Source: an uncultured virus (IMG/VR IMGVR_UViG_3300013110_000406) (lineage: Duplodnaviria; Heunggongvirae; Uroviricota; Caudoviricetes). Taken from it: a stretch of 64,000 nucleotides of DNA. The translations under genes and the position numbers were made by a program. Below, piece by piece: positions 1 to 64,000 of this stretch (position 1 is its first letter; each line of letters begins with the position of its first letter). The notes under the pieces are model-generated. The model had not been told where the DNA came from, made no database searches, and saw only the letters and a program-made list of their open reading frames with translations. The stretch lies in IMG/VR virus record IMGVR_UViG_3300013110_000406. One strand, written 5' to 3'.

Positions 1-761
1 TCAAGGTGGACAGTACGGCTGTTACCGCGATGACCAAGAAGCTCAAGGCCAAGTGGACCCCGGAGTTAGGACAAGATCTTAACGCCTACCACAACCTTGA
101 TGCTGAGGTTGAGTTGACCAGCATTCTCTCTGAGCAAGTTGCTCTTGAGATTGACCGCGAGATCCTTGGTGACCTCGTTGGTGGTGCAACTGCCGGTACT
201 TATTACTGGTCACGTTCACCCGGTTTGTTTGTCGATAAGACGAGTGGCGTGGAAATTGGAGCAGCTACTAAGGCTCCCGACTTCACCGGTACTGTGAGTG
301 AGTGGTATGAGACCCTCATTGAAACTATCAATGATGTCTCCGCACAGATCCATCGCAAGACATTGCGTGGTGGTGCTAACTTCATCGTCTGCGGACCTGA
401 AGTTGCCAACATTCTCGAATTCACGGCTGGTTTCCGTGCCTCTGTTACGGCAGATGATGAAACCGGTACCGTGGGTGCTGTCAAGACTGGATCTCTTTCC
501 AAGAAGTTTGACGTCATTGTTGACCCATACTTCCTGCGGAACGTGGTTCTGGTCGGACGTCGTGGTTCCTCTTTCCTTGAAAGCGGATATGTATACGCAC
601 CTTATGTGCCGTTACAGACCACACCCACTATCTTTGGCCCTGAAGACTTCGTGCCCCGCAAGGGCGTGATGACTCGGTACGCCAAGAAGATGGTGCGTCC
701 CGATATGTACGGTCTTGTTATCGTGCGCGGTCTCTTAGGTGAGTCCGGATCTGCTACCTAA
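1..761 (+). CDS. Major capsid protein (T4 gp23-like), 5'-truncated by window edge
   Basis: KLKAKWTPELGQDLNAYHNLDAEVELTSILSEQVALEIDREI, GANFIVC, YAPYVPLQ, PRKGVMTRY are gp23-family signatures. Confidence 0.95.
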   Translation, partial: KVDSTAVTAMTKKLKAKWTPELGQDLNAYHNLDAEVELTSILSEQVALEIDREILGDLVGGATAGTYYWSRSPGLFVDKTSGVEIGAATKAPDFTGTVSEWYETLIETINDVSAQIHRKTLRGGANFIVCGPEVANILEFTAGFRASVTADDETGTVGAVKTGSLSKKFDVIVDPYFLRNVVLVGRRGSSFLESGYVYAPYVPLQTTPTIFGPEDFVPRKGVMTRYAKKMVRPDMYGLVIVRGLLGESGSAT

Positions 762-783
762 AATTAGCGGATAAATAAAACTT

Positions 784-818
784 AGCCCCTTGGTCGAAAG
801 ACCGGGGGGTTTTGTTTT
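784..818 (+). terminator. Rho-independent terminator
   Basis: AGCCCCTTGGTC-GAAA-GACCGGGGGGTT hairpin followed by T-rich tract, just after capsid stop. Confidence 0.85.
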
Positions 819-943
819 GCCTAGACTATTTAGTGTAGGCGTTGTAGGAGGCGTCTATAGTCTGTGCACAGCGCAGCTATTAGCTAGCAGGTTTATAACT
901 TGCGCAGCACTACATAATTCAATATATAAGGAGGAATTTTGAA

Positions 944-1390
944 ATGGCTGTTTCACAAAATATTGCAAGATTGCGTGCCCTCATGCAGGGACTTGCGGTG
1001 ACCAATGTTAAAAGCATGGGTTTTCAATTAATGCAACTCGAATCCAAAGAATCGGTGGATGGAGGACTCGACGATGGGGCTAATACCTCACCACAGGCTC
1101 TTTCTTTGACTACTTTACTTTCTCTTGTCACTACGGCAGCAGGCTCCGGAAGCGTTTCGCTTGCGGCTGGCAACACTACTGGACAAGTTAAGTATGTGGT
1201 ATTAAAAGAGGTTGGAGGTTCCAAGAGTCTCACCCTTAGCTGTTCGGCAGGTGTTGGAGGTACGGCATTGACTGCGTCGATAAATCAGGCTCGACAAGCG
1301 CTTGGTTTAATTTATGATGGGCAGAACTGGCAAATTTTGCACACTGCGACAAGCGGTAGTGGAATCCAGGGCGGAGCCGGCGGAGTTTAG
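944..1390 (+). CDS. Putative head decoration/fibre-domain protein
   Basis: Strong SD (AAGGAGGA); follows capsid gene; C-terminal beta-rich segment (GQVKYVVLK...LIYDGQNWQIL) resembles the end of the 53205 fibre ORF. Confidence 0.5.
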   Translation: MAVSQNIARLRALMQGLAVTNVKSMGFQLMQLESKESVDGGLDDGANTSPQALSLTTLLSLVTTAAGSGSVSLAAGNTTGQVKYVVLKEVGGSKSLTLSCSAGVGGTALTASINQARQALGLIYDGQNWQILHTATSGSGIQGGAGGV

Positions 1391-1426
1391 TTTAAACTTT
1401 TATAAGAAACTATCTGTGTCTTTATT

Positions 1427-1458
1427 AAAGCCCCTCAATTTCGGTTGGGGGGCTTTTC
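1427..1458 (+). terminator. Rho-independent terminator
   Basis: AAAGCCCCTCAAT-TTCG-GTTGGGGGGCTTT hairpin. Confidence 0.8.
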
Positions 1459-1571
1459 TATCGAGACCAATAATCAAAAATGTCGATTTCCCAAATTTTT
1501 TCCCCGGTAAATTTTTGAGATTTTCGTTTTTATGTTTTAAAAAACTAATTAGAACAGCGGGAGTTTAATAT

Positions 1572-2843
1572 ATGCCAACCAACCTACAACCACGATCTGA
1601 AACAAGTGCTATAGTTTTGACGTCTACAGGAAGTGTAGACCTAGTATCTGGTTCTTTACCCTTTGGAATCTACACAGGTTCTGCCGATTTCTTAAGTGGT
1701 GCAGCCCTTCAGGTAGCTTATACCTATAAGAAGCTCGGCGGAGATGTAATAGACATCGAACTGACGCCTTCAAACGTCTATGCGGCGTATGAAGAAGCGG
1801 TCTTAGAATATTCGTATATTATTAACCTTCACCAATCTAAAAATGCTCTATCCACCTTCCTAGGAAATGCAACAGGCACCTTCGATCACAAGGGAGATCG
1901 GAAAAGTGGTCCCTCTAATATCAATTTAAGATATCCAAGATTTACAACTGGATATTCTCGTCGCGTAGGTGACGGGGCGGCAGCAGCAGGCGGATTTGGG
2001 GGCACTGTGCCCGAATATTCGGCCTCCTTCCAACCTCAAACCAAAGTGCAGGACTATGACCTTCAATCAATCATCCAGAGTGCTTCCGTATCAGGAGTGG
2101 ATGATGCCGGCACTGGGATTGATTTCCAAAATAAAGTTGATAATAAACGTGTAATCATCACAAAGGTGTTTTATAAGTCTCCCCGCGCAATGTGGCGTTT
2201 TTATGGCTACTACGGTGGGTTTGGCGTTGTTGGCAACATGTCAACTTATGGTCAGTTTGCCGATGATTCCACTTTTGAAATTATTCCCACATGGCAGAAC
2301 AAAATGCAAGCCATTATGTATGAAGATTCGATCTACACTAGAACTTCGCATTATTCATACGAAATTATTAATGATCGCTTACGAATTTACCCAGAGCCCA
2401 CTACGTGGAGCGATTCCCAGCTAGATCGTATTTGGGTAAGGTTCTATGTTGATATTGTGCCATGGCAGGAGGATGGAGATACTAAAACGGGGATTGAAGG
2501 CATTAATAATATGAATACGGTTCCTTTTGACAATATTCCCTATGCCAATATTAATGCTATTGGAAAACAATGGATTAGAAAATATGCATTAGCCCTCTCT
2601 AAAGAGATGTTGGGGCAAATTCGTGGAAAATTTACCACTGTGCCCATTCCGGGAGAAAGCGTGACATTAAACTTTGCGGATTTGTTGTCGCAGGCCAAAG
2701 AAGAACAAACAGCACTTAAGGATAAACTTATGGAGATGTTGAAGGAGATGGAGTATCCCGCACTGGCTAAGTCGGATCAAGAACTGACTGACGCCGCAAC
2801 TGAGGTATTAAAGATCACACCTCTTCCAATTTTTGTAGGATAA
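1572..2843 (+). CDS. Neck/head-tail adaptor protein (gp13-like)
   Basis: KLGGDVIDIELT, WIRKYALALSKEMLGQIRGKF, VTLN and terminal PLPIFVG match the gp13-type pattern; synteny. Confidence 0.8.
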   Translation: MPTNLQPRSETSAIVLTSTGSVDLVSGSLPFGIYTGSADFLSGAALQVAYTYKKLGGDVIDIELTPSNVYAAYEEAVLEYSYIINLHQSKNALSTFLGNATGTFDHKGDRKSGPSNINLRYPRFTTGYSRRVGDGAAAAGGFGGTVPEYSASFQPQTKVQDYDLQSIIQSASVSGVDDAGTGIDFQNKVDNKRVIITKVFYKSPRAMWRFYGYYGGFGVVGNMSTYGQFADDSTFEIIPTWQNKMQAIMYEDSIYTRTSHYSYEIINDRLRIYPEPTTWSDSQLDRIWVRFYVDIVPWQEDGDTKTGIEGINNMNTVPFDNIPYANINAIGKQWIRKYALALSKEMLGQIRGKFTTVPIPGESVTLNFADLLSQAKEEQTALKDKLMEMLKEMEYPALAKSDQELTDAATEVLKITPLPIFVG

Positions 2844-2850
2844 TTAAATA

Positions 2851-3342
2851 ATGGCAGATAATGAATGGGAAAGACCTAAAAATCCTCCTCCTCCTCTTTT
2901 CTTGGGGAAGAAAGAGCGCAATTTAGTCAAACAAGTTAATGACGAATTAATTGAAAAAGTCATTGGCCAACAGATCTTATATTATCCTATCGATTTAGAG
3001 ACTACCAACTTTCACGAGCTTTACGGCGAGGCTATCAAAAAGACTTACTTACCTCCCCTCCGAGTTTATGCATTGGTAGAATTCTCCACCGAAGCTACTG
3101 AATATATGAAGAATTTCGGAGTAGACAAGACTTGGGAAATTGCAGTATATTTCCATAGACGCCGCTTGACCGAAGATCAAGACTTATATGTGCGGGAAGG
3201 CGATTTTGTTCTATATGGCTCCAATTATTATGAAATTTTAAAAATTGAAGAGGAGCGGAAACTCTTTGGACAGGTTGATCACACCTTCCAGATAAAAGCA
3301 ACGTGTAAGCGCGCGCGCAAGGGACTATTCGATGCTACCTGA
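2851..3342 (+). CDS. Neck/head closure protein (gp14-like)
   Basis: ELIEKVIGQQILYYP...LYGE...EGDFV pattern; position after gp13-like gene. Confidence 0.7.
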   Translation: MADNEWERPKNPPPPLFLGKKERNLVKQVNDELIEKVIGQQILYYPIDLETTNFHELYGEAIKKTYLPPLRVYALVEFSTEATEYMKNFGVDKTWEIAVYFHRRRLTEDQDLYVREGDFVLYGSNYYEILKIEEERKLFGQVDHTFQIKATCKRARKGLFDAT

Positions 3343-4222
3343 TAATTTTGATTTTGCAATGCTGCCTACAGGAAGCGTGGGCAATACCACCTTTACCTTA
3401 GAAGAGATAGGGATGCTGGCCTCCACTATTGAGAATATAGATTATTCTCTGGTATCGTGGGTAAAAGAAGACTTGAAACTCAGCACTGTTACCAATGAAG
3501 GCTTTAAAGAAGTCCCTGTATTGTGGCAAGTTCCTGAAAGGGCGTATCAGGTTAAAAATGAAAAATCCTTGCGCGATGACAACGATGCGCTGAAATTACC
3601 TCTTATTAGCGTAGAAAGAACAGGGATTGTGAAAAACCCTCAAAATCGGGGATCGTTTCAAGCTCATTTGTATTCTAATAAGCACAACCAGCGCTCCGGC
3701 CGATTTGTTATTGCAAAGCGCATTGTTGAAGACAAGACCCGTAATTATGCCACCGCGGTCGGCACACGAACCAATGCCGGCGGCACCCTCCAGCGTAATT
3801 ATCCCCGCATTAATAAGCAAGTAGTAGTACAGTTTTTATCAGTGCCTATCCCGGTATATGTGGATCTGGAATATAAGATTATAATTAAAACAGAATATCA
3901 GCAACAGATGAACCAATTGGTATCCCCCTTCATTGGGCGAACAGGTCAAACCAATGTTTTTGTCATGAGGCGTAATGGACATCTTTACGAAGGCTTTATA
4001 GACCAAAACTTTACTCACAATAACACAGTAGCTGATTTAGCTGAAGATGCTCGCCTCTTTGAAACCGAAATCACTATTAAAGTCTTAGGGTATCTCATTG
4101 GGGAAGGCGAAAGCGATGATCGCCCCATTGTGACGATGGAAGAAAACATTGTAGAAGTTACATTTCCTAGCGAAGGACCGGTCCCAACCGGCAATCTTAA
4201 TATCTTTGGTAAGACTTCCTGA
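3332..4222 (+). CDS. Tail terminator/completion protein (gp15-like)
   Basis: LKLPLISVER, PVYVDLEY, QMNQLV, ITIKVLGYL motifs; between neck and sheath genes. Confidence 0.6.
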   Translation: MLPDNFDFAMLPTGSVGNTTFTLEEIGMLASTIENIDYSLVSWVKEDLKLSTVTNEGFKEVPVLWQVPERAYQVKNEKSLRDDNDALKLPLISVERTGIVKNPQNRGSFQAHLYSNKHNQRSGRFVIAKRIVEDKTRNYATAVGTRTNAGGTLQRNYPRINKQVVVQFLSVPIPVYVDLEYKIIIKTEYQQQMNQLVSPFIGRTGQTNVFVMRRNGHLYEGFIDQNFTHNNTVADLAEDARLFETEITIKVLGYLIGEGESDDRPIVTMEENIVEVTFPSEGPVPTGNLNIFGKTS

Positions 4223-4336
4223 AGTAAACCCCCATTTTTCTTTGCAGTTCAGGAGCTTTTTGAGATCCCAAATACTATTTAATTAATGATTACAGTGGCG
4301 TAATTTTAGCCCATTGTCTTAAAAGGAATCACAAAT

Positions 4337-7267
4337 ATGTCAGTAAAAAACTTTAAGTTTGTCTCTCCTGGTGTTTTTATCAATGAGATCGACAACTCTT
4401 TCATTCCCAAGTCAGCAGAAGAAATTGGACCTGTTGTTATTGGTCGTGCCTCTAGGGGCCCCGCTATGCAACCTGTTAAGGTCCGCTCTTACTCTGAATT
4501 TGTAGAAGTGTTCGGAGATACAGTACCCGGAGGTACCGGCGGCGATGTTTATCGCGATGGCAACTACCAATCCGCAATGTACGGTACTTATGCCGCTAAA
4601 GCTTTTTTGCGTGCCAATGTGGCGCCCCTGACATATGTGCGCCTCTTAGGTGAGCAACACGCTAATAACACAGGCGCCTCTACCGCGCTCGCTGGTTGGA
4701 AAACAACTGAGAGCCCCGGGGCCACTTATGCTGCTAACGGAGGCGCCTACGGACTCTGGATCTGGCCGTCTGGCTCTGGTACCATAGTAGGTGGGACAGC
4801 CGGACTACAAGGCGTCCTGGCTGCTATTTGGTACGTAGATGATAATGCTTCAATTGCTTTAAGTGGGACGCTAATGCGCTCCACAGCTACGACTGCTTCT
4901 ATTGGGCAGGTCATAGCTAACGATACTGCCACCGCCAATTCTTTTACGGTGGAGATTCGAAACAACGACTTAGCCAGCGAAAAAATTCGCTTTAATCTTG
5001 ATGATAGTTCCGATCTCTTCATTCGCAAGCGTTTTAACACCAATCCTCAACTAGTGGCGGCTGCAGGAACATTTGCACCGGCCTCGTCGAAGAAAAACTA
5101 TTGGCTTGGTGAGAGTTTCGAACAAGAAATTCGCGATGGTATCCATTCAAATCCCGCTCTCTTTACAGTGACGAGCGGAAGTTCTCTTACCTCTGCTGCT
5201 CTCCATGGATGTATCCTTCCTATAGCATTGAATAGCGCTAACACAACAGGGCCTCACAATGTTCAGGGGGTTAGTGCAGACTCGGCCCTTGGTAAAGCCG
5301 GTTGGTTCATTGGTCAAGACCTTGGAACTCCCGCTTCCTTCCGTCCGGATCAGATGCAACAGCTTTTCCGTCTTAAAGACCGCGGACACGGCGAGTGGCT
5401 CCAAAAGAACGTTAAGGTTTCTATTGAGAACATTCGTAAGTCCACCTCTACGGTAAGTGACTACGGAACATTCAGCGTGGTTCTTCGCGCTCTGTCAGAT
5501 ACCGATAGTAATGTTCAAGTGATGGAACGGTTTGATAACTGTACGCTCGATCCCACTTCCCCCAATTTCCTTTCTCGCAAGATTGGAGATCAGTATACAT
5601 CTTGGGATACCACTAGTCGTCGATTGAAGACTTATGGAGAATATGCAAACCAATCTAAGTTCGTGTATGTGGAAATGAATGCGACTGTAGAAGCCGGCGG
5701 CACTGACGCCGAATTGCTTCCCTTCGGATATTATGGGCCGCCCCGGTTTACGAGCGGAATCTCTGTTAGTTCTTCAGTCGACTTGACTGACCAGAATTTG
5801 ATGATCTTTAATACCCCAACACTTCTGAGTGGTTCAACACTCTTGTCCAGCGTTGGTCTCGCCGGACAAGCGCTGGCCCTGACTGCGAGTCTCGGATTCC
5901 CCGTTGCACAGACTCGCTTGTCGGCATCTGATGGCGGCTTAGCAGATAATACTGATGCCTACTTTGGATTCCAAAGCACGCGTTCGTCGACTAGCACCCG
6001 CTGGGATCCGAGCGTGGCCTCAATGCATCGTTTCTGGACTGCAACATCTGTTGACGATCCAGTAAACAGCACCGCGGTTGCCGGTATTGAATCTTATGCG
6101 TATATTTTCACTCTTGATAATGTGCTCTCTTGCAGTTCCGGCGGATACTATTATGAATCCGGATCTCGCGCCTCCTCTAAGTCTGTAACGAGTGCCTCCT
6201 ACGGCGATATCTTAGACCTCGGATACAGCCAATTCACCGCTCCTATTTGGGGTGGCTTCGATGGCTGGGATATCACAAAGCCCGATCCTCTATATAACAC
6301 TGGAATGACAGACATTAGCAGTGTAGATGATCGCAATAGCTATGCTTATAACACGATTAAGCGCGCTGTTGATACAGTAGCCGACCCTGAGTCTCTTAAT
6401 ATGAATCTCTTGGCCGCACCCGGCGTAACGGTTCCGGGCCTGACTACACATATGGTAAACGTTTGTGAAGAGCGCGCAGATGCGATGTCTCTCATTGACC
6501 TGCCTAATGTATACCTCCCTGCTTCTGAAGGATCTTATTCTTCTCGCAGCACAAAGGCTTCCCGTATCGCCACAACCCCCCAGCAAGCAGCCACAACCCT
6601 TCGGAATCGTCGAATTGACTCCAGTTATGGCGCAACTTTCTATCCGTGGGTCCAGACAGTAGACGACCGAACAGGCCGCATGCTGTGGATTCCGCCTTCC
6701 GTCGCAATGATGGGAGTGCTGGCATCTTCACAAGCTTCGTCTGAATTGTGGTTCGCTCCTGCGGGCTTCAATCGCGGCGGTCTTAGTGATGGCGCAGCAG
6801 GTATTCCAGTTACTTCTGTGACTGAGAGACTGACATCTAAAGAGCGCGACACTCTTTACGATGCGCGCATTAATCCGATTGCCTCGTTCCCCTCTAGCGG
6901 AATTGTGGTGTTTGGGCAGAAGACGCTTCAAGAGCGCCAAAGTGCCTTGGACCGTATTAATGTACGCCGACTCGTTATCTACTTGAAGAAGCAGATTTCT
7001 ATTCTCTCCACTCAAATTCTGTTTGAGCAAAACGTACAAGCGACGTGGGCGAGATTTAAGGGACTTGTCGAGCCCTTCCTGCAGAACGCAGTCGTGAGAT
7101 TGGGACTTACCGAATATAGACTGGTCCTGGACGAATCTACTACAACCCCAGATTTGATTGACCAGAATATTATGTATGCCAAGATTATGGTTAAACCTGC
7201 ACGCTCTATTGAGTTCATTGCGATTGATTTTGTGATTGCCTCGACGGGAGCATCTTTTGATGACTAA
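4337..7267 (+). CDS. Contractile tail sheath protein (gp18-like)
   Basis: N-terminal FVSPGVFINEID; C-terminal WFAPAGFNRG, INPI, FGQKTLQ, ALDRINVRRL, KPARSIEFI. Confidence 0.95.
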   Translation: MSVKNFKFVSPGVFINEIDNSFIPKSAEEIGPVVIGRASRGPAMQPVKVRSYSEFVEVFGDTVPGGTGGDVYRDGNYQSAMYGTYAAKAFLRANVAPLTYVRLLGEQHANNTGASTALAGWKTTESPGATYAANGGAYGLWIWPSGSGTIVGGTAGLQGVLAAIWYVDDNASIALSGTLMRSTATTASIGQVIANDTATANSFTVEIRNNDLASEKIRFNLDDSSDLFIRKRFNTNPQLVAAAGTFAPASSKKNYWLGESFEQEIRDGIHSNPALFTVTSGSSLTSAALHGCILPIALNSANTTGPHNVQGVSADSALGKAGWFIGQDLGTPASFRPDQMQQLFRLKDRGHGEWLQKNVKVSIENIRKSTSTVSDYGTFSVVLRALSDTDSNVQVMERFDNCTLDPTSPNFLSRKIGDQYTSWDTTSRRLKTYGEYANQSKFVYVEMNATVEAGGTDAELLPFGYYGPPRFTSGISVSSSVDLTDQNLMIFNTPTLLSGSTLLSSVGLAGQALALTASLGFPVAQTRLSASDGGLADNTDAYFGFQSTRSSTSTRWDPSVASMHRFWTATSVDDPVNSTAVAGIESYAYIFTLDNVLSCSSGGYYYESGSRASSKSVTSASYGDILDLGYSQFTAPIWGGFDGWDITKPDPLYNTGMTDISSVDDRNSYAYNTIKRAVDTVADPESLNMNLLAAPGVTVPGLTTHMVNVCEERADAMSLIDLPNVYLPASEGSYSSRSTKASRIATTPQQAATTLRNRRIDSSYGATFYPWVQTVDDRTGRMLWIPPSVAMMGVLASSQASSELWFAPAGFNRGGLSDGAAGIPVTSVTERLTSKERDTLYDARINPIASFPSSGIVVFGQKTLQERQSALDRINVRRLVIYLKKQISILSTQILFEQNVQATWARFKGLVEPFLQNAVVRLGLTEYRLVLDESTTTPDLIDQNIMYAKIMVKPARSIEFIAIDFVIASTGASFDD

Positions 7268-7331
7268 AGATACGGGAGTTTTTCCTTCCGTTGACTATTT
7301 AATTTTGAAACCTTATAGGAGTACCTAAATC

Positions 7332-7928
7332 ATGCCATTCTGGTCAACCAATCATTCTAACAACCCCGCGCTAAACGATCCCAAAAGGTCATTTAGATTT
7401 GTAGTGCGCTTTAACGGACTTAGCGATAACACGCTTTGGTACGCAAAAACCGCTACAAAGCCTTCTTTTCAAATCGCTTCGACAGAGCACAAGTATTTGA
7501 ATCACACCTTTTATTATCCTGGCGCTGTTACGTGGCAGGATGTATCGGTAACATTGGTCGACCCAGTCGATCCTGACATGGCAGCATCCTTGACAGACAT
7601 CGTTCAAGCCGGCGGATATAAAATTCCTACCCCGGGCGACAACAGCACGATGACAAAGGCTAGCGCTTCGACGGCGCTGGGTGTTGTGACGGTCGAGCAG
7701 ATCGATTCTAACGGAGTCGCCCTCGAAACCTGGACGCTTAACAATGCTTTCATTACTGAAATTAAGTACGGTGACTTAGAATACGGAAAAGATGATTTAA
7801 CGGTATTGACGGTTACGATGAAGTACGATTGGGCAACTCTGGAAGCCCGAGGAAAGAGCATTCGCGATAAGACGACAGCCACTGGCGAGAAGAATAAGTT
7901 CTGGTCTGTCGGCGGCGGCAACAGCTAA
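7332..7928 (+). CDS. Tail tube protein (gp19-like)
   Basis: PKRSFRF, KPSF, YPGAVTWQDVSVTLVD, ETWTLNNAF, YGDLEY, MKYDWA; follows sheath. Confidence 0.9.
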   Translation: MPFWSTNHSNNPALNDPKRSFRFVVRFNGLSDNTLWYAKTATKPSFQIASTEHKYLNHTFYYPGAVTWQDVSVTLVDPVDPDMAASLTDIVQAGGYKIPTPGDNSTMTKASASTALGVVTVEQIDSNGVALETWTLNNAFITEIKYGDLEYGKDDLTVLTVTMKYDWATLEARGKSIRDKTTATGEKNKFWSVGGGNS

Positions 7929-7957
7929 GAATTTTAACAAAGAACAAGAGGTGAATA

Positions 7958-8818
7958 TTGTCACGCAATAAAGATCGCTTGGGCATGGGTGACACCACCC
8001 CAGATAACAGTGGACCCCCACCCCAAGCGTTACAACAAGAAACATCGGGATTCTCATTTGTGATCCCAACTGAATATGTAGAACTCCCCTCCCAGGGGCG
8101 ATTCTATCCTGAAGACCACCCATTGCATGGGCAGGAAAGTATTGAGATTAAACAAATGACCGCCAAAGAGGAAGATATTTTAACTTCCCGGACACTCCTT
8201 AAAAAGGGGGTAGCTCTAGATCGAGTCATTCAGAACTTAATAATGGATAATCGGATCAACGCCGATAATGTATTAGTAGGCGACAGAAATGCGATTCTTA
8301 TTGCTATCCGTTCATCTGCGTATGGAAATATTTATACGACGAAAGTGACGTGTCCTGCATGCGAAGCTTCGCAAGATTATTCTTTTGATCTAAACGAGGC
8401 GAATGTCTTTGATGGCACCACGGGGGAAACCGATCTGGATATTGTTAACCACGGCGATGGGACGTTTGAAACGATCCTTCCCAGTACTCAAGTTACTGCT
8501 ACTTTTCGACTTTTAATTGGCCGAGATGAAAAGGCCATTTTGAAAGGCGCCCGCAACAAGCAAAAGAGTTCTTACGAGAAAGCAGTTACAACTCAACTCC
8601 GCAATATGATTGTGGCTGTTAATGGTGATGATTCGACCCAGGCCTGTAACTATTTGGTGGAAAACATTCCGTCTATAGATGCTCGCCATTTGCGACTCGC
8701 TTATAAGATGGTAGCTCCCAATATCGATTTAAACCAAGAGTTTAGCTGTGGCGAATGTGGCCATGATCAGGAAATGGAGGTTCCGCTGACCGCGGACTTT
8801 TTTTGGCCTGACCGATGA
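7958..8818 (+). CDS. Baseplate hub/tail assembly chaperone (gp26-like)
   Basis: VELPSQGRFY, MTAKEEDIL, GDRNAILIAIR, two CxxC pairs, ends DFFWPDR. Confidence 0.8.
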   Translation: MSRNKDRLGMGDTTPDNSGPPPQALQQETSGFSFVIPTEYVELPSQGRFYPEDHPLHGQESIEIKQMTAKEEDILTSRTLLKKGVALDRVIQNLIMDNRINADNVLVGDRNAILIAIRSSAYGNIYTTKVTCPACEASQDYSFDLNEANVFDGTTGETDLDIVNHGDGTFETILPSTQVTATFRLLIGRDEKAILKGARNKQKSSYEKAVTTQLRNMIVAVNGDDSTQACNYLVENIPSIDARHLRLAYKMVAPNIDLNQEFSCGECGHDQEMEVPLTADFFWPDR

Positions 8819-8822
8819 ATAT

Positions 8823-9050
8823 GTGGAGAACGTGTATGAGCAGTTCTTCTTCTTAAAATATTCAGGCGGTTGGTCATTTACGGAAGCTTATAATCTTCCC
8901 GTAGGTCTTAGGACGTGGTTCGTAGAACGTCTCGTAAGACAGCTTGAGGCAGAATCGGACGCAATCGAAAAAGCTTCTCAGGGCGGCAAAGGCTCCAATA
9001 TCCAGACTTTAACGCCTTTTAACCAGCCCACTGCACCTACGAAGTATTAA
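8823..9050 (+). CDS. Small tail assembly chaperone partner (gp51/GT-like), probably expressed as a frameshift extension of the upstream gene
   Basis: EQFFFLKYSGGWSFTEAYNLPVGLRTWF; frame is open back through the T7 run at 8798-8804. Confidence 0.7.
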   Translation: MENVYEQFFFLKYSGGWSFTEAYNLPVGLRTWFVERLVRQLEAESDAIEKASQGGKGSNIQTLTPFNQPTAPTKY

Positions 9051-9052
9051 GA

Positions 9053-9078
9053 GACAGGCATGCCCTGTCTTTTTTTTA
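9053..9078 (+). terminator. Rho-independent terminator
   Basis: AGACAGG-CATGC-CCTGTCT followed by T run. Confidence 0.75.
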
Positions 9079-9122
9079 TGCAAACTATTTACTGAAGACG
9101 CTAGATCCCGGGAACTTAATAT

Positions 9123-11861
9123 ATGGCCGCGCCCACCAAGGAAGAACTACGAAGACAACAGGAGGCTGTTGAACTTGCCAGAGAAGAACTTGAGCTTCTT
9201 AAAGCAAAGAAAGCCGCCGGCGATGATGTTGAAAGACAACTCCGGGACGCTCAAGGGGTCCTGACACAGAACCTCGATAAGGTGCGCGCAACTCAAGAGG
9301 CGCGCCGAAAGGAATCAACCGCCATCGAGGAACAAATTGATCTCCTTAAGCAACAGGAAGACCAGATCAGGACCTTGGGGCGAAGCCTTGAAAACAATCA
9401 GATGCTGCATGAGAATCAAATCGAACAGCAGCAGAAAATAATCGAGAAAGCACGCGAACAAATTTCTCTTCAAGACAAAAACACAGAGGCCGGCAAGAAG
9501 GCGATTCGCGTCCAGGAGTCGGCCATCAAAAACGCCCAGGAAAGACTAGAGCTAGCGCAAGAGCAAAACGCGGCCGCCGGTCGAGCCAATGATCTTATCA
9601 AGTCGCAACTGGGAGGAACAACCCAGCTAACCAACGCTATGGAGGAATATGCGGAAGCCAGCAAAGCTGGACAAGGAAGCATGTATTTGCTGGCGAAAGC
9701 TACCGAGAAATCTGCAGGTGCATTTAACTTTATGCTTAGTTCTATTAAGAGCATGGTAATGGGCGCCCACATTGCCGAAAAGCAATTTGAAAAAACTTTC
9801 CAACTTCCTGCAGAATATACCACACGTTTGCATGAGAATTATAAAGCTTTAAATGAGTATGGCGTATCTGCTGAAGAAGCAGCAACAGCAACCGGAGATC
9901 TTGTAACGAATGTGACCGAATTCACAATGGCCAGCGGAACCCAGCAAGACTCACTCGTAAAGACCACCGCACTTCTCGCCGAAACCGGCATTGCATCCGC
10001 CGATGTGGCAAAGGGTGTTCAAACGTCTATGAAGATGTTTGGACAGTCGATTAAAGGCGCAGAAACCACAGCCTTAGAATTAGCTGCTGTTGCACGCGAA
10101 CTTCAAGTGGTGCCCGGAGAAATGGCTGCGCAGTATGCCGCTATGGGACCACAACTGGCCAAATTCGGCCAGGAGGGTATTTCTACATTCAAAGAACTCT
10201 CCCGTATCCAAAAGCTGACAGGCATGGAAATGGGCAAAGTCCTGCAAATCGCCAACAAATTCGATACGTTCGAAGATGCTGCTACAGCGACTGGAAAGCT
10301 CAATGCTGCATTAGGTGGTAACTTTGTTAACGCGATGGATATGATGATGGACACCGATCCGGCCTCTCGTTTCGAGACCATTCGCGGCGCCATCGAGCAA
10401 GCAGGACTTTCGTTTGATACGATGTCTTATTATCAAAAGCAATTTTATACTGACGCGTTGGGCTTGTCGGATGTAGGCGATTTAGCTTTAATGTTGAGCG
10501 GCCGCACCGATTTAATGACCGACGCCACAAACGCATCTGCCGAGTCCTATGAGCAACAAGCGGAAAGGGCGAAATCAGTTCAAAATATCCAAGAACAGCT
10601 TCAAAACATTTTGGCAGACAATGCGGATGAATTTTTGAAACTGGCCACTATGGCCGCCAAGTTCTTACACTTCCTTAGTGATAATATGTGGATAGTAAAA
10701 ACGTTTACAGCGGTGTTAGGGGCCCTGAAAGTAATGCAAGTTGCATCTGCTATAACCACTGGCGCATTGTCAGTAGCCAACTTTCTGATGAAGGAATCTA
10801 TGAGCAAGTCCAAAAAGGAGGCAATTCAATCAGGAGTTGCCCTAGGTGTTTTTGCCTTGGCTCTCGGTCTCATCGCCGCCGCAATGTTCATGAAGTCACC
10901 CTCTCTTCTGGTTATAGAACTCGTTGCTCTTGCAGGAGCCCTTTGGTTAACCTCTAAAATCTTGAGTAAAGCAACCCCCGCAATGACGGCCGCCGGCGCC
11001 GGCATGGCCGCTTTTGGAGTTGGTTTGTGGGCGGTTATACCGCCTATCGCAATTCTTATTGTGTCTGTGGCAATATTGGCCGCTGGAATTGGCTATATGG
11101 CCTCCAGTTTTGGCGAAATGTTTAATGCGCTGAGCCCGGAAAAAATGGCACTCGTAACCACATTTCTTTTATCATTTGGGTTAGGAGCTATAGGAATGGT
11201 AGCTGCAGGCGTCGGACTTATAGCATTTGCGATAGGAATGGGCGCCCTCGCATTTGCTCTAAAATTTATTGCCACAGATGATTTGACAGCTATTGCCACA
11301 ATCATGGAATCTATCGGAGAAATTCCTACTGGAGGGATGGGTGATTCCGCTAGCGGTATTCGCGGTATTGCTACGGCTATTGATGAGATTTCTATAGATA
11401 GTTTGAGCGCCCTTGAAAAAACGGCGGCAGCTTTTAGCAGCTTAGGAAGCGCTGTTAGAGGCGCCCTGGTCCCCCTGCAAAGCTTAATGACTAGCATGTC
11501 CGCCCTACAAACAGACAACATTGCCGGCTTATCCACAGCACTACAAGGGACTGCAGACGCGATCAGTGATATCCCCGTAATGAAAACAATGGTTTTGACG
11601 CTAGGCTTTGGAGCGATGGCTTTAGCTGCCACATCTCTGAAACCGATTGCCCTAGCCTTTGCTGCGGGAGGAGGCGGCGCCGCCGCTGGTCGCGCTTCGA
11701 CCGCAGCCGCTCGCCCTGCTACCGGTGCACCCGGCGCAGGCGGAGGAACTTCCGCACAAAATATTACAGTTCGTCTTGAATTAGACGGCAAACTTTTGGA
11801 AGAGAAAGTAGTTAAGATAATGGGCGATCAGTACAAGCCTATTTTTGCAGGACAAGGATAA
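9123..11861 (+). CDS. Tape measure protein
   Basis: 912 aa, Ala-rich helical/coiled-coil with hydrophobic C-terminal half; follows tube and chaperones. Confidence 0.8.
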   Translation: MAAPTKEELRRQQEAVELAREELELLKAKKAAGDDVERQLRDAQGVLTQNLDKVRATQEARRKESTAIEEQIDLLKQQEDQIRTLGRSLENNQMLHENQIEQQQKIIEKAREQISLQDKNTEAGKKAIRVQESAIKNAQERLELAQEQNAAAGRANDLIKSQLGGTTQLTNAMEEYAEASKAGQGSMYLLAKATEKSAGAFNFMLSSIKSMVMGAHIAEKQFEKTFQLPAEYTTRLHENYKALNEYGVSAEEAATATGDLVTNVTEFTMASGTQQDSLVKTTALLAETGIASADVAKGVQTSMKMFGQSIKGAETTALELAAVARELQVVPGEMAAQYAAMGPQLAKFGQEGISTFKELSRIQKLTGMEMGKVLQIANKFDTFEDAATATGKLNAALGGNFVNAMDMMMDTDPASRFETIRGAIEQAGLSFDTMSYYQKQFYTDALGLSDVGDLALMLSGRTDLMTDATNASAESYEQQAERAKSVQNIQEQLQNILADNADEFLKLATMAAKFLHFLSDNMWIVKTFTAVLGALKVMQVASAITTGALSVANFLMKESMSKSKKEAIQSGVALGVFALALGLIAAAMFMKSPSLLVIELVALAGALWLTSKILSKATPAMTAAGAGMAAFGVGLWAVIPPIAILIVSVAILAAGIGYMASSFGEMFNALSPEKMALVTTFLLSFGLGAIGMVAAGVGLIAFAIGMGALAFALKFIATDDLTAIATIMESIGEIPTGGMGDSASGIRGIATAIDEISIDSLSALEKTAAAFSSLGSAVRGALVPLQSLMTSMSALQTDNIAGLSTALQGTADAISDIPVMKTMVLTLGFGAMALAATSLKPIALAFAAGGGGAAAGRASTAAARPATGAPGAGGGTSAQNITVRLELDGKLLEEKVVKIMGDQYKPIFAGQG

Positions 11862-11867
11862 TAATTA

Positions 11868-12989
11868 ATGTCTAGTGGCAACAACGATAACAACAACGAT
11901 AAGCCTATTGGCTCCCACTGGTTTAGCAGTACTAAATTAAAGAGGAATGGTGGTGGAGTTGATCGCACATTCCCTCCGGACGAACTATATCAAAACAGGA
12001 GTGTTTATGGACCCGATGGCTCCGATATGCTCGCCAACAAAGGGTTTGTCATTGATATTAAACATGTTCCCAGCGGCCGCAGCTTGTTTTTTAAAGCTTT
12101 TATTGAAAATTACGTCGAAACTTATTCTCCGGACTGGAACTCAGAAACGGTTTATGGGCGCATGGATCCCATTTATCAGTTTAAGAACACGACACGTACT
12201 ATTTCTCTGGCGTTAAAGATCCCTGCTGCCACCCAGAGCGAAGCTTACGAAAATCTCGCCAAGGTACAAGCGTTGGCACAATTTTTATATCCCACATATT
12301 TGGAACGAGGATCTGCTACCACTATCGCCCAATCGCCTCTTTTGAGATTGGGGGTGATGAACTTGGCCAGAGCCCAGGCCCCAGGCGCCGGCCCAGAAAC
12401 TTATTCTAACCCTCAAGCATATCATACTTCTAAAGATGGGTTATTGGGGATCTTAAAATCGCTTACCATTAATCATAATTTGTCCGGCGAAGCCGGTGTT
12501 ATCGAGAGAGGTCCCACTGGAGGCAATCTTTTGCCAAAACTTATCGAGATTAATTTTGACTTTGATGTGATCCACGAGCACTCATTAGGGTGGGATAGGG
12601 AAAACAATTTCCACCAACCTGCATTCCCATATGGGCTTGACTTTGAGGGCTCTTCCCCTATAAGTAAGGACGCTAACGACGAGCGCACCCTAAACATGAC
12701 GGTCATGGTCGCGAATTTGGAGGCAGAAGACGACTTAAAGTCCGACTATTACATGTCCCCCGATCAACTTACAGCGAACGCCGAAGCACGCTATGCGGCG
12801 TTGGTGCCTAGACCCACTATTACACGCATTGAGGGCTCCAATATAGATGCTGAAGGAGCCCCCAAAATGTACGAATACGAGAGCGACGTGGGAAGAGCAG
12901 CGACAGAATTGGCACTGCACACAGGCGAATATGATAAATCTGGATTCGACTCTACCACTTTCGATAAATCTTGGGAACCAGGAGAATAA
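11868..12989 (+). CDS. Baseplate/tube-initiator-like protein
   Basis: FKAFI...PDWNSETVYGRMDPIYQFKNTTRTISL...P.LRL motif typical of genes after the tape measure in large myoviruses. Confidence 0.55.
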   Translation: MSSGNNDNNNDKPIGSHWFSSTKLKRNGGGVDRTFPPDELYQNRSVYGPDGSDMLANKGFVIDIKHVPSGRSLFFKAFIENYVETYSPDWNSETVYGRMDPIYQFKNTTRTISLALKIPAATQSEAYENLAKVQALAQFLYPTYLERGSATTIAQSPLLRLGVMNLARAQAPGAGPETYSNPQAYHTSKDGLLGILKSLTINHNLSGEAGVIERGPTGGNLLPKLIEINFDFDVIHEHSLGWDRENNFHQPAFPYGLDFEGSSPISKDANDERTLNMTVMVANLEAEDDLKSDYYMSPDQLTANAEARYAALVPRPTITRIEGSNIDAEGAPKMYEYESDVGRAATELALHTGEYDKSGFDSTTFDKSWEPGE

Positions 12990-12998
12990 CATTAACCT

Positions 12999-13340
12999 AT
13001 GGCATCACGATACTCAAAATACAGAATTATTAATAACGGCTTTAGCGGTTATGAATTCTTGCGCAAAGAACGCGGGATCAAAAACATCCGCCAATACGAG
13101 ACCCCCTATATTTATAACCCCACCGCAGCAGAACGCGGCACCCTACAGACCACCAATCATATGTGGAAATACGGAGATCGTTTATATCGCTTAGCCGATC
13201 AATACTATCAAGATACTCGCTACTGGTGGGTCATTGCACTCTATAATGGTTATGCCACCGAAGCCGACATTAGGATCGGCAGCACATTAACCATTCCGCT
13301 TGATATCGAAGCAGCGCTTAAAGTCATGAGGGCTTACTGA
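12999..13340 (+). CDS. LysM-like baseplate wedge protein (gp53-like)
   Basis: GDRLYRLADQYYQDTRYWWVIALYN...GSTLTIP. Confidence 0.8.
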   Translation: MASRYSKYRIINNGFSGYEFLRKERGIKNIRQYETPYIYNPTAAERGTLQTTNHMWKYGDRLYRLADQYYQDTRYWWVIALYNGYATEADIRIGSTLTIPLDIEAALKVMRAY

Positions 13341-13341
13341 A

Positions 13342-16300
13342 ATGGCTGGCGGAGGAGGCGATTTTTCGGACATCACCGGCGGCCCGGCAACGGAAGACCA
13401 GAGCATGAGCGAGTGGGAAAGATGGCAACGCGACAACAGGAATGCGAGCGCAATAGAAAAAAAGCGCGCCTTCTTACGGATCGAGGGAAATCTGGACGAC
13501 GATGAAGTCGATCAGGCGCTAGCTGCCGTCGATGCACACATTCGCGCTGCGACTCTTTATTATGATGAGGTCGAGAAGTGTGTACGGCAAATCAAATTAA
13601 ATGAAGAAAAAGCTTGTGAATCTTACCAAAAACTTAAAGTTATCTGGGATAAGAATTTTACCGATACTGATAATCCACGCGGCCATGATGAAGCCTGGAC
13701 GTCCGAGGCTGGCGCCTTCAATATTACGCTGGAGGCCGCGGACTCTTCGGCGCCGTTCACCCGCCATGGCGAAGAGGTGTCGGCGGCAAATAGATTAGCT
13801 ATTTCTCTAAAAAATAGTTCTGTTGATAGCCAAATGGCGGCACAATTTTTTGGGGGTGTTTATTTTTATGCTCGTTCAATGGCTGAAAATTCTGCATTTT
13901 GTGCAGACTCTCATCGTTCTGGCACGCCGGGCAATATCGCGCGGGGAGAACGCCTTAAGTGGCACCATTACGTCACCGGCGAGAGCGACGCTGGTGAGCT
14001 TGGACAGAGCGAATATGATTCTGGCACGCTCACCCTCAAAACCGGCCAAGTGATGCCGAATGCTCTCAAAGAGGAGTATCAAAGAACCGATGTCACCAAC
14101 GAACAGCGCAAAGGCATTAAAACTCTCATCCAGCACGCTGGAACCTTCCACGCACACGCGCATCAAGCTTTTTGGGCTCAACTGGGCGCCCAGGAGGTCG
14201 AACAAAGAGAGGGTTCGGCCTGGGAGCGCGCGGTACAGCTTTCTTATTACTTTACCTCGGGCGCCGGCGCGCGCGATCAGGTTGCCGCATTTGCCGATGA
14301 TAGCTATGCCCAAGGACTCTCCCAGGCGCAGGCAACAGATCCCAGCGTCACAGTCCCGCGCGGCGCACGATCATGGAAGAATGGCACACTTGCCGAAATG
14401 GCTAGTCAGGCAAGGGCTGCCTTGCGGAGGCTCATCGCGGCCGATATTAATAGAGCAGCCAACGAAGAACTTCTTAACGATCTTGGGGGACTCCTGGGTC
14501 AGTTCTCTCTCTTCGCCAGGAACATAGCCGCGGGCTATGGGTGTTGGTCGGAGCAATCCCGGATCTTTGCCAATGCTCAGCAAGATTATAACGAGGCGAT
14601 AGTAGCGCTAGCCGGCGGCGGTCAGGGGCCCCTTGCATATGCCGCGGCTCTGGTCCGCGGCGACGGATGGGACGGTCTTAATGATTCTCTGATCGACATG
14701 CTTGACGATAGCCATAGTGCCTCTACCTATGCTGCGATGGATCGCCAGCGAACTATTTTTAATGAGCAATGCTTTTTACTTTCTTATATTTCCGATATTG
14801 CTGATCACAAAAAACGTCGGGACAGCACTGCGCCGCGTTCTGGCTCCATAGCAGCTAGCTGCGGTACCGGCGCGACTCCCGGCAAGGGAGTGCCTTATTT
14901 AGGGGAAGCCGGCAACTCTACTTTATTAGTTGATGGAGACTCTTATGGGTTTCTTAACAAGCTCACGCAGACTGGTGATCAAAAAGTTTTCTTTAATATG
15001 AAAAGTGATGTCCTTAATCACTTGCAGCCAATGATTCGGCTGTTTAAAGTAGCCTACGACAGTGATAACGAAACCACAGAACAAGAGTTTATTTTTAAGT
15101 CTTGGGGCGCGCCAAATCTTCAAGAAGTGTTGAAAAGAAAAGAACAACGCGGCTTTGGAGTGGGAGTAAAAAGCTTTGATTTTTCGTATGAAGGAAATAA
15201 TCCTTTTGCTGTTAAAAAGAGCATTAAAGCCACTTTAAAGATCTTTGCTAATAGTATGTCTGAATTATTTGATGTGCACAATGGGATTAGTTATAGTGAT
15301 TTAGCTCTCAAGACCACACAACCTACTCAGAGCAACAATGATTGCGCGACTATTGCTGCTGGAGGTTTTGTCACCGCCATAGGGCAACATTCGGCGCTTG
15401 AAGAAGCCAATTTAGATAAATTAAACTTTAGGCTTAAGGCCGTTGTTGGCTGGGCGCGCCCCTCTGGTCAAGGTCCTTGGAGCACGATGAGCAGTCTCAC
15501 GAGCGATCCAAATCGTAATAGTAACAACTTACGAGATGCCATTTATCAATCTTACACTACTTTAAACTTAACGCCTACCGTTCATAATTTTGAATTTGAT
15601 GATATGGGGCGTGTCATCTTTACTATTGAATATCTGGCATTTGTAGACGATTATTACGATAGCCCGGCATTTAATATTTTTGCCGGCACTGACACAACCA
15701 TCGAACAAATTATAAGAAATTTACAAATAGAGTTCTATAATCGCAATTGCAAATCCGAAGAAGCAAGCAACGTTAAAAAAACTCTCGCTGACAGGGCTGC
15801 AGCAGAAAAAAGCCAAGCGCTTACTTCTTTAATAGAAAACCTAAAAGGCAAAAAACGAATTTATTATATAAAACTTCCGTGGTCCGAAGTGGCAGAGTTT
15901 AACTCGGCCGGCCCTTTCTACAATTGGAATGCGGGGGAGGGTGCTGGAGAAGCTTTTCAAATACAAAGCGATAGTGAAAATGATGCTAGCCTAGCGGCCG
16001 AAATGGCGACTGCCTTTGACTCTTATAATTTTGCAGATGCGGGAGTCGGCTCTGAGAGTGAAGAGGCGAATGTTTTTAAGGCATCCCTTCTTGTAGAGAA
16101 TCCAGAAACAATAAACCTTTCCTTCTTCTATATAAGCGATTTGATCGATACGATTTTAGAATCACTCGAAAAGGAGCTTTCAACGTTGGGCGACCGTCTT
16201 TCGGATCGACTGTCAACGGAAGGCTCAGATATTACGCGTTGTCAAGTTACAATGGCAGTTGATAAATATACTCGGGCTTATAAGAATTTTAAAAAATTAA

Positions 16301-17316
16301 GAATTTTATTAGGCCCGGTGGAGTTTGTGAATCAAGGCGATCAAGGTACACGAGTCTTAGGAGGCGCGAGTGCGATGGTAAACTTCGGTGACATACCTAT
16401 TTCAGTTCGGTATTTTCTGGAATATCTTGCGGACCAGATGTTGAAAAAAGAGAGAAGCACGTATACTCTTACGAGTTTTCTTAATGACTTGTTTAACAAG
16501 CTCATAAGAGACTTCTTAAACGATGAAACTTGTTTTGATTGGAGTATTAAACAAAGAGTACGGGTTAATCAAGCAGTTATAACGAGTTATCCGCAACAAG
16601 CCGATGGGCTTGATGAAATCGCTGCTAGTATGAAAGCCGCGGGTAAAGCTCGGATCTCCTTATCGACCTTATCGATGCCCATTTTAAACATCTCCGGCCG
16701 CGGCCCAATCTCTTCGCCCGACGTTGCGGACGAAGTCAACTATTTTGTTTATTTTGCAGGACGTACTGCACCCGCAGAGCGCATGCAAGGAAACAAGCGA
16801 GATGATGAAAATGCCGGAATCTTTCACTATCAACTTGGCCGCGGCGAAGGACTCATTAAAAACATTAAACTCAGTAAAACTGATTCGCGTGGTTTGGCAG
16901 AGGTTAGATTCGAACAAGATGGCTATGACGGCTTAAAACAATTGCGTGTCGTGTACGATACCGAAATCGATTCTTATTCTAATGTTAAAACCTATCCAGG
17001 GACTTACATATATGTGGATCCGCGCGGCTTTGCGCCCGATATGAGAGCGGGAGGAACTGCTACAGAATTTGGCTTGACAGACTTAGGTATTGGCGGTTAT
17101 TATATGATAGTAAAATCTTCGCATACTTTTGCAGCAGGTCAAGCTGAATCTAAAATTTATGCTAAGTGGGTCAATGCCATAGAAAACTCCGCAATTCAAG
17201 CTGAAAGAGCTACAGCTACAGGGAACCCGGATGCAGCCACAACAGGGCCGGCACAATGTCACAGCGCCTTAGCCAATCGAAATGACAATGCCGAGGAAGA
17301 GGTGGTGAATCCTTAA
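13342..17316 (+). CDS. Large baseplate/hub-associated structural protein (putative)
   Basis: 1324-aa ORF in baseplate cluster; C-terminal PGTYIYVDP...LGIGGYYMIVKSSH resembles hub (gp27-type) ends. Confidence 0.5.
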   Translation: MAGGGGDFSDITGGPATEDQSMSEWERWQRDNRNASAIEKKRAFLRIEGNLDDDEVDQALAAVDAHIRAATLYYDEVEKCVRQIKLNEEKACESYQKLKVIWDKNFTDTDNPRGHDEAWTSEAGAFNITLEAADSSAPFTRHGEEVSAANRLAISLKNSSVDSQMAAQFFGGVYFYARSMAENSAFCADSHRSGTPGNIARGERLKWHHYVTGESDAGELGQSEYDSGTLTLKTGQVMPNALKEEYQRTDVTNEQRKGIKTLIQHAGTFHAHAHQAFWAQLGAQEVEQREGSAWERAVQLSYYFTSGAGARDQVAAFADDSYAQGLSQAQATDPSVTVPRGARSWKNGTLAEMASQARAALRRLIAADINRAANEELLNDLGGLLGQFSLFARNIAAGYGCWSEQSRIFANAQQDYNEAIVALAGGGQGPLAYAAALVRGDGWDGLNDSLIDMLDDSHSASTYAAMDRQRTIFNEQCFLLSYISDIADHKKRRDSTAPRSGSIAASCGTGATPGKGVPYLGEAGNSTLLVDGDSYGFLNKLTQTGDQKVFFNMKSDVLNHLQPMIRLFKVAYDSDNETTEQEFIFKSWGAPNLQEVLKRKEQRGFGVGVKSFDFSYEGNNPFAVKKSIKATLKIFANSMSELFDVHNGISYSDLALKTTQPTQSNNDCATIAAGGFVTAIGQHSALEEANLDKLNFRLKAVVGWARPSGQGPWSTMSSLTSDPNRNSNNLRDAIYQSYTTLNLTPTVHNFEFDDMGRVIFTIEYLAFVDDYYDSPAFNIFAGTDTTIEQIIRNLQIEFYNRNCKSEEASNVKKTLADRAAAEKSQALTSLIENLKGKKRIYYIKLPWSEVAEFNSAGPFYNWNAGEGAGEAFQIQSDSENDASLAAEMATAFDSYNFADAGVGSESEEANVFKASLLVENPETINLSFFYISDLIDTILESLEKELSTLGDRLSDRLSTEGSDITRCQVTMAVDKYTRAYKNFKKLRILLGPVEFVNQGDQGTRVLGGASAMVNFGDIPISVRYFLEYLADQMLKKERSTYTLTSFLNDLFNKLIRDFLNDETCFDWSIKQRVRVNQAVITSYPQQADGLDEIAASMKAAGKARISLSTLSMPILNISGRGPISSPDVADEVNYFVYFAGRTAPAERMQGNKRDDENAGIFHYQLGRGEGLIKNIKLSKTDSRGLAEVRFEQDGYDGLKQLRVVYDTEIDSYSNVKTYPGTYIYVDPRGFAPDMRAGGTATEFGLTDLGIGGYYMIVKSSHTFAAGQAESKIYAKWVNAIENSAIQAERATATGNPDAATTGPAQCHSALANRNDNAEEEVVNP

Positions 17317-17325
17317 GGAATAGAA

Positions 17326-18621
17326 ATGAGCAAATACGTTAAAAAAACCACCATTCCTTTGAAATCGCTGTTTTATAAGCGAACTAAATATTATAGAAAA
17401 TCTATTACTGCTCGCACTGAGGGGGCTGTCTCACACAATAATTTAATAAACTATCATCTGGCAGAGCTTAATATGTATGGAAAAGTTGATCAACAATATG
17501 TTCCGATGATCGTAAGACAAAGCGCTCTCCAGAAATTTAATTCTAAAGTTTTAGTTAATCCGGATGAAACGCATCAAGCAGTTGATTTTGTGGTCGATCT
17601 CTTTGAGCAGATGGCCCAACAATTTGAAAAATGTGCAATGATCGGAAAGATCAACCCCAACGATCCATTCCTTTCTAATTTAAAAGTTTATAAAGCCTAT
17701 ACCAATCCTACTATACGATATGACCAATATTTTGGATTAATGGCCAACACCTTAAAGACACAGCTTAGAAAACGAGGTATTGTTATTTTAACAATGGATG
17801 ATTTTATGTCAGCCCTTCTTCAAGTTCTCCCAGACGCAGCGCTGCAGGCACCATTCACTCAAGTGGCTTGGACTAAAAGTAAATATTGTCCATCACGCGT
17901 TAGCGGCCTCGTTGTTGAAATTGCAGATTTAGGATATAACAACGATCAAGAGAAGATTGATCTTTTTTATAACAGCCTTAATTGGGACTTTTATGTAAAG
18001 ACGTGTAATTCTTATGGTTTTATTGTAGATTCGTCGGCGCCTTGGCGCCTCTTAGCTGACCTGGACTCCAAGATAATGATGGACGCTCAATCACGTGCCG
18101 GCCACGCCTCTGGTGTCACAGGAACGCTAGGGTCCATTTTTCGTAGTGTGCCAGTCGCCTATATAAGCCGTTTTGAAAAAGATCTATATAATCTTTTTCT
18201 GGTTGTGCGCTCCCCGCATACGACGACCCCAGCTATCTGTGCTTATAGTAATGAGCTTTCGCCTCTGGTAACTTACGCACCCTCCTATACGTTTGGAGAG
18301 TTTAATTCTCTTAAAAGTGCTGAATATTATATTAAAACATATTGTCAGATAAGGTTTTTGGAAGAGGAAAGTCATTTCACCCCAGCAGAACAACTACGGC
18401 TCATAGATGACTGTATTGGTGTGATGCGCACAGGGCAAATTAATGTAGCTATTAAAAATTTTGAGTATGTTCTCAATAAACCATTTGACTATATTGGCTC
18501 AGTGAGTTATAATAATAAATATGCAAGAGCAAAAGATGAGTACGAGCGAAAACACGGCGGAGATTGGCGTGAGACCGAACGCGAGGTCCACCGGATTAAA
18601 GCCCGTAGAAATCTTAAATAA
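17326..18621 (+). CDS. Hypothetical protein
   Basis: 431-aa ORF with SD, abutting neighbours. Confidence 0.7.
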   Translation: MSKYVKKTTIPLKSLFYKRTKYYRKSITARTEGAVSHNNLINYHLAELNMYGKVDQQYVPMIVRQSALQKFNSKVLVNPDETHQAVDFVVDLFEQMAQQFEKCAMIGKINPNDPFLSNLKVYKAYTNPTIRYDQYFGLMANTLKTQLRKRGIVILTMDDFMSALLQVLPDAALQAPFTQVAWTKSKYCPSRVSGLVVEIADLGYNNDQEKIDLFYNSLNWDFYVKTCNSYGFIVDSSAPWRLLADLDSKIMMDAQSRAGHASGVTGTLGSIFRSVPVAYISRFEKDLYNLFLVVRSPHTTTPAICAYSNELSPLVTYAPSYTFGEFNSLKSAEYYIKTYCQIRFLEEESHFTPAEQLRLIDDCIGVMRTGQINVAIKNFEYVLNKPFDYIGSVSYNNKYARAKDEYERKHGGDWRETEREVHRIKARRNLK

Positions 18622-18632
18622 ACGAGCAGACG

Positions 18633-19817
18633 GTGATATTTCAGACGTTAGATGATAAAAGTGAATGTGTAGGTGTTTATTGTGAGGGTAAGCTTTATTA
18701 TGAAGATTTCCCCACCGAACTCACCCATACATGGAAGTATTCGGGTGGACTAGAGAATAGAGATATAGAGTATGCTTCTTTATACTGCGCAGGTCTTTCC
18801 TTGGCTGAAGCATGCCCGGCCAAACATCTTGAAGAACTCAAGGCGGCCCAAAAAAGATTCCGAGCTTATCTAAAATCTTTTGAATTGGCCAAGGTTAATA
18901 TGCGCGACCATTGTATTTTTGATTTGGTACCCCAAGATTTTCTTAAAAAGTTTTGCGAGATTAAAAATAAAGTGACAGCTCATGTCATAGAGAACTATTC
19001 CAAACCCGAGTGCTATGATCATCTAAAGAATGTATCGGCACTCCTACACGATCTTAAGTATCGGCACCTTCATCTAACGAACGAGGGGTGTAAAAAGTTG
19101 CACTATTCTTCCTCAAATTCTATGCGAATTAAGAGGCTGCTAAGTGGTCCTACTCATGTTGATTACAATTTATTCGGAACAGTCACAGGACGCCTTACAA
19201 CGCGAGCAAATTCGTTTCCTATACTGACCCTTCAAAAGGAATTTAGGAAGCTTGTAAAACCCCATAACGACTGGCTATTGTCACTTGACTATAACGCTGC
19301 CGAGGTACGAACGTTCATTGCGCTAGCCGGCGAAGACCAGCCTCAAGAAGACGTGCACGAATGGCACATTAAGAATTTAATCCGAGAGGAAATATCTCGG
19401 CAAGAAGCAAAGGTAAAGTTTTTTGCGTGGATATATAACAGCGATGCACCAGCCAATGAGTTTGAAAGCTATAAGAGAGAAGAGGTGCTCGACAAGTGGT
19501 ATGACGAAGAATTTGTACACACTCCATTTAAAAGAAAAATAAAGGTTGACAAACGCAAAGCTTTGAATTATATTATACAGAGTACCACAGCAGATTTGGT
19601 ATTAGATCGAGCGGTAGCAATCGATAAATACTTGGAAGATAAAAAATCTTTTATTGCCTTTGTTGTGCATGATGAAATTGTGATTGATTTAGCTAATGAA
19701 GACAGGCATTTAGTACCGGAGATAAAGAAAATGTTCTCGACGAACAAACTAGACCAGTTCTTAGTTAATTTAAAATGCGGTAAAGATTATGGCAGCATAG
19801 AGGAGTTAAAGTTATGA
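18633..19817 (+). CDS. Compact family-A DNA polymerase-like protein
   Basis: TVTGRL, motif A LDYNAAEVR, motif B RQEAKVKFFAWIY, NYIIQST, motif C VHDEIV. Confidence 0.85.
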   Translation: MIFQTLDDKSECVGVYCEGKLYYEDFPTELTHTWKYSGGLENRDIEYASLYCAGLSLAEACPAKHLEELKAAQKRFRAYLKSFELAKVNMRDHCIFDLVPQDFLKKFCEIKNKVTAHVIENYSKPECYDHLKNVSALLHDLKYRHLHLTNEGCKKLHYSSSNSMRIKRLLSGPTHVDYNLFGTVTGRLTTRANSFPILTLQKEFRKLVKPHNDWLLSLDYNAAEVRTFIALAGEDQPQEDVHEWHIKNLIREEISRQEAKVKFFAWIYNSDAPANEFESYKREEVLDKWYDEEFVHTPFKRKIKVDKRKALNYIIQSTTADLVLDRAVAIDKYLEDKKSFIAFVVHDEIVIDLANEDRHLVPEIKKMFSTNKLDQFLVNLKCGKDYGSIEELKL

Positions 19818-20665
19818 TTTCAATTATCGGTATCGGGAACGTCGGTTCTGCTATTGTAGAAAAGTTTGAAGATATTAGCAATTATGAAGTATATGCTTTA
19901 AACAATAAAGTTAAAAGAAATACTAAAAATAAATTTAAGCTAAAACATTTTGAAGACCCAGATCAATATGAGCAGAATGTACCCGATCTCACAGAGTTTT
20001 TTAAAAATGTTCGCGAACGAACACAAGTATTTATTACGGGAGCCTCTCTTAGCTCTAATTATGGACTAGGCATCTTAGAACAAATTAGGCACACTCGAAT
20101 AGACCTCTTTTATATTCAGCCCGATACGGAGTTGTTGACCGGCGCCCCCAAAACAAATGAGAAGATTACTTTTGCAGTACTGCAAGAATATGCGCGCTCT
20201 GGGTTATTTAATTCGATCACGATTATTTCCAACGCCCTTCTAGAAAAGGTAATAGGAGAAATACCTATTAAGACCTATTATGATACCCTGAATAACACGA
20301 TTTTCTCGATGGTCCATTACTTAAATTTCTTTGAGTTTACAGAGCCCGAGATTGGTGTAGTATCGACCCCGGCCGCCACAAGTCGCATTCGCGCCATAGC
20401 TGCGCTGGATGTAGAAAAACTTGAAGAAAAATGGTTTTTTGAGCTTGACGCCCCGCGAGAAGTGTGTTATTATATATGTATAAACGACAAAAGATTAGCG
20501 AGTGAGGGAGGCCTTCACAAAAAGCTGGTTGATTTGCTCAAGGAAAAACCAAAGAATGCTTTCAAAAAGATTTCATATGCCATTTATGAAACCGAGCACG
20601 ATGATTTTGGGTTCTGCGTTGCCCACACAAACGTAGTACAAGAACAAAAAACACTTGACTCTTAA
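19814..20665 (+). CDS. Divergent tubulin/FtsZ (PhuZ-like) fold protein
   Basis: IIGIGNVGSAI (T1 loop), YIQPD, ITIISN, YDTLNNTI follow FtsZ/tubulin order; GGGTGSG signature replaced by GASLSSN. Confidence 0.6.
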   Translation: MISIIGIGNVGSAIVEKFEDISNYEVYALNNKVKRNTKNKFKLKHFEDPDQYEQNVPDLTEFFKNVRERTQVFITGASLSSNYGLGILEQIRHTRIDLFYIQPDTELLTGAPKTNEKITFAVLQEYARSGLFNSITIISNALLEKVIGEIPIKTYYDTLNNTIFSMVHYLNFFEFTEPEIGVVSTPAATSRIRAIAALDVEKLEEKWFFELDAPREVCYYICINDKRLASEGGLHKKLVDLLKEKPKNAFKKISYAIYETEHDDFGFCVAHTNVVQEQKTLDS

Positions 20666-20683
20666 AGTTGGGTGTGTTATACT
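20655..20683 (+). promoter_or_regulatory. Sigma70-type promoter
   Basis: TTGACT-N17-TATACT with extended TG, upstream of SSB. Confidence 0.75.
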
Positions 20684-20709
20684 TTATTCACAAAAGGAGA
20701 AATTGAATA

Positions 20710-21477
20710 ATGTCAATTGATATGGAGCTTATGCGCCGCAAGCTCGCAACTTTGCGCGGTGAAAACAAAGGTGATTCTACTTCTGTTTGGTTTAAACCAG
20801 ACGAGGGCGACACCGACATTCGGATCATTCCAACTAACGACGGAGATCCACTGAAGGAAATGTTCTTTCATTATAACGTAGGAGACCACAGGGGCGGAAT
20901 CTTGTGTCCTAAGCGTAATTTTAGTGAGGCATGTCCTATCTGCGAATTCGCTTCTTCGCTTTGGCGAGAAGGAAGCGAGAAAAACGACGAGGAGAGCAAA
21001 AAGCTTGCAAAGTCACTCTTTGTGCGCACCCGCTATTTCAGCCCCGTCGTTGTTCGTGGTCGAGAAGATGAAGGGATTAAGGTATACGGCTACGGTAAGA
21101 CCGCATACGAACTCCTTCTCGGCTACATCCTTGACCCCGAGTACGGTGATGTTACGGACGCGACCGAGGGTACTGATATTACTCTCACGTATACGAAGCC
21201 CACTAAGCCGGGAGCATACCCCCAGACGAGCCTGAAAATGCGTCGTAATACCTCAACTTTGCTTGAGGATACCGAGGCCATCCCCGCCCTCCTTGATGGC
21301 ATGCCCGACTTTGACTCTCTCTTTGAGCGTCTTAGCCCCGAGCAGGTAGACGCTATTCTCGATGAACAACTTGCCGGAGACGGATCCGCTGAGTCGCGTT
21401 CACGCGAGACTGCCAAGTACAGCACAACCGAAGCTACTGACGTCGACCGTGCATTTAATGAACTGGTAGCAGGCTAG
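20710..21477 (+). CDS. Single-stranded DNA-binding protein (gp32-like)
   Basis: WFKP, IRIIP, H-C-C-C zinc ligands (HY...CPK...CPIC), YGDVTD..EGTD, acidic tail DRAFNEL. Confidence 0.85.
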   Translation: MSIDMELMRRKLATLRGENKGDSTSVWFKPDEGDTDIRIIPTNDGDPLKEMFFHYNVGDHRGGILCPKRNFSEACPICEFASSLWREGSEKNDEESKKLAKSLFVRTRYFSPVVVRGREDEGIKVYGYGKTAYELLLGYILDPEYGDVTDATEGTDITLTYTKPTKPGAYPQTSLKMRRNTSTLLEDTEAIPALLDGMPDFDSLFERLSPEQVDAILDEQLAGDGSAESRSRETAKYSTTEATDVDRAFNELVAG

Positions 21478-21488
21478 GCTCGCCCCGC

Positions 21489-21519
21489 TGGCAGACCGGG
21501 GAATGTCTGCCACCTTTTT
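21489..21519 (+). terminator. Rho-independent terminator
   Basis: TGGCAGAC-CGGGGAAT-GTCTGCCA then T run. Confidence 0.7.
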
Positions 21520-21637
21520 AATTAGTATCCAGAGTGGTCAAGGATATAAATAAAAAGACCACATTTAACCCAAAAGTGCAATTGTTATGGCTATCGCACT
21601 TTCCATTAACAGGCCATTGGCCAAAGGAATATATAAA

Positions 21638-22741
21638 ATGGACACAAACACAGCGAATACCGGCGCCAATACCGGTATCCTCGATGTCAACAATCTTAAT
21701 GGTGTTGATAATCACCCTAATAACCCGCTCGTTCGCGTGGGCTTTAACGACCAAGGAACTATCAATCTAGATGACCTAGAGAGAATCATTAAACTTCAGT
21801 TCAATGATGCGAAGTTCTCACACTTCGACTGGTTAGATTTAGATGAGATCGATCTCAATTCCTCTAACTGGAAGAACATTGGAATCCGGGATGACTTCGA
21901 CGAGACTACTCGTATTGAGAGTTTCCGAGTTTCTTTCCGCCGACATGGATATGACATGTCGGAATTCCCACCATGTATCGATACTGATGGTGATGTAATG
22001 GAAGGACGTACCCGCATTAAAGGAGCTATCCTGAACGGGTATCGCTACATGCCAGTTGCAGTCTACACTCGTAGTGTCAAGACAGAACGCAACACCGTCA
22101 CTAACGGACTGCTTGCCAATCAGAAGAAGCCAGTCTTTATGGCCAGCTTCAACGATTATGTTGGAGCGGGAGTCAACTTGATTGCCAAGGGACAGCTTAA
22201 AGCTACGTCTACGGCTGTTGATGACTGGCTCAATCATGAAGTCAAGATTGGCCAAGTTATTGATAACGGTATCAATGGAATGGTCACTAAGATTCGCAAT
22301 GCGATCTTGAACCGCGCCTCGACGCGCGCAGGACTTGTCTGGCGCGTAACTAAATCTGAGGCTGAGAAGTGGATCAAGACAAATCTTGGTTTGGCTAAGG
22401 CTGACTTTGTTCTGATCAACATGGCAGACAACGAGACATATGCGGAGCGCGCATGGCGACAAATCCGAGATGCCCTCAAAAACGGCCGCGAGCCGGTGAA
22501 CCTGATCTTCTACACCACAGACGACGACCCTAACGCTGCACGCGCTGGTCTGAAGAAGTCTATGGAATATGTAGAAAACTTGTACTGCGATTCGTGGGAA
22601 GTGGTTATGAGTCAGTTGCCCGAAGGCATCTCTTTGACAATTCCTCCGCACCGCCCCTTTGTTTTTAAGGGAGCGCTGCCGCAGCTTGTTCAGCGTCACA
22701 ACATCAACAGCAGCAACTTGGTTTCGGTCAATAACTACTGA
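21638..22741 (+). CDS. Hypothetical protein with ParB/Srx-like N-terminal domain
   Basis: PPCIDTDGDVMEGRTRIKG resembles the ParB/Srx GxxR motif; ATG 21638 has SD AAGGA. Confidence 0.5.
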   Translation: MDTNTANTGANTGILDVNNLNGVDNHPNNPLVRVGFNDQGTINLDDLERIIKLQFNDAKFSHFDWLDLDEIDLNSSNWKNIGIRDDFDETTRIESFRVSFRRHGYDMSEFPPCIDTDGDVMEGRTRIKGAILNGYRYMPVAVYTRSVKTERNTVTNGLLANQKKPVFMASFNDYVGAGVNLIAKGQLKATSTAVDDWLNHEVKIGQVIDNGINGMVTKIRNAILNRASTRAGLVWRVTKSEAEKWIKTNLGLAKADFVLINMADNETYAERAWRQIRDALKNGREPVNLIFYTTDDDPNAARAGLKKSMEYVENLYCDSWEVVMSQLPEGISLTIPPHRPFVFKGALPQLVQRHNINSSNLVSVNNY

Positions 22742-23853
22742 TGAAGACGCCATTACGATACCCCGGCGGCAAATCCCGCGCCGTAAATGTAATCTTACCT
22801 CTCATCCCAGAAGACTGTGGGGAGCTTTGCTCCCCCTTTCTTGGGGGAGGATCGATTGAGATTGCAGCGGCCGAACGCGGGATGACTGTTCACGGGTATG
22901 ATTTGTTTGCTCCCTTGGTATGGTTTTGGGAAGAGATATTAACTCGACCGGACAAGGTATCGAAACGCGCCCGCACTTATAGTGAAAATGTTGCGAATTA
23001 CACGCCGCTTGAATACTGGGTAGACCGATGGAATCATTTCGCTGTTACTGCACCACTGTGTAAGAAAAACTGTCGCGTGCACAATAAAGAGAGCACGGTG
23101 TGGTGTAACGATCATGATAAATTGGAGAAATTGATTCGAGGCAATTTAATCGGCATTTCGGAAGACACCTTCAGAAAGTGTCAAGCGCATTTAAAATCTA
23201 TAATGAATACGAAGGGAAAGTCCACTATCGATAAGGCAGCACAACTTTTCGTAGTCAACAAGGCCGGCCGGTCGGGAGCCACTTTAAGTGGCGGCTATTC
23301 CTGGCGCGCCTCTTGGGATCGCTATAACGAATTACAACTACAAAGACTCTCAGAGTTTAAATTAGCAAACTTTAATGTGGGGCGCGCGGATTTTGACATT
23401 TCGATACGCAATCACCCTGCGGCCTTTTTATATCTCGATCCCCCTTATTATCTGGAGGAAAAAAAGAATAAACTTTACGGGACAAACGGAAGTCTTCATG
23501 AGGGGTTTGATCATATACGACTGTATCAGGCTTTAAAATCAGTTGACAACCCCTTCATTATGTCGTATAATCAAAGTAGCTTCATTAGAGCACTTTATGA
23601 AGAAATTGGTGCGACGTGCATCAACTTAGAAGATGCTTGGGCATATGGAATGAACACTTCCAAAAAGTCTGATGAAATGATTGTAACAAACTTACCGGAT
23701 GCGCAAATCAGAGCGCAGATAGAAGAAACACTTAACAAAGAAAAAGGAGAGCAAAATGCCGAGAAAGGCAAAACAAACGAAAGCAGGTCGTGTATCCATG
23801 CAGGAACTCATGACCCTAGTAAACAAGAAAGCGGGCCGCAATGTCGCCCATGA
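22741..23853 (+). CDS. DNA adenine methyltransferase (D12/Dam class)
   Basis: TPLRYPGGKS, SPFLGGGS, YLDPPY, MSYN. Confidence 0.9.
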   Translation: MKTPLRYPGGKSRAVNVILPLIPEDCGELCSPFLGGGSIEIAAAERGMTVHGYDLFAPLVWFWEEILTRPDKVSKRARTYSENVANYTPLEYWVDRWNHFAVTAPLCKKNCRVHNKESTVWCNDHDKLEKLIRGNLIGISEDTFRKCQAHLKSIMNTKGKSTIDKAAQLFVVNKAGRSGATLSGGYSWRASWDRYNELQLQRLSEFKLANFNVGRADFDISIRNHPAAFLYLDPPYYLEEKKNKLYGTNGSLHEGFDHIRLYQALKSVDNPFIMSYNQSSFIRALYEEIGATCINLEDAWAYGMNTSKKSDEMIVTNLPDAQIRAQIEETLNKEKGEQNAEKGKTNESRSCIHAGTHDPSKQESGPQCRP

Positions 23854-24904
23854 TCTAACGGGGGAGAACCCTACCGAAGTCAAGGAATGGATTCCCACAG
23901 GATCGCGCTGGCTTGACAGTATTATATGCAAAGGACACATTGGCGGCATCCCTGTAGGGAAGGTCACAGAAATTGCAGGACTTACCTCCACAGGTAAATC
24001 TTATATGGCTGCGCAGATTGCAGCCAACGCCCAGAAAATGGACAAGCTCGTCGTATATTTTGATTCCGAGTCAGCCATTGACCCTGCTTTTTTGGAGGCA
24101 GCAGGTTGCGACCTAGAGCGCTTAATGTACGTTCAGGCATCGTCTGTCGAGTTTGTTCTTGAGACAATTGAAGAACTTCTAGGAGCAACCGACGAGAAGC
24201 TGCTATTGATTTGGGATTCTCTCGCATTCACTCCCGCAGTGTCGGATGTCGAAGGCGACTTTAATCCTCAATCCTCCATGGCAATGAAGGCACGCATCCT
24301 GGCGAAGGGAATGTCAAAGCTGACACTTCCTATTGCCGACAAGCAAGCAACCTTCTTGGTTCTTAATCAGCTTAAGACCAACATTACTAGTGGGCCGATG
24401 GCACATATCACAGCCATGACTACTCCCTACATGACACCCGGCGGAAAGGCAATGCATTATTCTTATTCGCTGCGCATCTGGCTCACCGGACGCAAAGCTA
24501 AGAGCGCTTTCGTGATGGACGATAAAGGTTTCCGCATCGGCTCCGAAGTTAAAGTTCGACTAGAGAAGTCACGCTTTGGAACTCAAGGAAGAAACTGCGC
24601 TTTCCGCATTATGTGGGGCACCGATGAGGTTGGTATCCGTGATGAAGAAAGCTGGTTCGATGCTATTAAGACATCCGAATGTCTAACGTCTAAGGGGGCA
24701 TGGTACACGCTAACCACACCAGACGGCTATAGCAAAAAGTTCCAGCCTTCAAAGTGGGCCGAGATCATTAAAACAGATAATGAATTTAGAGAGCAGGTCA
24801 TCCGTCTAATGGATGAAGAAGTCATTCAACGATTTGATCGCCGCGAAGGAACCGCCGACGATTTTTACGAACCTTATGAAGAACAGGAGATTTCAAATGA
24901 ATAA
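23756..24904 (+). CDS. recA: RecA/UvsX recombinase
   Basis: IPTGS..LD, GGIPVGKVTEIAGLTSTGKS (Walker A), DSE, IWDSL, LNQL, TPGGKA. Confidence 0.93.
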   Translation: MPRKAKQTKAGRVSMQELMTLVNKKAGRNVAHDLTGENPTEVKEWIPTGSRWLDSIICKGHIGGIPVGKVTEIAGLTSTGKSYMAAQIAANAQKMDKLVVYFDSESAIDPAFLEAAGCDLERLMYVQASSVEFVLETIEELLGATDEKLLLIWDSLAFTPAVSDVEGDFNPQSSMAMKARILAKGMSKLTLPIADKQATFLVLNQLKTNITSGPMAHITAMTTPYMTPGGKAMHYSYSLRIWLTGRKAKSAFVMDDKGFRIGSEVKVRLEKSRFGTQGRNCAFRIMWGTDEVGIRDEESWFDAIKTSECLTSKGAWYTLTTPDGYSKKFQPSKWAEIIKTDNEFREQVIRLMDEEVIQRFDRREGTADDFYEPYEEQEISNE

Positions 24905-25220
24905 GATTATGATAGCAACCATGGCATGGTTGAGTAGCGCTTGCGTAGTGCATTCGCATCCCCATCCGCCACCCAAAGCGGCACCCCCGGCAGTCCACCG
25001 CCCAGCACCACCACCTCCTCGGGCCCACCAACCTCAACCGGTAAAGGTGAAGGCTTGGGTATGGGTCAAAGGACACCATAATGCACGCGGCGCGTGGGTT
25101 CATGGATATTGGGAGTTGCGCACTGTGCCGCGGCATATGATTAATCGCCACCCGCACACTTACGTGCGCCATGTCAAAGGCCGCGGCAGACCGGTGCCGC
25201 CTGCACGCAGATATCGTTAA
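24897..25220 (+). CDS. Small lipoprotein, Pro-rich linker and YXWGXW-like repeats
   Basis: MNKIMIATMAWLSSA-C lipobox-like signal; WVWVKGH...WVHGYW. Confidence 0.65.
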   Translation: MNKIMIATMAWLSSACVVHSHPHPPPKAAPPAVHRPAPPPPRAHQPQPVKVKAWVWVKGHHNARGAWVHGYWELRTVPRHMINRHPHTYVRHVKGRGRPVPPARRYR

Positions 25221-25229
25221 AAAAACTAC

Positions 25230-25258
25230 TTGACACCGAGAGCCTTCTATGTTATGTT
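25230..25258 (+). promoter_or_regulatory. Sigma70-type promoter
   Basis: TTGACA-N17-TATGTT with extended TG. Confidence 0.6.
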
Positions 25259-25283
25259 ATATATAACAGGAGGGCTTTCTTGT

Positions 25284-26264
25284 ATGAAGAGAGTATTGAT
25301 TATTGATGCGTTAAATGCTTATTTGCGCGCATATATTGTAGACCCCAGCATTTCCACTAATGGAGAACCCATTGGGGGGATCAAGGGTTTTATTAAGATC
25401 TTGCAACGACATGTGCGCGAGACGAAACCCGATCAGATCGTGATCGTATGGGATGGTCCCAACGGCTCGAAGAAGCGCAAGAGCACTGACAAAAACTATA
25501 AGGCCGGCCGCAAGCCTATTCGCTTAAATCGGGCTTTCCACAATCTTACGGATGATGAAGAATTGCACAACAAGATGTGGCAGCAAAGTCGTGTGATTGA
25601 ATACTTTAATCAAATGCCTATTGTACAGTTTATGATCCCTGAGATTGAAGCTGATGATGTGATTGCTTATCTTACACATATGCATTATTACAAGGGATGG
25701 CAGAAGATTATTATTTCTAATGATCGTGACTTTATGCAGCTATGCGATGATGAAACGGTGTTGCTGCGACCCACCAAGAACGAGCTACTTAACAAGTCAC
25801 GCATCATTGAACAGACCGGCATTCATCCGACTAACATGGCGTTGGCCCGAGCCATCGCTGGTGATGCCTCGGACAACCTCCCTGGTATCAAAGGCGCCGG
25901 ATTGGCGACAGTAGGCAAAAGATTAAACTTTTTGAGCGATAGTAAATCTTACACCATTGATGAGGTGGTAGAATATTGCGGCAAAAGCAAAGCCAAGCTT
26001 AAGTTCTTCACCAACATCGCAGAGAACCAAAGTTTGATCGAACACAACTACAAGATGATGCAACTGTATGCTCCGCAGATGTCAGTGCAGTCTAAACAAC
26101 ACGTTCAACACACTATTGAAAACTTTGAGTGCGAATTTAATAAAACTGAGATTATTGGTATGATGCGCGCCGATGGATTCGGCGAGTTAAATTGGGAAGT
26201 TCTTAAGGAAAACTTAAACAAGATCAATAAGGACTGTGTTGACGTCAACAAAGAAATATTTTAA
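25284..26264 (+). CDS. 5'-3' exonuclease/flap endonuclease (PolI N-terminal / T4 RNase H family)
   Basis: LIIDALN, VWDG, YKAGR, EADDVIA, SNDRDFMQL, GDASDNLPGIKGAG. Confidence 0.93.
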   Translation: MKRVLIIDALNAYLRAYIVDPSISTNGEPIGGIKGFIKILQRHVRETKPDQIVIVWDGPNGSKKRKSTDKNYKAGRKPIRLNRAFHNLTDDEELHNKMWQQSRVIEYFNQMPIVQFMIPEIEADDVIAYLTHMHYYKGWQKIIISNDRDFMQLCDDETVLLRPTKNELLNKSRIIEQTGIHPTNMALARAIAGDASDNLPGIKGAGLATVGKRLNFLSDSKSYTIDEVVEYCGKSKAKLKFFTNIAENQSLIEHNYKMMQLYAPQMSVQSKQHVQHTIENFECEFNKTEIIGMMRADGFGELNWEVLKENLNKINKDCVDVNKEIF

Positions 26265-26271
26265 AATTGAT

Positions 26272-26299
26272 TTGACTTTAGCGCTCAATCAGTTATACT
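26272..26299 (+). promoter_or_regulatory. Sigma70-type promoter
   Basis: TTGACT-N16-TATACT upstream of helicase. Confidence 0.6.
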
Positions 26300-26325
26300 T
26301 ATAATACACCATCGAGAGGGAATGA

Positions 26326-27702
26326 ATGCTCACTGAAAATGTGAATTTTGGAAGGTACGGAAAAGCCTTCCAAGAGGGACTAGTACAACTTATTTTTGAA
26401 GACAGGCCGTTTGCGGATCAGATTACTGAAGTCCTCGATACACAGTTTTTAGAACTTGAATATTTACGCACATTTGTCTCAAAAGTAATAGATTATCGCA
26501 CTAGATATAGCACCCACCCATCAGTAGAAGCTATGCTGACTATTCTGCGTACTGAGATGGATGGTGAAGACGAAGTACTCCAGAACCAAGTGCGGGAATA
26601 TTTTGCACGTATTCATACGCGCGAGATGTCAGATATTGAATATATCAAAGAGACTTCTCTTGATTTTTGCCGCAAGCAAAACCTTAAAGAAGCCATGATG
26701 AAATCGGTAGGGCTCTTGCAGAACTGTTCGTTTGATGAGATCTCTACCGTTATTAATGATGCCCTTAAGCTTGGTTCGGAAAACAACTTTGGTTATGATT
26801 ATCTCGCAGATTTTGAGGAGCGCTTTAAACTGAAGCACCGCGCTCCTGTTACCACTGGTTGGAAAGAGATTGATACCATTACTGGAGGTGGACTAGGCAA
26901 AAGCGAGCTAGGCGTCGTTATTGCGCCGACAGGTGCAGGAAAGTCTATGGCCCTTGTACACTTGGGCTCCCAAGCGATCAAAGAAGGAAAGACTGTTGTT
27001 CATTATACTTTAGAACTGCAGGATACTGTTATCGGCACTCGCTATGATAGCTGTATTACTGGTTATCCTCTTTCTGATATCCGTAATTTTAAAGACGATA
27101 TCTATGAAGAGATCAAGGAACTCGATGGGGCGTTGATTGTAAAGGAATATCCTACTAAATCAGCTACGACCAATACTATACGCTCTCACCTTGCACGACT
27201 TATTAAAAGAGATATCAAGCCCGGGCTTATCATTGTAGACTATGCGGATCTGCTTAAGCCCGTAACCGTGCGCAAAGAAAAGCGCAACGAACTCGAATCA
27301 ATTTATGAAGAGCTTCGCGCTCTCGCCACAGAATTCAAATGTCCGATTTGGACAGCTTCACAGACTAATCGTTCTGGACTTAACGCTGAAGTCATAACGA
27401 TGGAACAGATTTCCGAAGCCTTTAACAAGTGTTTCGTTGCTGATTTTATCTTTTCGATCTCGCGCACTATTGAAGATAAACAAAACAACCAAGGCAAAAT
27501 CTTTATTGCCAAAAACCGTAATGGACCGGATGGCATTATTTATCCTATTTTTATGGATACTTCCAATGTCAAGATTCAAATCCTCCCCAAAGCACAGATG
27601 CCGACAATGGCCACCGGAGTTGCAACAAGCCCGGTCGCGTTGGGAGTAAAACAACAACAACAATTGTTGCGAGAAAAATATACAAAATTAAAAAGGAAAT
27701 AA
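26326..27702 (+). CDS. Replicative DnaB/gp41-like helicase
   Basis: APTGAGKS, YTLE, IVDYADL, WTASQTNR, KNRNG. Confidence 0.92.
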   Translation: MLTENVNFGRYGKAFQEGLVQLIFEDRPFADQITEVLDTQFLELEYLRTFVSKVIDYRTRYSTHPSVEAMLTILRTEMDGEDEVLQNQVREYFARIHTREMSDIEYIKETSLDFCRKQNLKEAMMKSVGLLQNCSFDEISTVINDALKLGSENNFGYDYLADFEERFKLKHRAPVTTGWKEIDTITGGGLGKSELGVVIAPTGAGKSMALVHLGSQAIKEGKTVVHYTLELQDTVIGTRYDSCITGYPLSDIRNFKDDIYEEIKELDGALIVKEYPTKSATTNTIRSHLARLIKRDIKPGLIIVDYADLLKPVTVRKEKRNELESIYEELRALATEFKCPIWTASQTNRSGLNAEVITMEQISEAFNKCFVADFIFSISRTIEDKQNNQGKIFIAKNRNGPDGIIYPIFMDTSNVKIQILPKAQMPTMATGVATSPVALGVKQQQQLLREKYTKLKRK

Positions 27703-27706
27703 ACAA

Positions 27707-29671
27707 ATGAGAACCGCCGCTAACATCCGCAGATTTAGATTATCCGATGCATTCCTGGAGCCTTATAAAACTAAAGAGGTTCCATGGGGACCTATTGGTT
27801 ATGTGACTTATAAACGCACCTATTCTCGCCGGCTCAATGAATTTGATCCAGAGTCCACAGGCTCTGAGGAGTGGTGGCAGACATGCAAAAGAGTTATTGA
27901 AGGAATGTTTGACATGCAGAAGCAGCACGTATTCTTGCTGGGTCTCGAATGGAACGATGGCAAAGCCCAGCGTACCGCCAAGGACGCCTATGACCGCCTC
28001 TTCAGTCTGAAATGGACACCCCCGGGCCGCGGCTTGTGGATGATGGGTACCAAGTTTGTAGAAGAGAAGACTGCCGCAGGACTTTTTAACTGCGCTTTCC
28101 GTTCTACTAAAGACCTCTCGCACAAGGGTGGTTATCTCTTTGCGTGGATGATGGATGCATTGATGCTTGGAATTGGTGTAGGGTTCGACACCGAAGGAGC
28201 CGGTAGCTTGACGGTCCACGAACCGAGCTATACTAATGATAAGCTCGTTATTGACGATTCTCGTGAAGGATGGGTGGACTCGGTTCATCTATTGCTGGAT
28301 GGATTTTTCTTTGGCAGCAAAGTACCGAAGTTTGATTATTCGGCTATTCGCCCAGAAGGAGCACTCATCGCTGGTTTCGGTGGTACCTCTAGTGGTGCGG
28401 CGCCCCTTAAAGAATTACACCAAAGTTTGATTGAACACTATACCGAGCGGATTGGAGAGCCTATCACATCCGTTGATATTGTAGACACCGAAAACCTCAT
28501 CGGTCGATGTGTGGTATCGGGCAACGTGCGCCGTTCGGCTGCGCTAGCAATGGGGCGTCACGATGACAGATTATACTTGGAGATGAAAAACGATCAAGAA
28601 AAACTGTACCACCATCGATGGGGCTCAAACAACTCTTTTAATGCTGTAGTCGGCATGGACTATAGCTGGCACGCAGAACAAAGTCAGAAGAACGGAGAGC
28701 CTGGATATATTTGGCTCGATAATGCTCGTACTCGTGGAAGATTTAAAGACGGCGAGCGACTTGATGACATTAACGTTGCCGGCTTTAACCCATGCGTGGA
28801 ACAACAACTAGAAGATGCAGAGTTGTGTTGCTTGGTCGAGACATTCCCAGCGATGCATGATAATTTAGAAGACTACTTACGCACATTAAAGATTGCATAT
28901 TTATACGGAAAGACGATTACTCTTTCAAACACACACTGGCCTGAGACAAACGCCAAGATGCTGAAGAACCGCCGTATTGGCTTGTCCCAATCAGGGGTTG
29001 TGCAGGCTTTTAACAAACACGGCCGCCGGCAAATGTATGAATGGTGTGACCGTGGTTACGAATACGTCAGCGAACTAGATGAAGAATATTCCAACTGGCT
29101 GTGTATTCCTAAGTCAATTCGTACCACTTCTATTAAGCCCTCTGGAACAGTGTCTCTTCTTAATGGATCGACCCCGGGCATTCATTTTCCGGAGAGCGAA
29201 CATTATATTCGACGCATTCGCTTTTCTCACACCTCTCAAGTCTTAGACAGACTTAAAGCAGCCGGGTATCATATCGAAGAGGATGCTTACTCTCCCAACA
29301 CAATGGTTGTGGAGTTTCCCGTGCACGAACCTTATTTTACAAAGAGCAAAAAAGAGGTTACGATGTGGGAGCAGCTTGAAATCGCAGCCCAATACCAACA
29401 TTATTGGGCCGACAATTCAGTCTCCGTAACTGTGACCTTTAATGAAGAAGAGTCCCTGCAGCTTAAGGATGCTCTGGAAATGTATGAAACGCGCTTGAAA
29501 GCGGTTTCATTTTTGAAATATAGTGAAACCGGTTATAAGCAAGCCCCTTATGAATCGATTACTAAAGAAAAATACGAGAAAATGATTAAGAAAATTAAGC
29601 CTCTCCAACGCATGGATACCGAGGGAGGCGCAGGAACCAAGTTTTGTACAAATGACACATGTGAAATTTAA
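27707..29671 (+). CDS. nrdJ: Class II (B12-dependent, monomeric type) ribonucleotide reductase
   Basis: RTYSR, PPGRGLW, NCAF, GNVRRSA, NPCVE, IKPSGTVS, C-terminal CxxxxC. Confidence 0.92.
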   Translation: MRTAANIRRFRLSDAFLEPYKTKEVPWGPIGYVTYKRTYSRRLNEFDPESTGSEEWWQTCKRVIEGMFDMQKQHVFLLGLEWNDGKAQRTAKDAYDRLFSLKWTPPGRGLWMMGTKFVEEKTAAGLFNCAFRSTKDLSHKGGYLFAWMMDALMLGIGVGFDTEGAGSLTVHEPSYTNDKLVIDDSREGWVDSVHLLLDGFFFGSKVPKFDYSAIRPEGALIAGFGGTSSGAAPLKELHQSLIEHYTERIGEPITSVDIVDTENLIGRCVVSGNVRRSAALAMGRHDDRLYLEMKNDQEKLYHHRWGSNNSFNAVVGMDYSWHAEQSQKNGEPGYIWLDNARTRGRFKDGERLDDINVAGFNPCVEQQLEDAELCCLVETFPAMHDNLEDYLRTLKIAYLYGKTITLSNTHWPETNAKMLKNRRIGLSQSGVVQAFNKHGRRQMYEWCDRGYEYVSELDEEYSNWLCIPKSIRTTSIKPSGTVSLLNGSTPGIHFPESEHYIRRIRFSHTSQVLDRLKAAGYHIEEDAYSPNTMVVEFPVHEPYFTKSKKEVTMWEQLEIAAQYQHYWADNSVSVTVTFNEEESLQLKDALEMYETRLKAVSFLKYSETGYKQAPYESITKEKYEKMIKKIKPLQRMDTEGGAGTKFCTNDTCEI

Positions 29672-29683
29672 AGTGGAGGATAT

Positions 29684-29962
29684 GTGATAAAACCCGTTAA
29701 TAGATATATTCAGATTACACAGCCTGAATTAGAAACCCAAGCAGAATCTCAGATTTTGTTACCGGCAGACTTTAAGCCGGAAGAAGAACGCTACAAGGTA
29801 GTAACCATTGAATCTTGGGCGCCCGATGTTCGCTTCGCCGATCAACTAGAAATACAGTGTCGGGCTGTTGTGGACGCTTCAATGATAGAAGAAATAAAGG
29901 TGCAAAATGGACGAATTACTGTTGTTCAAGATAATTATGTTATAGCAATTTTAACTGAATGA
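29684..29962 (+). CDS. groES: GroES-like co-chaperonin
   Basis: IKPVNRYIQI...ILLP...VVQDNYVIAIL; 92 aa; GroEL in same window. Confidence 0.65.
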   Translation: MIKPVNRYIQITQPELETQAESQILLPADFKPEEERYKVVTIESWAPDVRFADQLEIQCRAVVDASMIEEIKVQNGRITVVQDNYVIAILTE

Positions 29963-29978
29963 CAGGAAACACACTTAT

Positions 29979-30935
29979 ATGCCCATTGACAAAAACTTTT
30001 ATAATCAGTCGTCTGCAGCCAATTTGGGGTGGGATCCCTCGTGGTTTACTGAAAAATACTACGATGATAAATTGGTTCGAGCCGTTAAAAAATGGCAAAA
30101 GGAGCGAGGTCTCACGCCTGATGGCTTAGTGGGTCCAATGACATTTCGTCGTATTTGGACGGAAAGACAATCAAATATTGATGAGCATAAGCCATCGACG
30201 CCAAGCTATTCTAATTATATTGTTTATAATGGAAACTTTATTCCTATTGACTGGGATAAGGTAGTATTGTGGTCGGAGAATGGGGGACTGAAGGCAAAGC
30301 CAGGGAGCCACTACGATTACAGTGGTCGACCCGGCCGAGCAATTCGCTATTTTGTTAATCATTGGGATGTCTGCTTAAATTCTCGCGCCTGCCAACAGGT
30401 GCTAGACAATCGAGGAATTTCAGTTCATTTTCTAATTGATAATGACGGGACGATTTACCAGACTATTGATATGCAACATGGTTGCTGGCATGCGGGAAGC
30501 GAGAGGGCCAACCGGGCGTCGGTGGGGGTAGAGATTTCTAATGCTTATTACCCTAAATATCAAGAGTGGTATGTGCGGAATGGCTACGGAGAACGTCCGA
30601 TGCTCGAAGGGGTAAGATGCCAAGGAGAGGAGTTGGATTCTTTTATGGGGTTCTACCCAGCCCAAATTAGGGCGCTTAAGCAATTGTGGAAAGCCATTCA
30701 TCATGGGCTGAACATTCCTTATACTGCGCCCCAGAACCAGTTCAATAATACAGCGAGCAAGTATGTACAGGATGTTAAGTACGGAGATTTTCGTGGCTTT
30801 GTAAGTCACTACCACGTTTCTAAGAACAAGATTGATTGTGCAGGCTTAGATATCAAGACTATTCTTGAAGAGGTTGAAGAAGAGGAAGCAACTGGATATA
30901 ATAGTGCCAGCGCCGTGTGTGAAGATCGTTCATGA
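29979..30935 (+). CDS. N-acetylmuramoyl-L-alanine amidase (endolysin) with PG-binding domain
   Basis: AVKKWQKERGLTPDGLVGPMT; NHWD, SVHFLID.DG.IYQ, WHAG, GVEI, SHYH, KIDC. Confidence 0.88.
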   Translation: MPIDKNFYNQSSAANLGWDPSWFTEKYYDDKLVRAVKKWQKERGLTPDGLVGPMTFRRIWTERQSNIDEHKPSTPSYSNYIVYNGNFIPIDWDKVVLWSENGGLKAKPGSHYDYSGRPGRAIRYFVNHWDVCLNSRACQQVLDNRGISVHFLIDNDGTIYQTIDMQHGCWHAGSERANRASVGVEISNAYYPKYQEWYVRNGYGERPMLEGVRCQGEELDSFMGFYPAQIRALKQLWKAIHHGLNIPYTAPQNQFNNTASKYVQDVKYGDFRGFVSHYHVSKNKIDCAGLDIKTILEEVEEEEATGYNSASAVCEDRS

Positions 30936-31806
30936 ATATGAAGAAATAGTAATTGGGAGTAATTTAACCGCAGTTTTATATGCCTTTAGCAATAAGTTGC
31001 CCCTTTTTTTCACTCGTCTGCAACAGCCTTTTCGCTTTGATTATTTAGACACGCACCTAGATATCGCTTGTGTGGGAATGGAAAATCGTACTCGCGAGCT
31101 TCTTACTCACCATGGCAAGATTAACGTTGGGCTGCCCAAAAAATTGCTTTGGGAGCGATTGTTGTTTATAATTTCCCTGGCAGGCAGGGCGCCCCTAAGC
31201 ACTCTTTGTCAGAGCATTAGACATAATGGCGAATCTCTGATTTGTTCTAACGAGTACTCAAAAATAGCTGAAGTTAAATTTCAAAAAGCTTATTATTTTG
31301 GAGACGATAATTGTTCTGGCTTAGTTAATGAAAAAAGAGTTGCCAATCCTTCATATATGTGCTATGATTGGATAGCATTCAATCGTGGAGGAAAGCATGA
31401 AATCGATCTTATCGAAACCACAGACAGCTTTGTCAAGCAAATCTGGTTTTATCCTACAGATCGCGTTGATGGCAACTCTCCTATCAAGGATGCTTGCTTA
31501 GTTTCCACGCTCACCAAAGAAGAACTACTAGATTTTGATTACTCCCAAACGATGGCGAGATTTAAGATGATAGCAGAGATGAGAGACAGAGAAATGAGAG
31601 GACCGTTTAATGGCTATTCCCCTGCGGGCAATCCGAAATATTATAATTTTAGAACTTCTATCATCGGCCGCGAGACAAGCAAGAAATCGGCGCGCCCACG
31701 AGCCTCCCTCTCTACGGTTGAGGTTTCAACCATTCAAGAAGAAACTTTGCTCGAAGATTTACCACAGGCTTGTGTGGGATACGATAGACTTTTAGAGAAC
31801 TTATGA
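30865..31806 (+). CDS. Hypothetical protein, degenerate Rossmann-like N-terminus (start uncertain)
   Basis: YEEIVIGSNLTAVLYA resembles an FAD-binding beta-alpha unit without a full GxGxxG. Confidence 0.5.
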   Translation: MKRLKKRKQLDIIVPAPCVKIVHEYEEIVIGSNLTAVLYAFSNKLPLFFTRLQQPFRFDYLDTHLDIACVGMENRTRELLTHHGKINVGLPKKLLWERLLFIISLAGRAPLSTLCQSIRHNGESLICSNEYSKIAEVKFQKAYYFGDDNCSGLVNEKRVANPSYMCYDWIAFNRGGKHEIDLIETTDSFVKQIWFYPTDRVDGNSPIKDACLVSTLTKEELLDFDYSQTMARFKMIAEMRDREMRGPFNGYSPAGNPKYYNFRTSIIGRETSKKSARPRASLSTVEVSTIQEETLLEDLPQACVGYDRLLENL

Positions 31807-32705
31807 GCGATGGGCGGCACACACATCTAGCCGGTATTATACCGCTAGCTAACCTGACTACTGATTTTGATCTCCCCACTCCGGAGTGCCTCACGCCTGT
31901 GGATCCTGGCTTCACCGCCATCCAAAAAGCAGTGTTTGAATGTGCTGTCGCAGGATGTCAGACCATATGGATTGTGGCCAACGACGATTTGGCACCTTTA
32001 GTAAAGAAAGTGGTTGGAGAGTGGACATATGATCCCGTTTATTACTCGCGCTCTCACAGCATCTTTCCCAGCGAGCATCGTAAAGAGATCCCTATATATT
32101 ATGTGCCTATCCACCCCAAAGATCGCGACCGCCGCGATTCTTATGGATGGTCAGTGCTGCATGGCATTAATTCTGCGTGGAGGGTAGCTAATATTATTTC
32201 GCGGTGGGTCGTTCCCGATAAGTATTTTGTCACATTTCCAATGAGTGCGTATAATGTCTATGCCCTCAGAAATTTCCGGGCAAAAATTTCAGATTTTGAA
32301 AATAACTTTTTTTTAACTCACAATGGCAAAACTGTAAAGGATAATGAACACTTGGCGTTTACTATGTTTAGTGAAGACTTCATTCACTGCCGTCGCCATG
32401 TGAACAAAACTACGACAAGAGAATACTTAAATCCTGGGCCCGATGAAAAATACCCCCAAGAAAAACTACCACTCGCAAAAAGGTGGTCTGCCAGAGGGTT
32501 TGACTTCGCTACTATTTTTGAGAAGATTAATGAAAAGAATTCATACAAAATGGACATAGATTGGTATTATGACATTTCCAAATGGTCAGAATATCAAGCC
32601 TTTATGGGTTCAGAAAATTTCATACAAAAACCATCAAATAGCTTGACAAAGGCGCATACACATGTTAAATTACCATATAGAGAGGGAGAAATAGATGACG
32701 ATTAA
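31803..32705 (+). CDS. Sugar-nucleotidyltransferase-like protein (divergent)
   Basis: AGIIPLA...PECLTPV...AGCQTIWIV resembles the NTP_transferase N-terminus. Confidence 0.5.
   Translation: MSDGRHTHLAGIIPLANLTTDFDLPTPECLTPVDPGFTAIQKAVFECAVAGCQTIWIVANDDLAPLVKKVVGEWTYDPVYYSRSHSIFPSEHRKEIPIYYVPIHPKDRDRRDSYGWSVLHGINSAWRVANIISRWVVPDKYFVTFPMSAYNVYALRNFRAKISDFENNFFLTHNGKTVKDNEHLAFTMFSEDFIHCRRHVNKTTTREYLNPGPDEKYPQEKLPLAKRWSARGFDFATIFEKINEKNSYKMDIDWYYDISKWSEYQAFMGSENFIQKPSNSLTKAHTHVKLPYREGEIDDD
32643..32671 (+). promoter_or_regulatory. Sigma70-type promoter
   Basis: TTGACA-N17-TAAATT with extended TG, upstream of dnaE. Confidence 0.55.
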
Positions 32706-35700
32706 ATTCGTGGGGCTTCACGCCCACAGTGTGGCAGGATCTATCTTTGATGCAATCGGATACCCCGATGCTCATATGGATTTTGCTTTTGAGAACGGGA
32801 GCGATGCGTTAGCGCTCACGGACCATGGAAACATGAACGGACTAGCGGGACAGGTTTTGCATGCCAAGAAGATGCAGGCAGAGGGCAAAGACTTTAAACC
32901 GATTTTCGGCGTCGAGGCTTACTTCATTCCTTCCATTGAAGAATGGCGAGAAGAATATGAAGCAGCCATGGCCGACAAGAAACGTGCTCGAAGCGCAAAG
33001 AAAGACGCAGCTTCGGGTGCAACAGTAGAAGACGAGACCGATAGCAAGAAGGTGCAAGGCTTATTGCGCCGACGTCGCCATCTCATTCTATTGGCTCAAA
33101 ATCAAACCGGACTTAATAATCTCTTTAAGCTGGTTTCTGAAAGCTATAAGAGCGAGAACTTTTATCGGTATCCGCGCATGGACTACGCACTATTAGAGAA
33201 GTATGGTGAAGGCGTTATTGCTGCATCGGCTTGTCTCGGTGGAGTGTATGCCGGAAACTACTGGGAGAATGGTATTTATGATGAAGAGGGCAATCGCACC
33301 GGCGTAAACCGCGAAGGAGCGCTCGATGATATGCGCGAGACTACCCGTCGTATGCAAGCAGTCTTTGGAGATCGCTGGTATGGCGAGCTACAGTGGAACA
33401 ACATTAAAGAACAGCATGAACTTAACCAGCTCATTATTCAGATTTCGGAAGAGTTTGATATGAAGCTGATTTCCACAGCCGACAGCCACTACCCGAACCA
33501 GACCGCATGGAAGGATAGGGAGTTATACAAGCGCCTAGGCTGGCTTGGAAAAGGAACTCCATCCTGGGGTGAGGGTGCGGAATTCCCCGAGGGTGTAGAA
33601 GAGATTGGATACGAACTGTATCCCAAGAATGGCGATCAAATGTGGGAGAGCTATCAGAACTATTGCAAGAGCAGCGGTTTTGAATATGATGATGCATTAG
33701 TGATGAACAGCATCACAGAAACCTACCACATCGCCCACGACCGCATTGAAAGCTTCTTTCCAGATACAACCGTGCGGCTTCCTGACTTTGTGGTGCCGGC
33801 TGGTACAACAGCCACCCAGGCTCTGGTCAACTATGCGCTTGAAGGCTTGCGTCTTAAGGGATTACAAAACAACAAAGAATATTTAGCGCGCCTGCGCCGC
33901 GAACTTGATGTCATTGATGACCGAGGCTTCTCCAAATATTTCTTGACGATGAAAGCTATCGCTGATGAGGCCACCAAGCAGATGCTTGCTGGTCCTGGGC
34001 GAGGGTCAGCCGCTGGTTCGCTGGTTGCCTACGCACTCGGAATTACACAGGTCGATCCGATCAAGTATAACCTTCTGTTCTCGCGCTTTCTGCGTTCAGA
34101 TGCAACCGACTATCCTGATATCGATTATGATGTATCGGACAGTATGGAATTGAAAGAGAAGTTAGTTGAGATGTGGGGTGAAGATTGTGTAGCCCCGATC
34201 TCCAACTGGAACACTTTGCAGTTGAGATCTCTTATCAAAGACATCTCAAAGCTTTATGGTATCCCCTTTACAGAGGTTAACAATGTCACTAGTGTGATGA
34301 TGAGAGAGGCCACACCCGAGGCCAAGAAGAAGCATGGCATCAAAGCCGGCATCTATGCGCCCACCTGGGAAGAGGTGATGGAGTTTTCCGTCACGCTCCA
34401 AGCCTTTCTCCAGAAGTATCCGGAGGTCAAAGCTCGTGTTGAAGGTCTTGTGGGACAAGTACGCTCCTGCTCTCGACATGCAGGTGGTGTTGTCATCGCT
34501 GAAGATCTCGACCGTCACATGCCATTGATTAACTCTGGTGGTGTCCGTCAATCTCCCTGGAGTGAGGGGCAGAACGTGCGGCATCTAGAACCGATGGGAT
34601 TCATTAAATTTGATTTGCTCGGACTCTCGACATTAAAGATGATGGAAGGGTGCATCGAACATATCTTGCGGCGCCATCATGGTGTTGAGGAGCCGACTTT
34701 CGATGATATTTTAGACTATTATAATAAGACCATCCATCCCGATGTGATTGACTTTGATGATCTTGAGGTATATAAGAATATCTTTCACCAAGGCAAGTGG
34801 GCAGGCGTCTTTCAGTTCACCGAGCAAGGAGCGCAGAGTTTCTGTACGAGAGTAAAGCCAACCAACATCATTGATGTTTCGGCTATTACTTCTATCTTTC
34901 GTCCAGGTCCGCTGTCGGCTGGTGTTGACGTTGATTACGTTGAAGCCAAGAACCACCCACAGTATGTATCGTATCTCTCTGATGAGGCTCAAGAAATTAC
35001 TGAAGAAACTTTTGGCTTTCTTATCTTTCAAGAACAGATTGCGTTGCTAGCTCATAAATTAGGTGGACTTACTCTTGACGAAGGCAATATGCTGCGCAAG
35101 GTGCTGACCAAGAAGGGCACCGGCAAGAACAGTGTCAAGGCTAAGCTGCACACCAAGTTTATCAAGGGATGCGCGGCCAAGAAAATTCACCGAGACAAGG
35201 CTGAAGATCTCTGGAACAAGTTTGAGTATTTCTCTGGCTATGGTTTCAACAAGTCGCACGCAGTTAGTTATAGCATTATCTCTTATCAGTGTGCGTGGCT
35301 GTGGAATTATTATCCTTCTGAGTGGATGGCTGCGTTCTTGGACAAAGAGCCTGAGACCAGAAAAGAAAAGGCAATCAACATCGCCAAGAAATATGGTTTT
35401 AAGATTGCACCACTGGATATCAACAAGTCCGGCACAGTATGGGAGATCAGTGACGATGGTAAGACTCTTATTCAGCCTCTGACTTCTATCAAGGGTCTAG
35501 GCATGGCCGCCATCGAACAGATTCTTGACCATCGACCCTTTAAGAACGCGGAAGATCTCTTGTTCCGAGAAGGTATATCATACAGCAAATTCAACAAGAA
35601 AGCTTTGGATGCGCTAGCACGAGGTGGAGCTTTAGATGATATTATCGATGATAGATTCACAGGACGCAAGCATTTTTGGTCTGCATGTGTGGTAGAGCGC

Positions 35701-36135
35701 CCCAAGAACCTGAAGAAGCTGCTAGAGAACATCGAAACCTATCGACCCGAAGGCGATTTCAGCGAAGAGGAGATCATTCAGTTTAAAACAGAGCTTACGG
35801 GAGTGTTCCCCATTAACCTTGTGATTAAAGCGGAGACAGTCGAGAAGCTCCAAGAAAAGTTTATCCCACCAATCTCCGAGTTTGATACAGCTTTAGAAGT
35901 GTGTTGGTTTATTCCACGCAAAATCATTCCTAAGAAAACAAAAAATGGAAAACTTTATTGGATTGTGGAAACAATTGATTCGAATAATGAACTCACAAAG
36001 ATCCGGTGTTGGGGCGTAAAACCCGAGAAAGATACTATCTTTTTGAACAGACCGTATATGGCCAAATTGCGCTATGATGAACAATGGGGATTTTCTACTT
36101 ACGCAATTGGGAAGACTTTCAGATTGTTGGGCTAG
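32695..36135 (+). CDS. dnaE: DNA polymerase III alpha subunit (family C)
   Basis: PHP domain LHAHS, ALTDHG, GVEAY; GRGSAAGSLVAY.LGIT, PDIDYD, HAGGVVI, KFDLLGL, YGFNKSHA. Confidence 0.97.
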   Translation: MTIKFVGLHAHSVAGSIFDAIGYPDAHMDFAFENGSDALALTDHGNMNGLAGQVLHAKKMQAEGKDFKPIFGVEAYFIPSIEEWREEYEAAMADKKRARSAKKDAASGATVEDETDSKKVQGLLRRRRHLILLAQNQTGLNNLFKLVSESYKSENFYRYPRMDYALLEKYGEGVIAASACLGGVYAGNYWENGIYDEEGNRTGVNREGALDDMRETTRRMQAVFGDRWYGELQWNNIKEQHELNQLIIQISEEFDMKLISTADSHYPNQTAWKDRELYKRLGWLGKGTPSWGEGAEFPEGVEEIGYELYPKNGDQMWESYQNYCKSSGFEYDDALVMNSITETYHIAHDRIESFFPDTTVRLPDFVVPAGTTATQALVNYALEGLRLKGLQNNKEYLARLRRELDVIDDRGFSKYFLTMKAIADEATKQMLAGPGRGSAAGSLVAYALGITQVDPIKYNLLFSRFLRSDATDYPDIDYDVSDSMELKEKLVEMWGEDCVAPISNWNTLQLRSLIKDISKLYGIPFTEVNNVTSVMMREATPEAKKKHGIKAGIYAPTWEEVMEFSVTLQAFLQKYPEVKARVEGLVGQVRSCSRHAGGVVIAEDLDRHMPLINSGGVRQSPWSEGQNVRHLEPMGFIKFDLLGLSTLKMMEGCIEHILRRHHGVEEPTFDDILDYYNKTIHPDVIDFDDLEVYKNIFHQGKWAGVFQFTEQGAQSFCTRVKPTNIIDVSAITSIFRPGPLSAGVDVDYVEAKNHPQYVSYLSDEAQEITEETFGFLIFQEQIALLAHKLGGLTLDEGNMLRKVLTKKGTGKNSVKAKLHTKFIKGCAAKKIHRDKAEDLWNKFEYFSGYGFNKSHAVSYSIISYQCAWLWNYYPSEWMAAFLDKEPETRKEKAINIAKKYGFKIAPLDINKSGTVWEISDDGKTLIQPLTSIKGLGMAAIEQILDHRPFKNAEDLLFREGISYSKFNKKALDALARGGALDDIIDDRFTGRKHFWSACVVERPKNLKKLLENIETYRPEGDFSEEEIIQFKTELTGVFPINLVIKAETVEKLQEKFIPPISEFDTALEVCWFIPRKIIPKKTKNGKLYWIVETIDSNNELTKIRCWGVKPEKDTIFLNRPYMAKLRYDEQWGFSTYAIGKTFRLLG

Positions 36136-36143
36136 TTAGTAAT

Positions 36144-36749
36144 ATGAACGTCATCAAAAACTTCAGTCCTCTTCTTAAAGACAAAGAGTTTATTGAGGAT
36201 TTGCCTGTTGTCATTCGCGTGAGAAAGTTTGACGAAGCCGCCGCCAAAGAATTTTCAGCGGCAGTATCTAAAGCTCAAAATACCGGACAACCCATATTGC
36301 CGGTCGTAATTGATAGTTATGGTGGACAAGTATACAGTTTGATGTCGATGATTTCAGATATTAGTGCCTCTCGGATCCCGGTGGCTACGATTGTGCAGGG
36401 GAAAGCCATGTCGTGCGGAGCTATTCTCTTTAGCTTTGGTGCCCAAGGTCACCGCTATATGGACCCGGACGCAACAATAATGATTCATGATGTAAGCTCG
36501 ATGAGTTGGGGCAAAGTAGAAGAGATTAAAGCTTCTGCTGAAGAAACCGAGAGATTAAATCAAAAGGTTTATAAGATGATGGCCATGAATTGTGGACATC
36601 ACCAGGATTACTTTCTCGACATTATTCATGAAAAAGGCCATGCCGACTGGTTTCTAGAAGCAGACGAATGCCTCAAACATAATTTAACTAATCACACTCA
36701 TGTGCCCGAATTAAGAATCGAAGCACGCGTCAAATTTAAATTTGAGTAG
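36144..36749 (+). CDS. clpP: ClpP-like protease (copy 1)
   Basis: IDSYGG.V, GKAMSCG (Ser), MIHD (His), DWFL.A.E (Asp). Confidence 0.88.
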   Translation: MNVIKNFSPLLKDKEFIEDLPVVIRVRKFDEAAAKEFSAAVSKAQNTGQPILPVVIDSYGGQVYSLMSMISDISASRIPVATIVQGKAMSCGAILFSFGAQGHRYMDPDATIMIHDVSSMSWGKVEEIKASAEETERLNQKVYKMMAMNCGHHQDYFLDIIHEKGHADWFLEADECLKHNLTNHTHVPELRIEARVKFKFE

Positions 36750-36775
36750 GAACACCCGACTACTTATAGACGGAG

Positions 36776-37480
36776 GTGCTTGATGTGTCCACTAGTCATG
36801 TCGAATGGAAGAGGCAGGTTAATACTTTACGCTTTTTATATCGAGAATTAGAATTAGTCGAAGAGATGATCGAGGAAGCAACCCCGGCTTTTTTACAATA
36901 CTATCGGGATTTTTGCAAGAGACACCATATTACACCCGAGAATGGACCTCCCGGGACGGAGCCCGCTCCCGAAAATCCAGAAGAAATTATGGGCGCTCTC
37001 GCGCCTATATCCGGCTCTATGACACCTCCTAAAGAATATTTTAATGATGAATTTGGAAACTGGCACTTAAAAGAAACGCCCCAAAAGCCGGAAGAGGCTG
37101 AAGCGCACAAGGTGTTTACCAAGATTTTTAAAAAAATTGCTTACCATCTACATCCTGATCGTGCACCACCCACTTTAAGTGCAGCAGAAGAAGAAAGACG
37201 CTTGAAAATGTTTAAAAAGACATTAGAAGCTTTAGAAAATAAACAATATTTTCGACTGATGATTATCGCTGAAAAGTTCGATATCGAAACTCCAGAGCTA
37301 AACGAAGAACAGCAAAAGTGGCTCAAGCACGAAATTGTAACGGCGCGTGCCAGTCTTGGGAGCCTCCAAGGCACCTATAATTATCACTTTTCTCAATGTA
37401 AAACTGACGACCAAAAAGAACAACTAATGAAAAGCTTTGTCTCACAAAATTTTGGCATTCAGGTAGAAAAAAACACTTGA
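36776..37480 (+). CDS. J-domain (DnaJ-like) protein
   Basis: KIFKKIAYHLHPDR (HPD motif in helical context). Confidence 0.7.
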   Translation: MLDVSTSHVEWKRQVNTLRFLYRELELVEEMIEEATPAFLQYYRDFCKRHHITPENGPPGTEPAPENPEEIMGALAPISGSMTPPKEYFNDEFGNWHLKETPQKPEEAEAHKVFTKIFKKIAYHLHPDRAPPTLSAAEEERRLKMFKKTLEALENKQYFRLMIIAEKFDIETPELNEEQQKWLKHEIVTARASLGSLQGTYNYHFSQCKTDDQKEQLMKSFVSQNFGIQVEKNT

Positions 37481-37505
37481 CGTACTCAATTGGATCTGTT
37501 ATATT
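37477..37505 (+). promoter_or_regulatory. Sigma70-type promoter
   Basis: TTGACG-N17-TATATT with extended TG. Confidence 0.65.
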
Positions 37506-37529
37506 ATATAAGTAACACAGGAGGTAAGT

Positions 37530-37787
37530 GTGGCCAATTCACACGAAGAGAAGAAGAGATATGTCAAGGAGTATATTCGCTCCCTGGCAGCAATTGAAGA
37601 GGCGATGGAACCCTACAAGGATCAACGCCGCGATCTGCGGGCAGAGTACCGCGAGAACAGTTGGTTGAATACCGACGAGATTAGAGCAGCAGTAAAGGCA
37701 TACCGTCTTTATAAAGGAAAGTTTAACATCGATGAAGTGGTGGAGAATTTTGAAATGATTAGTGGAGGGTCAAGAGCTAATGAATAA
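37530..37787 (+). CDS. Small dsDNA-binding protein (T4 DsbA/GapR-like, putative)
   Basis: 85 aa helical, KEYIRSLAAIEE...RRDLRAEY pattern; strong SD. Confidence 0.45.
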   Translation: MANSHEEKKRYVKEYIRSLAAIEEAMEPYKDQRRDLRAEYRENSWLNTDEIRAAVKAYRLYKGKFNIDEVVENFEMISGGSRANE

Positions 37788-38265
37788 AACAGTACAAAAA
37801 GTAATGTTCTCTAGTAAAACAGGAGACTGGTCAACCCCTCAAGATTTTTTTGACAAACTAAATTGGAGATTTGGGCCTTTTGATTTGGACCCTTGCGCCA
37901 CCCCCCACAATACAAAGTGCGCTAATTTCTATACCCCCACGGAGAACGGACTGGAAAAGAGTTGGCAAGGACATACAGTGTTTGTTAACCCCCCTTATGG
38001 CCGTGGTATTGAAGCGTGGATTAAGAAGGGCTATGAAGAAGCGCAAGACACCGACACCAAAGTAGTAATGTTGATTCCTGCGCGCACCGATACAAAATAT
38101 TGGCACGACTATGTAATGAAGGCAGAAATGGTCTTCTTCATTAAAGGGCGCCTTAAGTTTGGAGACAGTGAAAACAGCGCACCATTTCCTTCAGCGGTCG
38201 TAGTCTTTAGCAGGCGCCCTAAAGGATGGGGATGTACACCGGGAATGGGGGCGCTCACCCGATGA
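37780..38265 (+). CDS. Phage DNA N6-adenine methyltransferase
   Basis: WSTPQDFFD, FDLDPCA, VFVNPPYG, VMLIPARTDT.YWH, GRLKF, APFPS. Confidence 0.92.
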   Translation: MNKTVQKVMFSSKTGDWSTPQDFFDKLNWRFGPFDLDPCATPHNTKCANFYTPTENGLEKSWQGHTVFVNPPYGRGIEAWIKKGYEEAQDTDTKVVMLIPARTDTKYWHDYVMKAEMVFFIKGRLKFGDSENSAPFPSAVVVFSRRPKGWGCTPGMGALTR

Positions 38266-38555
38266 ATAGAAAGCAGCGCCGCCGCAAGGAAAAGATGAAG
38301 AAAAAGTTATCTCCAGAAGAACAAAATCTTTCGGAAAAAATTTCTCTTTTCAATCAGCTTGCCGAAGAGTGTTTAGCTTGCACTAAGCCGTTTGACAAGC
38401 AGGATAAGGCTATGGTACAATCATGGAATGTCGTAGTGCGAGAAGACAAAGACCCACCCGTCCGTCTTTATTGTCCCGATTGTTGGGAGAGAGCCCAAAC
38501 TATTGCTAAACAATATTTAGAAGAACACAAGGAGCAAGCAAATGAGAGTGACTAG
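38262..38555 (+). CDS. Hypothetical zinc-finger protein
   Basis: CLAC...CPDC; basic N-terminus MNRKQRRR. Confidence 0.6.
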   Translation: MNRKQRRRKEKMKKKLSPEEQNLSEKISLFNQLAEECLACTKPFDKQDKAMVQSWNVVVREDKDPPVRLYCPDCWERAQTIAKQYLEEHKEQANESD

Positions 38556-38907
38556 GTTATCAAAGGGAGCACTTACTAATCTTTTACAGGGTAAAACTTC
38601 TGTCCCTACTACATGTGTGGTTAAGTTTTATTCGAATGGGTGTCATTACTGCCACAAGCTTAAAGAGTATTACGAGAAAATCGCGGAAGAACATGGAGAT
38701 TTGCATTTTTTTGCATTCAATATTCAAGATGCAACAGGCATTGAAAATGAATTGGGCTTCAAAGGAGTGCCGACTATAATTAAAGTTAACACCAATAGTG
38801 GCACGCCACAAATTGAGATTATTGATGAGCCTCATACTCCTAATGAGTATACTTATTATACGTCTACGGACATTAAAAACTTTATCAACGGAGAACACCC
38901 AGAATGA
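38542..38907 (+). CDS. Thioredoxin-like protein
   Basis: VVKFYSNGCHYC, GVPTI. Confidence 0.85.
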   Translation: MRVTRLSKGALTNLLQGKTSVPTTCVVKFYSNGCHYCHKLKEYYEKIAEEHGDLHFFAFNIQDATGIENELGFKGVPTIIKVNTNSGTPQIEIIDEPHTPNEYTYYTSTDIKNFINGEHPE

Positions 38908-39332
38908 ATAAATCTATTTACCAAGCTTTATGGTACAACGTAGTAGCAGAAGCCTCAACAGTGGAGTCGGCCCTCGCCTATCGCATGCGCGCAGAAGAGA
39001 TAAGCTCTGAAACAGTTCAAGAGTGCAAAGAAATGCTAATGCACTTAGTTAATTTAAAGGCGGCACGTCACGAAATAGAGACAACATATAAGCCTCAATA
39101 CCTGGCACCGACGCCGCAAGAGGCAACCAAGGCGCAGACTGACGCTCAATGGGAACAATTGATTACCAAGGTAAACAAAATTGAAGCACACCTCGACCCC
39201 CGCGCTTCCAAGCGTACAGATCCGCCGACTCACGACGAATTAATGGAGCGCTCCACTTCTTATCGAGAGAGTCAAGGCGCCATCGCTATGGGAACTGTAG
39301 TTGAGGCAAAAGAGGAATTTGATGAAGAATAA
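38904..39332 (+). CDS. Hypothetical protein
   Basis: 142-aa ORF overlapping neighbours by ATGA-type coupling. Confidence 0.6.
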   Translation: MNKSIYQALWYNVVAEASTVESALAYRMRAEEISSETVQECKEMLMHLVNLKAARHEIETTYKPQYLAPTPQEATKAQTDAQWEQLITKVNKIEAHLDPRASKRTDPPTHDELMERSTSYRESQGAIAMGTVVEAKEEFDEE

Positions 39333-40350
39333 AGAAGCGCTTTCCTATGATGATGTATTGCTTAAACCGCAATATTCTGATATCACGTCACGAACCGAAA
39401 TTGATTTAAGCAGCGATTTAAAAGACGGATTCATATTACGGACCCCTATATTGGGCGCGCCAATGGATACTATTTCGCAAGCTGCCATGGCGACAGCATT
39501 AGGAAGAGAGGGCGCTAGCGCCGTTATTCATCGCTATAACCCTATTGAAGCTCAAGCACGTTTTGTGCGAATGGCGCGCGACGTAGGAGGGGACATTAAC
39601 GTTGGCGCCGCGGTAGGGGTAACTGGAGATTATCTTGAACGGGCAGCGACAGTAGTAGAACACGGCGCCACCTATTTATGTGTGGACGTTGCACATGGCC
39701 ACCATTGCTTAATGAAAGGCGCGCTGCATGCACTGAGAGAAAAATTTCCCGACTTGCATATTATGGCGGGCAACATCGCGACTCTTGAGGGGCTTAATGA
39801 TTTAGCTGACTGGGGTGCGAGTTCTGTTCGATGTAACATTGGTGGGGGCTCTATCTGCTCCACGCGCATTCAAACCGGGCATGGCATGCCGGGTCTTCAA
39901 ACCATTTTTGACTGCGCTCAAACCGACAGGGACGTGGCAATCATTGCCGATGGAGGCATTCGCAACTCAGGCGATATTGTTAAAGCACTAGCCGCCGGAG
40001 CAGACGCAGTGATGTGTGGCTCTCTCTTAGCCGGCACCACGGAGGCCCCAGGCCAAGTATTGCGTGATTCCGATGGAAGCGTTTGGAAATCCTATCGAGG
40101 AATGGCCAGCAAAGAGGCCCAAACAGAATGGAAAGGAAAGTATGCATCCTTTGAGGGAGTCGCCACGCGTGTACCCTACCAAGGAAAAGTGGCCGATGTG
40201 CTAGCAGACTTAACACGAGGAATACGCTCCGGACTATCTTATAGTGGTGCAAGATCAATCGAAGAACTTCAGGCTAAAGCAGAGTTTATATTGCAGACTT
40301 CATCTGGAGTATCTGAAAGCGGTACTCATATTTTAACGAGGAAATGGTAA
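39322..40350 (+). CDS. IMP dehydrogenase / GMP reductase family enzyme without CBS domains
   Basis: [47 protein letters not shown]. Confidence 0.92.
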
Positions 40351-40469
40351 TGCCTAATATCTCAAAAGAAGAAGTTAAAGAAATAGCTTTGTCAATGGTG
40401 CGCCCTGTTTTCTGGCTCCTGGTTGGGGTCTTAGCATATGCAGGGCTCGTCCAATGGGTTGGAGGATAA
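40350..40469 (+). CDS. 39-aa membrane peptide (not in ORF track)
   Basis: [44 protein letters not shown] overlap with upstream gene and fills the gap exactly. Confidence 0.6.
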   Translation: MPNISKEEVKEIALSMVRPVFWLLVGVLAYAGLVQWVGG

Positions 40470-40790
40470 ATGGCAATCGATTATGGCAATTTGACAAAGC
40501 GTGTGGTCTTCACAGAAAACGATCATCGTCACGCAAAGTTATTGTTGCGGCTGCAGCAAGACGGATTAACTCAAGCTGCATTCTTTCGTCACCTTATCAC
40601 TGCCTATATCGAAGGCGACGAGCGCATCGTAGATTATATTGATAATGTAAAGAATCAATCTAAGGCGCGCAAGGTCAAAACTAAAAGGTTGCGAGAACAA
40701 GGAAAACAACTACTGACCGATGCCGGATTTTCCGACCAGCAATTGCACGACCTTTTCGACATCATTGCTGAAGAGCATCCAGACCTATAA
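40470..40790 (+). CDS. Hypothetical protein (possible DNA-binding)
   Basis: SD GGAGGA, 106 aa. Confidence 0.6.
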   Translation: MAIDYGNLTKRVVFTENDHRHAKLLLRLQQDGLTQAAFFRHLITAYIEGDERIVDYIDNVKNQSKARKVKTKRLREQGKQLLTDAGFSDQQLHDLFDIIAEEHPDL

Positions 40791-40871
40791 AAAGTCGTTT
40801 TTTTGGACTTTATCTCAACACACAACTATTTATTTTTGAGTTAGCATATATATGCTCAAGGAGAAAACTAA

Positions 40872-41777
40872 ATGGCTCGTAAAAAACTGTTAACAGAAGG
40901 CGAGGTTAGGCAATTTATGAAGCTTGCTAACCTTGGACCTTTAAGTGAGAATTATTTCTCAAATAACCCTCTCGAAGAAGAGGAACTGGAAGATGAGTTA
41001 GAAGCTACCGAAGATGAACTCGGTGCTGAAGATCATTTTGCCGACGAAGAAGCTGACGAATTGGATGCTCTTGGTGACGAAGGCGGTGACGCAGATAATG
41101 AAGCGTTACTGGCTCGCGTTGTTCAAGCTGTAGCAGCTGAATTAGGAGTGGAAGTAGATGTTGAAGGCGCCGACGCTGAAGGGGGTGAAGAACTCGAAGT
41201 CGACGCAGAATTAGAAGAGCCCCTCCCCGGTGGCGATGAACTTGAAATGGGCGCGGAAGAGGAACTAGAACTTCCCGGTGGCCGTGACATGTATCAAGAA
41301 ACGCAAGGCGCCGATGACCGCGAAGATGAGCACCTTGGAGCCGAAGACGGCGCCGAGAGCGGCAAGAAGCAAAGCGAGAAGGATCGCCGCAAGGAAATGC
41401 GTGGCGCCCGTCGAGCAGCCGGTGAGTCTGGAGACCCTGTAGCCACCCAAGAAGGCCAAGAAGTCGACGAGGCCATGGCTTCCGGAGGTTCCGGCGGTGC
41501 TTTCAAGAGCCAACGTGCGCAGAGTACACGACAACGCCATGGCGGCGGACTTGGTCGCGACAAATGCTATGACGCCGATGGAAATCGTGTTGAATGTGAC
41601 GGTTCTCAGGGTGAAGTTGCTAAGCGCCAAGCTGCAGAAGCGGTTGAAATCGACCAAGATGCCATCGTGGCAGAGGTCGCCCGTCGAGTGGCAGAGCGCT
41701 TAAGCGCAGCTAAGAAGAATGAAGAGATGGCCGATCAGTTAGCTGAGCGTATCTTTCAACGCTTGACCGCAAAATAG
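40872..41777 (+). CDS. Highly acidic protein, putative scaffold/internal head protein
   Basis: Glu/Asp-rich, many L-x-E sites, ACTATTTA motif upstream. Confidence 0.55.
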   Translation: MARKKLLTEGEVRQFMKLANLGPLSENYFSNNPLEEEELEDELEATEDELGAEDHFADEEADELDALGDEGGDADNEALLARVVQAVAAELGVEVDVEGADAEGGEELEVDAELEEPLPGGDELEMGAEEELELPGGRDMYQETQGADDREDEHLGAEDGAESGKKQSEKDRRKEMRGARRAAGESGDPVATQEGQEVDEAMASGGSGGAFKSQRAQSTRQRHGGGLGRDKCYDADGNRVECDGSQGEVAKRQAAEAVEIDQDAIVAEVARRVAERLSAAKKNEEMADQLAERIFQRLTAK

Positions 41778-41780
41778 TAC

Positions 41781-41809
41781 TTGACAAAAACCTTACGAGC
41801 AGTTATATT
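41781..41809 (+). promoter_or_regulatory. Sigma70-type promoter followed by a strong hairpin (41808-41843)
   Basis: TTGACA-N17-TATATT; TTAACCACTGAGACC/GGTTTTAGTGGTTAA inverted repeat. Confidence 0.65.
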
Positions 41810-41861
41810 AACCACTGAGACCACAAAAGGTTTTAGTGGTTAATTTACTTAGGAGCACTGT

Positions 41862-42269
41862 GTGGAATGGGCGCTGTTTACATTAATGTTTATCTTCGGG
41901 TATATTACTTGTAAGATATTCTATTTTATCAAAGCTACGCGCGCATCCGTGTTATTGTTGAAAGCGGCGCAGTTAGTATCGTTAGGTCTTCTTGCACGTG
42001 CAATGGAAGATTTTTATTACGCTAAAATCTATCGAATGGAAAAGATGATCGAGTCCCAAGAGTCTGATCACAATATTAGCGCCTTCTCTTATCGGATGGA
42101 AGAAGAGCTAGCTGCCTATAAAAAGAAATCGGTTCAAGGACTTGTTGAGCTTCATCCCTCTTTTTTTAAAGAAATTGTAGAGTTTGATGATTGGGCGTCT
42201 GGAATGGAGTATCTTAAAAAGAATGAAGAAGTAGTTCGCGCATTTTTTAGTAGGAGAGAAGATGATTAA
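41862..42269 (+). CDS. Hypothetical membrane-anchored protein
   Basis: N-terminal hydrophobic helix. Confidence 0.6.
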   Translation: MEWALFTLMFIFGYITCKIFYFIKATRASVLLLKAAQLVSLGLLARAMEDFYYAKIYRMEKMIESQESDHNISAFSYRMEEELAAYKKKSVQGLVELHPSFFKEIVEFDDWASGMEYLKKNEEVVRAFFSRREDD

Positions 42270-42918
42270 TCGTATTAAAGAAGCTATTGGAGCTTTTGTA
42301 ACCGAAGAAGAAAAACCGGAAGAAGACGCAGCACGCATCGTAATTGTAGATCCTGCCGCTTTGCAGGCTGCAGCCAAGGAAGATGAACCAGCGGCTCATT
42401 TGTTAGGGCTTTTCGCTGCCGTAGAAGAAGAAAAAATTGCAGAAGTAATCCATGCTCTCTTGGTAGTAGTGGAAAATGAACACAAGAAAGAAAAAGAAGC
42501 CCGCATCCCTGTAGATTTTTATCTTTCTACTTATGGCGGATCCGCTGACGATATGTTTGCCCTCTATGATATAATGCGGCTTGTACGTGATGACATCACT
42601 ATTCGGACGGTAGGAGTAGGGAAGGTTATGTCCGCGGGAGTACTCCTTCTGGCGGCCGGCACAAAAGGACAACGAAGTATCGCTAAGAACTGTCGTATTA
42701 TGATTCATTCCGTAATCGGAGGCAACCAAGGCGACCTTCATAATATGTTGAATGAGATGGAGGCTATTGAACAACTACAACAAATGTTCATAGATTGTTT
42801 AGTAACGGAAACAAAAATGACAAAAACTAGGTTGAAAAAAATGCTAGATCGTAAAGTTAATGTCTATTTATCAGCAGAAGAAGCAGTCGAATTGGGTATT
42901 GCTGACGTCATTATTTAA
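42262..42918 (+). CDS. clpP: ClpP-like protease (copy 2)
   Basis: YLSTYGGS, GKVMSAG, RIMIHS, YLSAEEAVELGIADVI. Confidence 0.88.
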   Translation: MINRIKEAIGAFVTEEEKPEEDAARIVIVDPAALQAAAKEDEPAAHLLGLFAAVEEEKIAEVIHALLVVVENEHKKEKEARIPVDFYLSTYGGSADDMFALYDIMRLVRDDITIRTVGVGKVMSAGVLLLAAGTKGQRSIAKNCRIMIHSVIGGNQGDLHNMLNEMEAIEQLQQMFIDCLVTETKMTKTRLKKMLDRKVNVYLSAEEAVELGIADVII

Positions 42919-42931
42919 GGAAACATACATT

Positions 42932-44593
42932 ATGGATTTGCGCGAGATCTTAAGAGAAGAATACGAAAAGAATATAAAAGAGCTTATGGATCCCAGTGCA
43001 CTTTTGAAATTAATTGAAGAAGCAATGGAAACGTCGTTTCAACTGGATGAAAAAGCCGAAGCTGCAGCCGGCGTTTCCTTTGACCCCCAACAGATGTTGC
43101 TTCGAATGATTCCAGATATCGCAGTATCCGAAATTGGGTGGTCGGACGTGCGCTCTGTAGAGGATGAAGCAGGACACGCCGAAGTAGTATCAGGACCACA
43201 GCGTAAGCTGCTGGAAGATTATCTTGCGAATATCGCCGGCGGCAGCTTTGAAGAGCGGATCGCCTCTATCTCTAGCTTTTATGAGAGAGGATCGGCAGAG
43301 TTGCAGGAAGGAACTAATGACCGTATTCAACTTATTACTAATGCAATCTCTTATTTGGTATTCTACAAAACTCTAACGAAGATTGTTACCAACTTTAATG
43401 CCTCCTCTGCTGGCTTCAGCTTCGAATCCTTTTTAGCAACGTTGGTAAGCGGTGAGCAAGTGCCGGCCAATACCGGCACAATTGCCGATTACATTGACCG
43501 GTCAACAGGTAAAGATATTCCCGTGAGCTTAAAGCTCTACAAAGAAGGACAATTGGAAGTGGGAGGAAGCTATACCGATCTTGTCAATGACCTTGTTGAT
43601 CCCACTAAGTGGCCGGGATTCCCAAGCAAGATGCGCTATGTTGTATGCACCAAAAACCTTCAAGGCGAAGGTCTAGAGCAACAGGGACAGATTAACGTTT
43701 ATCAATGGGATTTTACACTCGACAACGTAATGGATATTCTTGCTATCACTAAAGACTCATCCAGCAAGAACATTATGCTTCCCCGCCAAGTGGTGTCGGC
43801 CCTCTTAGCGGGGCAACAGAGTGGCACAGATGTGGAACTCCCCGAGCGTTCTCCTGCACCTACCGCTGACGATCTTGGAAGGCTCTTCGTCGATTACCTT
43901 ATAACTAATTTAGAGGAGATTGAGTATATTGAAAATGCTGCCGAGGTAGGGAAGGAAATAGGTGATGCTCTCAACTGGGCCCAAGACGATGAACTTTTTA
44001 ATAAGAATAAAACACGAGGAGTGGGTGGTCTTAATGCAGCTTACGTAAAAAATTGGGTGACGAAGAATATTACTAATGAAAAAGCCATTCGAGACCAGAT
44101 CAAAAACGCCATTGTTAATGCGAACGTAGCTGTGGTAGCTTCTCAAAAAGCTAGTGCTCGGAAAGACGCGCGTAATATGGAAATCCAACGAATGCGAGAA
44201 GCAGGTGAGTTTTTAAATCCCGAAGAATCAGCGATTGAATATAAAAAGCTGGGCCCACGCCAAAAAGCCATGGCGCTCAAGAATTCATATGGAGTATTGC
44301 AGACCGGACACTTTGCGCTTAACAACACCCAGTCTTTGATGTCCGAGCAGCCGGTCAATGCAGAAGCCCTAGGCTCTATTAAGGTGGGTACCAAATATGT
44401 AGCCGAAGCGCTCAACCAAGTGCGAGACATTCTTAATGAAGAAGTATACGAAATCTTTGAATCATTAAAGATCTTGTCTGACAGCTTAAACTCGTTCTTT
44501 GCAAATGGGCTGAAAGATGACACCCTGGCCAAGACCTCCATTGATAATGCCGAGAACATTCAAACAAAAGAAATCTTACAGCCCGATGAATAA
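42932..44593 (+). CDS. Hypothetical protein with possible PD-(D/E)xK nuclease-like core
   Basis: AGFSFESFLATL...TIADY...PVSLKLY. Confidence 0.5.
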   Translation: MDLREILREEYEKNIKELMDPSALLKLIEEAMETSFQLDEKAEAAAGVSFDPQQMLLRMIPDIAVSEIGWSDVRSVEDEAGHAEVVSGPQRKLLEDYLANIAGGSFEERIASISSFYERGSAELQEGTNDRIQLITNAISYLVFYKTLTKIVTNFNASSAGFSFESFLATLVSGEQVPANTGTIADYIDRSTGKDIPVSLKLYKEGQLEVGGSYTDLVNDLVDPTKWPGFPSKMRYVVCTKNLQGEGLEQQGQINVYQWDFTLDNVMDILAITKDSSSKNIMLPRQVVSALLAGQQSGTDVELPERSPAPTADDLGRLFVDYLITNLEEIEYIENAAEVGKEIGDALNWAQDDELFNKNKTRGVGGLNAAYVKNWVTKNITNEKAIRDQIKNAIVNANVAVVASQKASARKDARNMEIQRMREAGEFLNPEESAIEYKKLGPRQKAMALKNSYGVLQTGHFALNNTQSLMSEQPVNAEALGSIKVGTKYVAEALNQVRDILNEEVYEIFESLKILSDSLNSFFANGLKDDTLAKTSIDNAENIQTKEILQPDE

Positions 44594-44598
44594 AAAGC

Positions 44599-44627
44599 TT
44601 GACATCGCATACGTAGGCGGTTATAAT
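44599..44627 (+). promoter_or_regulatory. Consensus sigma70 promoter
   Basis: TTGACA-N17-TATAAT upstream of groEL. Confidence 0.85.
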
Positions 44628-44649
44628 ATAAATAAAGCAGAGGTGCACA

Positions 44650-46224
44650 TTGAGCAGAGCTTATGATAGCCAGCGAGAATTACAACAGAAGATTATGAAT
44701 GGCGTTAATACGCTAGCAGATAACGTGGCGTCGACGCTGGGGCCGCGCGGAAGAAATGTCCTTTTACAAGAAAAAGGTCAGATGCCTTTTATTACGAAAG
44801 ACGGAGTAACAGTGGCTCATTTTGTAGCACTGGACGATCCATTCGAAAATGCCGCAGCCCAAGTTATCAAACAGGCTGCAATTCAAACTAACACAGATGC
44901 GGGGGATGGTACCACCACAGCTACCGTTCTGGCTCGCGCAATTTTACGAGAAGCCCAGCGCTATATTGCTACCGGCGTTTCTCCTATCGAACTACAAAGG
45001 GGGATTGAAATTGGTGTACGAGAAATTACAGAAAATCTTAGAGAGATGTCACGGCCAGTGGCCAGCACAGAAGATATTGCACACATTGCTACGATATCAG
45101 CCAACAATGATACTACAATTGGAGAGCTTATTGCTCTTGCTGTGGATCGGGTGGGGCAAGATGGGTCTATTACGATAGAAGAATCTCGCTCTTTGGAAAC
45201 GTCACTAGATATCACCGAGGGGTTTCGCTTCACGTCGGGTTATTGTGCTAGCGCATTTGTGACCGACGAACGGCGCGCGATGCTGCAATATGAAGAGCCC
45301 TTGATCTTAGTGACTGATCATAAAATATCAGCAGTTGAATCAGTCCTTCCGTTGCTGGAACTAGTGGCACGGGAGGGTCGACCCCTCGTTATTATAGCTG
45401 AAGAAATAGAAGGACAGGCTCTCGCCGCGATGATTATGAACGCCATGCGCGGCACGCTTAAAATTGCTGCCGTCAAGGCGCCTGATTATGGGGAACAACG
45501 ACGCAACACTTTGAGCGACTTGGCTCTTTCCATAGGAGCTACCTTTATCACCCGAGAAAGCGGCGTAAAACTTCCTGATGTTAAACTCCAACATTTAGGA
45601 TCGGCTAGTTCCATTGAATGTACTAAATACAATACAACGGTTATTGGAGGGAATGCTAATTTTGAAGAGGTGGAGGCTCGAATCGAAAGCCTTAAAGAAC
45701 TAGTTAAGACGACCGAATCACTACAAGAAGCTGAAAGTATTCAGAGTAGAATAGTAAGACTAGCTTCAGGGGTAGGGGTTATTCGTGTCGGAGGAGCCAC
45801 AGAGGTTGATATGACTGAAAAGAAACATCGCATTGAAGATGCCTTAGAGGCGGTGAGATCTGCACAAGAGGAAGGGATTGTGACAGGCGGGGGTACCGCG
45901 CTCCTCCGAGCTACCAAAACATTAAACTTTTCAGAACTGGACAATAGCGATCAAGCACTTGGCATCGCCATTGTCAAGGAGGCATGCAAAGAGCCGATTC
46001 GACAAATGGCTTTAAATGCCGGCGCCTCTGCCGATCTAGTATTAGAACAGGTAAGCGCCACGGAAGGGAATCAAGGATGGGACTTTCGCCGCGGCGAATT
46101 AATAGACTTATATGAAAATGGAGTAATCGATCCCGTGAAGGTCACGCGCACTGCGTTGCAAAACGCCGCTAGCTGCGCGGGCACCTTAATCACTACTAAT
46201 TTCGGGATCATACAAACGGAGTAA
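44650..46224 (+). CDS. groEL: Chaperonin GroEL
   Basis: TLGPRGRNV, ITKDGVTVA, AGDGTTTATVLA, GGGTALL, IDPVKVTR.AL.NA.S. Confidence 0.97.
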   Translation: MSRAYDSQRELQQKIMNGVNTLADNVASTLGPRGRNVLLQEKGQMPFITKDGVTVAHFVALDDPFENAAAQVIKQAAIQTNTDAGDGTTTATVLARAILREAQRYIATGVSPIELQRGIEIGVREITENLREMSRPVASTEDIAHIATISANNDTTIGELIALAVDRVGQDGSITIEESRSLETSLDITEGFRFTSGYCASAFVTDERRAMLQYEEPLILVTDHKISAVESVLPLLELVAREGRPLVIIAEEIEGQALAAMIMNAMRGTLKIAAVKAPDYGEQRRNTLSDLALSIGATFITRESGVKLPDVKLQHLGSASSIECTKYNTTVIGGNANFEEVEARIESLKELVKTTESLQEAESIQSRIVRLASGVGVIRVGGATEVDMTEKKHRIEDALEAVRSAQEEGIVTGGGTALLRATKTLNFSELDNSDQALGIAIVKEACKEPIRQMALNAGASADLVLEQVSATEGNQGWDFRRGELIDLYENGVIDPVKVTRTALQNAASCAGTLITTNFGIIQTE

Positions 46225-46228
46225 AAAA

Positions 46229-46429
46229 ATGAAAGAAGGCGATTTATGTTACATACCACAGGCGGTTCAGTTATTTGATCAACAAGACCCGTATGTTATA
46301 ACAACACAAAAACCAATAGCAGCTATCTACCTGGGGGATAAGCATCCCCGCCATGCTTTGCTGTGGGTAAAGGGTCGAGAAATGTTAGCGCAGAGTCGAC
46401 ATGTTTATCCCATGGAGGAACGATGTTAA
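46229..46429 (+). CDS. Small hypothetical protein (GDL-type N-terminus)
   Basis: MKEGDLCYI; 66 aa. Confidence 0.55.
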   Translation: MKEGDLCYIPQAVQLFDQQDPYVITTQKPIAAIYLGDKHPRHALLWVKGREMLAQSRHVYPMEERC

Positions 46430-46713
46430 TTAAACTCACGGAAGTGTGCGCCAATGGGGCCGTTACTACGAGCCAGCGTTATACATTGCGAGAAGTATTG
46501 GTGAACCCTGAACACGTTATTATGATTCGAGAAGAATCTTCTATGCGTCAACTGCACGAAGAGGGCTTGGTGCATGCTGGCTTGGACCGTAACCATAGAT
46601 TTTCTAAACTTACAATTAATCGAGGTCATAACGGGACTGACATCGTAGTAATTGGAGCCCCAGAGTTTGTAGAAGAACAATTAAAATCTACCAAGCAATT
46701 ATTAAGAGGATAA
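46423..46713 (+). CDS. Hypothetical protein (FlbD-like pattern)
   Basis: MLIKLT...VLVNPEHVIMIRE...IVVIG.PE.V; SD GGAGGA. Confidence 0.5.
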   Translation: MLIKLTEVCANGAVTTSQRYTLREVLVNPEHVIMIREESSMRQLHEEGLVHAGLDRNHRFSKLTINRGHNGTDIVVIGAPEFVEEQLKSTKQLLRG

Positions 46714-46714
46714 C

Positions 46715-47077
46715 ATGAGAGTTAATATACAATATTCGATTGACACGGAAGAACTGCCGGAAATAACTGGGACACTGATTAAAAAGGCAATTGAGTCTAT
46801 AGATATGGACTCTCTAGAGAAATTAAGCCAGCCCTATGAATTGTTAAGTTTAGAAACTGCCGAAACTATTGATGCTTTGCGTCAAGCGTTGGCCACTACT
46901 GATGCTTTATTACAGGATGCTCACAATATTATTATGGGATGGGTAAGATATAAGAGTACCCCTCCCGTTGCCGAGAATGACGCCCCTTCGGTCATCGCAC
47001 CAGAAGAACTACAGGCCAAATTAGCCGCTTTTAAAACATCTTTAGATGCACAGCAGGCCAATGAAGCCGCTGATTAG
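46715..47077 (+). CDS. Hypothetical protein
   Basis: 120-aa ORF with SD. Confidence 0.6.
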   Translation: MRVNIQYSIDTEELPEITGTLIKKAIESIDMDSLEKLSQPYELLSLETAETIDALRQALATTDALLQDAHNIIMGWVRYKSTPPVAENDAPSVIAPEELQAKLAAFKTSLDAQQANEAAD

Positions 47078-47825
47078 ATATAAAAATGGCAATTTTAAGT
47101 GCATCTCAGTAATTAAGGATTTAATCCCGCCGGGGAGCATTGTTCACTCCCATTTGTTATACAATGGGCAGATTGAGCTAGCGCTAGCCAGCGAGATGCG
47201 TTTTGTATGCGCACATACTACCCAATACGTTGTATATGAATTTTGGAAATGCGCGATGGACAACCCACAGCGTATGCACGACATTATTACCGCCGGCACA
47301 CTTAAATTTGATAATGAAAATATGCTGGCGCTGCTTCAGGAGTCGTGGACTTCTTTTGCCGATCCTTATGTGCGCGCCAGCTTATTTTTTATACTAAGTA
47401 AATGCACTGATGAAGGATTGATCTCTTCGGGGAAACTAACAAACCGGCGACTTAGCCCGCTGAGTCTTGCACATTTAAAAAAATTTCGTCCTACTAATTT
47501 TCACGTCTCTTTGGATTCTTCTTCCGGGCCTTTCGACAAGATACCGCCTGTTGAGGATACAGATTATCTCTTATGTCCGGTGGGACAATTTAATTATAAT
47601 ATGCTCGACGAGGCAAAAAGCTTGGGCCCCGAGACCACGTTAGTCAAGCATGTACAATTGGCAGAATACTTACAAACTTTAGACCAGCGCTGGGTTGTGG
47701 TCTATAAATATCACCCTAGCCTTCTTGAGTTATACAAAGGCTCTCACATTATTCAGTGTGATCATTATGGAGAAAAAACAATGAGGCAAAAGAAGACAGC
47801 AGAGGTGATCTTTGCCAACTTTTAA
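47061..47825 (+). CDS. Degenerate Dam-like protein lacking catalytic motifs
   Basis: KPLIRYKNG, IKDLIP, RASLFFILSK, terminal EVIFANF echo D12 methylases; no FxGGG or DPPY. Confidence 0.55.
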   Translation: MKPLIRYKNGNFKCISVIKDLIPPGSIVHSHLLYNGQIELALASEMRFVCAHTTQYVVYEFWKCAMDNPQRMHDIITAGTLKFDNENMLALLQESWTSFADPYVRASLFFILSKCTDEGLISSGKLTNRRLSPLSLAHLKKFRPTNFHVSLDSSSGPFDKIPPVEDTDYLLCPVGQFNYNMLDEAKSLGPETTLVKHVQLAEYLQTLDQRWVVVYKYHPSLLELYKGSHIIQCDHYGEKTMRQKKTAEVIFANF

Positions 47826-48162
47826 TATAATGGCAGGCATAGGACTCTTCATCCTGGGACATATTTTTGCGTGGTTTCAGCTTAACTCTCAATTTGTGTG
47901 GGAGTGGTGGCGCGACAAGCCCTTAGTAGCTGTAGGGATTTATTCAATGCCCGTGGGAACGTGCTTTTGGTATGCAACCAAATTAATTGTGGACGAAACA
48001 GGGGCCGCATGGTCGTCGCGATTTCTGGGCTTTGCTGCATCTTACTTTGTGTTTCCATTATTAACCTATGCGCTCTTAAACGAAAGCATGTTCACACCGA
48101 AGACATTAACGTGTATCTTCTTGTCATGCCTAATTATAGCAGTCCAACTCTTTTGGAAGTAA
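47812..48162 (+). CDS. Small four-helix membrane protein (SMR/DMT-like)
   Basis: Four hydrophobic segments, LLNE...KTL..I.L ending. Confidence 0.6.
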   Translation: MPTFNIMAGIGLFILGHIFAWFQLNSQFVWEWWRDKPLVAVGIYSMPVGTCFWYATKLIVDETGAAWSSRFLGFAASYFVFPLLTYALLNESMFTPKTLTCIFLSCLIIAVQLFWK

Positions 48163-48204
48163 TGTAAAATAACCAACTATTTATAATGTTGAGGTAAAAA
48201 TTAT

Positions 48205-51200
48205 ATGAGTTACGCAACCGATAAATGGTTCAACTATCTACGCAACGACGTATTAACAGAGGGCGTGCGGGACATCGGACTTCCCGAAGTGGTCATCGAC
48301 CGCATCGAAAGCACCCTCCCAGACGTATCCGAGAAAACTAAAACTTGGATGGGACACCAGTGGAAGGACACGTCCGCCAACAACTTAAATCACTTCACAG
48401 GAATGGTACGCTTAACAAATCGAGAAGGCGTTGACCCCGAGGGGCGCGCCGTATCGGACTTCATGGTTCGTCTCCTTAACATCCTTACGGACTATTCTAG
48501 TAAGGGTGAACCAGGGTGGAAAGAACTTTCCCCTGAAGAGGCCGAGGAGAACGCCAAGAAGGTACGTTATGTGCTGACCAACCTAGCAGGGCCCGAAGGG
48601 ATCGTTGCTAAAAAGCCTTTCGGCGCATGGAAGCGAGGCTTTGATAAAGCACTTAAAAATCTCAGCAAGTTAGGGGTTCATAGCGAAATAGTAGGAAAGG
48701 TTAAAACGCAATTGTATGCGCTCTTTACTCAAACCTTTGAGATGTTCTATCGTCAATATAGCGACGTGTTCCAACTGCTTAATCTGGATCCCACCAACTT
48801 TGAATACATCAAGAGTGATACTATAGACGAAGCCGGCCGTACTGCTGTAGAATACCTTGAACAGCGCGAAGATCCCGACCAAATCCTTCACACGTTTGAC
48901 GACGGCTCTTATTGGTATGATCTTCAAACCTCTAACTGCTCTATAGAAGCGGAGCGCATGGCTCACTGTGGAGACGCAGACTATAATAATACGATGATTT
49001 CTCTTCGTAAGAAAGGGAAAAGACAAAAGCATTCTAAGTCTTATGTGACCGTAGAATACGGAAACCATAGCGACACTATCTATCAGATTAAAGGACGTGC
49101 GAACTCTGTGCCCCCTGAAGAAACATGGCCCCACATCGCATGGCTGGTGGACAATCTCGGCGTGGACAGCATCGCAGAAAGCGGCGAGCATTCCAGCGAA
49201 TACTTTGACGAATTGCTGGATTATCTGCGCAGCCACACTAATGCCACAATCGACGGCGGCTTTGAAGCCCGTCAGGAAGCAATGCAAGAAGAATTAGATG
49301 AGATTCTCCGCGCTCATGACGGCAATGAAGGTTATGACGTCTGGGCCGAGGTCTACGATGAAGACATCGGAGAGGGCCAAGTTTATTATTCGGGCGGCGG
49401 TAGCATGTCCCTCCAGATTAATCTCGGTTGGCCCGCGATGAAAAGCGTCGAGGGCGAATACGTGCCGATGGATCTGGAAGGAAACGAACTTTCAGATATT
49501 GAGCGCATCCCCACCGATAATAATTGGACCGCCGCCAATGACTTTCTTGCTGAAGCCGGCATTAAAGACTGGGGCTATGAATTGCCCGGAGAAGAAGAAG
49601 AATTTGAATACCGGGTAGAAATGTTAGAGGGGCACGATCCTGCTTGGGAGATGGGTGATGATGACCCCCCGCGCACCGCACACATCACCATTGAAGTGCA
49701 GACGCGCCAGGAAACTTCTGACGACGCTAGCGCTTTCGATTACTTTGCTAGCGAAATGGAAGGCCATGCTGAAGAGATTAGCGCGACCCAACAGAAGCTA
49801 CGCACTAAAATGGTGGAAGAAGGTTTCGCCGTCAAGAATGCTTTTGATGCAGGACGCACCGAGATCGGAGAGCTTGAAGGAGAGCTACAGAACTGGCAGG
49901 TTTATAATGAAGGCGGGGAAATTGAATTCTGGTTTAACCCAGAGGTTAATGATGAGGGTGGGCGCTATACAATTATCCCCTCCGGTGTCGAGTTTCCCGT
50001 TGAGGTATTCTACTACACCGACCCGAGCTTCCGCGACGTGCGAAAGCAATTTCAATATGTATGGCCGCATGCCCGAGGATCGCACGCAGGAATGGGGAAA
50101 GTAAACTTTAGCGGCGATAAGCTCAACCAAATGATGGCGCAACAGCTTGGTGCCCAAGATGCTATGGGACAACGTGCGCAACAAAAAGGACAAACTCAAT
50201 TAGATTTTGGCCCTGAATACGCATGGCAACCGACACCGTTAGAACTTGCTCGCGACATGGAGTTTATAGTTATTCCGCAGGTTAATTATTTCAGCGACAG
50301 CCAGGGCATTAGCGACGTTACCATTTCCTATCGCCTCACCCTTCGCGTCGATCCTAACGACAACGCAGAAGAGATCGGCAAAACAATAAACATGGTCAAG
50401 TATCTGAACAAAAACCCCGAGCAGGTTCAAGAGGCAGCCCACGAAATTATCCAGTTTTCGGTTGAGCCTACCCTTGAAAAGGCCGAGACGATGAAGAAAG
50501 ATATGTTGGATGGCTCGCTAGCCACGACTCTGATAAGAGCCATTAATAGGCGATATGGGCAACAGGCCCACGATGGCAACAACGAAGCAGAGAAGGTGAC
50601 ACTGCTGGCAAGCTGGGCCCAGAAAAACTGGGGCGACATGACCGCCGTCGAGAGAACCGCTGTCATTAATACCTATCTTTATCCTGCTAGCCAAGGAGCT
50701 TTGAACCTTCACATTCTGGACCTTACAGATATGGACAATCTTTCTCATATCGATCAGCTTGGCATGCCTGCCGGTTGGGAAAGCGACGTAAGGGAAGAGT
50801 TGCGATATCGCGGCGCGGGCCAAATGGTGCGCAACAACTATAAGTGGGCCGGAGGCGCCATGGCACAAGATGTGGAAATCAACGAGCCCGAAGATCTGTC
50901 GGAAGAGTTGGCCCCTTGGATTGAAACCCCGGAGAGGTATGAAGAGAATCAACTTGGTCGAGTAGAAAAGTTACTAGAGAAATTGCGAGATCCTACCCAC
51001 GATTTGCGCATCTATAATGTACGCGTCGGTTGCAACTTGATTGACCGCGTTGGTGGAACAGATGCCGAAATTGCCGCTGAAATCCGGGGGATTGATGGGG
51101 TCACGACAGTGCGACCTATTGCCGACAGCAAGCGTGAGATCACACCAACAGAAACGTATGTGTTGTTCGACATTAAGTTTGAACTGGTGGGAAGCCAGAG

Positions 51201-51834
51201 TCGCGTTGAATATAGAGAAGCGATTTTGATTCCGCAGATGCGCCTTATTGATGGTATAAAAATTATTAACTGGAGCGCTATTCACAAGACCAACATTCAA
51301 GGAACGGTGCGCACGGTACGAGAGGCAGCACAGAACCTCTCCGAATATGGATTTGGCGCTAATACAGGCGCTAGTTTTGGAGGCGTAGCTAAAAATTTGG
51401 GTAGCGTTCGCTTCAACCCTTCGGCGGCGCGCCCCACTCCGACGCCTACCTTGGATGTTATTGTGCAGGATTGGGCGGAAGGAGGAGTACAGGCATATGA
51501 CTTTCCTACCAACACTAATGATATGCGTTATCATACTATGATGCCTGTATCAGAACTCTGGCATCATCGTTCCGGCTATAGTCGCCACCCCAAGGATATT
51601 TTTGATGTGAAATATGGTCATTTTAATGCGGTATATCAGCGCTTAAAGGATCAATTAGAAGATCCCAAAGCCTACCACGAGTTTATAAAAGATGGGGCCC
51701 ATGGACCAGTTTATGTGGCTATTGGAAAGAATGGGAGAGTAAAGATAACTGGAAATGAGGATCTAGTGTGGTTCGCTAAAAAAGCGGGTCTTGAAGAGCT
51801 ACCAGTTTTTCTTAGTTATCAACGACAAGTGTAG
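48205..51834 (+). CDS. Large acidic multidomain protein with PcfJ-like segment
   Basis: EAERMAHCG...ISLR...YVTVE...IYQIKGRANSVP; ACTATTTA upstream. Confidence 0.6.
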   Translation: MSYATDKWFNYLRNDVLTEGVRDIGLPEVVIDRIESTLPDVSEKTKTWMGHQWKDTSANNLNHFTGMVRLTNREGVDPEGRAVSDFMVRLLNILTDYSSKGEPGWKELSPEEAEENAKKVRYVLTNLAGPEGIVAKKPFGAWKRGFDKALKNLSKLGVHSEIVGKVKTQLYALFTQTFEMFYRQYSDVFQLLNLDPTNFEYIKSDTIDEAGRTAVEYLEQREDPDQILHTFDDGSYWYDLQTSNCSIEAERMAHCGDADYNNTMISLRKKGKRQKHSKSYVTVEYGNHSDTIYQIKGRANSVPPEETWPHIAWLVDNLGVDSIAESGEHSSEYFDELLDYLRSHTNATIDGGFEARQEAMQEELDEILRAHDGNEGYDVWAEVYDEDIGEGQVYYSGGGSMSLQINLGWPAMKSVEGEYVPMDLEGNELSDIERIPTDNNWTAANDFLAEAGIKDWGYELPGEEEEFEYRVEMLEGHDPAWEMGDDDPPRTAHITIEVQTRQETSDDASAFDYFASEMEGHAEEISATQQKLRTKMVEEGFAVKNAFDAGRTEIGELEGELQNWQVYNEGGEIEFWFNPEVNDEGGRYTIIPSGVEFPVEVFYYTDPSFRDVRKQFQYVWPHARGSHAGMGKVNFSGDKLNQMMAQQLGAQDAMGQRAQQKGQTQLDFGPEYAWQPTPLELARDMEFIVIPQVNYFSDSQGISDVTISYRLTLRVDPNDNAEEIGKTINMVKYLNKNPEQVQEAAHEIIQFSVEPTLEKAETMKKDMLDGSLATTLIRAINRRYGQQAHDGNNEAEKVTLLASWAQKNWGDMTAVERTAVINTYLYPASQGALNLHILDLTDMDNLSHIDQLGMPAGWESDVREELRYRGAGQMVRNNYKWAGGAMAQDVEINEPEDLSEELAPWIETPERYEENQLGRVEKLLEKLRDPTHDLRIYNVRVGCNLIDRVGGTDAEIAAEIRGIDGVTTVRPIADSKREITPTETYVLFDIKFELVGSQSRVEYREAILIPQMRLIDGIKIINWSAIHKTNIQGTVRTVREAAQNLSEYGFGANTGASFGGVAKNLGSVRFNPSAARPTPTPTLDVIVQDWAEGGVQAYDFPTNTNDMRYHTMMPVSELWHHRSGYSRHPKDIFDVKYGHFNAVYQRLKDQLEDPKAYHEFIKDGAHGPVYVAIGKNGRVKITGNEDLVWFAKKAGLEELPVFLSYQRQV

Positions 51835-51843
51835 GTCTTATTT

Positions 51844-52623
51844 ATGGTGCGTAAAATATTACGACAAACAACAAAATTGATTCTTATAGCAGCCCTCACC
51901 ATAGCTGCGATTATAGGAGCTTACACTAGCGCAACGAAATCTGTACAGTTTCCTACAGAAGAAGAAATTACCAGCCTCACCAATGTAGGCCGCTCACTTT
52001 CGGCGGGGGAATCGCTAGCGGTCGTTCGTTCTCGTCAAAGTGCAGTGCAGGTGATGTCATTAGATTTAAATGACGGTGGCATTTCCGCTTCTAGCGGAAC
52101 TTATGTTAAATATAAAGGAAAATACTTTGTTCTTACCACTTCCCACGGGGTAGGGGAAGCGTGCCCGCTTACCCAAATCATAGCAGACGATGTATTGTAT
52201 GACTGTGTTGCGTATGCTTTGCGCGATCCTCAAACTGACTATATTATTATTCAGATAAATAAGATACCAGGACGTCTCCCGGTAGAGTTACCTGTCCATG
52301 CTCCCCATTCTCACGAATGGCAACGAGATATATCCACTCAAACTACCACTTTCTATACTGGATATCCCAACGAAGGTGGCCCTTATACTTTTGATGGAAA
52401 GATTGTAGGCTACAAGGAAGGAGAAGCGCTCTTTGTAGATTCTTATGGATGGAGTGGATCTTCGGGATCAGGAGTTTTTTCGGACAATGGAAAGCTCATC
52501 GGATACGTTATGGCGTTGGAAGTGGGAGAGACTTATTTCGGAAGACAAGTTTTAGAGAACTTTATCTGGGTTGTTCCACTATTTAAAGTAGATTGGATAG
52601 CAGCCGGAGCATTTGCGGATTAA
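51844..52623 (+). CDS. Membrane-anchored trypsin-like serine protease
   Basis: N-terminal TM helix; VLTTSH (His), DY (Asp), GYP, GSSGSGVF (Ser). Confidence 0.85.
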   Translation: MVRKILRQTTKLILIAALTIAAIIGAYTSATKSVQFPTEEEITSLTNVGRSLSAGESLAVVRSRQSAVQVMSLDLNDGGISASSGTYVKYKGKYFVLTTSHGVGEACPLTQIIADDVLYDCVAYALRDPQTDYIIIQINKIPGRLPVELPVHAPHSHEWQRDISTQTTTFYTGYPNEGGPYTFDGKIVGYKEGEALFVDSYGWSGSSGSGVFSDNGKLIGYVMALEVGETYFGRQVLENFIWVVPLFKVDWIAAGAFAD

Positions 52624-52627
52624 ACTT

Positions 52628-52861
52628 ATGACAAAAAAACGACAAGAGTGCTATTTAGGGATTTTTAACAAGATCGATTGTATTGAAGATCGTATTATAG
52701 AAATTAAAGAACAATTAGCTAATTTAAAAGAGGGTTTTTTAGGCTCTGACAACGCAGAGATATGTGTTGACGAAATAGAAGCAGAAAAAGCATTGCTTGA
52801 GATTATGAATGAAACAGCTATTGGCGCACTTCTCGATACAGACCCCCAGGGGGACGCTTGA
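52628..52861 (+). CDS. Hypothetical protein
   Basis: Short ORF in tight gene packing. Confidence 0.5.
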   Translation: MTKKRQECYLGIFNKIDCIEDRIIEIKEQLANLKEGFLGSDNAEICVDEIEAEKALLEIMNETAIGALLDTDPQGDA

Positions 52862-53208
52862 TGCACGAAGACGACAATGAACTTGTCGAATTAGCAACAG
52901 AGCCTGAAGATCTTAAGCCAAAAAAACCGAGCAACAGAGCGCCGGAAGGCATCAGGACTTTTACTGTTTGCCGACAACACGATGAAAGCGGAGTATCAGG
53001 TGAAGGTGTCGTCATTGAAGGCGCGACGTTTGCTACAGGCCACACGGTTATCCACTGGCTCACCCCCGCACCGCGCGGCAGCATTGCTTTCTTTGATGCT
53101 TTCGATGATTTCATTAAGATTCATGTCACTTCTCATCCTGGCAACGGCACTATTATTACGTTTGAAGACGGAGAACAGACTATTTATGACGGAGATAAGG
53201 ACGAATGA
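52861..53208 (+). CDS. Hypothetical phage protein
   Basis: R..DESGVSGEGVV.EG..F..G..V..W motif. Confidence 0.65.
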   Translation: MHEDDNELVELATEPEDLKPKKPSNRAPEGIRTFTVCRQHDESGVSGEGVVIEGATFATGHTVIHWLTPAPRGSIAFFDAFDDFIKIHVTSHPGNGTIITFEDGEQTIYDGDKDE

Positions 53209-54539
53209 GTTATAAATGGACTAGCGGAAGCGTTCGCCGCGGCGATATCTATTTTGAAGATGACGATACCGGCGCTGACACTTATATAGACTTTGGCCAA
53301 GACACAATAACCTTGCGCCCGAGTGGTGCGGCCATCCTCTATGCCGAAGAGGATGCAGTAGGTATTGGAACCACCGATCCTCAAACCACTTTGCATGTGA
53401 AAGGAGATCCCGGACAATTCCGGGTAGAAGATACTACAGTAGATTATGCTTATACCGTAGACTGTGACGGAGATGGAATCCGCACCCACTTTGGAGACAT
53501 GACCGGCGTTGGCGATGAAGATTCATTTATGACCTTCGGCGCATACACTGGTATTAATCGCTTAGACACAGCGGCCCGTGATTTTCACATCTATGGCACC
53601 AACACTACCACCGGGTTCTACTTTGACGAGAGCGCAGGAAAGTTTGGAATTGGTGTGACTGCCCCTGACGAAAAATTGCACGTCTCTGGCAATCTTAAAG
53701 TTGGCGGAGATGATCCGAGAATTAAGATCGTTGCAGATACCGATGATCATCCCGGTGTTGAATTTTACGAGAACAGCACAAGAAAATGGATCATTTACAA
53801 TAACTATACGAACGATAATCTCACATTTAAAACCGATAGCACTATAAGAATGGTAATCGAACAAGACGGGAATGTGGGTATTGGGGTTGGAAACCCTGCG
53901 CAGGCATTAGAAGTGGCTGGCAACATCCGAGTGTCCGATAACGGGAACATCTATTGCGATGGAACCGGAGAGTTATATTTAGGAAACACAGCGGGGGGAG
54001 TAATTCGTGTTGGAGGAGATGGCGGCACCTCAACGGCGCTGGCCTCGTTTAACCACTTGTCGCTCCAAACCAGCCGAGACGACGACGATATCTTCATTAA
54101 GACGGGGGATGCCACCACCACGCGGCTGTTTGTGGAAGGGGATACAGGTAACATAGCCATTGGCACCGCTGCCCCTGGTTCCACATTAGACATCAGCGGC
54201 TCTGTCTCCTTTAATGTTACTTCTTTCGGGGCTTCGGCAAACATTGGGGATACTCACTATACATGCATAGGAAACTGTGGCCCTGGTGGTGCTAATGGAT
54301 CTGTCACCCTTACGTTACCTTCTGCTACTGACGCTATGACTGGTCGCGTATATGTTTTTAAGAGGGCCGACACAGGCGGTTCGGCCCCCGGTGGATCCGC
54401 CCTCGTGGTCGCTCGTAACAGCGCCTATATTGATGGAGGCACGGACAACTTAGAACTCGGCAACGGGGACTGTATCACTATCCAGTGCGTCGGGCAATCA
54501 TCTGGCTGGATCGTCTTAGGAAATTATGTGCCTATTTAG
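53205..54539 (+). CDS. Fibre-like structural protein
   Basis: Four GxxGIGTxxPxxxLHVxG-type repeats and C-terminal TLTLP...GRVYVFKR domain. Confidence 0.7.
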   Translation: MSYKWTSGSVRRGDIYFEDDDTGADTYIDFGQDTITLRPSGAAILYAEEDAVGIGTTDPQTTLHVKGDPGQFRVEDTTVDYAYTVDCDGDGIRTHFGDMTGVGDEDSFMTFGAYTGINRLDTAARDFHIYGTNTTTGFYFDESAGKFGIGVTAPDEKLHVSGNLKVGGDDPRIKIVADTDDHPGVEFYENSTRKWIIYNNYTNDNLTFKTDSTIRMVIEQDGNVGIGVGNPAQALEVAGNIRVSDNGNIYCDGTGELYLGNTAGGVIRVGGDGGTSTALASFNHLSLQTSRDDDDIFIKTGDATTTRLFVEGDTGNIAIGTAAPGSTLDISGSVSFNVTSFGASANIGDTHYTCIGNCGPGGANGSVTLTLPSATDAMTGRVYVFKRADTGGSAPGGSALVVARNSAYIDGGTDNLELGNGDCITIQCVGQSSGWIVLGNYVPI

Positions 54540-54652
54540 GTAAACCATCGGTGCCCCTCTTACGCAGGGTGGATCAGCGCAGGTAGGTTGGGATCTGCGC
54601 CAAATTATGCCTCTTCTGTGAGTTAAAACTACTTACTGAAGAGAGGTTAATT

Positions 54653-55624
54653 ATGTCTTTTGATAAGTGGCGTGAGTTTTTAGCGGAAGCTCCCCGGCGC
54701 GGTAGTCCTGCCGGGATACGGCGCTCTCTAAATACCCTGTTAAACACAGGACCACATAGCGATGGAAGTCCGTATAAAGATGAAGATGAGCATCTCAAAG
54801 GAAAAAAGAATCGCAATCAAATATCCGCGCCACCGGGTGCGCCGGGTGGGGGCAGCATTGGTGCATCGGGCCCTGCGTTAGAAGAAGAGGTGGAAGAAGA
54901 AACCTTTGAGATGCAGCCGGAACTTCAGCCGGAGATTTGGATAGATAATCAGATATGGCCTGAAGTACGCAAACGCTTTTTAGAAATCGTGGAAGATTTT
55001 CTAGACGGCCTAGACCTTAATGTTCCAATTGAAGACGTGCGACTAACGGGATCGCTAGCGAACTATAACTGGTCTAAGTATTCGGATGCCGATCTGCATA
55101 TCGTTGTAGACTTTAGCGAAATAGATGAAGATATTGAGCTAGTCAAAGCTTTTTTCGACGCAGCCCGGGCCCGATGGAACGACCACCATCAGATTAATGT
55201 TTATGGGTTTGAAGTGGAACTATACGTAGAAAACGTCGGGGATATTCATCATTCATCTGGTGTGTATTCGGTCGACCAGAACAAATGGATTATTGAGCCT
55301 ACTCCGCGAGATGTAGAAATTGATTTTATTACTGCTCGCAAGAAAAGCGATGATATTGAAACGCAAGTGAACTTAGTAGAACGTATATTGCGTAATGGAA
55401 ACACGCAAAGCGCCCTCAAGATTATAGAGCGCATTAAACACAAAATCCGTCGTATGCGACAAGCGGGACTGGATAGCCCCCAAAGAGAATTTTCACCAGA
55501 GAACATAGCTTTTAAAATATTGCGTCGTAACGGAACTTTAGAGCGGTTAAGCGGGCTGAAGCGCAATGCATACGACACCCAAATGTCACTCCCCGAGGAA
55601 GTCGATGAAGTTTCAAGCGATTAA
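54653..55624 (+). CDS. Pol-beta superfamily nucleotidyltransferase
   Basis: LTGSLANYNWSKYSDADLHI (GS...DxD), VELYVE, GVYSV. Confidence 0.8.
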   Translation: MSFDKWREFLAEAPRRGSPAGIRRSLNTLLNTGPHSDGSPYKDEDEHLKGKKNRNQISAPPGAPGGGSIGASGPALEEEVEEETFEMQPELQPEIWIDNQIWPEVRKRFLEIVEDFLDGLDLNVPIEDVRLTGSLANYNWSKYSDADLHIVVDFSEIDEDIELVKAFFDAARARWNDHHQINVYGFEVELYVENVGDIHHSSGVYSVDQNKWIIEPTPRDVEIDFITARKKSDDIETQVNLVERILRNGNTQSALKIIERIKHKIRRMRQAGLDSPQREFSPENIAFKILRRNGTLERLSGLKRNAYDTQMSLPEEVDEVSSD

Positions 55625-55847
55625 AAAAACTTCTCGTGTGTCACCTGGAGAGTATCTTTTGCATACTCCATCACAACAAATTGTATTATGTGGCGCGATA
55701 AAGCGCGATGAGGGAATGATTAGGGCTTTAGCCAGCGGGCGCCTGCTGGAAGACAAGATAGAAAATTTCCAGAAGATTTTTCTGCCTCGTGAAGAGTTGA
55801 GAAAAAGAAAAGTGAAACGACCCTGTTCGGGATGCAAAGGCTCATGA
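55605..55847 (+). CDS. Hypothetical protein
   Basis: SD GAGGA; C-terminal CxxC. Confidence 0.55.
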   Translation: MKFQAIKKTSRVSPGEYLLHTPSQQIVLCGAIKRDEGMIRALASGRLLEDKIENFQKIFLPREELRKRKVKRPCSGCKGS

Positions 55848-56053
55848 AAAACCCCATTGAATCAATGCGCCATTTTTGTGTGATTCAATTGGAATTGCTC
55901 AAGACGCGGGAACATAAACTAAGGAAAGAAATAGAAGATTGCGAGATCCAACGGGAGTTTTTATCGCAGGTATTAAAAGATATTGGAGACGTAAATCAAT
56001 TCGAAGGAGATATAATCAGTAATCTCCTAGATACTATAAGGAGGAATAGATAA
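55844..56053 (+). CDS. Hypothetical coiled-coil protein
   Basis: ATGA overlap with upstream gene. Confidence 0.5.
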   Translation: MKNPIESMRHFCVIQLELLKTREHKLRKEIEDCEIQREFLSQVLKDIGDVNQFEGDIISNLLDTIRRNR

Positions 56054-56328
56054 TGACAAGCAAATATATCCCTAATCCCCGGCGGGTAGAGGGCCCTCTC
56101 AACGAGGTAGAAAAGAGAATCGAAGATTTTGTTTATAACCTTTATTTTTCATATGTGTTTGATGAAACTGTTAAGTCCCATCAACAACTTCAAGATGATT
56201 ACATTGAGGCATTCTTAGATCAAGACGACGAAAAGATGCGTGCCATTAATAGAGAGTTAGTTGTTGTGGAGTCGGCATTTGAAGTTACAGCTAATATGAT
56301 AGACGCTGTTGAGGAAGTGTATTCTTGA
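56053..56328 (+). CDS. Hypothetical protein
   Basis: SD GAGGA, TAATG overlap. Confidence 0.6.
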   Translation: MTSKYIPNPRRVEGPLNEVEKRIEDFVYNLYFSYVFDETVKSHQQLQDDYIEAFLDQDDEKMRAINRELVVVESAFEVTANMIDAVEEVYS

Positions 56329-56591
56329 CCAAGATTTATTGTTATTGTCTCTTTGATGGACGAGGCAATTTTCACGGGGTCTACTCTTCGGTAACTGCTG
56401 TCCATCGAGATGCGTTAAAGATCTGCAACAAAGGTTCTGGGCATGTCACGATGGAGACTTCTACCGGACCCATTCCTCCTTCTGCCACTCTCCTCCGAAA
56501 TGCTTTTAAGGGTGCGTTTGATGTGCAGGTGCATTATTCGGGCGGGCCCGGAAACCAAGCTAAGATTATAAAGACTAAACTAAAGGAGTAA
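56325..56591 (+). CDS. Hypothetical protein
   Basis: TTGA overlap, SD GAGGA. Confidence 0.55.
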   Translation: MTKIYCYCLFDGRGNFHGVYSSVTAVHRDALKICNKGSGHVTMETSTGPIPPSATLLRNAFKGAFDVQVHYSGGPGNQAKIIKTKLKE

Positions 56592-56592
56592 G

Positions 56593-56838
56593 ATGACCTA
56601 TTTTGTATATGGGATTACGGACTGTCCGGCCTGTCTCCGAGCGTGTGCAGACTTGATGGAAGCAGATTTAGAATATGTTTTTATAGAAACTGATTTTGCA
56701 CCCACTTATCGATCTCAACTCAAAAAGCAATATCGACGCTCCACATTTCCTATTATTATTAGAGAGAGTGGGCCCGAAACGTTAATAATTGGGGGCCATG
56801 ACGATTTAACCATCCATTTAGCCAAGCGTTCTGGTTGA
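56593..56838 (+). CDS. Glutaredoxin-like protein
   Basis: YGITDCPAC, TFPII, IIGGHDDL. Confidence 0.85.
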   Translation: MTYFVYGITDCPACLRACADLMEADLEYVFIETDFAPTYRSQLKKQYRRSTFPIIIRESGPETLIIGGHDDLTIHLAKRSG

Positions 56839-56902
56839 CAAAAACTTTACTTGCAACTGATCCTCACGCGTGCTATATTATGATCAGACACATACTTACT
56901 AT

Positions 56903-57151
56903 GTGGAACTTAAACGAGGAGACTTAGTAAGATGGGTAACAGACTGGGGGATTTATGCAGCGAGCGCGGATGGGTACGTCCAACGAGAATACCCACAATA
57001 TGCTTACGGCGTCATAATGGAAGTATCCCATCGAGACCCCGATGCTGTAGTGGTTTATTGCTACGATTCCAAACACGAATTCGCGGAACAAGACACGTGG
57101 GTTATCCTGCATCTGGTTCACGACGAATTCGAGTTAGTAAGCGAGGGTTAA
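56903..57151 (+). CDS. Small GDLV-family protein (start approximate)
   Basis: ELKRGDLVRW...YGVIMEV...FELVS. Confidence 0.55.
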   Translation: MELKRGDLVRWVTDWGIYAASADGYVQREYPQYAYGVIMEVSHRDPDAVVVYCYDSKHEFAEQDTWVILHLVHDEFELVSEG

Positions 57152-57154
57152 AAT

Positions 57155-57430
57155 GTGTCTAAGGCGACCGAAGAAGAGGCGCTGGAAGCGCTTAAAAAAG
57201 AAATCCGGGTATGGTGTCACACACCATTTTTGGTTAATACAGGAACAGATGACGGGGGGCGTTATCTGCAAATCTGGATCGAACGCCAGGAACCATCAGC
57301 ACGTTTGGACGCCTGGATGGTAGAAATGCTCCCCGGTAGTAAATATATGGGTTGGCGCTTAATTGTAAGCAAGTGCCCACCCGACTATATAAGATTATTT
57401 ATTTTAAATAAAAAACAAAAGGATTGGTAA
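57155..57430 (+). CDS. Hypothetical protein
   Basis: SD GAGG, 91 aa. Confidence 0.55.
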   Translation: MSKATEEEALEALKKEIRVWCHTPFLVNTGTDDGGRYLQIWIERQEPSARLDAWMVEMLPGSKYMGWRLIVSKCPPDYIRLFILNKKQKDW

Positions 57431-57774
57431 TGGAGGTTGGGGAACTGGTTTGTTTATACCGACGAAAGCATAAAGGGATTGGAATCGTCTTAGAAAAAGA
57501 AACGATTAGCGATGAAAAAATAAGAATAATAGAGATTGCTCAAAAAGCCGACTGGAAACAAAAAGAAGAACTAAAACGCAAAGCTCTTAGTGGGGCGTCT
57601 CAAAAAGGATTAATCGAAGCGGCCTTTCTCTATAACTTGTGGCAAGCGAACGCGAAGCTCAAAAAGGATTTTGTTTATATTAAATGGTTTCAGTGTCCCT
57701 CGGAGTATGAACAGACAAAAACTACCACGGATGCTGATTGGTTTCCGGTTGATTGGGTGGGAAGAATAAACTAA
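57430..57774 (+). CDS. Small GDLV-family protein
   Basis: MEVGELV...GIGIVL...YIKW. Confidence 0.6.
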   Translation: MEVGELVCLYRRKHKGIGIVLEKETISDEKIRIIEIAQKADWKQKEELKRKALSGASQKGLIEAAFLYNLWQANAKLKKDFVYIKWFQCPSEYEQTKTTTDADWFPVDWVGRIN

Positions 57775-57790
57775 CTCTATACTTAGTTAT

Positions 57791-58060
57791 GTGGCAACTA
57801 CTCACATTCCAGTCTACAAAATCGGGGATCTTGTAAAGTGTATTTATGATCTATTCGATCACTACCAGTATTTCTGGGATCAAGAGCCCGCAAGTGGCTA
57901 TCCTTTCCACGGGATTATCATAGATATCCAAGACAATATGCTGATGGACGAAGAGGTTCACGAATACGGTTATGAGAAACTTTATATTGTTCGCTGTTTC
58001 GATGGACACGTCAGATTTTTTGCTCACTGGGAAATGCGGCTCGTGTCAACATCTTCTTGA
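57791..58060 (+). CDS. Small GDLV-family protein
   Basis: YKIGDLVK...GIIIDI...YIVR...EMRLVS. Confidence 0.6.
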   Translation: MATTHIPVYKIGDLVKCIYDLFDHYQYFWDQEPASGYPFHGIIIDIQDNMLMDEEVHEYGYEKLYIVRCFDGHVRFFAHWEMRLVSTSS

Positions 58061-58100
58061 CAACTTTGTGGTTGACACCGGTATTAGAAGATGCTATATT
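58046..58100 (+). promoter_or_regulatory. Sigma70 promoter with upstream TTGACA-like repeats, drives tRNA-Leu
   Basis: TTGACA(58072)-N17-TATATT; extra hexamers at 58046 and 58057. Confidence 0.8.
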
Positions 58101-58108
58101 AAGAACAT

Positions 58109-58196
58109 GGCCGAGTGGTGGAATAGGTAGACACACCGGACTTAAAATCCGTTGATCATTATGATCGTGAGGGTTCAAGTCCCTCCTCGGCTACCA
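58109..58196 (+). tRNA. tRNA-Leu (TAA)
   Basis: GGCCGAG/CTCGGCT acceptor stem, CT-TAA-AA loop, long variable arm, GGTTCAAGT T-loop, encoded CCA. Confidence 0.96.
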
Positions 58197-58197
58197 C

Positions 58198-58252
58198 CTT
58201 ACATCTTCTTGACAACTTTTGGCTTGACCACACAAACTGGGCATGCTATATT
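58198..58252 (+). promoter_or_regulatory. Sigma70 promoter with upstream repeats
   Basis: TTGACC(58224)-N17-TATATT; 19-bp ACATCTTCTTGACAACTTT identical to 58049-58067. Confidence 0.75.
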
Positions 58253-58309
58253 ATGAACACTGACCACATTAACATCTTCACCGACGAAGAAATCAACAAG
58301 GAGCTACGG

Positions 58310-58693
58310 ATGGGCACCCGCTCACACATTTATATTGAAACCGAACCAGGAAGATTTCTGGGAACTTACTGTCAGTTTGACGGCTATCCTTCCCATATGT
58401 TTCCACAACTTGAAAAGCGCAGCCATGACGAAGTATATAGTATTATCGTCAGAGGACAAACACGCGGTGGCTTGGTAGGCATTGCTGCTACGCCGTCTTC
58501 TCCTATTGAATATCAAGATGGAATGGGGGAAGCATCTTTTCTTTTTAATCCGACAGACTATCTCGAAAGCACCTGCGTTAACTACGTTTATGTAAAGCGA
58601 CTGGATGGAACGGTACTATGGCGGGAAACCCGCAACGCTGAACCTGGAATCCCGATGCCCTGGTATAACACAGCACCCGAGGAGGAAGAATAA
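58310..58693 (+). CDS. Conserved-type phage hypothetical protein
   Basis: SD AAGGAG; MGTRSHI...YCQFDGYP motif. Confidence 0.65.
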   Translation: MGTRSHIYIETEPGRFLGTYCQFDGYPSHMFPQLEKRSHDEVYSIIVRGQTRGGLVGIAATPSSPIEYQDGMGEASFLFNPTDYLESTCVNYVYVKRLDGTVLWRETRNAEPGIPMPWYNTAPEEEE

Positions 58694-58694
58694 A

Positions 58695-58916
58695 ATGATG
58701 TTTGAAGCAGGCGAAAAAGTTATTGTAATGGCAGGCAGTGTTCATTCTCCGTCCTATCTACAGGGCGAGAGCGGAATGATCCTTGAAGTATCGGGATCAT
58801 CTGATTATGTACCTGAACATTATACTATTAAGTTTGAGAAAGAGACTCATATTCTTTATGGGTCCGAACTACGGAGAGAAGAAAGTGAACAAGACGTGAC
58901 GTATGAACTAAAATAA
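58695..58916 (+). CDS. Small GDLV-family protein
   Basis: MFEAGEKV...GMILEV...YTIKF...SELR. Confidence 0.6.
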   Translation: MMFEAGEKVIVMAGSVHSPSYLQGESGMILEVSGSSDYVPEHYTIKFEKETHILYGSELRREESEQDVTYELK

Positions 58917-58922
58917 GTGGTT

Positions 58923-59077
58923 GGCCCCTGGAGTAATACTTAAGGACATTCGGGTTCAATGTCTACAATGAACCTTGTACCCATCTGGTGAGGTGAAACC
59001 TGCGAGGGTAATGCAGGAGTGGAAAGTAGGCTAACGAGTGGAAGACGCGGTGAAGACAGCGTTCCTCTCCAGGGGCC
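58923..59077 (+). ncRNA. Candidate structured non-coding RNA (strand inferred)
   Basis: Perfect 11-bp closing stem GGCCCCTGGAG/CTCCAGGGGCC enclosing several hairpins; fills an intergenic gap. Confidence 0.6.
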
Positions 59078-59093
59078 TTTACATTGATTTGAC

Positions 59094-59122
59094 TTGACAA
59101 AGAGAAGAAAATGAGATATATT
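59094..59122 (+). promoter_or_regulatory. Sigma70 promoter
   Basis: TTGACA-N17-TATATT. Confidence 0.75.
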
Positions 59123-59128
59123 ATACAT

Positions 59129-59335
59129 ATGAAAAAGGGTGACGTAGTTAAGTTTGTTTCTCCCCCAGGACTTCACCACTTGGATTCGGTGATGAACTGG
59201 AAACAGCAGAGTCCTGGTTTGGTCGTGGGGAGCAAAGACACTTCTCTCAAGAAGCGGTCTTATGAAGTGCTGTGGAAGAACGGCGAAAGAACTTTTGAAT
59301 GGGAATCATATTTGGAGATTATTAGTAAAGCATGA
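59129..59335 (+). CDS. Small GDLV-family protein
   Basis: MKKGDVVKF...GLVV...YEVLW...LEIIS. Confidence 0.65.
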   Translation: MKKGDVVKFVSPPGLHHLDSVMNWKQQSPGLVVGSKDTSLKKRSYEVLWKNGERTFEWESYLEIISKA

Positions 59336-59511
59336 TTTATACAGTTATTTATACAGATTACAAAAACGATTTGAAGTCCGAGGTAACGGATGGTCCGATG
59401 GACCGACCCGAAGCCTGGAAGGAAATGAAACGAGAATACGGCACAGTGCTGGCAATGGTGCCTGGGAGTCATCCCGTGTATACCAGCGGCTCAATGGAGC
59501 GAAAAGATTAG
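59332..59511 (+). CDS. 59-aa hypothetical protein (not in ORF track)
   Basis: MIYTVIYTDYKNDLKSEV...VPGSHPVY; ATGA overlap, SD GGAG. Confidence 0.55.
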   Translation: MIYTVIYTDYKNDLKSEVTDGPMDRPEAWKEMKREYGTVLAMVPGSHPVYTSGSMERKD

Positions 59512-59571
59512 GAGACTGCTTACAGAGCATAAACAGTAAAGCTGGACGCTCAAAACATTAACCCCTATCCT

Positions 59572-59647
59572 GCGCCGGTAGCTCAGGGGTTAGAGCGTTG
59601 TTCTTATAAAGCAAATGTCGGTGGTTCAAGTCCACCCCGGCGTACCA
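59572..59647 (+). tRNA. tRNA-Ile (TAT)
   Basis: GCGCCGG/CCGGCGT acceptor, TTGTT-CT-TAT-AA-AGCAA anticodon arm, GGTTCAAGT, A73, CCA. Confidence 0.93.
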
Positions 59648-59675
59648 TTTTTTTATGACGAGGATATATACTAAT

Positions 59676-59864
59676 ATGAGCCATCACTATGGAGAATACT
59701 GGTCAAGCTGGAGCCACCAGCCTGCCACACCTAAAGAGCCTGAACTGCTTGAAGAGATTAAAACATTTCTTTTGACTCTCCATGAGAGTGATAAAGCTGC
59801 GGAGTTACTCCAAAAAATAGAGGCGGAAGCCGCCAAAGCGAATAAGCCTAAAACTGATTTTTAA
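59676..59864 (+). CDS. Hypothetical protein
   Basis: Short ORF after tRNA; TAATG coupling to next gene. Confidence 0.5.
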   Translation: MSHHYGEYWSSWSHQPATPKEPELLEEIKTFLLTLHESDKAAELLQKIEAEAAKANKPKTDF

Positions 59865-60088
59865 TGTTACCAGAGATTGACTGGCTTGAACACCAAATAG
59901 CGCAACTGCGAGAGCGGTGCGATCAGCTTGAGAAAGAAAACTTTGAGCTTAAGCGATGCATTGGCCGAGCTATCACAAACCTGGAACGAGATAATCAGCA
60001 GACCCGAGAATACATTGAGAAAGAAGAAACGAAAATCGTAGCGTTCGCCCCCAACTTCAAGAAGCCGAAGTGGGAAACGCAAGATTAA
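59864..60088 (+). CDS. Hypothetical coiled-coil protein
   Basis: 74 aa, heptad pattern. Confidence 0.5.
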   Translation: MLPEIDWLEHQIAQLRERCDQLEKENFELKRCIGRAITNLERDNQQTREYIEKEETKIVAFAPNFKKPKWETQD

Positions 60089-60099
60089 CCTTTCAATTT

Positions 60100-60175
60100 G
60101 GGTCCATAGCTCAATAGGTAGAGCATCGGACTTTTAATCCGCAGGTCGTGGGTTCGATTCCCACTGGACCCACCA
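60100..60175 (+). tRNA. tRNA-Lys (TTT)
   Basis: GGGTCCA/TGGACCC acceptor, CT-TTT-AA loop, GGTTCGATT, CCA. Confidence 0.96.
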
Positions 60176-60193
60176 TTTTTTTAAGAGAGAACA

Positions 60194-60370
60194 ATGAAAC
60201 AAGAACACTATATTATTCAAGAATATAATCGCAAGACTCAAAAATATACGACGATAGGTGAAGCTCAAGGGCTCACTGCCGACGCTGCCAAACTCAAGTT
60301 TATTGAGCAGACCAACTGGAAGCCGCGCCGCAACATTATCCTTTTCGTCCAGCACCCCCTCTGTCGTTGA
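60194..60370 (+). CDS. 58-aa hypothetical protein (not in ORF track)
   Basis: MKQEHYIIQEYNRK...VQHPLCR; fills gap between tRNA and next promoter. Confidence 0.55.
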   Translation: MKQEHYIIQEYNRKTQKYTTIGEAQGLTADAAKLKFIEQTNWKPRRNIILFVQHPLCR

Positions 60371-60421
60371 CATTTACTTGACAACTTTGGGGTGGACAAG
60401 TGGCTTGCCCTATGCTATATT
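60367..60421 (+). promoter_or_regulatory. Sigma70 promoter with upstream TTGACA repeats
   Basis: TTGACA 60367, TTGACA 60378, TGGACA(60393)-N17-TATATT. Confidence 0.7.
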
Positions 60422-60427
60422 GTATGT

Positions 60428-60517
60428 ATGATCAGCAAATGGCTATGGATTCCGATTCTTCTGGTATACGGTTTCATCTTTGGAGCCAGCTACCTTCTAA
60501 CCTCGTGGATGGTCTAA
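60428..60517 (+). CDS. 29-aa membrane peptide, apparently leaderless
   Basis: MISKWLWIPILLVYGFIFGASYLLTSWMV; 6-nt spacer between -10 box and ATG. Confidence 0.55.
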   Translation: MISKWLWIPILLVYGFIFGASYLLTSWMV

Positions 60518-60714
60518 TGAGCCCAGGCAACCTTGTAATGATTAAGCGTGCTGCTATCGGCGTGCCTGCTGGCACCCTCGCACTATGCTTGAAGCGCGAC
60601 GAGAAGCGCGGAGATTATGACGAAGGCCATGAGATTTGGACAGTCCAGCTTATGCATGGGCAGCTACGGGGCATTGAGCGCCGGTATCTTGATATTGATT
60701 TGGAGATATTGTGA
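60517..60714 (+). CDS. Small GDLV-family protein
   Basis: MSPGNLV...WTVQL...DLEIL. Confidence 0.6.
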   Translation: MSPGNLVMIKRAAIGVPAGTLALCLKRDEKRGDYDEGHEIWTVQLMHGQLRGIERRYLDIDLEIL

Positions 60715-60914
60715 AAGTCGGTGACTTGGTAAAGAGCGCAGATCGTTTAGTTGGCAATCGGAATCGCATGCGCCTGGGAGTGATCGTAGAGGTAGACCCC
60801 GATAAAGCCGATCAACCGGGTTGTTTCGGGAGTTGTTTTATCCAGTGGATAGGCGATGCAGATTGGACATTCGTGTACGAAGAAGATATTGAGGTAATCA
60901 ATGAAGGTCGGTGA
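60711..60914 (+). CDS. Small GDLV-family (SH3/KOW-like) protein
   Basis: MKVGDLVK...LGVIVEV...IQW...DIEVINEGR. Confidence 0.75.
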   Translation: MKVGDLVKSADRLVGNRNRMRLGVIVEVDPDKADQPGCFGSCFIQWIGDADWTFVYEEDIEVINEGR

Positions 60915-61089
60915 TTTAGTAAGAAACCTTAACTCGGAAAGCGGTCTGCTTGGCGTTATTGTTTACTGGACAGATACCAAATGGCCCGACAACAATCAAT
61001 GTACGAACCATCCAGTCGTACACTGGAACGACGGGCGCACAAGTTGGATTATGGCGCATCGTGTGGAGATTATAAATGCAAATCGGTGA
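60901..61089 (+). CDS. Small GDLV-family protein
   Basis: MKVGDLVR...LGVIV...VHW...VEIINANR. Confidence 0.75.
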   Translation: MKVGDLVRNLNSESGLLGVIVYWTDTKWPDNNQCTNHPVVHWNDGRTSWIMAHRVEIINANR

Positions 61090-61300
61090 CATTGTAAGGG
61101 TACATTGGGGCGCATGCGACTGGTCCGGCACGGAAGGTGTTGACTGGGGATATGGCGTTGGCGTTGTGACGGGCGATATTGTGTGGTGGGAGAACACACG
61201 GCGTCTTGTGTCTCCGTGCGGCGACGTAGAGATTCTATTTCGCGGCGAGCGCGTAAACTATAACCTTGGTCGGCTGGAGATTGTAAATGAAAGTCGGTGA
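61076..61300 (+). CDS. Small GDLV-family protein
   Basis: MQIGDIVR...VGVV...LEIVNESR. Confidence 0.75.
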   Translation: MQIGDIVRVHWGACDWSGTEGVDWGYGVGVVTGDIVWWENTRRLVSPCGDVEILFRGERVNYNLGRLEIVNESR

Positions 61301-61469
61301 CTTGGTGAGATATAAAGATTCACTCCGCGATGACGTGGGAGTTGTAATGAAAATACAAACCGAGGGATCGTGTTCAATCTTTGGTCACACAGTGATCGTA
61401 CAGACAACCGATGGGATTTGCCGTCAATATACCGAAAAGAATCTGGAGATTTTAAATGCAAGTCGGTGA
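61287..61469 (+). CDS. Small GDLV-family protein
   Basis: MKVGDLVR...VGVVM...LEILNASR. Confidence 0.75.
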   Translation: MKVGDLVRYKDSLRDDVGVVMKIQTEGSCSIFGHTVIVQTTDGICRQYTEKNLEILNASR

Positions 61470-61644
61470 CTTGGTAAAGATTGTGCAGTCAGCAATAGAT
61501 CCGCTCAAGACTCCATTTTTGGAACAGGTCGGTGTGATTGTTAGAAAGACTACACTTGAATCAGAACAAAACGATTGGTATGATGTATTAACGCGGGATA
61601 GGATTCACTCATTCCGCGCAGACTATTTGGAGAAGATAAAATGA
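61456..61644 (+). CDS. Small GDLV-family protein
   Basis: MQVGDLVK...VGVIV...WYDVL...LEKI. Confidence 0.75.
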   Translation: MQVGDLVKIVQSAIDPLKTPFLEQVGVIVRKTTLESEQNDWYDVLTRDRIHSFRADYLEKIK

Positions 61645-61904
61645 AAGCAGGAGATTTAGTAACACTTTCGGCGTATGCGAATGGGCTTCAAGCCCTCCAG
61701 CGGTGGTCAGACCGCTTCCGCCAATACCATAAAAAGCAGCCCCTGGTGGGATTGGTGATTAAAATCTCCCCGTCTCGGTGGGCGTGGGAAGGGATGCAGT
61801 ATGAAGTACGATGGATGGAGCCGCATGGGCCGAAAGGTCGGGAGGGTAACTACGGCGTACACACATTCAACCGCAAAGATTTGAAGTTTGTGAGTCGAGG
61901 ATAG
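61641..61904 (+). CDS. Small GDLV-family protein
   Basis: MKAGDLV...VGLVI...YEVRW...DLKFVS. Confidence 0.75.
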   Translation: MKAGDLVTLSAYANGLQALQRWSDRFRQYHKKQPLVGLVIKISPSRWAWEGMQYEVRWMEPHGPKGREGNYGVHTFNRKDLKFVSRG

Positions 61905-62281
61905 TGGAAAATCTCACTCCAGAAAATTTTTTCCTGGTATTCCAGGTATTTATCAAAGTTTTAGTTATATGGAGTCCCGTATTGTTTGGGACGTGGCTTT
62001 ATATGTATTACACGCGCCCTAAAAAGCGCACAACCCAACGCAACAAAGGAAAGAAGATAATGAGAGCAGGCGAAGTATTTGAATGGCTGGATCAGGGACC
62101 AGCGGTATTGTTGGCACCATGTAAGATTGCCGATCCTATTCCCGTAGAAAAGAAGACCGAGTTTCTAAAAGATCCCGAAGGATTCTTGAAGGCATGGCCC
62201 AGCGAACAAGGCTGGACTATTAAACTTCTGGAAAGCGGCGACATCATCGACGTGCATGAAGACACGTTGACATACTCTTGA
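61904..62281 (+). CDS. Membrane helix fused in frame to a MRAGEV module (possible internal start at 62060)
   Basis: Hydrophobic N-terminus, basic linker, then AAAGGA..ATG MRAGEVF. Confidence 0.55.
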   Translation: MENLTPENFFLVFQVFIKVLVIWSPVLFGTWLYMYYTRPKKRTTQRNKGKKIMRAGEVFEWLDQGPAVLLAPCKIADPIPVEKKTEFLKDPEGFLKAWPSEQGWTIKLLESGDIIDVHEDTLTYS

Positions 62282-62321
62282 CAAGATTAACCTTGACTTA
62301 CCGTCGCTGGCATGGTATATT
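62267..62321 (+). promoter_or_regulatory. Sigma70 promoter with upstream TTGACA repeats
   Basis: TTGACA 62267, TTGACA 62278, TTGACT(62293)-N17-TATATT. Confidence 0.8.
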
Positions 62322-62327
62322 ATTAGC

Positions 62328-62459
62328 ATGAAAACGAAGAAAGTACCCAAGGCTCGTAACTGGCTCGCTGTCCATGCGTGGAATCGCAAGGGTGGAGCTA
62401 TCCCTAACAAGAAGAAAGTTATGAATAAGAAGGCATGCAGGAAGAAGGTGCGAGCATGA
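62328..62459 (+). CDS. 43-aa very basic peptide, apparently leaderless (not in ORF track)
   Basis: MKTKKVPKARNWLAVHAWNRKGGAIPNKKKVMNKKACRKKVRA. Confidence 0.65.
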   Translation: MKTKKVPKARNWLAVHAWNRKGGAIPNKKKVMNKKACRKKVRA

Positions 62460-62656
62460 GCAAATATGATTATGTTCCGTTTTTTGAGCGCGGCGATCTG
62501 GTAGAGATCAGCTTTGGCTATGGAGCTAAGAGCCTGGGCCTTTTTATGCATTATGAAGGATGGGCTGACGATCTTCGCGCTAAGGTTTTTTGGGATGGTC
62601 AAGACCTTTCCACTCCGGTCGTGCAACTTACACTAATCAAGAGAGCAGCAGAATGA
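62456..62656 (+). CDS. Small GDLV-family protein
   Basis: FERGDLVEI...LGLF...KVFW...LTLI. Confidence 0.65.
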   Translation: MSKYDYVPFFERGDLVEISFGYGAKSLGLFMHYEGWADDLRAKVFWDGQDLSTPVVQLTLIKRAAE

Positions 62657-62952
62657 ATATCTGGGTATTTATGGGACGCTGCGAAGGGGATCTATTCGCC
62701 ACCACACACCTAACGGAGAAAGGCGCAGTCCTGGCGGCACTGGCGGATATTCTGGAATATCTGGGAATCGACAGCGACGAAGATGCGCGATCTAACCCCG
62801 AAGATGCCGATGCCCTCTTGCCCTGGGATTACGACGAGCTTAAAACATTTCCCACCACGCAGCTATGGGAAGTCTACGCAGGATATCGTGAACATTTGTG
62901 GGATGATTTTTCGTATGAGATTGACATTCATCAGACACAGGTGACAGGATGA
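62653..62952 (+). CDS. Hypothetical acidic protein
   Basis: ATGA overlaps on both sides. Confidence 0.6.
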   Translation: MNIWVFMGRCEGDLFATTHLTEKGAVLAALADILEYLGIDSDEDARSNPEDADALLPWDYDELKTFPTTQLWEVYAGYREHLWDDFSYEIDIHQTQVTG

Positions 62953-63236
62953 AACTGGTTAGAGATAACATTCCCAAGATCATTAATGACTCGGGACGCG
63001 AATGTAAATATCATAAAGCTGACGAAGCTGAACATATAGCACGCCTCAAGGATAAAATGGAGGAGGAGCTAACAGAGTTTATGCTTGAGCCATCTTGTGA
63101 AGAAGCAGCCGACATGCTGGAAGTGGTGCGCGGTTTGTGTCACATTCACGGCATTGATTTTATGGATGCGCTGGATGCAGCCAACAATAAACATGCTCGA
63201 CGTGGTGGCTTCGATGGAGGGATCGTATTGTGGTAA
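62949..63236 (+). CDS. MazG-like/all-alpha NTP pyrophosphohydrolase
   Basis: KLVRDNIPKII..SG, KMEEELTEF, EEAADMLEV, K..RRGGF. Confidence 0.85.
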   Translation: MKLVRDNIPKIINDSGRECKYHKADEAEHIARLKDKMEEELTEFMLEPSCEEAADMLEVVRGLCHIHGIDFMDALDAANNKHARRGGFDGGIVLW

Positions 63237-63451
63237 AAGATACACTGCTGCAAGTCGGTGACTTGATAAGACATAAAACTTTGGGACACACCGGGTTGAT
63301 TCTTCAAAGCGATCCGCGTTCCCTATGCAGTGAAATGATCCCAAGCTATTTTTTGATTGTGTGGAGCGATTGGCCTCGACTGCCCCAAGCAGATAACCAG
63401 ACGTGGGCACTTGCAGATGATATAGAGGTGATTAATGCTGCAAGTAGGTGA
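63230..63451 (+). CDS. Small GDLV-family protein
   Basis: LQVGDLIR...GLIL...IVW...DIEVINAASR. Confidence 0.7.
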   Translation: MVKDTLLQVGDLIRHKTLGHTGLILQSDPRSLCSEMIPSYFLIVWSDWPRLPQADNQTWALADDIEVINAASR

Positions 63452-63683
63452 TATCGTTAAGTTTTTTGACTATGACTATGCCGCATTTCACCGCGATACG
63501 TCTGGTGAATGTTGGCGCATCGGTGTTGTGTCGGAGATCCGTCACGAGGTGTGGGATGAAGATTGGGATCCCGCATGTCTTCCGCTTGTCGTTGTCGTTC
63601 ACGACGGACACAGCCAACCCCTCGTGATGCCAAACGAAAAAAATATCGGAACCTGGGTGGAGCTTATAAGTGCCCGTAAGTGA
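63435..63683 (+). CDS. Small GDLV-family protein
   Basis: MLQVGDIVK...IGVV...VELIS. Confidence 0.7.
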   Translation: MLQVGDIVKFFDYDYAAFHRDTSGECWRIGVVSEIRHEVWDEDWDPACLPLVVVVHDGHSQPLVMPNEKNIGTWVELISARK

Positions 63684-63687
63684 TCGA

Positions 63688-63762
63688 ATGTGGGTTATTG
63701 TTTCATTGGCGTTGGCCGTGACGGTGTGGTATTATGTGCGCTTCGGGGGAGGGGCATTATGA
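63688..63762 (+). CDS. 24-aa hydrophobic peptide
   Basis: MWVIVSLALAVTVWYYVRFGGGAL; ATGA overlap with next gene. Confidence 0.4.
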   Translation: MWVIVSLALAVTVWYYVRFGGGAL

Positions 63763-63968
63763 AGGTCGGTGATTTGGTGCGACAGCGCGACGTTGGCATG
63801 CCTCGGCAGAATCGGAGAGTGGGCGTGGTGCGCGAGATCCGAAAGAAGGATCACGCACGCTGGAAGGGTGATGGCTGGGATTCAGTCAGAGTATATTGGG
63901 GCGACAACCAGCGCATGAACGAGCGGTGGACTGTGCGCGGGTCATTAGAAGTTATTGATGGCGCTTGA
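63759..63968 (+). CDS. Small GDLV-family protein
   Basis: MKVGDLVR...VGVVREI...VRVYW...LEVI. Confidence 0.75.
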   Translation: MKVGDLVRQRDVGMPRQNRRVGVVREIRKKDHARWKGDGWDSVRVYWGDNQRMNERWTVRGSLEVIDGA

Positions 63969-64000
63969 CATTCTCTTTACAACATTAACCTTGACTACAC

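Follow-up and report, generated by a model that had tools for sequence, protein, structure and literature searches.

A 203-kb uncultured, marine T4-like myovirus (complete record, G001) carries an array of small genes that are predicted to encode SH3-like barrels, and related phages differ in which of these genes they hold and in what order. Our main reading, to which we give a probability of roughly two in three, is that related phages trade entire genes with one another at a ~20-bp head at the start of each gene (RTGAAAGTCGGTGAYTTRGT), likely by the phage's general short-homology recombination, and that this trade likely renews an early-acting group of binders for host takeover or counter-defence.

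The array and its junctions

We located the array in the window, i.e., the whole 64,000-nucleotide stretch of DNA that was analysed (Table 1). A sequence-only reading had counted about ten genes of 60-90 aa between positions 60702 and 63968, and about 16 together with a gene at 46229 and those at 56.9-59.3 kb. Ten motif genes of 60-87 aa with MKVGDLV-like starts do lie in that interval, with an eleventh at 60517, and a motif scan of the 128-kb contig returned 17 genes, of which 16 fall within the window and all except the one at 46229 within 56.9-66.3 kb; the member at 58695 was assigned by eye, beyond the scan. The middles of these genes are unrelated, as that reading also held: the best body-to-body blastp match has E = 0.003, and a profile-profile match of two families spans the first 10 columns only.

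Table 1. Positions of array features and of the recombinase gene in the window
Feature	Coordinates	Strand	Description
Cassette gene 1	60517..60714	+	65 aa, MSPGNLV...; overlaps next gene by 4 nt; heads main run
Cassette gene 2	60711..60914	+	67 aa; motif gene
Cassette gene 3	60901..61089	+	62 aa; predicted SH3-like barrel
Cassette gene 4	61076..61300	+	74 aa; predicted SH3-like barrel, middle unrelated
Cassette gene 5	61287..61469	+	60 aa; motif gene
Cassette gene 6	61456..61644	+	62 aa; overlaps next gene by 4 nt
Cassette gene 7	61641..61904	+	87 aa; closes main run
Degenerate family member	62456..62656	+	66 aa; without standard head
Cassette gene	63230..63451	+	73 aa; head at 63248; overlaps next gene by 17 nt
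Cassette gene	63435..63683	+	82 aa; motif gene
Uncoupled cassette gene	63759..63968	+	69 aa; full head retained
Halo of five dispersed uncoupled family members	56903..59335	+	at 56903, 57430, 57791, 58695, 59129; among tRNA and other small genes
Isolated distant family member	46229..46429	+	downstream of groEL
14-nt-overlap junction 1	60885..60920	+	SD, start 60901, stop 60912-60914
14-nt-overlap junction 2	61060..61095	+	start 61076
14-nt-overlap junction 3	61271..61306	+	start 61287; example of the sequence-only reading, at 61276-61306
14-nt-overlap junction 4	61440..61475	+	start 61456
Triple-TTGACA sigma70-type promoter-like element, main unit head	60367..60421	+	extra boxes 60367 and 60378; -35 TGGACA at 60393; 17 nt; TG-TATATT; repeat family D4
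Triple-TTGACA promoter-like element, second unit head	62267..62321	+	heads second unit
Triple-TTGACA promoter-like element, start of next copy	63965..64000	+	continues beyond window end
UvsX/RecA-like recombinase gene	23756..24904	+	candidate catalyst, putative role

The junction between genes had been described as dual-coding, and we find the same: TTGGAGGTGATCA-RTGAAAGTCGGTGAYTTRGT carries the SD, the start and the KVGDLV of the downstream gene together with the stop of the upstream gene. Read in the upstream frame, the SD also encodes the final strand (EVI) of that gene, whose stop is the TGA inside GGT-GAY of the head. Consecutive genes were said to overlap by 14 nt, which holds for four of the nine successive pairs (downstream starts 60901, 61076, 61287, and 61456) and fails for five, namely one 4-nt overlap (61641), one 17-nt overlap (63435), and three uncoupled pairs; the 60517/60711 pair ahead of the ten-gene set overlaps by 4 nt. 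Likewise, a near-constant junction of ~30 bp was too strong a description. Among the four joints with a 14-nt overlap, 23-31 of 36 nt agree (upstream tails EVINEGR, EIINANR, EIVNESR, and EILNASR), eight heads compared share 17-31 of 36 nt with perfect runs of 3-19 nt, and the conserved core is the ~20-bp head. With up to three mismatches, the head occurs eight times on the plus strand, always within 60.7-66.1 kb, and never on the minus strand; it has no match in any of five triplet shuffles, and hence is not due to chance. The gene-to-gene junction holds no promoter: promoter-like sites form a separate element at unit heads, and across 63 loci 156 of them lie on the array strand versus 4 on the opposite strand.

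The array is widespread. One junction pattern led to 139 loci in 120 viral stretches, on contigs of up to 293 kb, with coupled runs of up to 13 genes. Adjacent pairs overlap by exactly 14 nt in 637 cases versus 69 by 4 nt, counts that include redundant loci and come from a sample selected by the junction pattern. The phage genome has T4-type capsid, portal, and sheath genes, its capsid protein is 43-47% identical to the best named matches, and its arrays are restricted to a single ~21-kb region. A search for cultured relatives found no match to the array among 50,697 phage records. A second, independent assembly contig matches positions 60117-64000 with 0 differences, and its run may be the source sample. 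We also considered array matches in cellular genomes as a guide to the host (185,579 species genomes, of which five gave six loci in all) and rejected them as co-binned phage contigs; the phage portal is matched in three of the five genomes as well, and one of the loci (L148) is a ~4-kb piece flanked by N runs. Literature searches, with subscription journals thinly covered, returned no publication on this array; expansions of phage genes are tabulated in the supplements of PMC7824862, which may affect its novelty.

Families and predicted fold of the cassette proteins

The cassette proteins of these loci fall into 492 families among 754 genes, and 368 families are confined to one group. The sequence-only reading had called them diversified binders, which does not fit their rates of change: dN/dS is 0.21 for cassette bodies (0.18-0.24, 93 pairs) and 0.18 for flanking genes (26 pairs), and the 93 pairs give no sign of positive selection by dN/dS. 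Instead, the bodies make up a library in which distinct proteins are conserved under purifying selection and do not diversify rapidly. Among the 17 family genes, no array protein reached the curated Pfam cut-off and none matched the KOW profile at E <= 0.1. No array protein reached an NCBIfam cut-off (one weak HspQ match scored 18 bits against 38) or matched PHROGs at E <= 0.01, and the 30 nearest ESM Atlas clusters all lack a name.

AF2 models of cassette genes 3 and 4, the two of ten genes that were folded, have a predicted five-strand barrel topology (pLDDT 87 and 83). Their best structural matches (Z 7.9, rmsd 2.2, 54 aligned; Z 7.6, rmsd 2.8, 62 aligned) are Tudor/SAWADEE/KOW-type barrels with many ties; with Z < 8, these modeled matches point to a common barrel arrangement only and say nothing on function. 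As to the earlier label of SH3/KOW-like, two unrelated bodies are predicted SH3-like barrels; the KOW profile is unmatched among the 17 family genes, and KOW appears only among the tied structural matches. Residues 6-9 are predicted to form the first strand, with pLDDT above 90 in both models.

Exchange of whole genes among relatives

Gene order and content are not fixed among relatives: indels, swaps, and reordering are all seen, throughout in assembled contigs (the 20 listed runs are likewise contigs and not raw reads, with no RNA data set among those listed). Two loci that are 99.4-100% identical over 12 kb (L014/L016) differ in the presence of a single 176-bp cassette, whose join has 20 nt in common, and a 99%-identical pair (L041/L063) differs by two one-cassette indels with 16 and 20 nt common at the joins. 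G001 and its 87%-identical relative (L009) hold unrelated cassettes between the same two neighbours, and L025 and L083 have eight cassettes in common with the next gene kept in 0/7. Orthologous cassettes keep their downstream neighbour in 8/14 cases at >=90% identity, 1/27 at 80-90%, and 1/7 at 70-80%; at the family level, 16/206 do. The family of cassette gene 1 is found in six locus groups with six different next genes, and that of cassette gene 3 in ten groups with nine distinct next families. In very close relatives some order persists: one pair of arrays (L006/L020) is collinear, L158 and a contig from a different study retain the 61287-61456 order of the window, and of 71 junction pairs whose upstream flanks match, 36 also have the downstream gene in common. 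Alignment ends are mostly junction-junction (142, with 15 junction-outside, 9 mid-gene, and 62 outside; junction footprint, 36%), and their density in eight chosen pairs is 4.8/kb in family DNA versus 0.93/kb outside. The format also admits foreign cargo, a GIY-YIG gene (non-SH3) lying between two junctions in L053.

That whole genes are lost, inserted, and reordered at junctions, as had been proposed, is supported by comparison. The exchange site, as placed by aligned sequences, is the ~20-bp head at varying offsets rather than the whole ~30 bp. Three-way mapping placed the switch between the start codon and +28 in 11 of 12 joined junctions, which stand for about 9 independent events, and its offsets do not overlap (0 to +3, after +8, +14/15); three rows (one junction, in L025), where neither parent matches across the joint, were left out. 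Joints in run contigs with a short side (20-34 nt) were discarded because they match junctions of other phages.

Relatives change partner within the head, so each mobile unit extends from one head to the next. Such a unit supplies the SD to the following gene and borrows its stop codon from whichever head comes next, so that each exchange yields two intact, in-frame, overlapping genes. The phage was said to have RecA, and a UvsX/RecA gene is present in 5/5 genomes; the catalyst is probably the T4-type UvsX/gp32/SbcCD recombination-replication machinery, or else template switching in co-infection, rather than a dedicated recombinase. It is uncertain because efficient RecA/UvsX recombination takes roughly 25-50 bp of homology, and perfect homology between junctions within a locus has a median of 12 nt (>=16 nt in 26%).

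The array could instead be a true integron analogue, in which an unrecognised site-specific recombinase of phage or host uses the 20-bp head as an att-like core. We consider this unlikely. The confinement of 11/12 switches to the head and homologies on the short side for general recombination speak for it, as does the lack of a family match for many core genes. Silent head positions are also conserved, in uncoupled genes as well. At the doubly silent site (Val and Arg read by either codon), GTC:GTA is 186:33, with a GTC excess in 48 of 55 groups, and uncoupled heads keep GTC with GGT in 49/75 cases and with other Gly codons in 11/51. Junction identity hence exceeds protein and SD need, and this DNA-level conservation speaks for the main reading as well; common ancestry, together with sampling by a GTC-fixing pattern, may account for the GTC excess instead of selection on DNA. 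Against a dedicated enzyme, the offset varies from event to event, and the unrelated promoter repeat gathers breakpoints too (12/62 ends versus a 2.6% footprint). The four junctions lack a stable hairpin: folded as plus-strand RNA, neither they nor two promoter elements do better than shuffled sequence (z -0.55 to +1.59), which also leaves no sign of a stem-loop terminator in these six, and no inverted repeat at junctions is among the 25 longest listed. The array had been called integrase-free, and no tyrosine or serine recombinase family, integrase, or resolvase was matched in five genomes, three of them complete. PF00589, PF00239, PF00078 (reverse transcriptase), PF03837, PF04404, and PF04098 are each at 0/5, with the PF00589 control positive in 14/14, and the five genomes returned no annealing protein of the RecT, ERF, or Rad52 type.

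Passive birth and death of a paralog family, with the junction a by-product of tandem duplication and coding constraints, the shuffling unselected, and the proteins minor accessory factors, is an improbable account. It would explain five recent within-locus duplicates, the halo of degenerate uncoupled members, and the absence of positive selection, and SD, start, stop, and barrel strands do explain most junction positions. However, the junction persists across phages with capsid proteins only about 44-67% identical, with cassette bodies without any similarity; the number of families, most in one group only, the adoption of the cassette format by unrelated cargo, and purifying selection on bodies also argue against it. 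Assembly misjoins at short repeats in mixed populations are a very improbable source of apparent shuffling: the data are wholly metagenomic contigs, and the contigs of one run end exactly at junction 61283-61312, but the mapped joins share 16-20 nt, shorter than usual assembly words, reordered cassettes are 5-20% diverged with mainly silent changes, and many cassettes are wholly missing from the partner locus.

Returning to exchange at the head by general recombination, we infer the role of UvsX/RecA, the formation of excised circles, and the anti-defence or host-takeover function of the array. The odds are about even that strong host-type promoters drive early production of the proteins and that the variable loops of each family bind its own host protein or nucleic-acid target; the array likely serves related phages as a common host-takeover toolkit. 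A bolder view is tentative: a large aquatic phage clade may hold an integrase-free combinatorial library, in which selection maintains a self-punctuating code of 20 bp, at once recombination site, start, stop, and first strand of the barrel, so that early operons can take up hundreds of distinct SH3-scaffold binders and captured foreign genes in whatever order; the population as a whole would then share an antibody-like anti-defence repertoire. The array is shufflable without a recognised integrase or non-coding DNA, and because its translation punctuation is the exchange site, each recombinant stays in frame. Within an early region of the phage it offers a natural library of several hundred uncatalogued small proteins, under purifying selection and predicted to share one scaffold, and hence a defined set in which to screen for new factors of counter-defence and host takeover.

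Comparison with known systems

The predicted five-strand barrel and N-terminal G-D-x-V strand resemble SH3-like small beta-barrels (Tudor, KOW, PWWP, R67 DHFR, PetP, and HspQ), a fold also described for domains of the phage counter-defence protein Nip (PMC11984713). Unlike these, array proteins rise above no Pfam, PHROGs, or NCBIfam cut-off, and their structural matches are tied and non-specific. Diversity-generating retroelements differ in having a reverse transcriptase, found in 0/5 genomes here. In integrons, one promoter serves a tandem series of single-gene units that have none of their own, with gain, loss, and reordering at a repeated site. The array likewise has promoterless cassettes behind a shared promoter-like element and captures foreign cargo, but it is viral, lacks IntI (five genomes) and attC hairpins (plus strand of four junctions), and has a variable crossover offset.

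The T-even ip locus encodes varied small proteins that have a single conserved N-terminal peptide in common, and one of them, IPI*, acts in counter-defence (PMC3012670; discussed in PMC4122927). There the IP leader is described as a capsid-targeting signal, whereas the head here encodes a predicted first barrel strand; here, moreover, both ends are conserved, genes overlap, and host-type promoters precede them.

The closest known system is the shuffling of promoter-early stem-loop (PeSL) cassettes in T4-type phages (RB49/phi1, T4/PST, and KVP40/nt-1), where ~100-bp intergenic promoter-terminator elements flank unrelated ORFans and mini-circles were shown (PMC2839356; PMC4122927). The linker here is instead a hairpin-free coding stretch of ~20 bp read in two frames, without a sigma70-like promoter or stem-loop terminator, and it chains coupled genes whose cargo is mostly of one fold in hundreds of families. 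Both systems belong to T4-like myoviruses, have no dedicated recombinase identified, and lie in a hyperplastic early region with a recurring linker, at which close relatives lose, gain, or replace entire small genes. For the T-even IP palette and PeSLs, modular phage evolution through linkers has long been proposed, and the array makes it measurable at base-pair resolution in wild populations.

Cassette family and its setting

The window occupies positions 62001-126000 of a viral contig of 128,413 bp. In the comparison with G001, a complete, circular record (203,204 bp) of the same phage, the window was identical to it over the last 12 kb compared. This phage, a T4-like myovirus with a gp23-type capsid, gp20 portal, sheath, and tube, also encodes a DnaE-type polymerase, UvsX/RecA, gp32, SbcCD, a Holliday resolvase, and GroEL; no close cultured relative was found. 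Four runs, all marine metagenomes from one study, contain nearly the whole phage. The ten-gene family proposed in the sequence-only reading was recovered in the range it described, with an N-terminal KVGDLV-like motif in ten genes of 60-87 aa. The main run comprises seven genes, headed by the gene at 60517. Comparison of cassette bodies bore out their unrelated middles, and two unrelated cassettes were both modelled as five-strand SH3-like barrels (pLDDT 87 and 83), the fold anticipated for these proteins. The best solved matches of the two models were tied among Tudor, SAWADEE, PWWP, KOW, and R67 domains (Z 7.9 and 7.6); such matches show the arrangement of a barrel, not a function.

The array system is widespread: one 30-nt pattern matched 139 loci, which lie in 120 of the stretches stored in the viral collection, and capsid proteins of four other array-bearing genomes are about 44-67% identical to that of the window's phage. 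Six loci matched in cellular genomes; we rejected these as host arrays and read them as co-binned phage DNA. There are 875 unique genes (median 63 aa). Clustering at 40% identity sorts the 754 genes from 63 non-redundant locus groups into 492 families, of which 368 were seen once. Conservation among 400 members is limited to core positions (GD-V, G, V-W, and LEVI), and net charge ranges from -12 to +12. Orthologous bodies have a dN/dS of 0.21 versus 0.18 for flanking genes (pairs not independent). Each family is thus a conserved protein, and phages differ in the set of families that they have.

In G001, family genes are confined to a single region of ~21 kb, made up of small genes and tRNAs. 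Ten of the 11 promoter-like sites listed for this region have, besides the -35 box, two further TTGACA-like boxes lying 15 and 26 nt upstream of it (triple promoter-like elements), whereas sites of the core genome lack them. Related loci have the extra boxes at -15 and -26 in 54 and 57 of 155 sites, and the class occurs in the variable region only.

Features of the window, G001, and related array loci (L-numbers, loci from stored viral stretches)
Feature	Stretch	Position	Remark
tRNA-Leu(taa)	window	58109-58196	interleaved with dispersed family members
tRNA-Ile(tat)	window	59572-59647	interleaved with dispersed family members
tRNA-Lys(ttt)	window	60100-60175	interleaved with dispersed family members
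Triple promoter-like elements	window	58046-58100, 58198-58252, 60367-60421, 62267-62321, 63965-64000	
Triple promoter-like elements	G001	199542, 200948, 201569, 201871, 202968, 4058	
Very basic 43-aa ORF	window	62328-62459	directly after triple promoter; in L043/L069, a similar ORF runs into a cassette head with 14 nt of overlap
MazG/PRA-PH-like pyrophosphatase gene	window	62949-63236	inserted among cassettes; weak Pfam hits
ClpP-like protease genes	window	36084-36749, 42262-42918	
GroEL gene	window	44650-46224	
Tubulin/FtsZ-like gene	L003	672-1796	same genome as window
NeuB/sialyltransferase (sialic-acid) cluster	L153	12451-16191	same genome as window
AAA_5 ATPase and DUF2201 metallopeptidase/VWA-like pair	L151 (G001)	16-2580	variable region; common to many array loci
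103-aa gene, CxC...CxH motif	L151 (G001)	4767-5078	14-nt overlaps on both sides
GIY-YIG nuclease gene	L053	7147-7407	VKVGD head, EEIINESR tail
Remnant cassette, 51 bp	L045	1425-1476	neighbouring gene's head and tail, body missing; may be internal deletion or assembly slip
Variant joint	L218	around 4001	10-nt overlap; upstream gene stops at TAG within CAAGTAG

Anatomy of the junction

Consecutive genes had been said to overlap by 14 nt through a near-constant junction. The joint is real, but the 14-nt overlap holds for four of nine successive pairs in the window, the others overlapping by 4 nt or 17 nt or being uncoupled, and the constancy is softened to 23-31 of 36 nt common to the four 14-nt joints. 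In the matched loci, the overlap between adjacent motif ORFs is exactly 14 nt for 637 pairs and 4 nt for 69 (redundant loci included). The 20-bp head consensus, the start-of-gene core, occurs eight times in 5.4 kb of the + strand, while the opposite strand and five shuffled sequences contain none.

The junction consensus is TTGGAGGTGATCA-RTGAAAGTCGGTGATTTGGT. Within it, GGAGGTGATC, an extended Shine-Dalgarno (SD) sequence as judged by the 16S 3' end, encodes E-V-I in the frame of the upstream gene, where the last strand of the barrel is predicted. The next gene starts at RTG, and the previous one stops at a TGA inside GGT-GAY; the tail NESR is dictated by the codons of the head and was modelled with low confidence in both structures. 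No hairpin was found at the junction.

A choice between GTC and GTA at the Val codon changes the protein in neither frame, yet the two are found at 186:33 once joints matching the search pattern are removed (background use 0.20:0.18), with GTC preferred in 48 of 55 groups. Uncoupled heads keep GTC with GGT (49/75 cases) but not with other Gly codons (11/51). Junction DNA is thus more alike than the encoded protein and the SD demand. Either selection or recent common ancestry may account for this, and the sample was drawn with a GTC-containing pattern.

Exchange between relatives

Comparison of relatives confirmed that genes are lost, inserted, and reordered, with one-cassette indels, replacements, and new orders. 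Loci L014 and L016 match at 99.4-100% identity across 12 kb but for one 176-bp cassette, at a join with 20 nt common to both parents; L041 and L063 differ by two further one-cassette indels (16 and 20 nt shared) and by replacements. L025 and L083, with a 93% identical flank, share eight cassettes in different order. Position 5065 of G001 holds a 66-aa cassette where L009, an 87% relative, has an unrelated 52-aa cassette between the same neighbours. The window's 60901 cassette has nine distinct downstream families across its groups, and in a contig of another study 184 other bases replace 62335-63433. The gene downstream of an orthologous cassette is retained in 8/14 cases at >=90% identity, 1/27 at 80-90%, and 1/7 at 70-80%. 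Exchange is nevertheless occasional, not constant, because very close relatives often keep order (36/71 junction pairs, and separately the collinear loci L006/L020); the window's order at 61287-61456 is kept in L158 and one contig.

Alignment ends were junction-to-junction in 142 cases, junction-to-outside in 15, mid-gene in nine, and outside in 62, versus a junction footprint of 36%; family DNA had 4.8 ends per kb versus 0.93 outside (eight chosen pairs). When 1,102 unique junction contexts were compared three ways, 17 rows resulted, with 12 distinct joined junctions. Eleven (about nine independent events) match the left parent as far as the start codon and switch to the right parent between that point and +28, so the head is where exchange takes place; the twelfth is uninformative. 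Switch offsets vary (0 to +3, after +8, and +14/15), a spread that later point mutations could mimic. Joints with 4-nt overlaps and plain leaders also take part. The promoter element likewise collects breakpoints (12/62 outside ends versus a 2.6% footprint per locus; for example, L043/L069) and is a second, weaker exchange site.

The GIY-YIG nuclease gene, a foreign cargo, lies between two complete junctions, so the cassette format extends beyond the barrel family; in the relative L079 this gene lacks the head. The CxC...CxH motif of the 103-aa protein is presumably SWIM-like, and the protein has no PHROGs or NCBIfam match.

Mechanism, role, and known systems

As proposed, the array appears integrase-free: in five genomes (three complete), there was no family match to tyrosine or serine recombinases, nor to reverse transcriptase, RecT, ERF, or Rad52, and UvsX/RecA was present in all five. 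We favour, with a probability of about 0.65, exchange at short homologies, carried out by the T4-type recombination-replication machinery or through template switching. A so far unrecognised site-specific enzyme is the main rival, since perfect homologies between junctions are short (median 12 nt). The chances are roughly even that cassette proteins serve as early binders for host takeover or counter-defence, a role suggested by strong host-type promoter-like sites, the turnover pattern, and the precedents of IPI*, a T-even internal protein (PMC3012670), and Nip, with predicted SH3-like domains (PMC11984713).

A literature search of article texts found no description of the array. It resembles an integron array, but without IntI or attC. 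It works like the modular shuffling mediated by promoter-early stem-loop (PeSL) cassettes of T4-type phages, as PMC2839356 and PMC4122927 present it, but its junction lacks the promoter and stem-loop features described there. The array is a real and widespread form of linker-mediated gene shuffling that works within coding sequence and is apparently unpublished.
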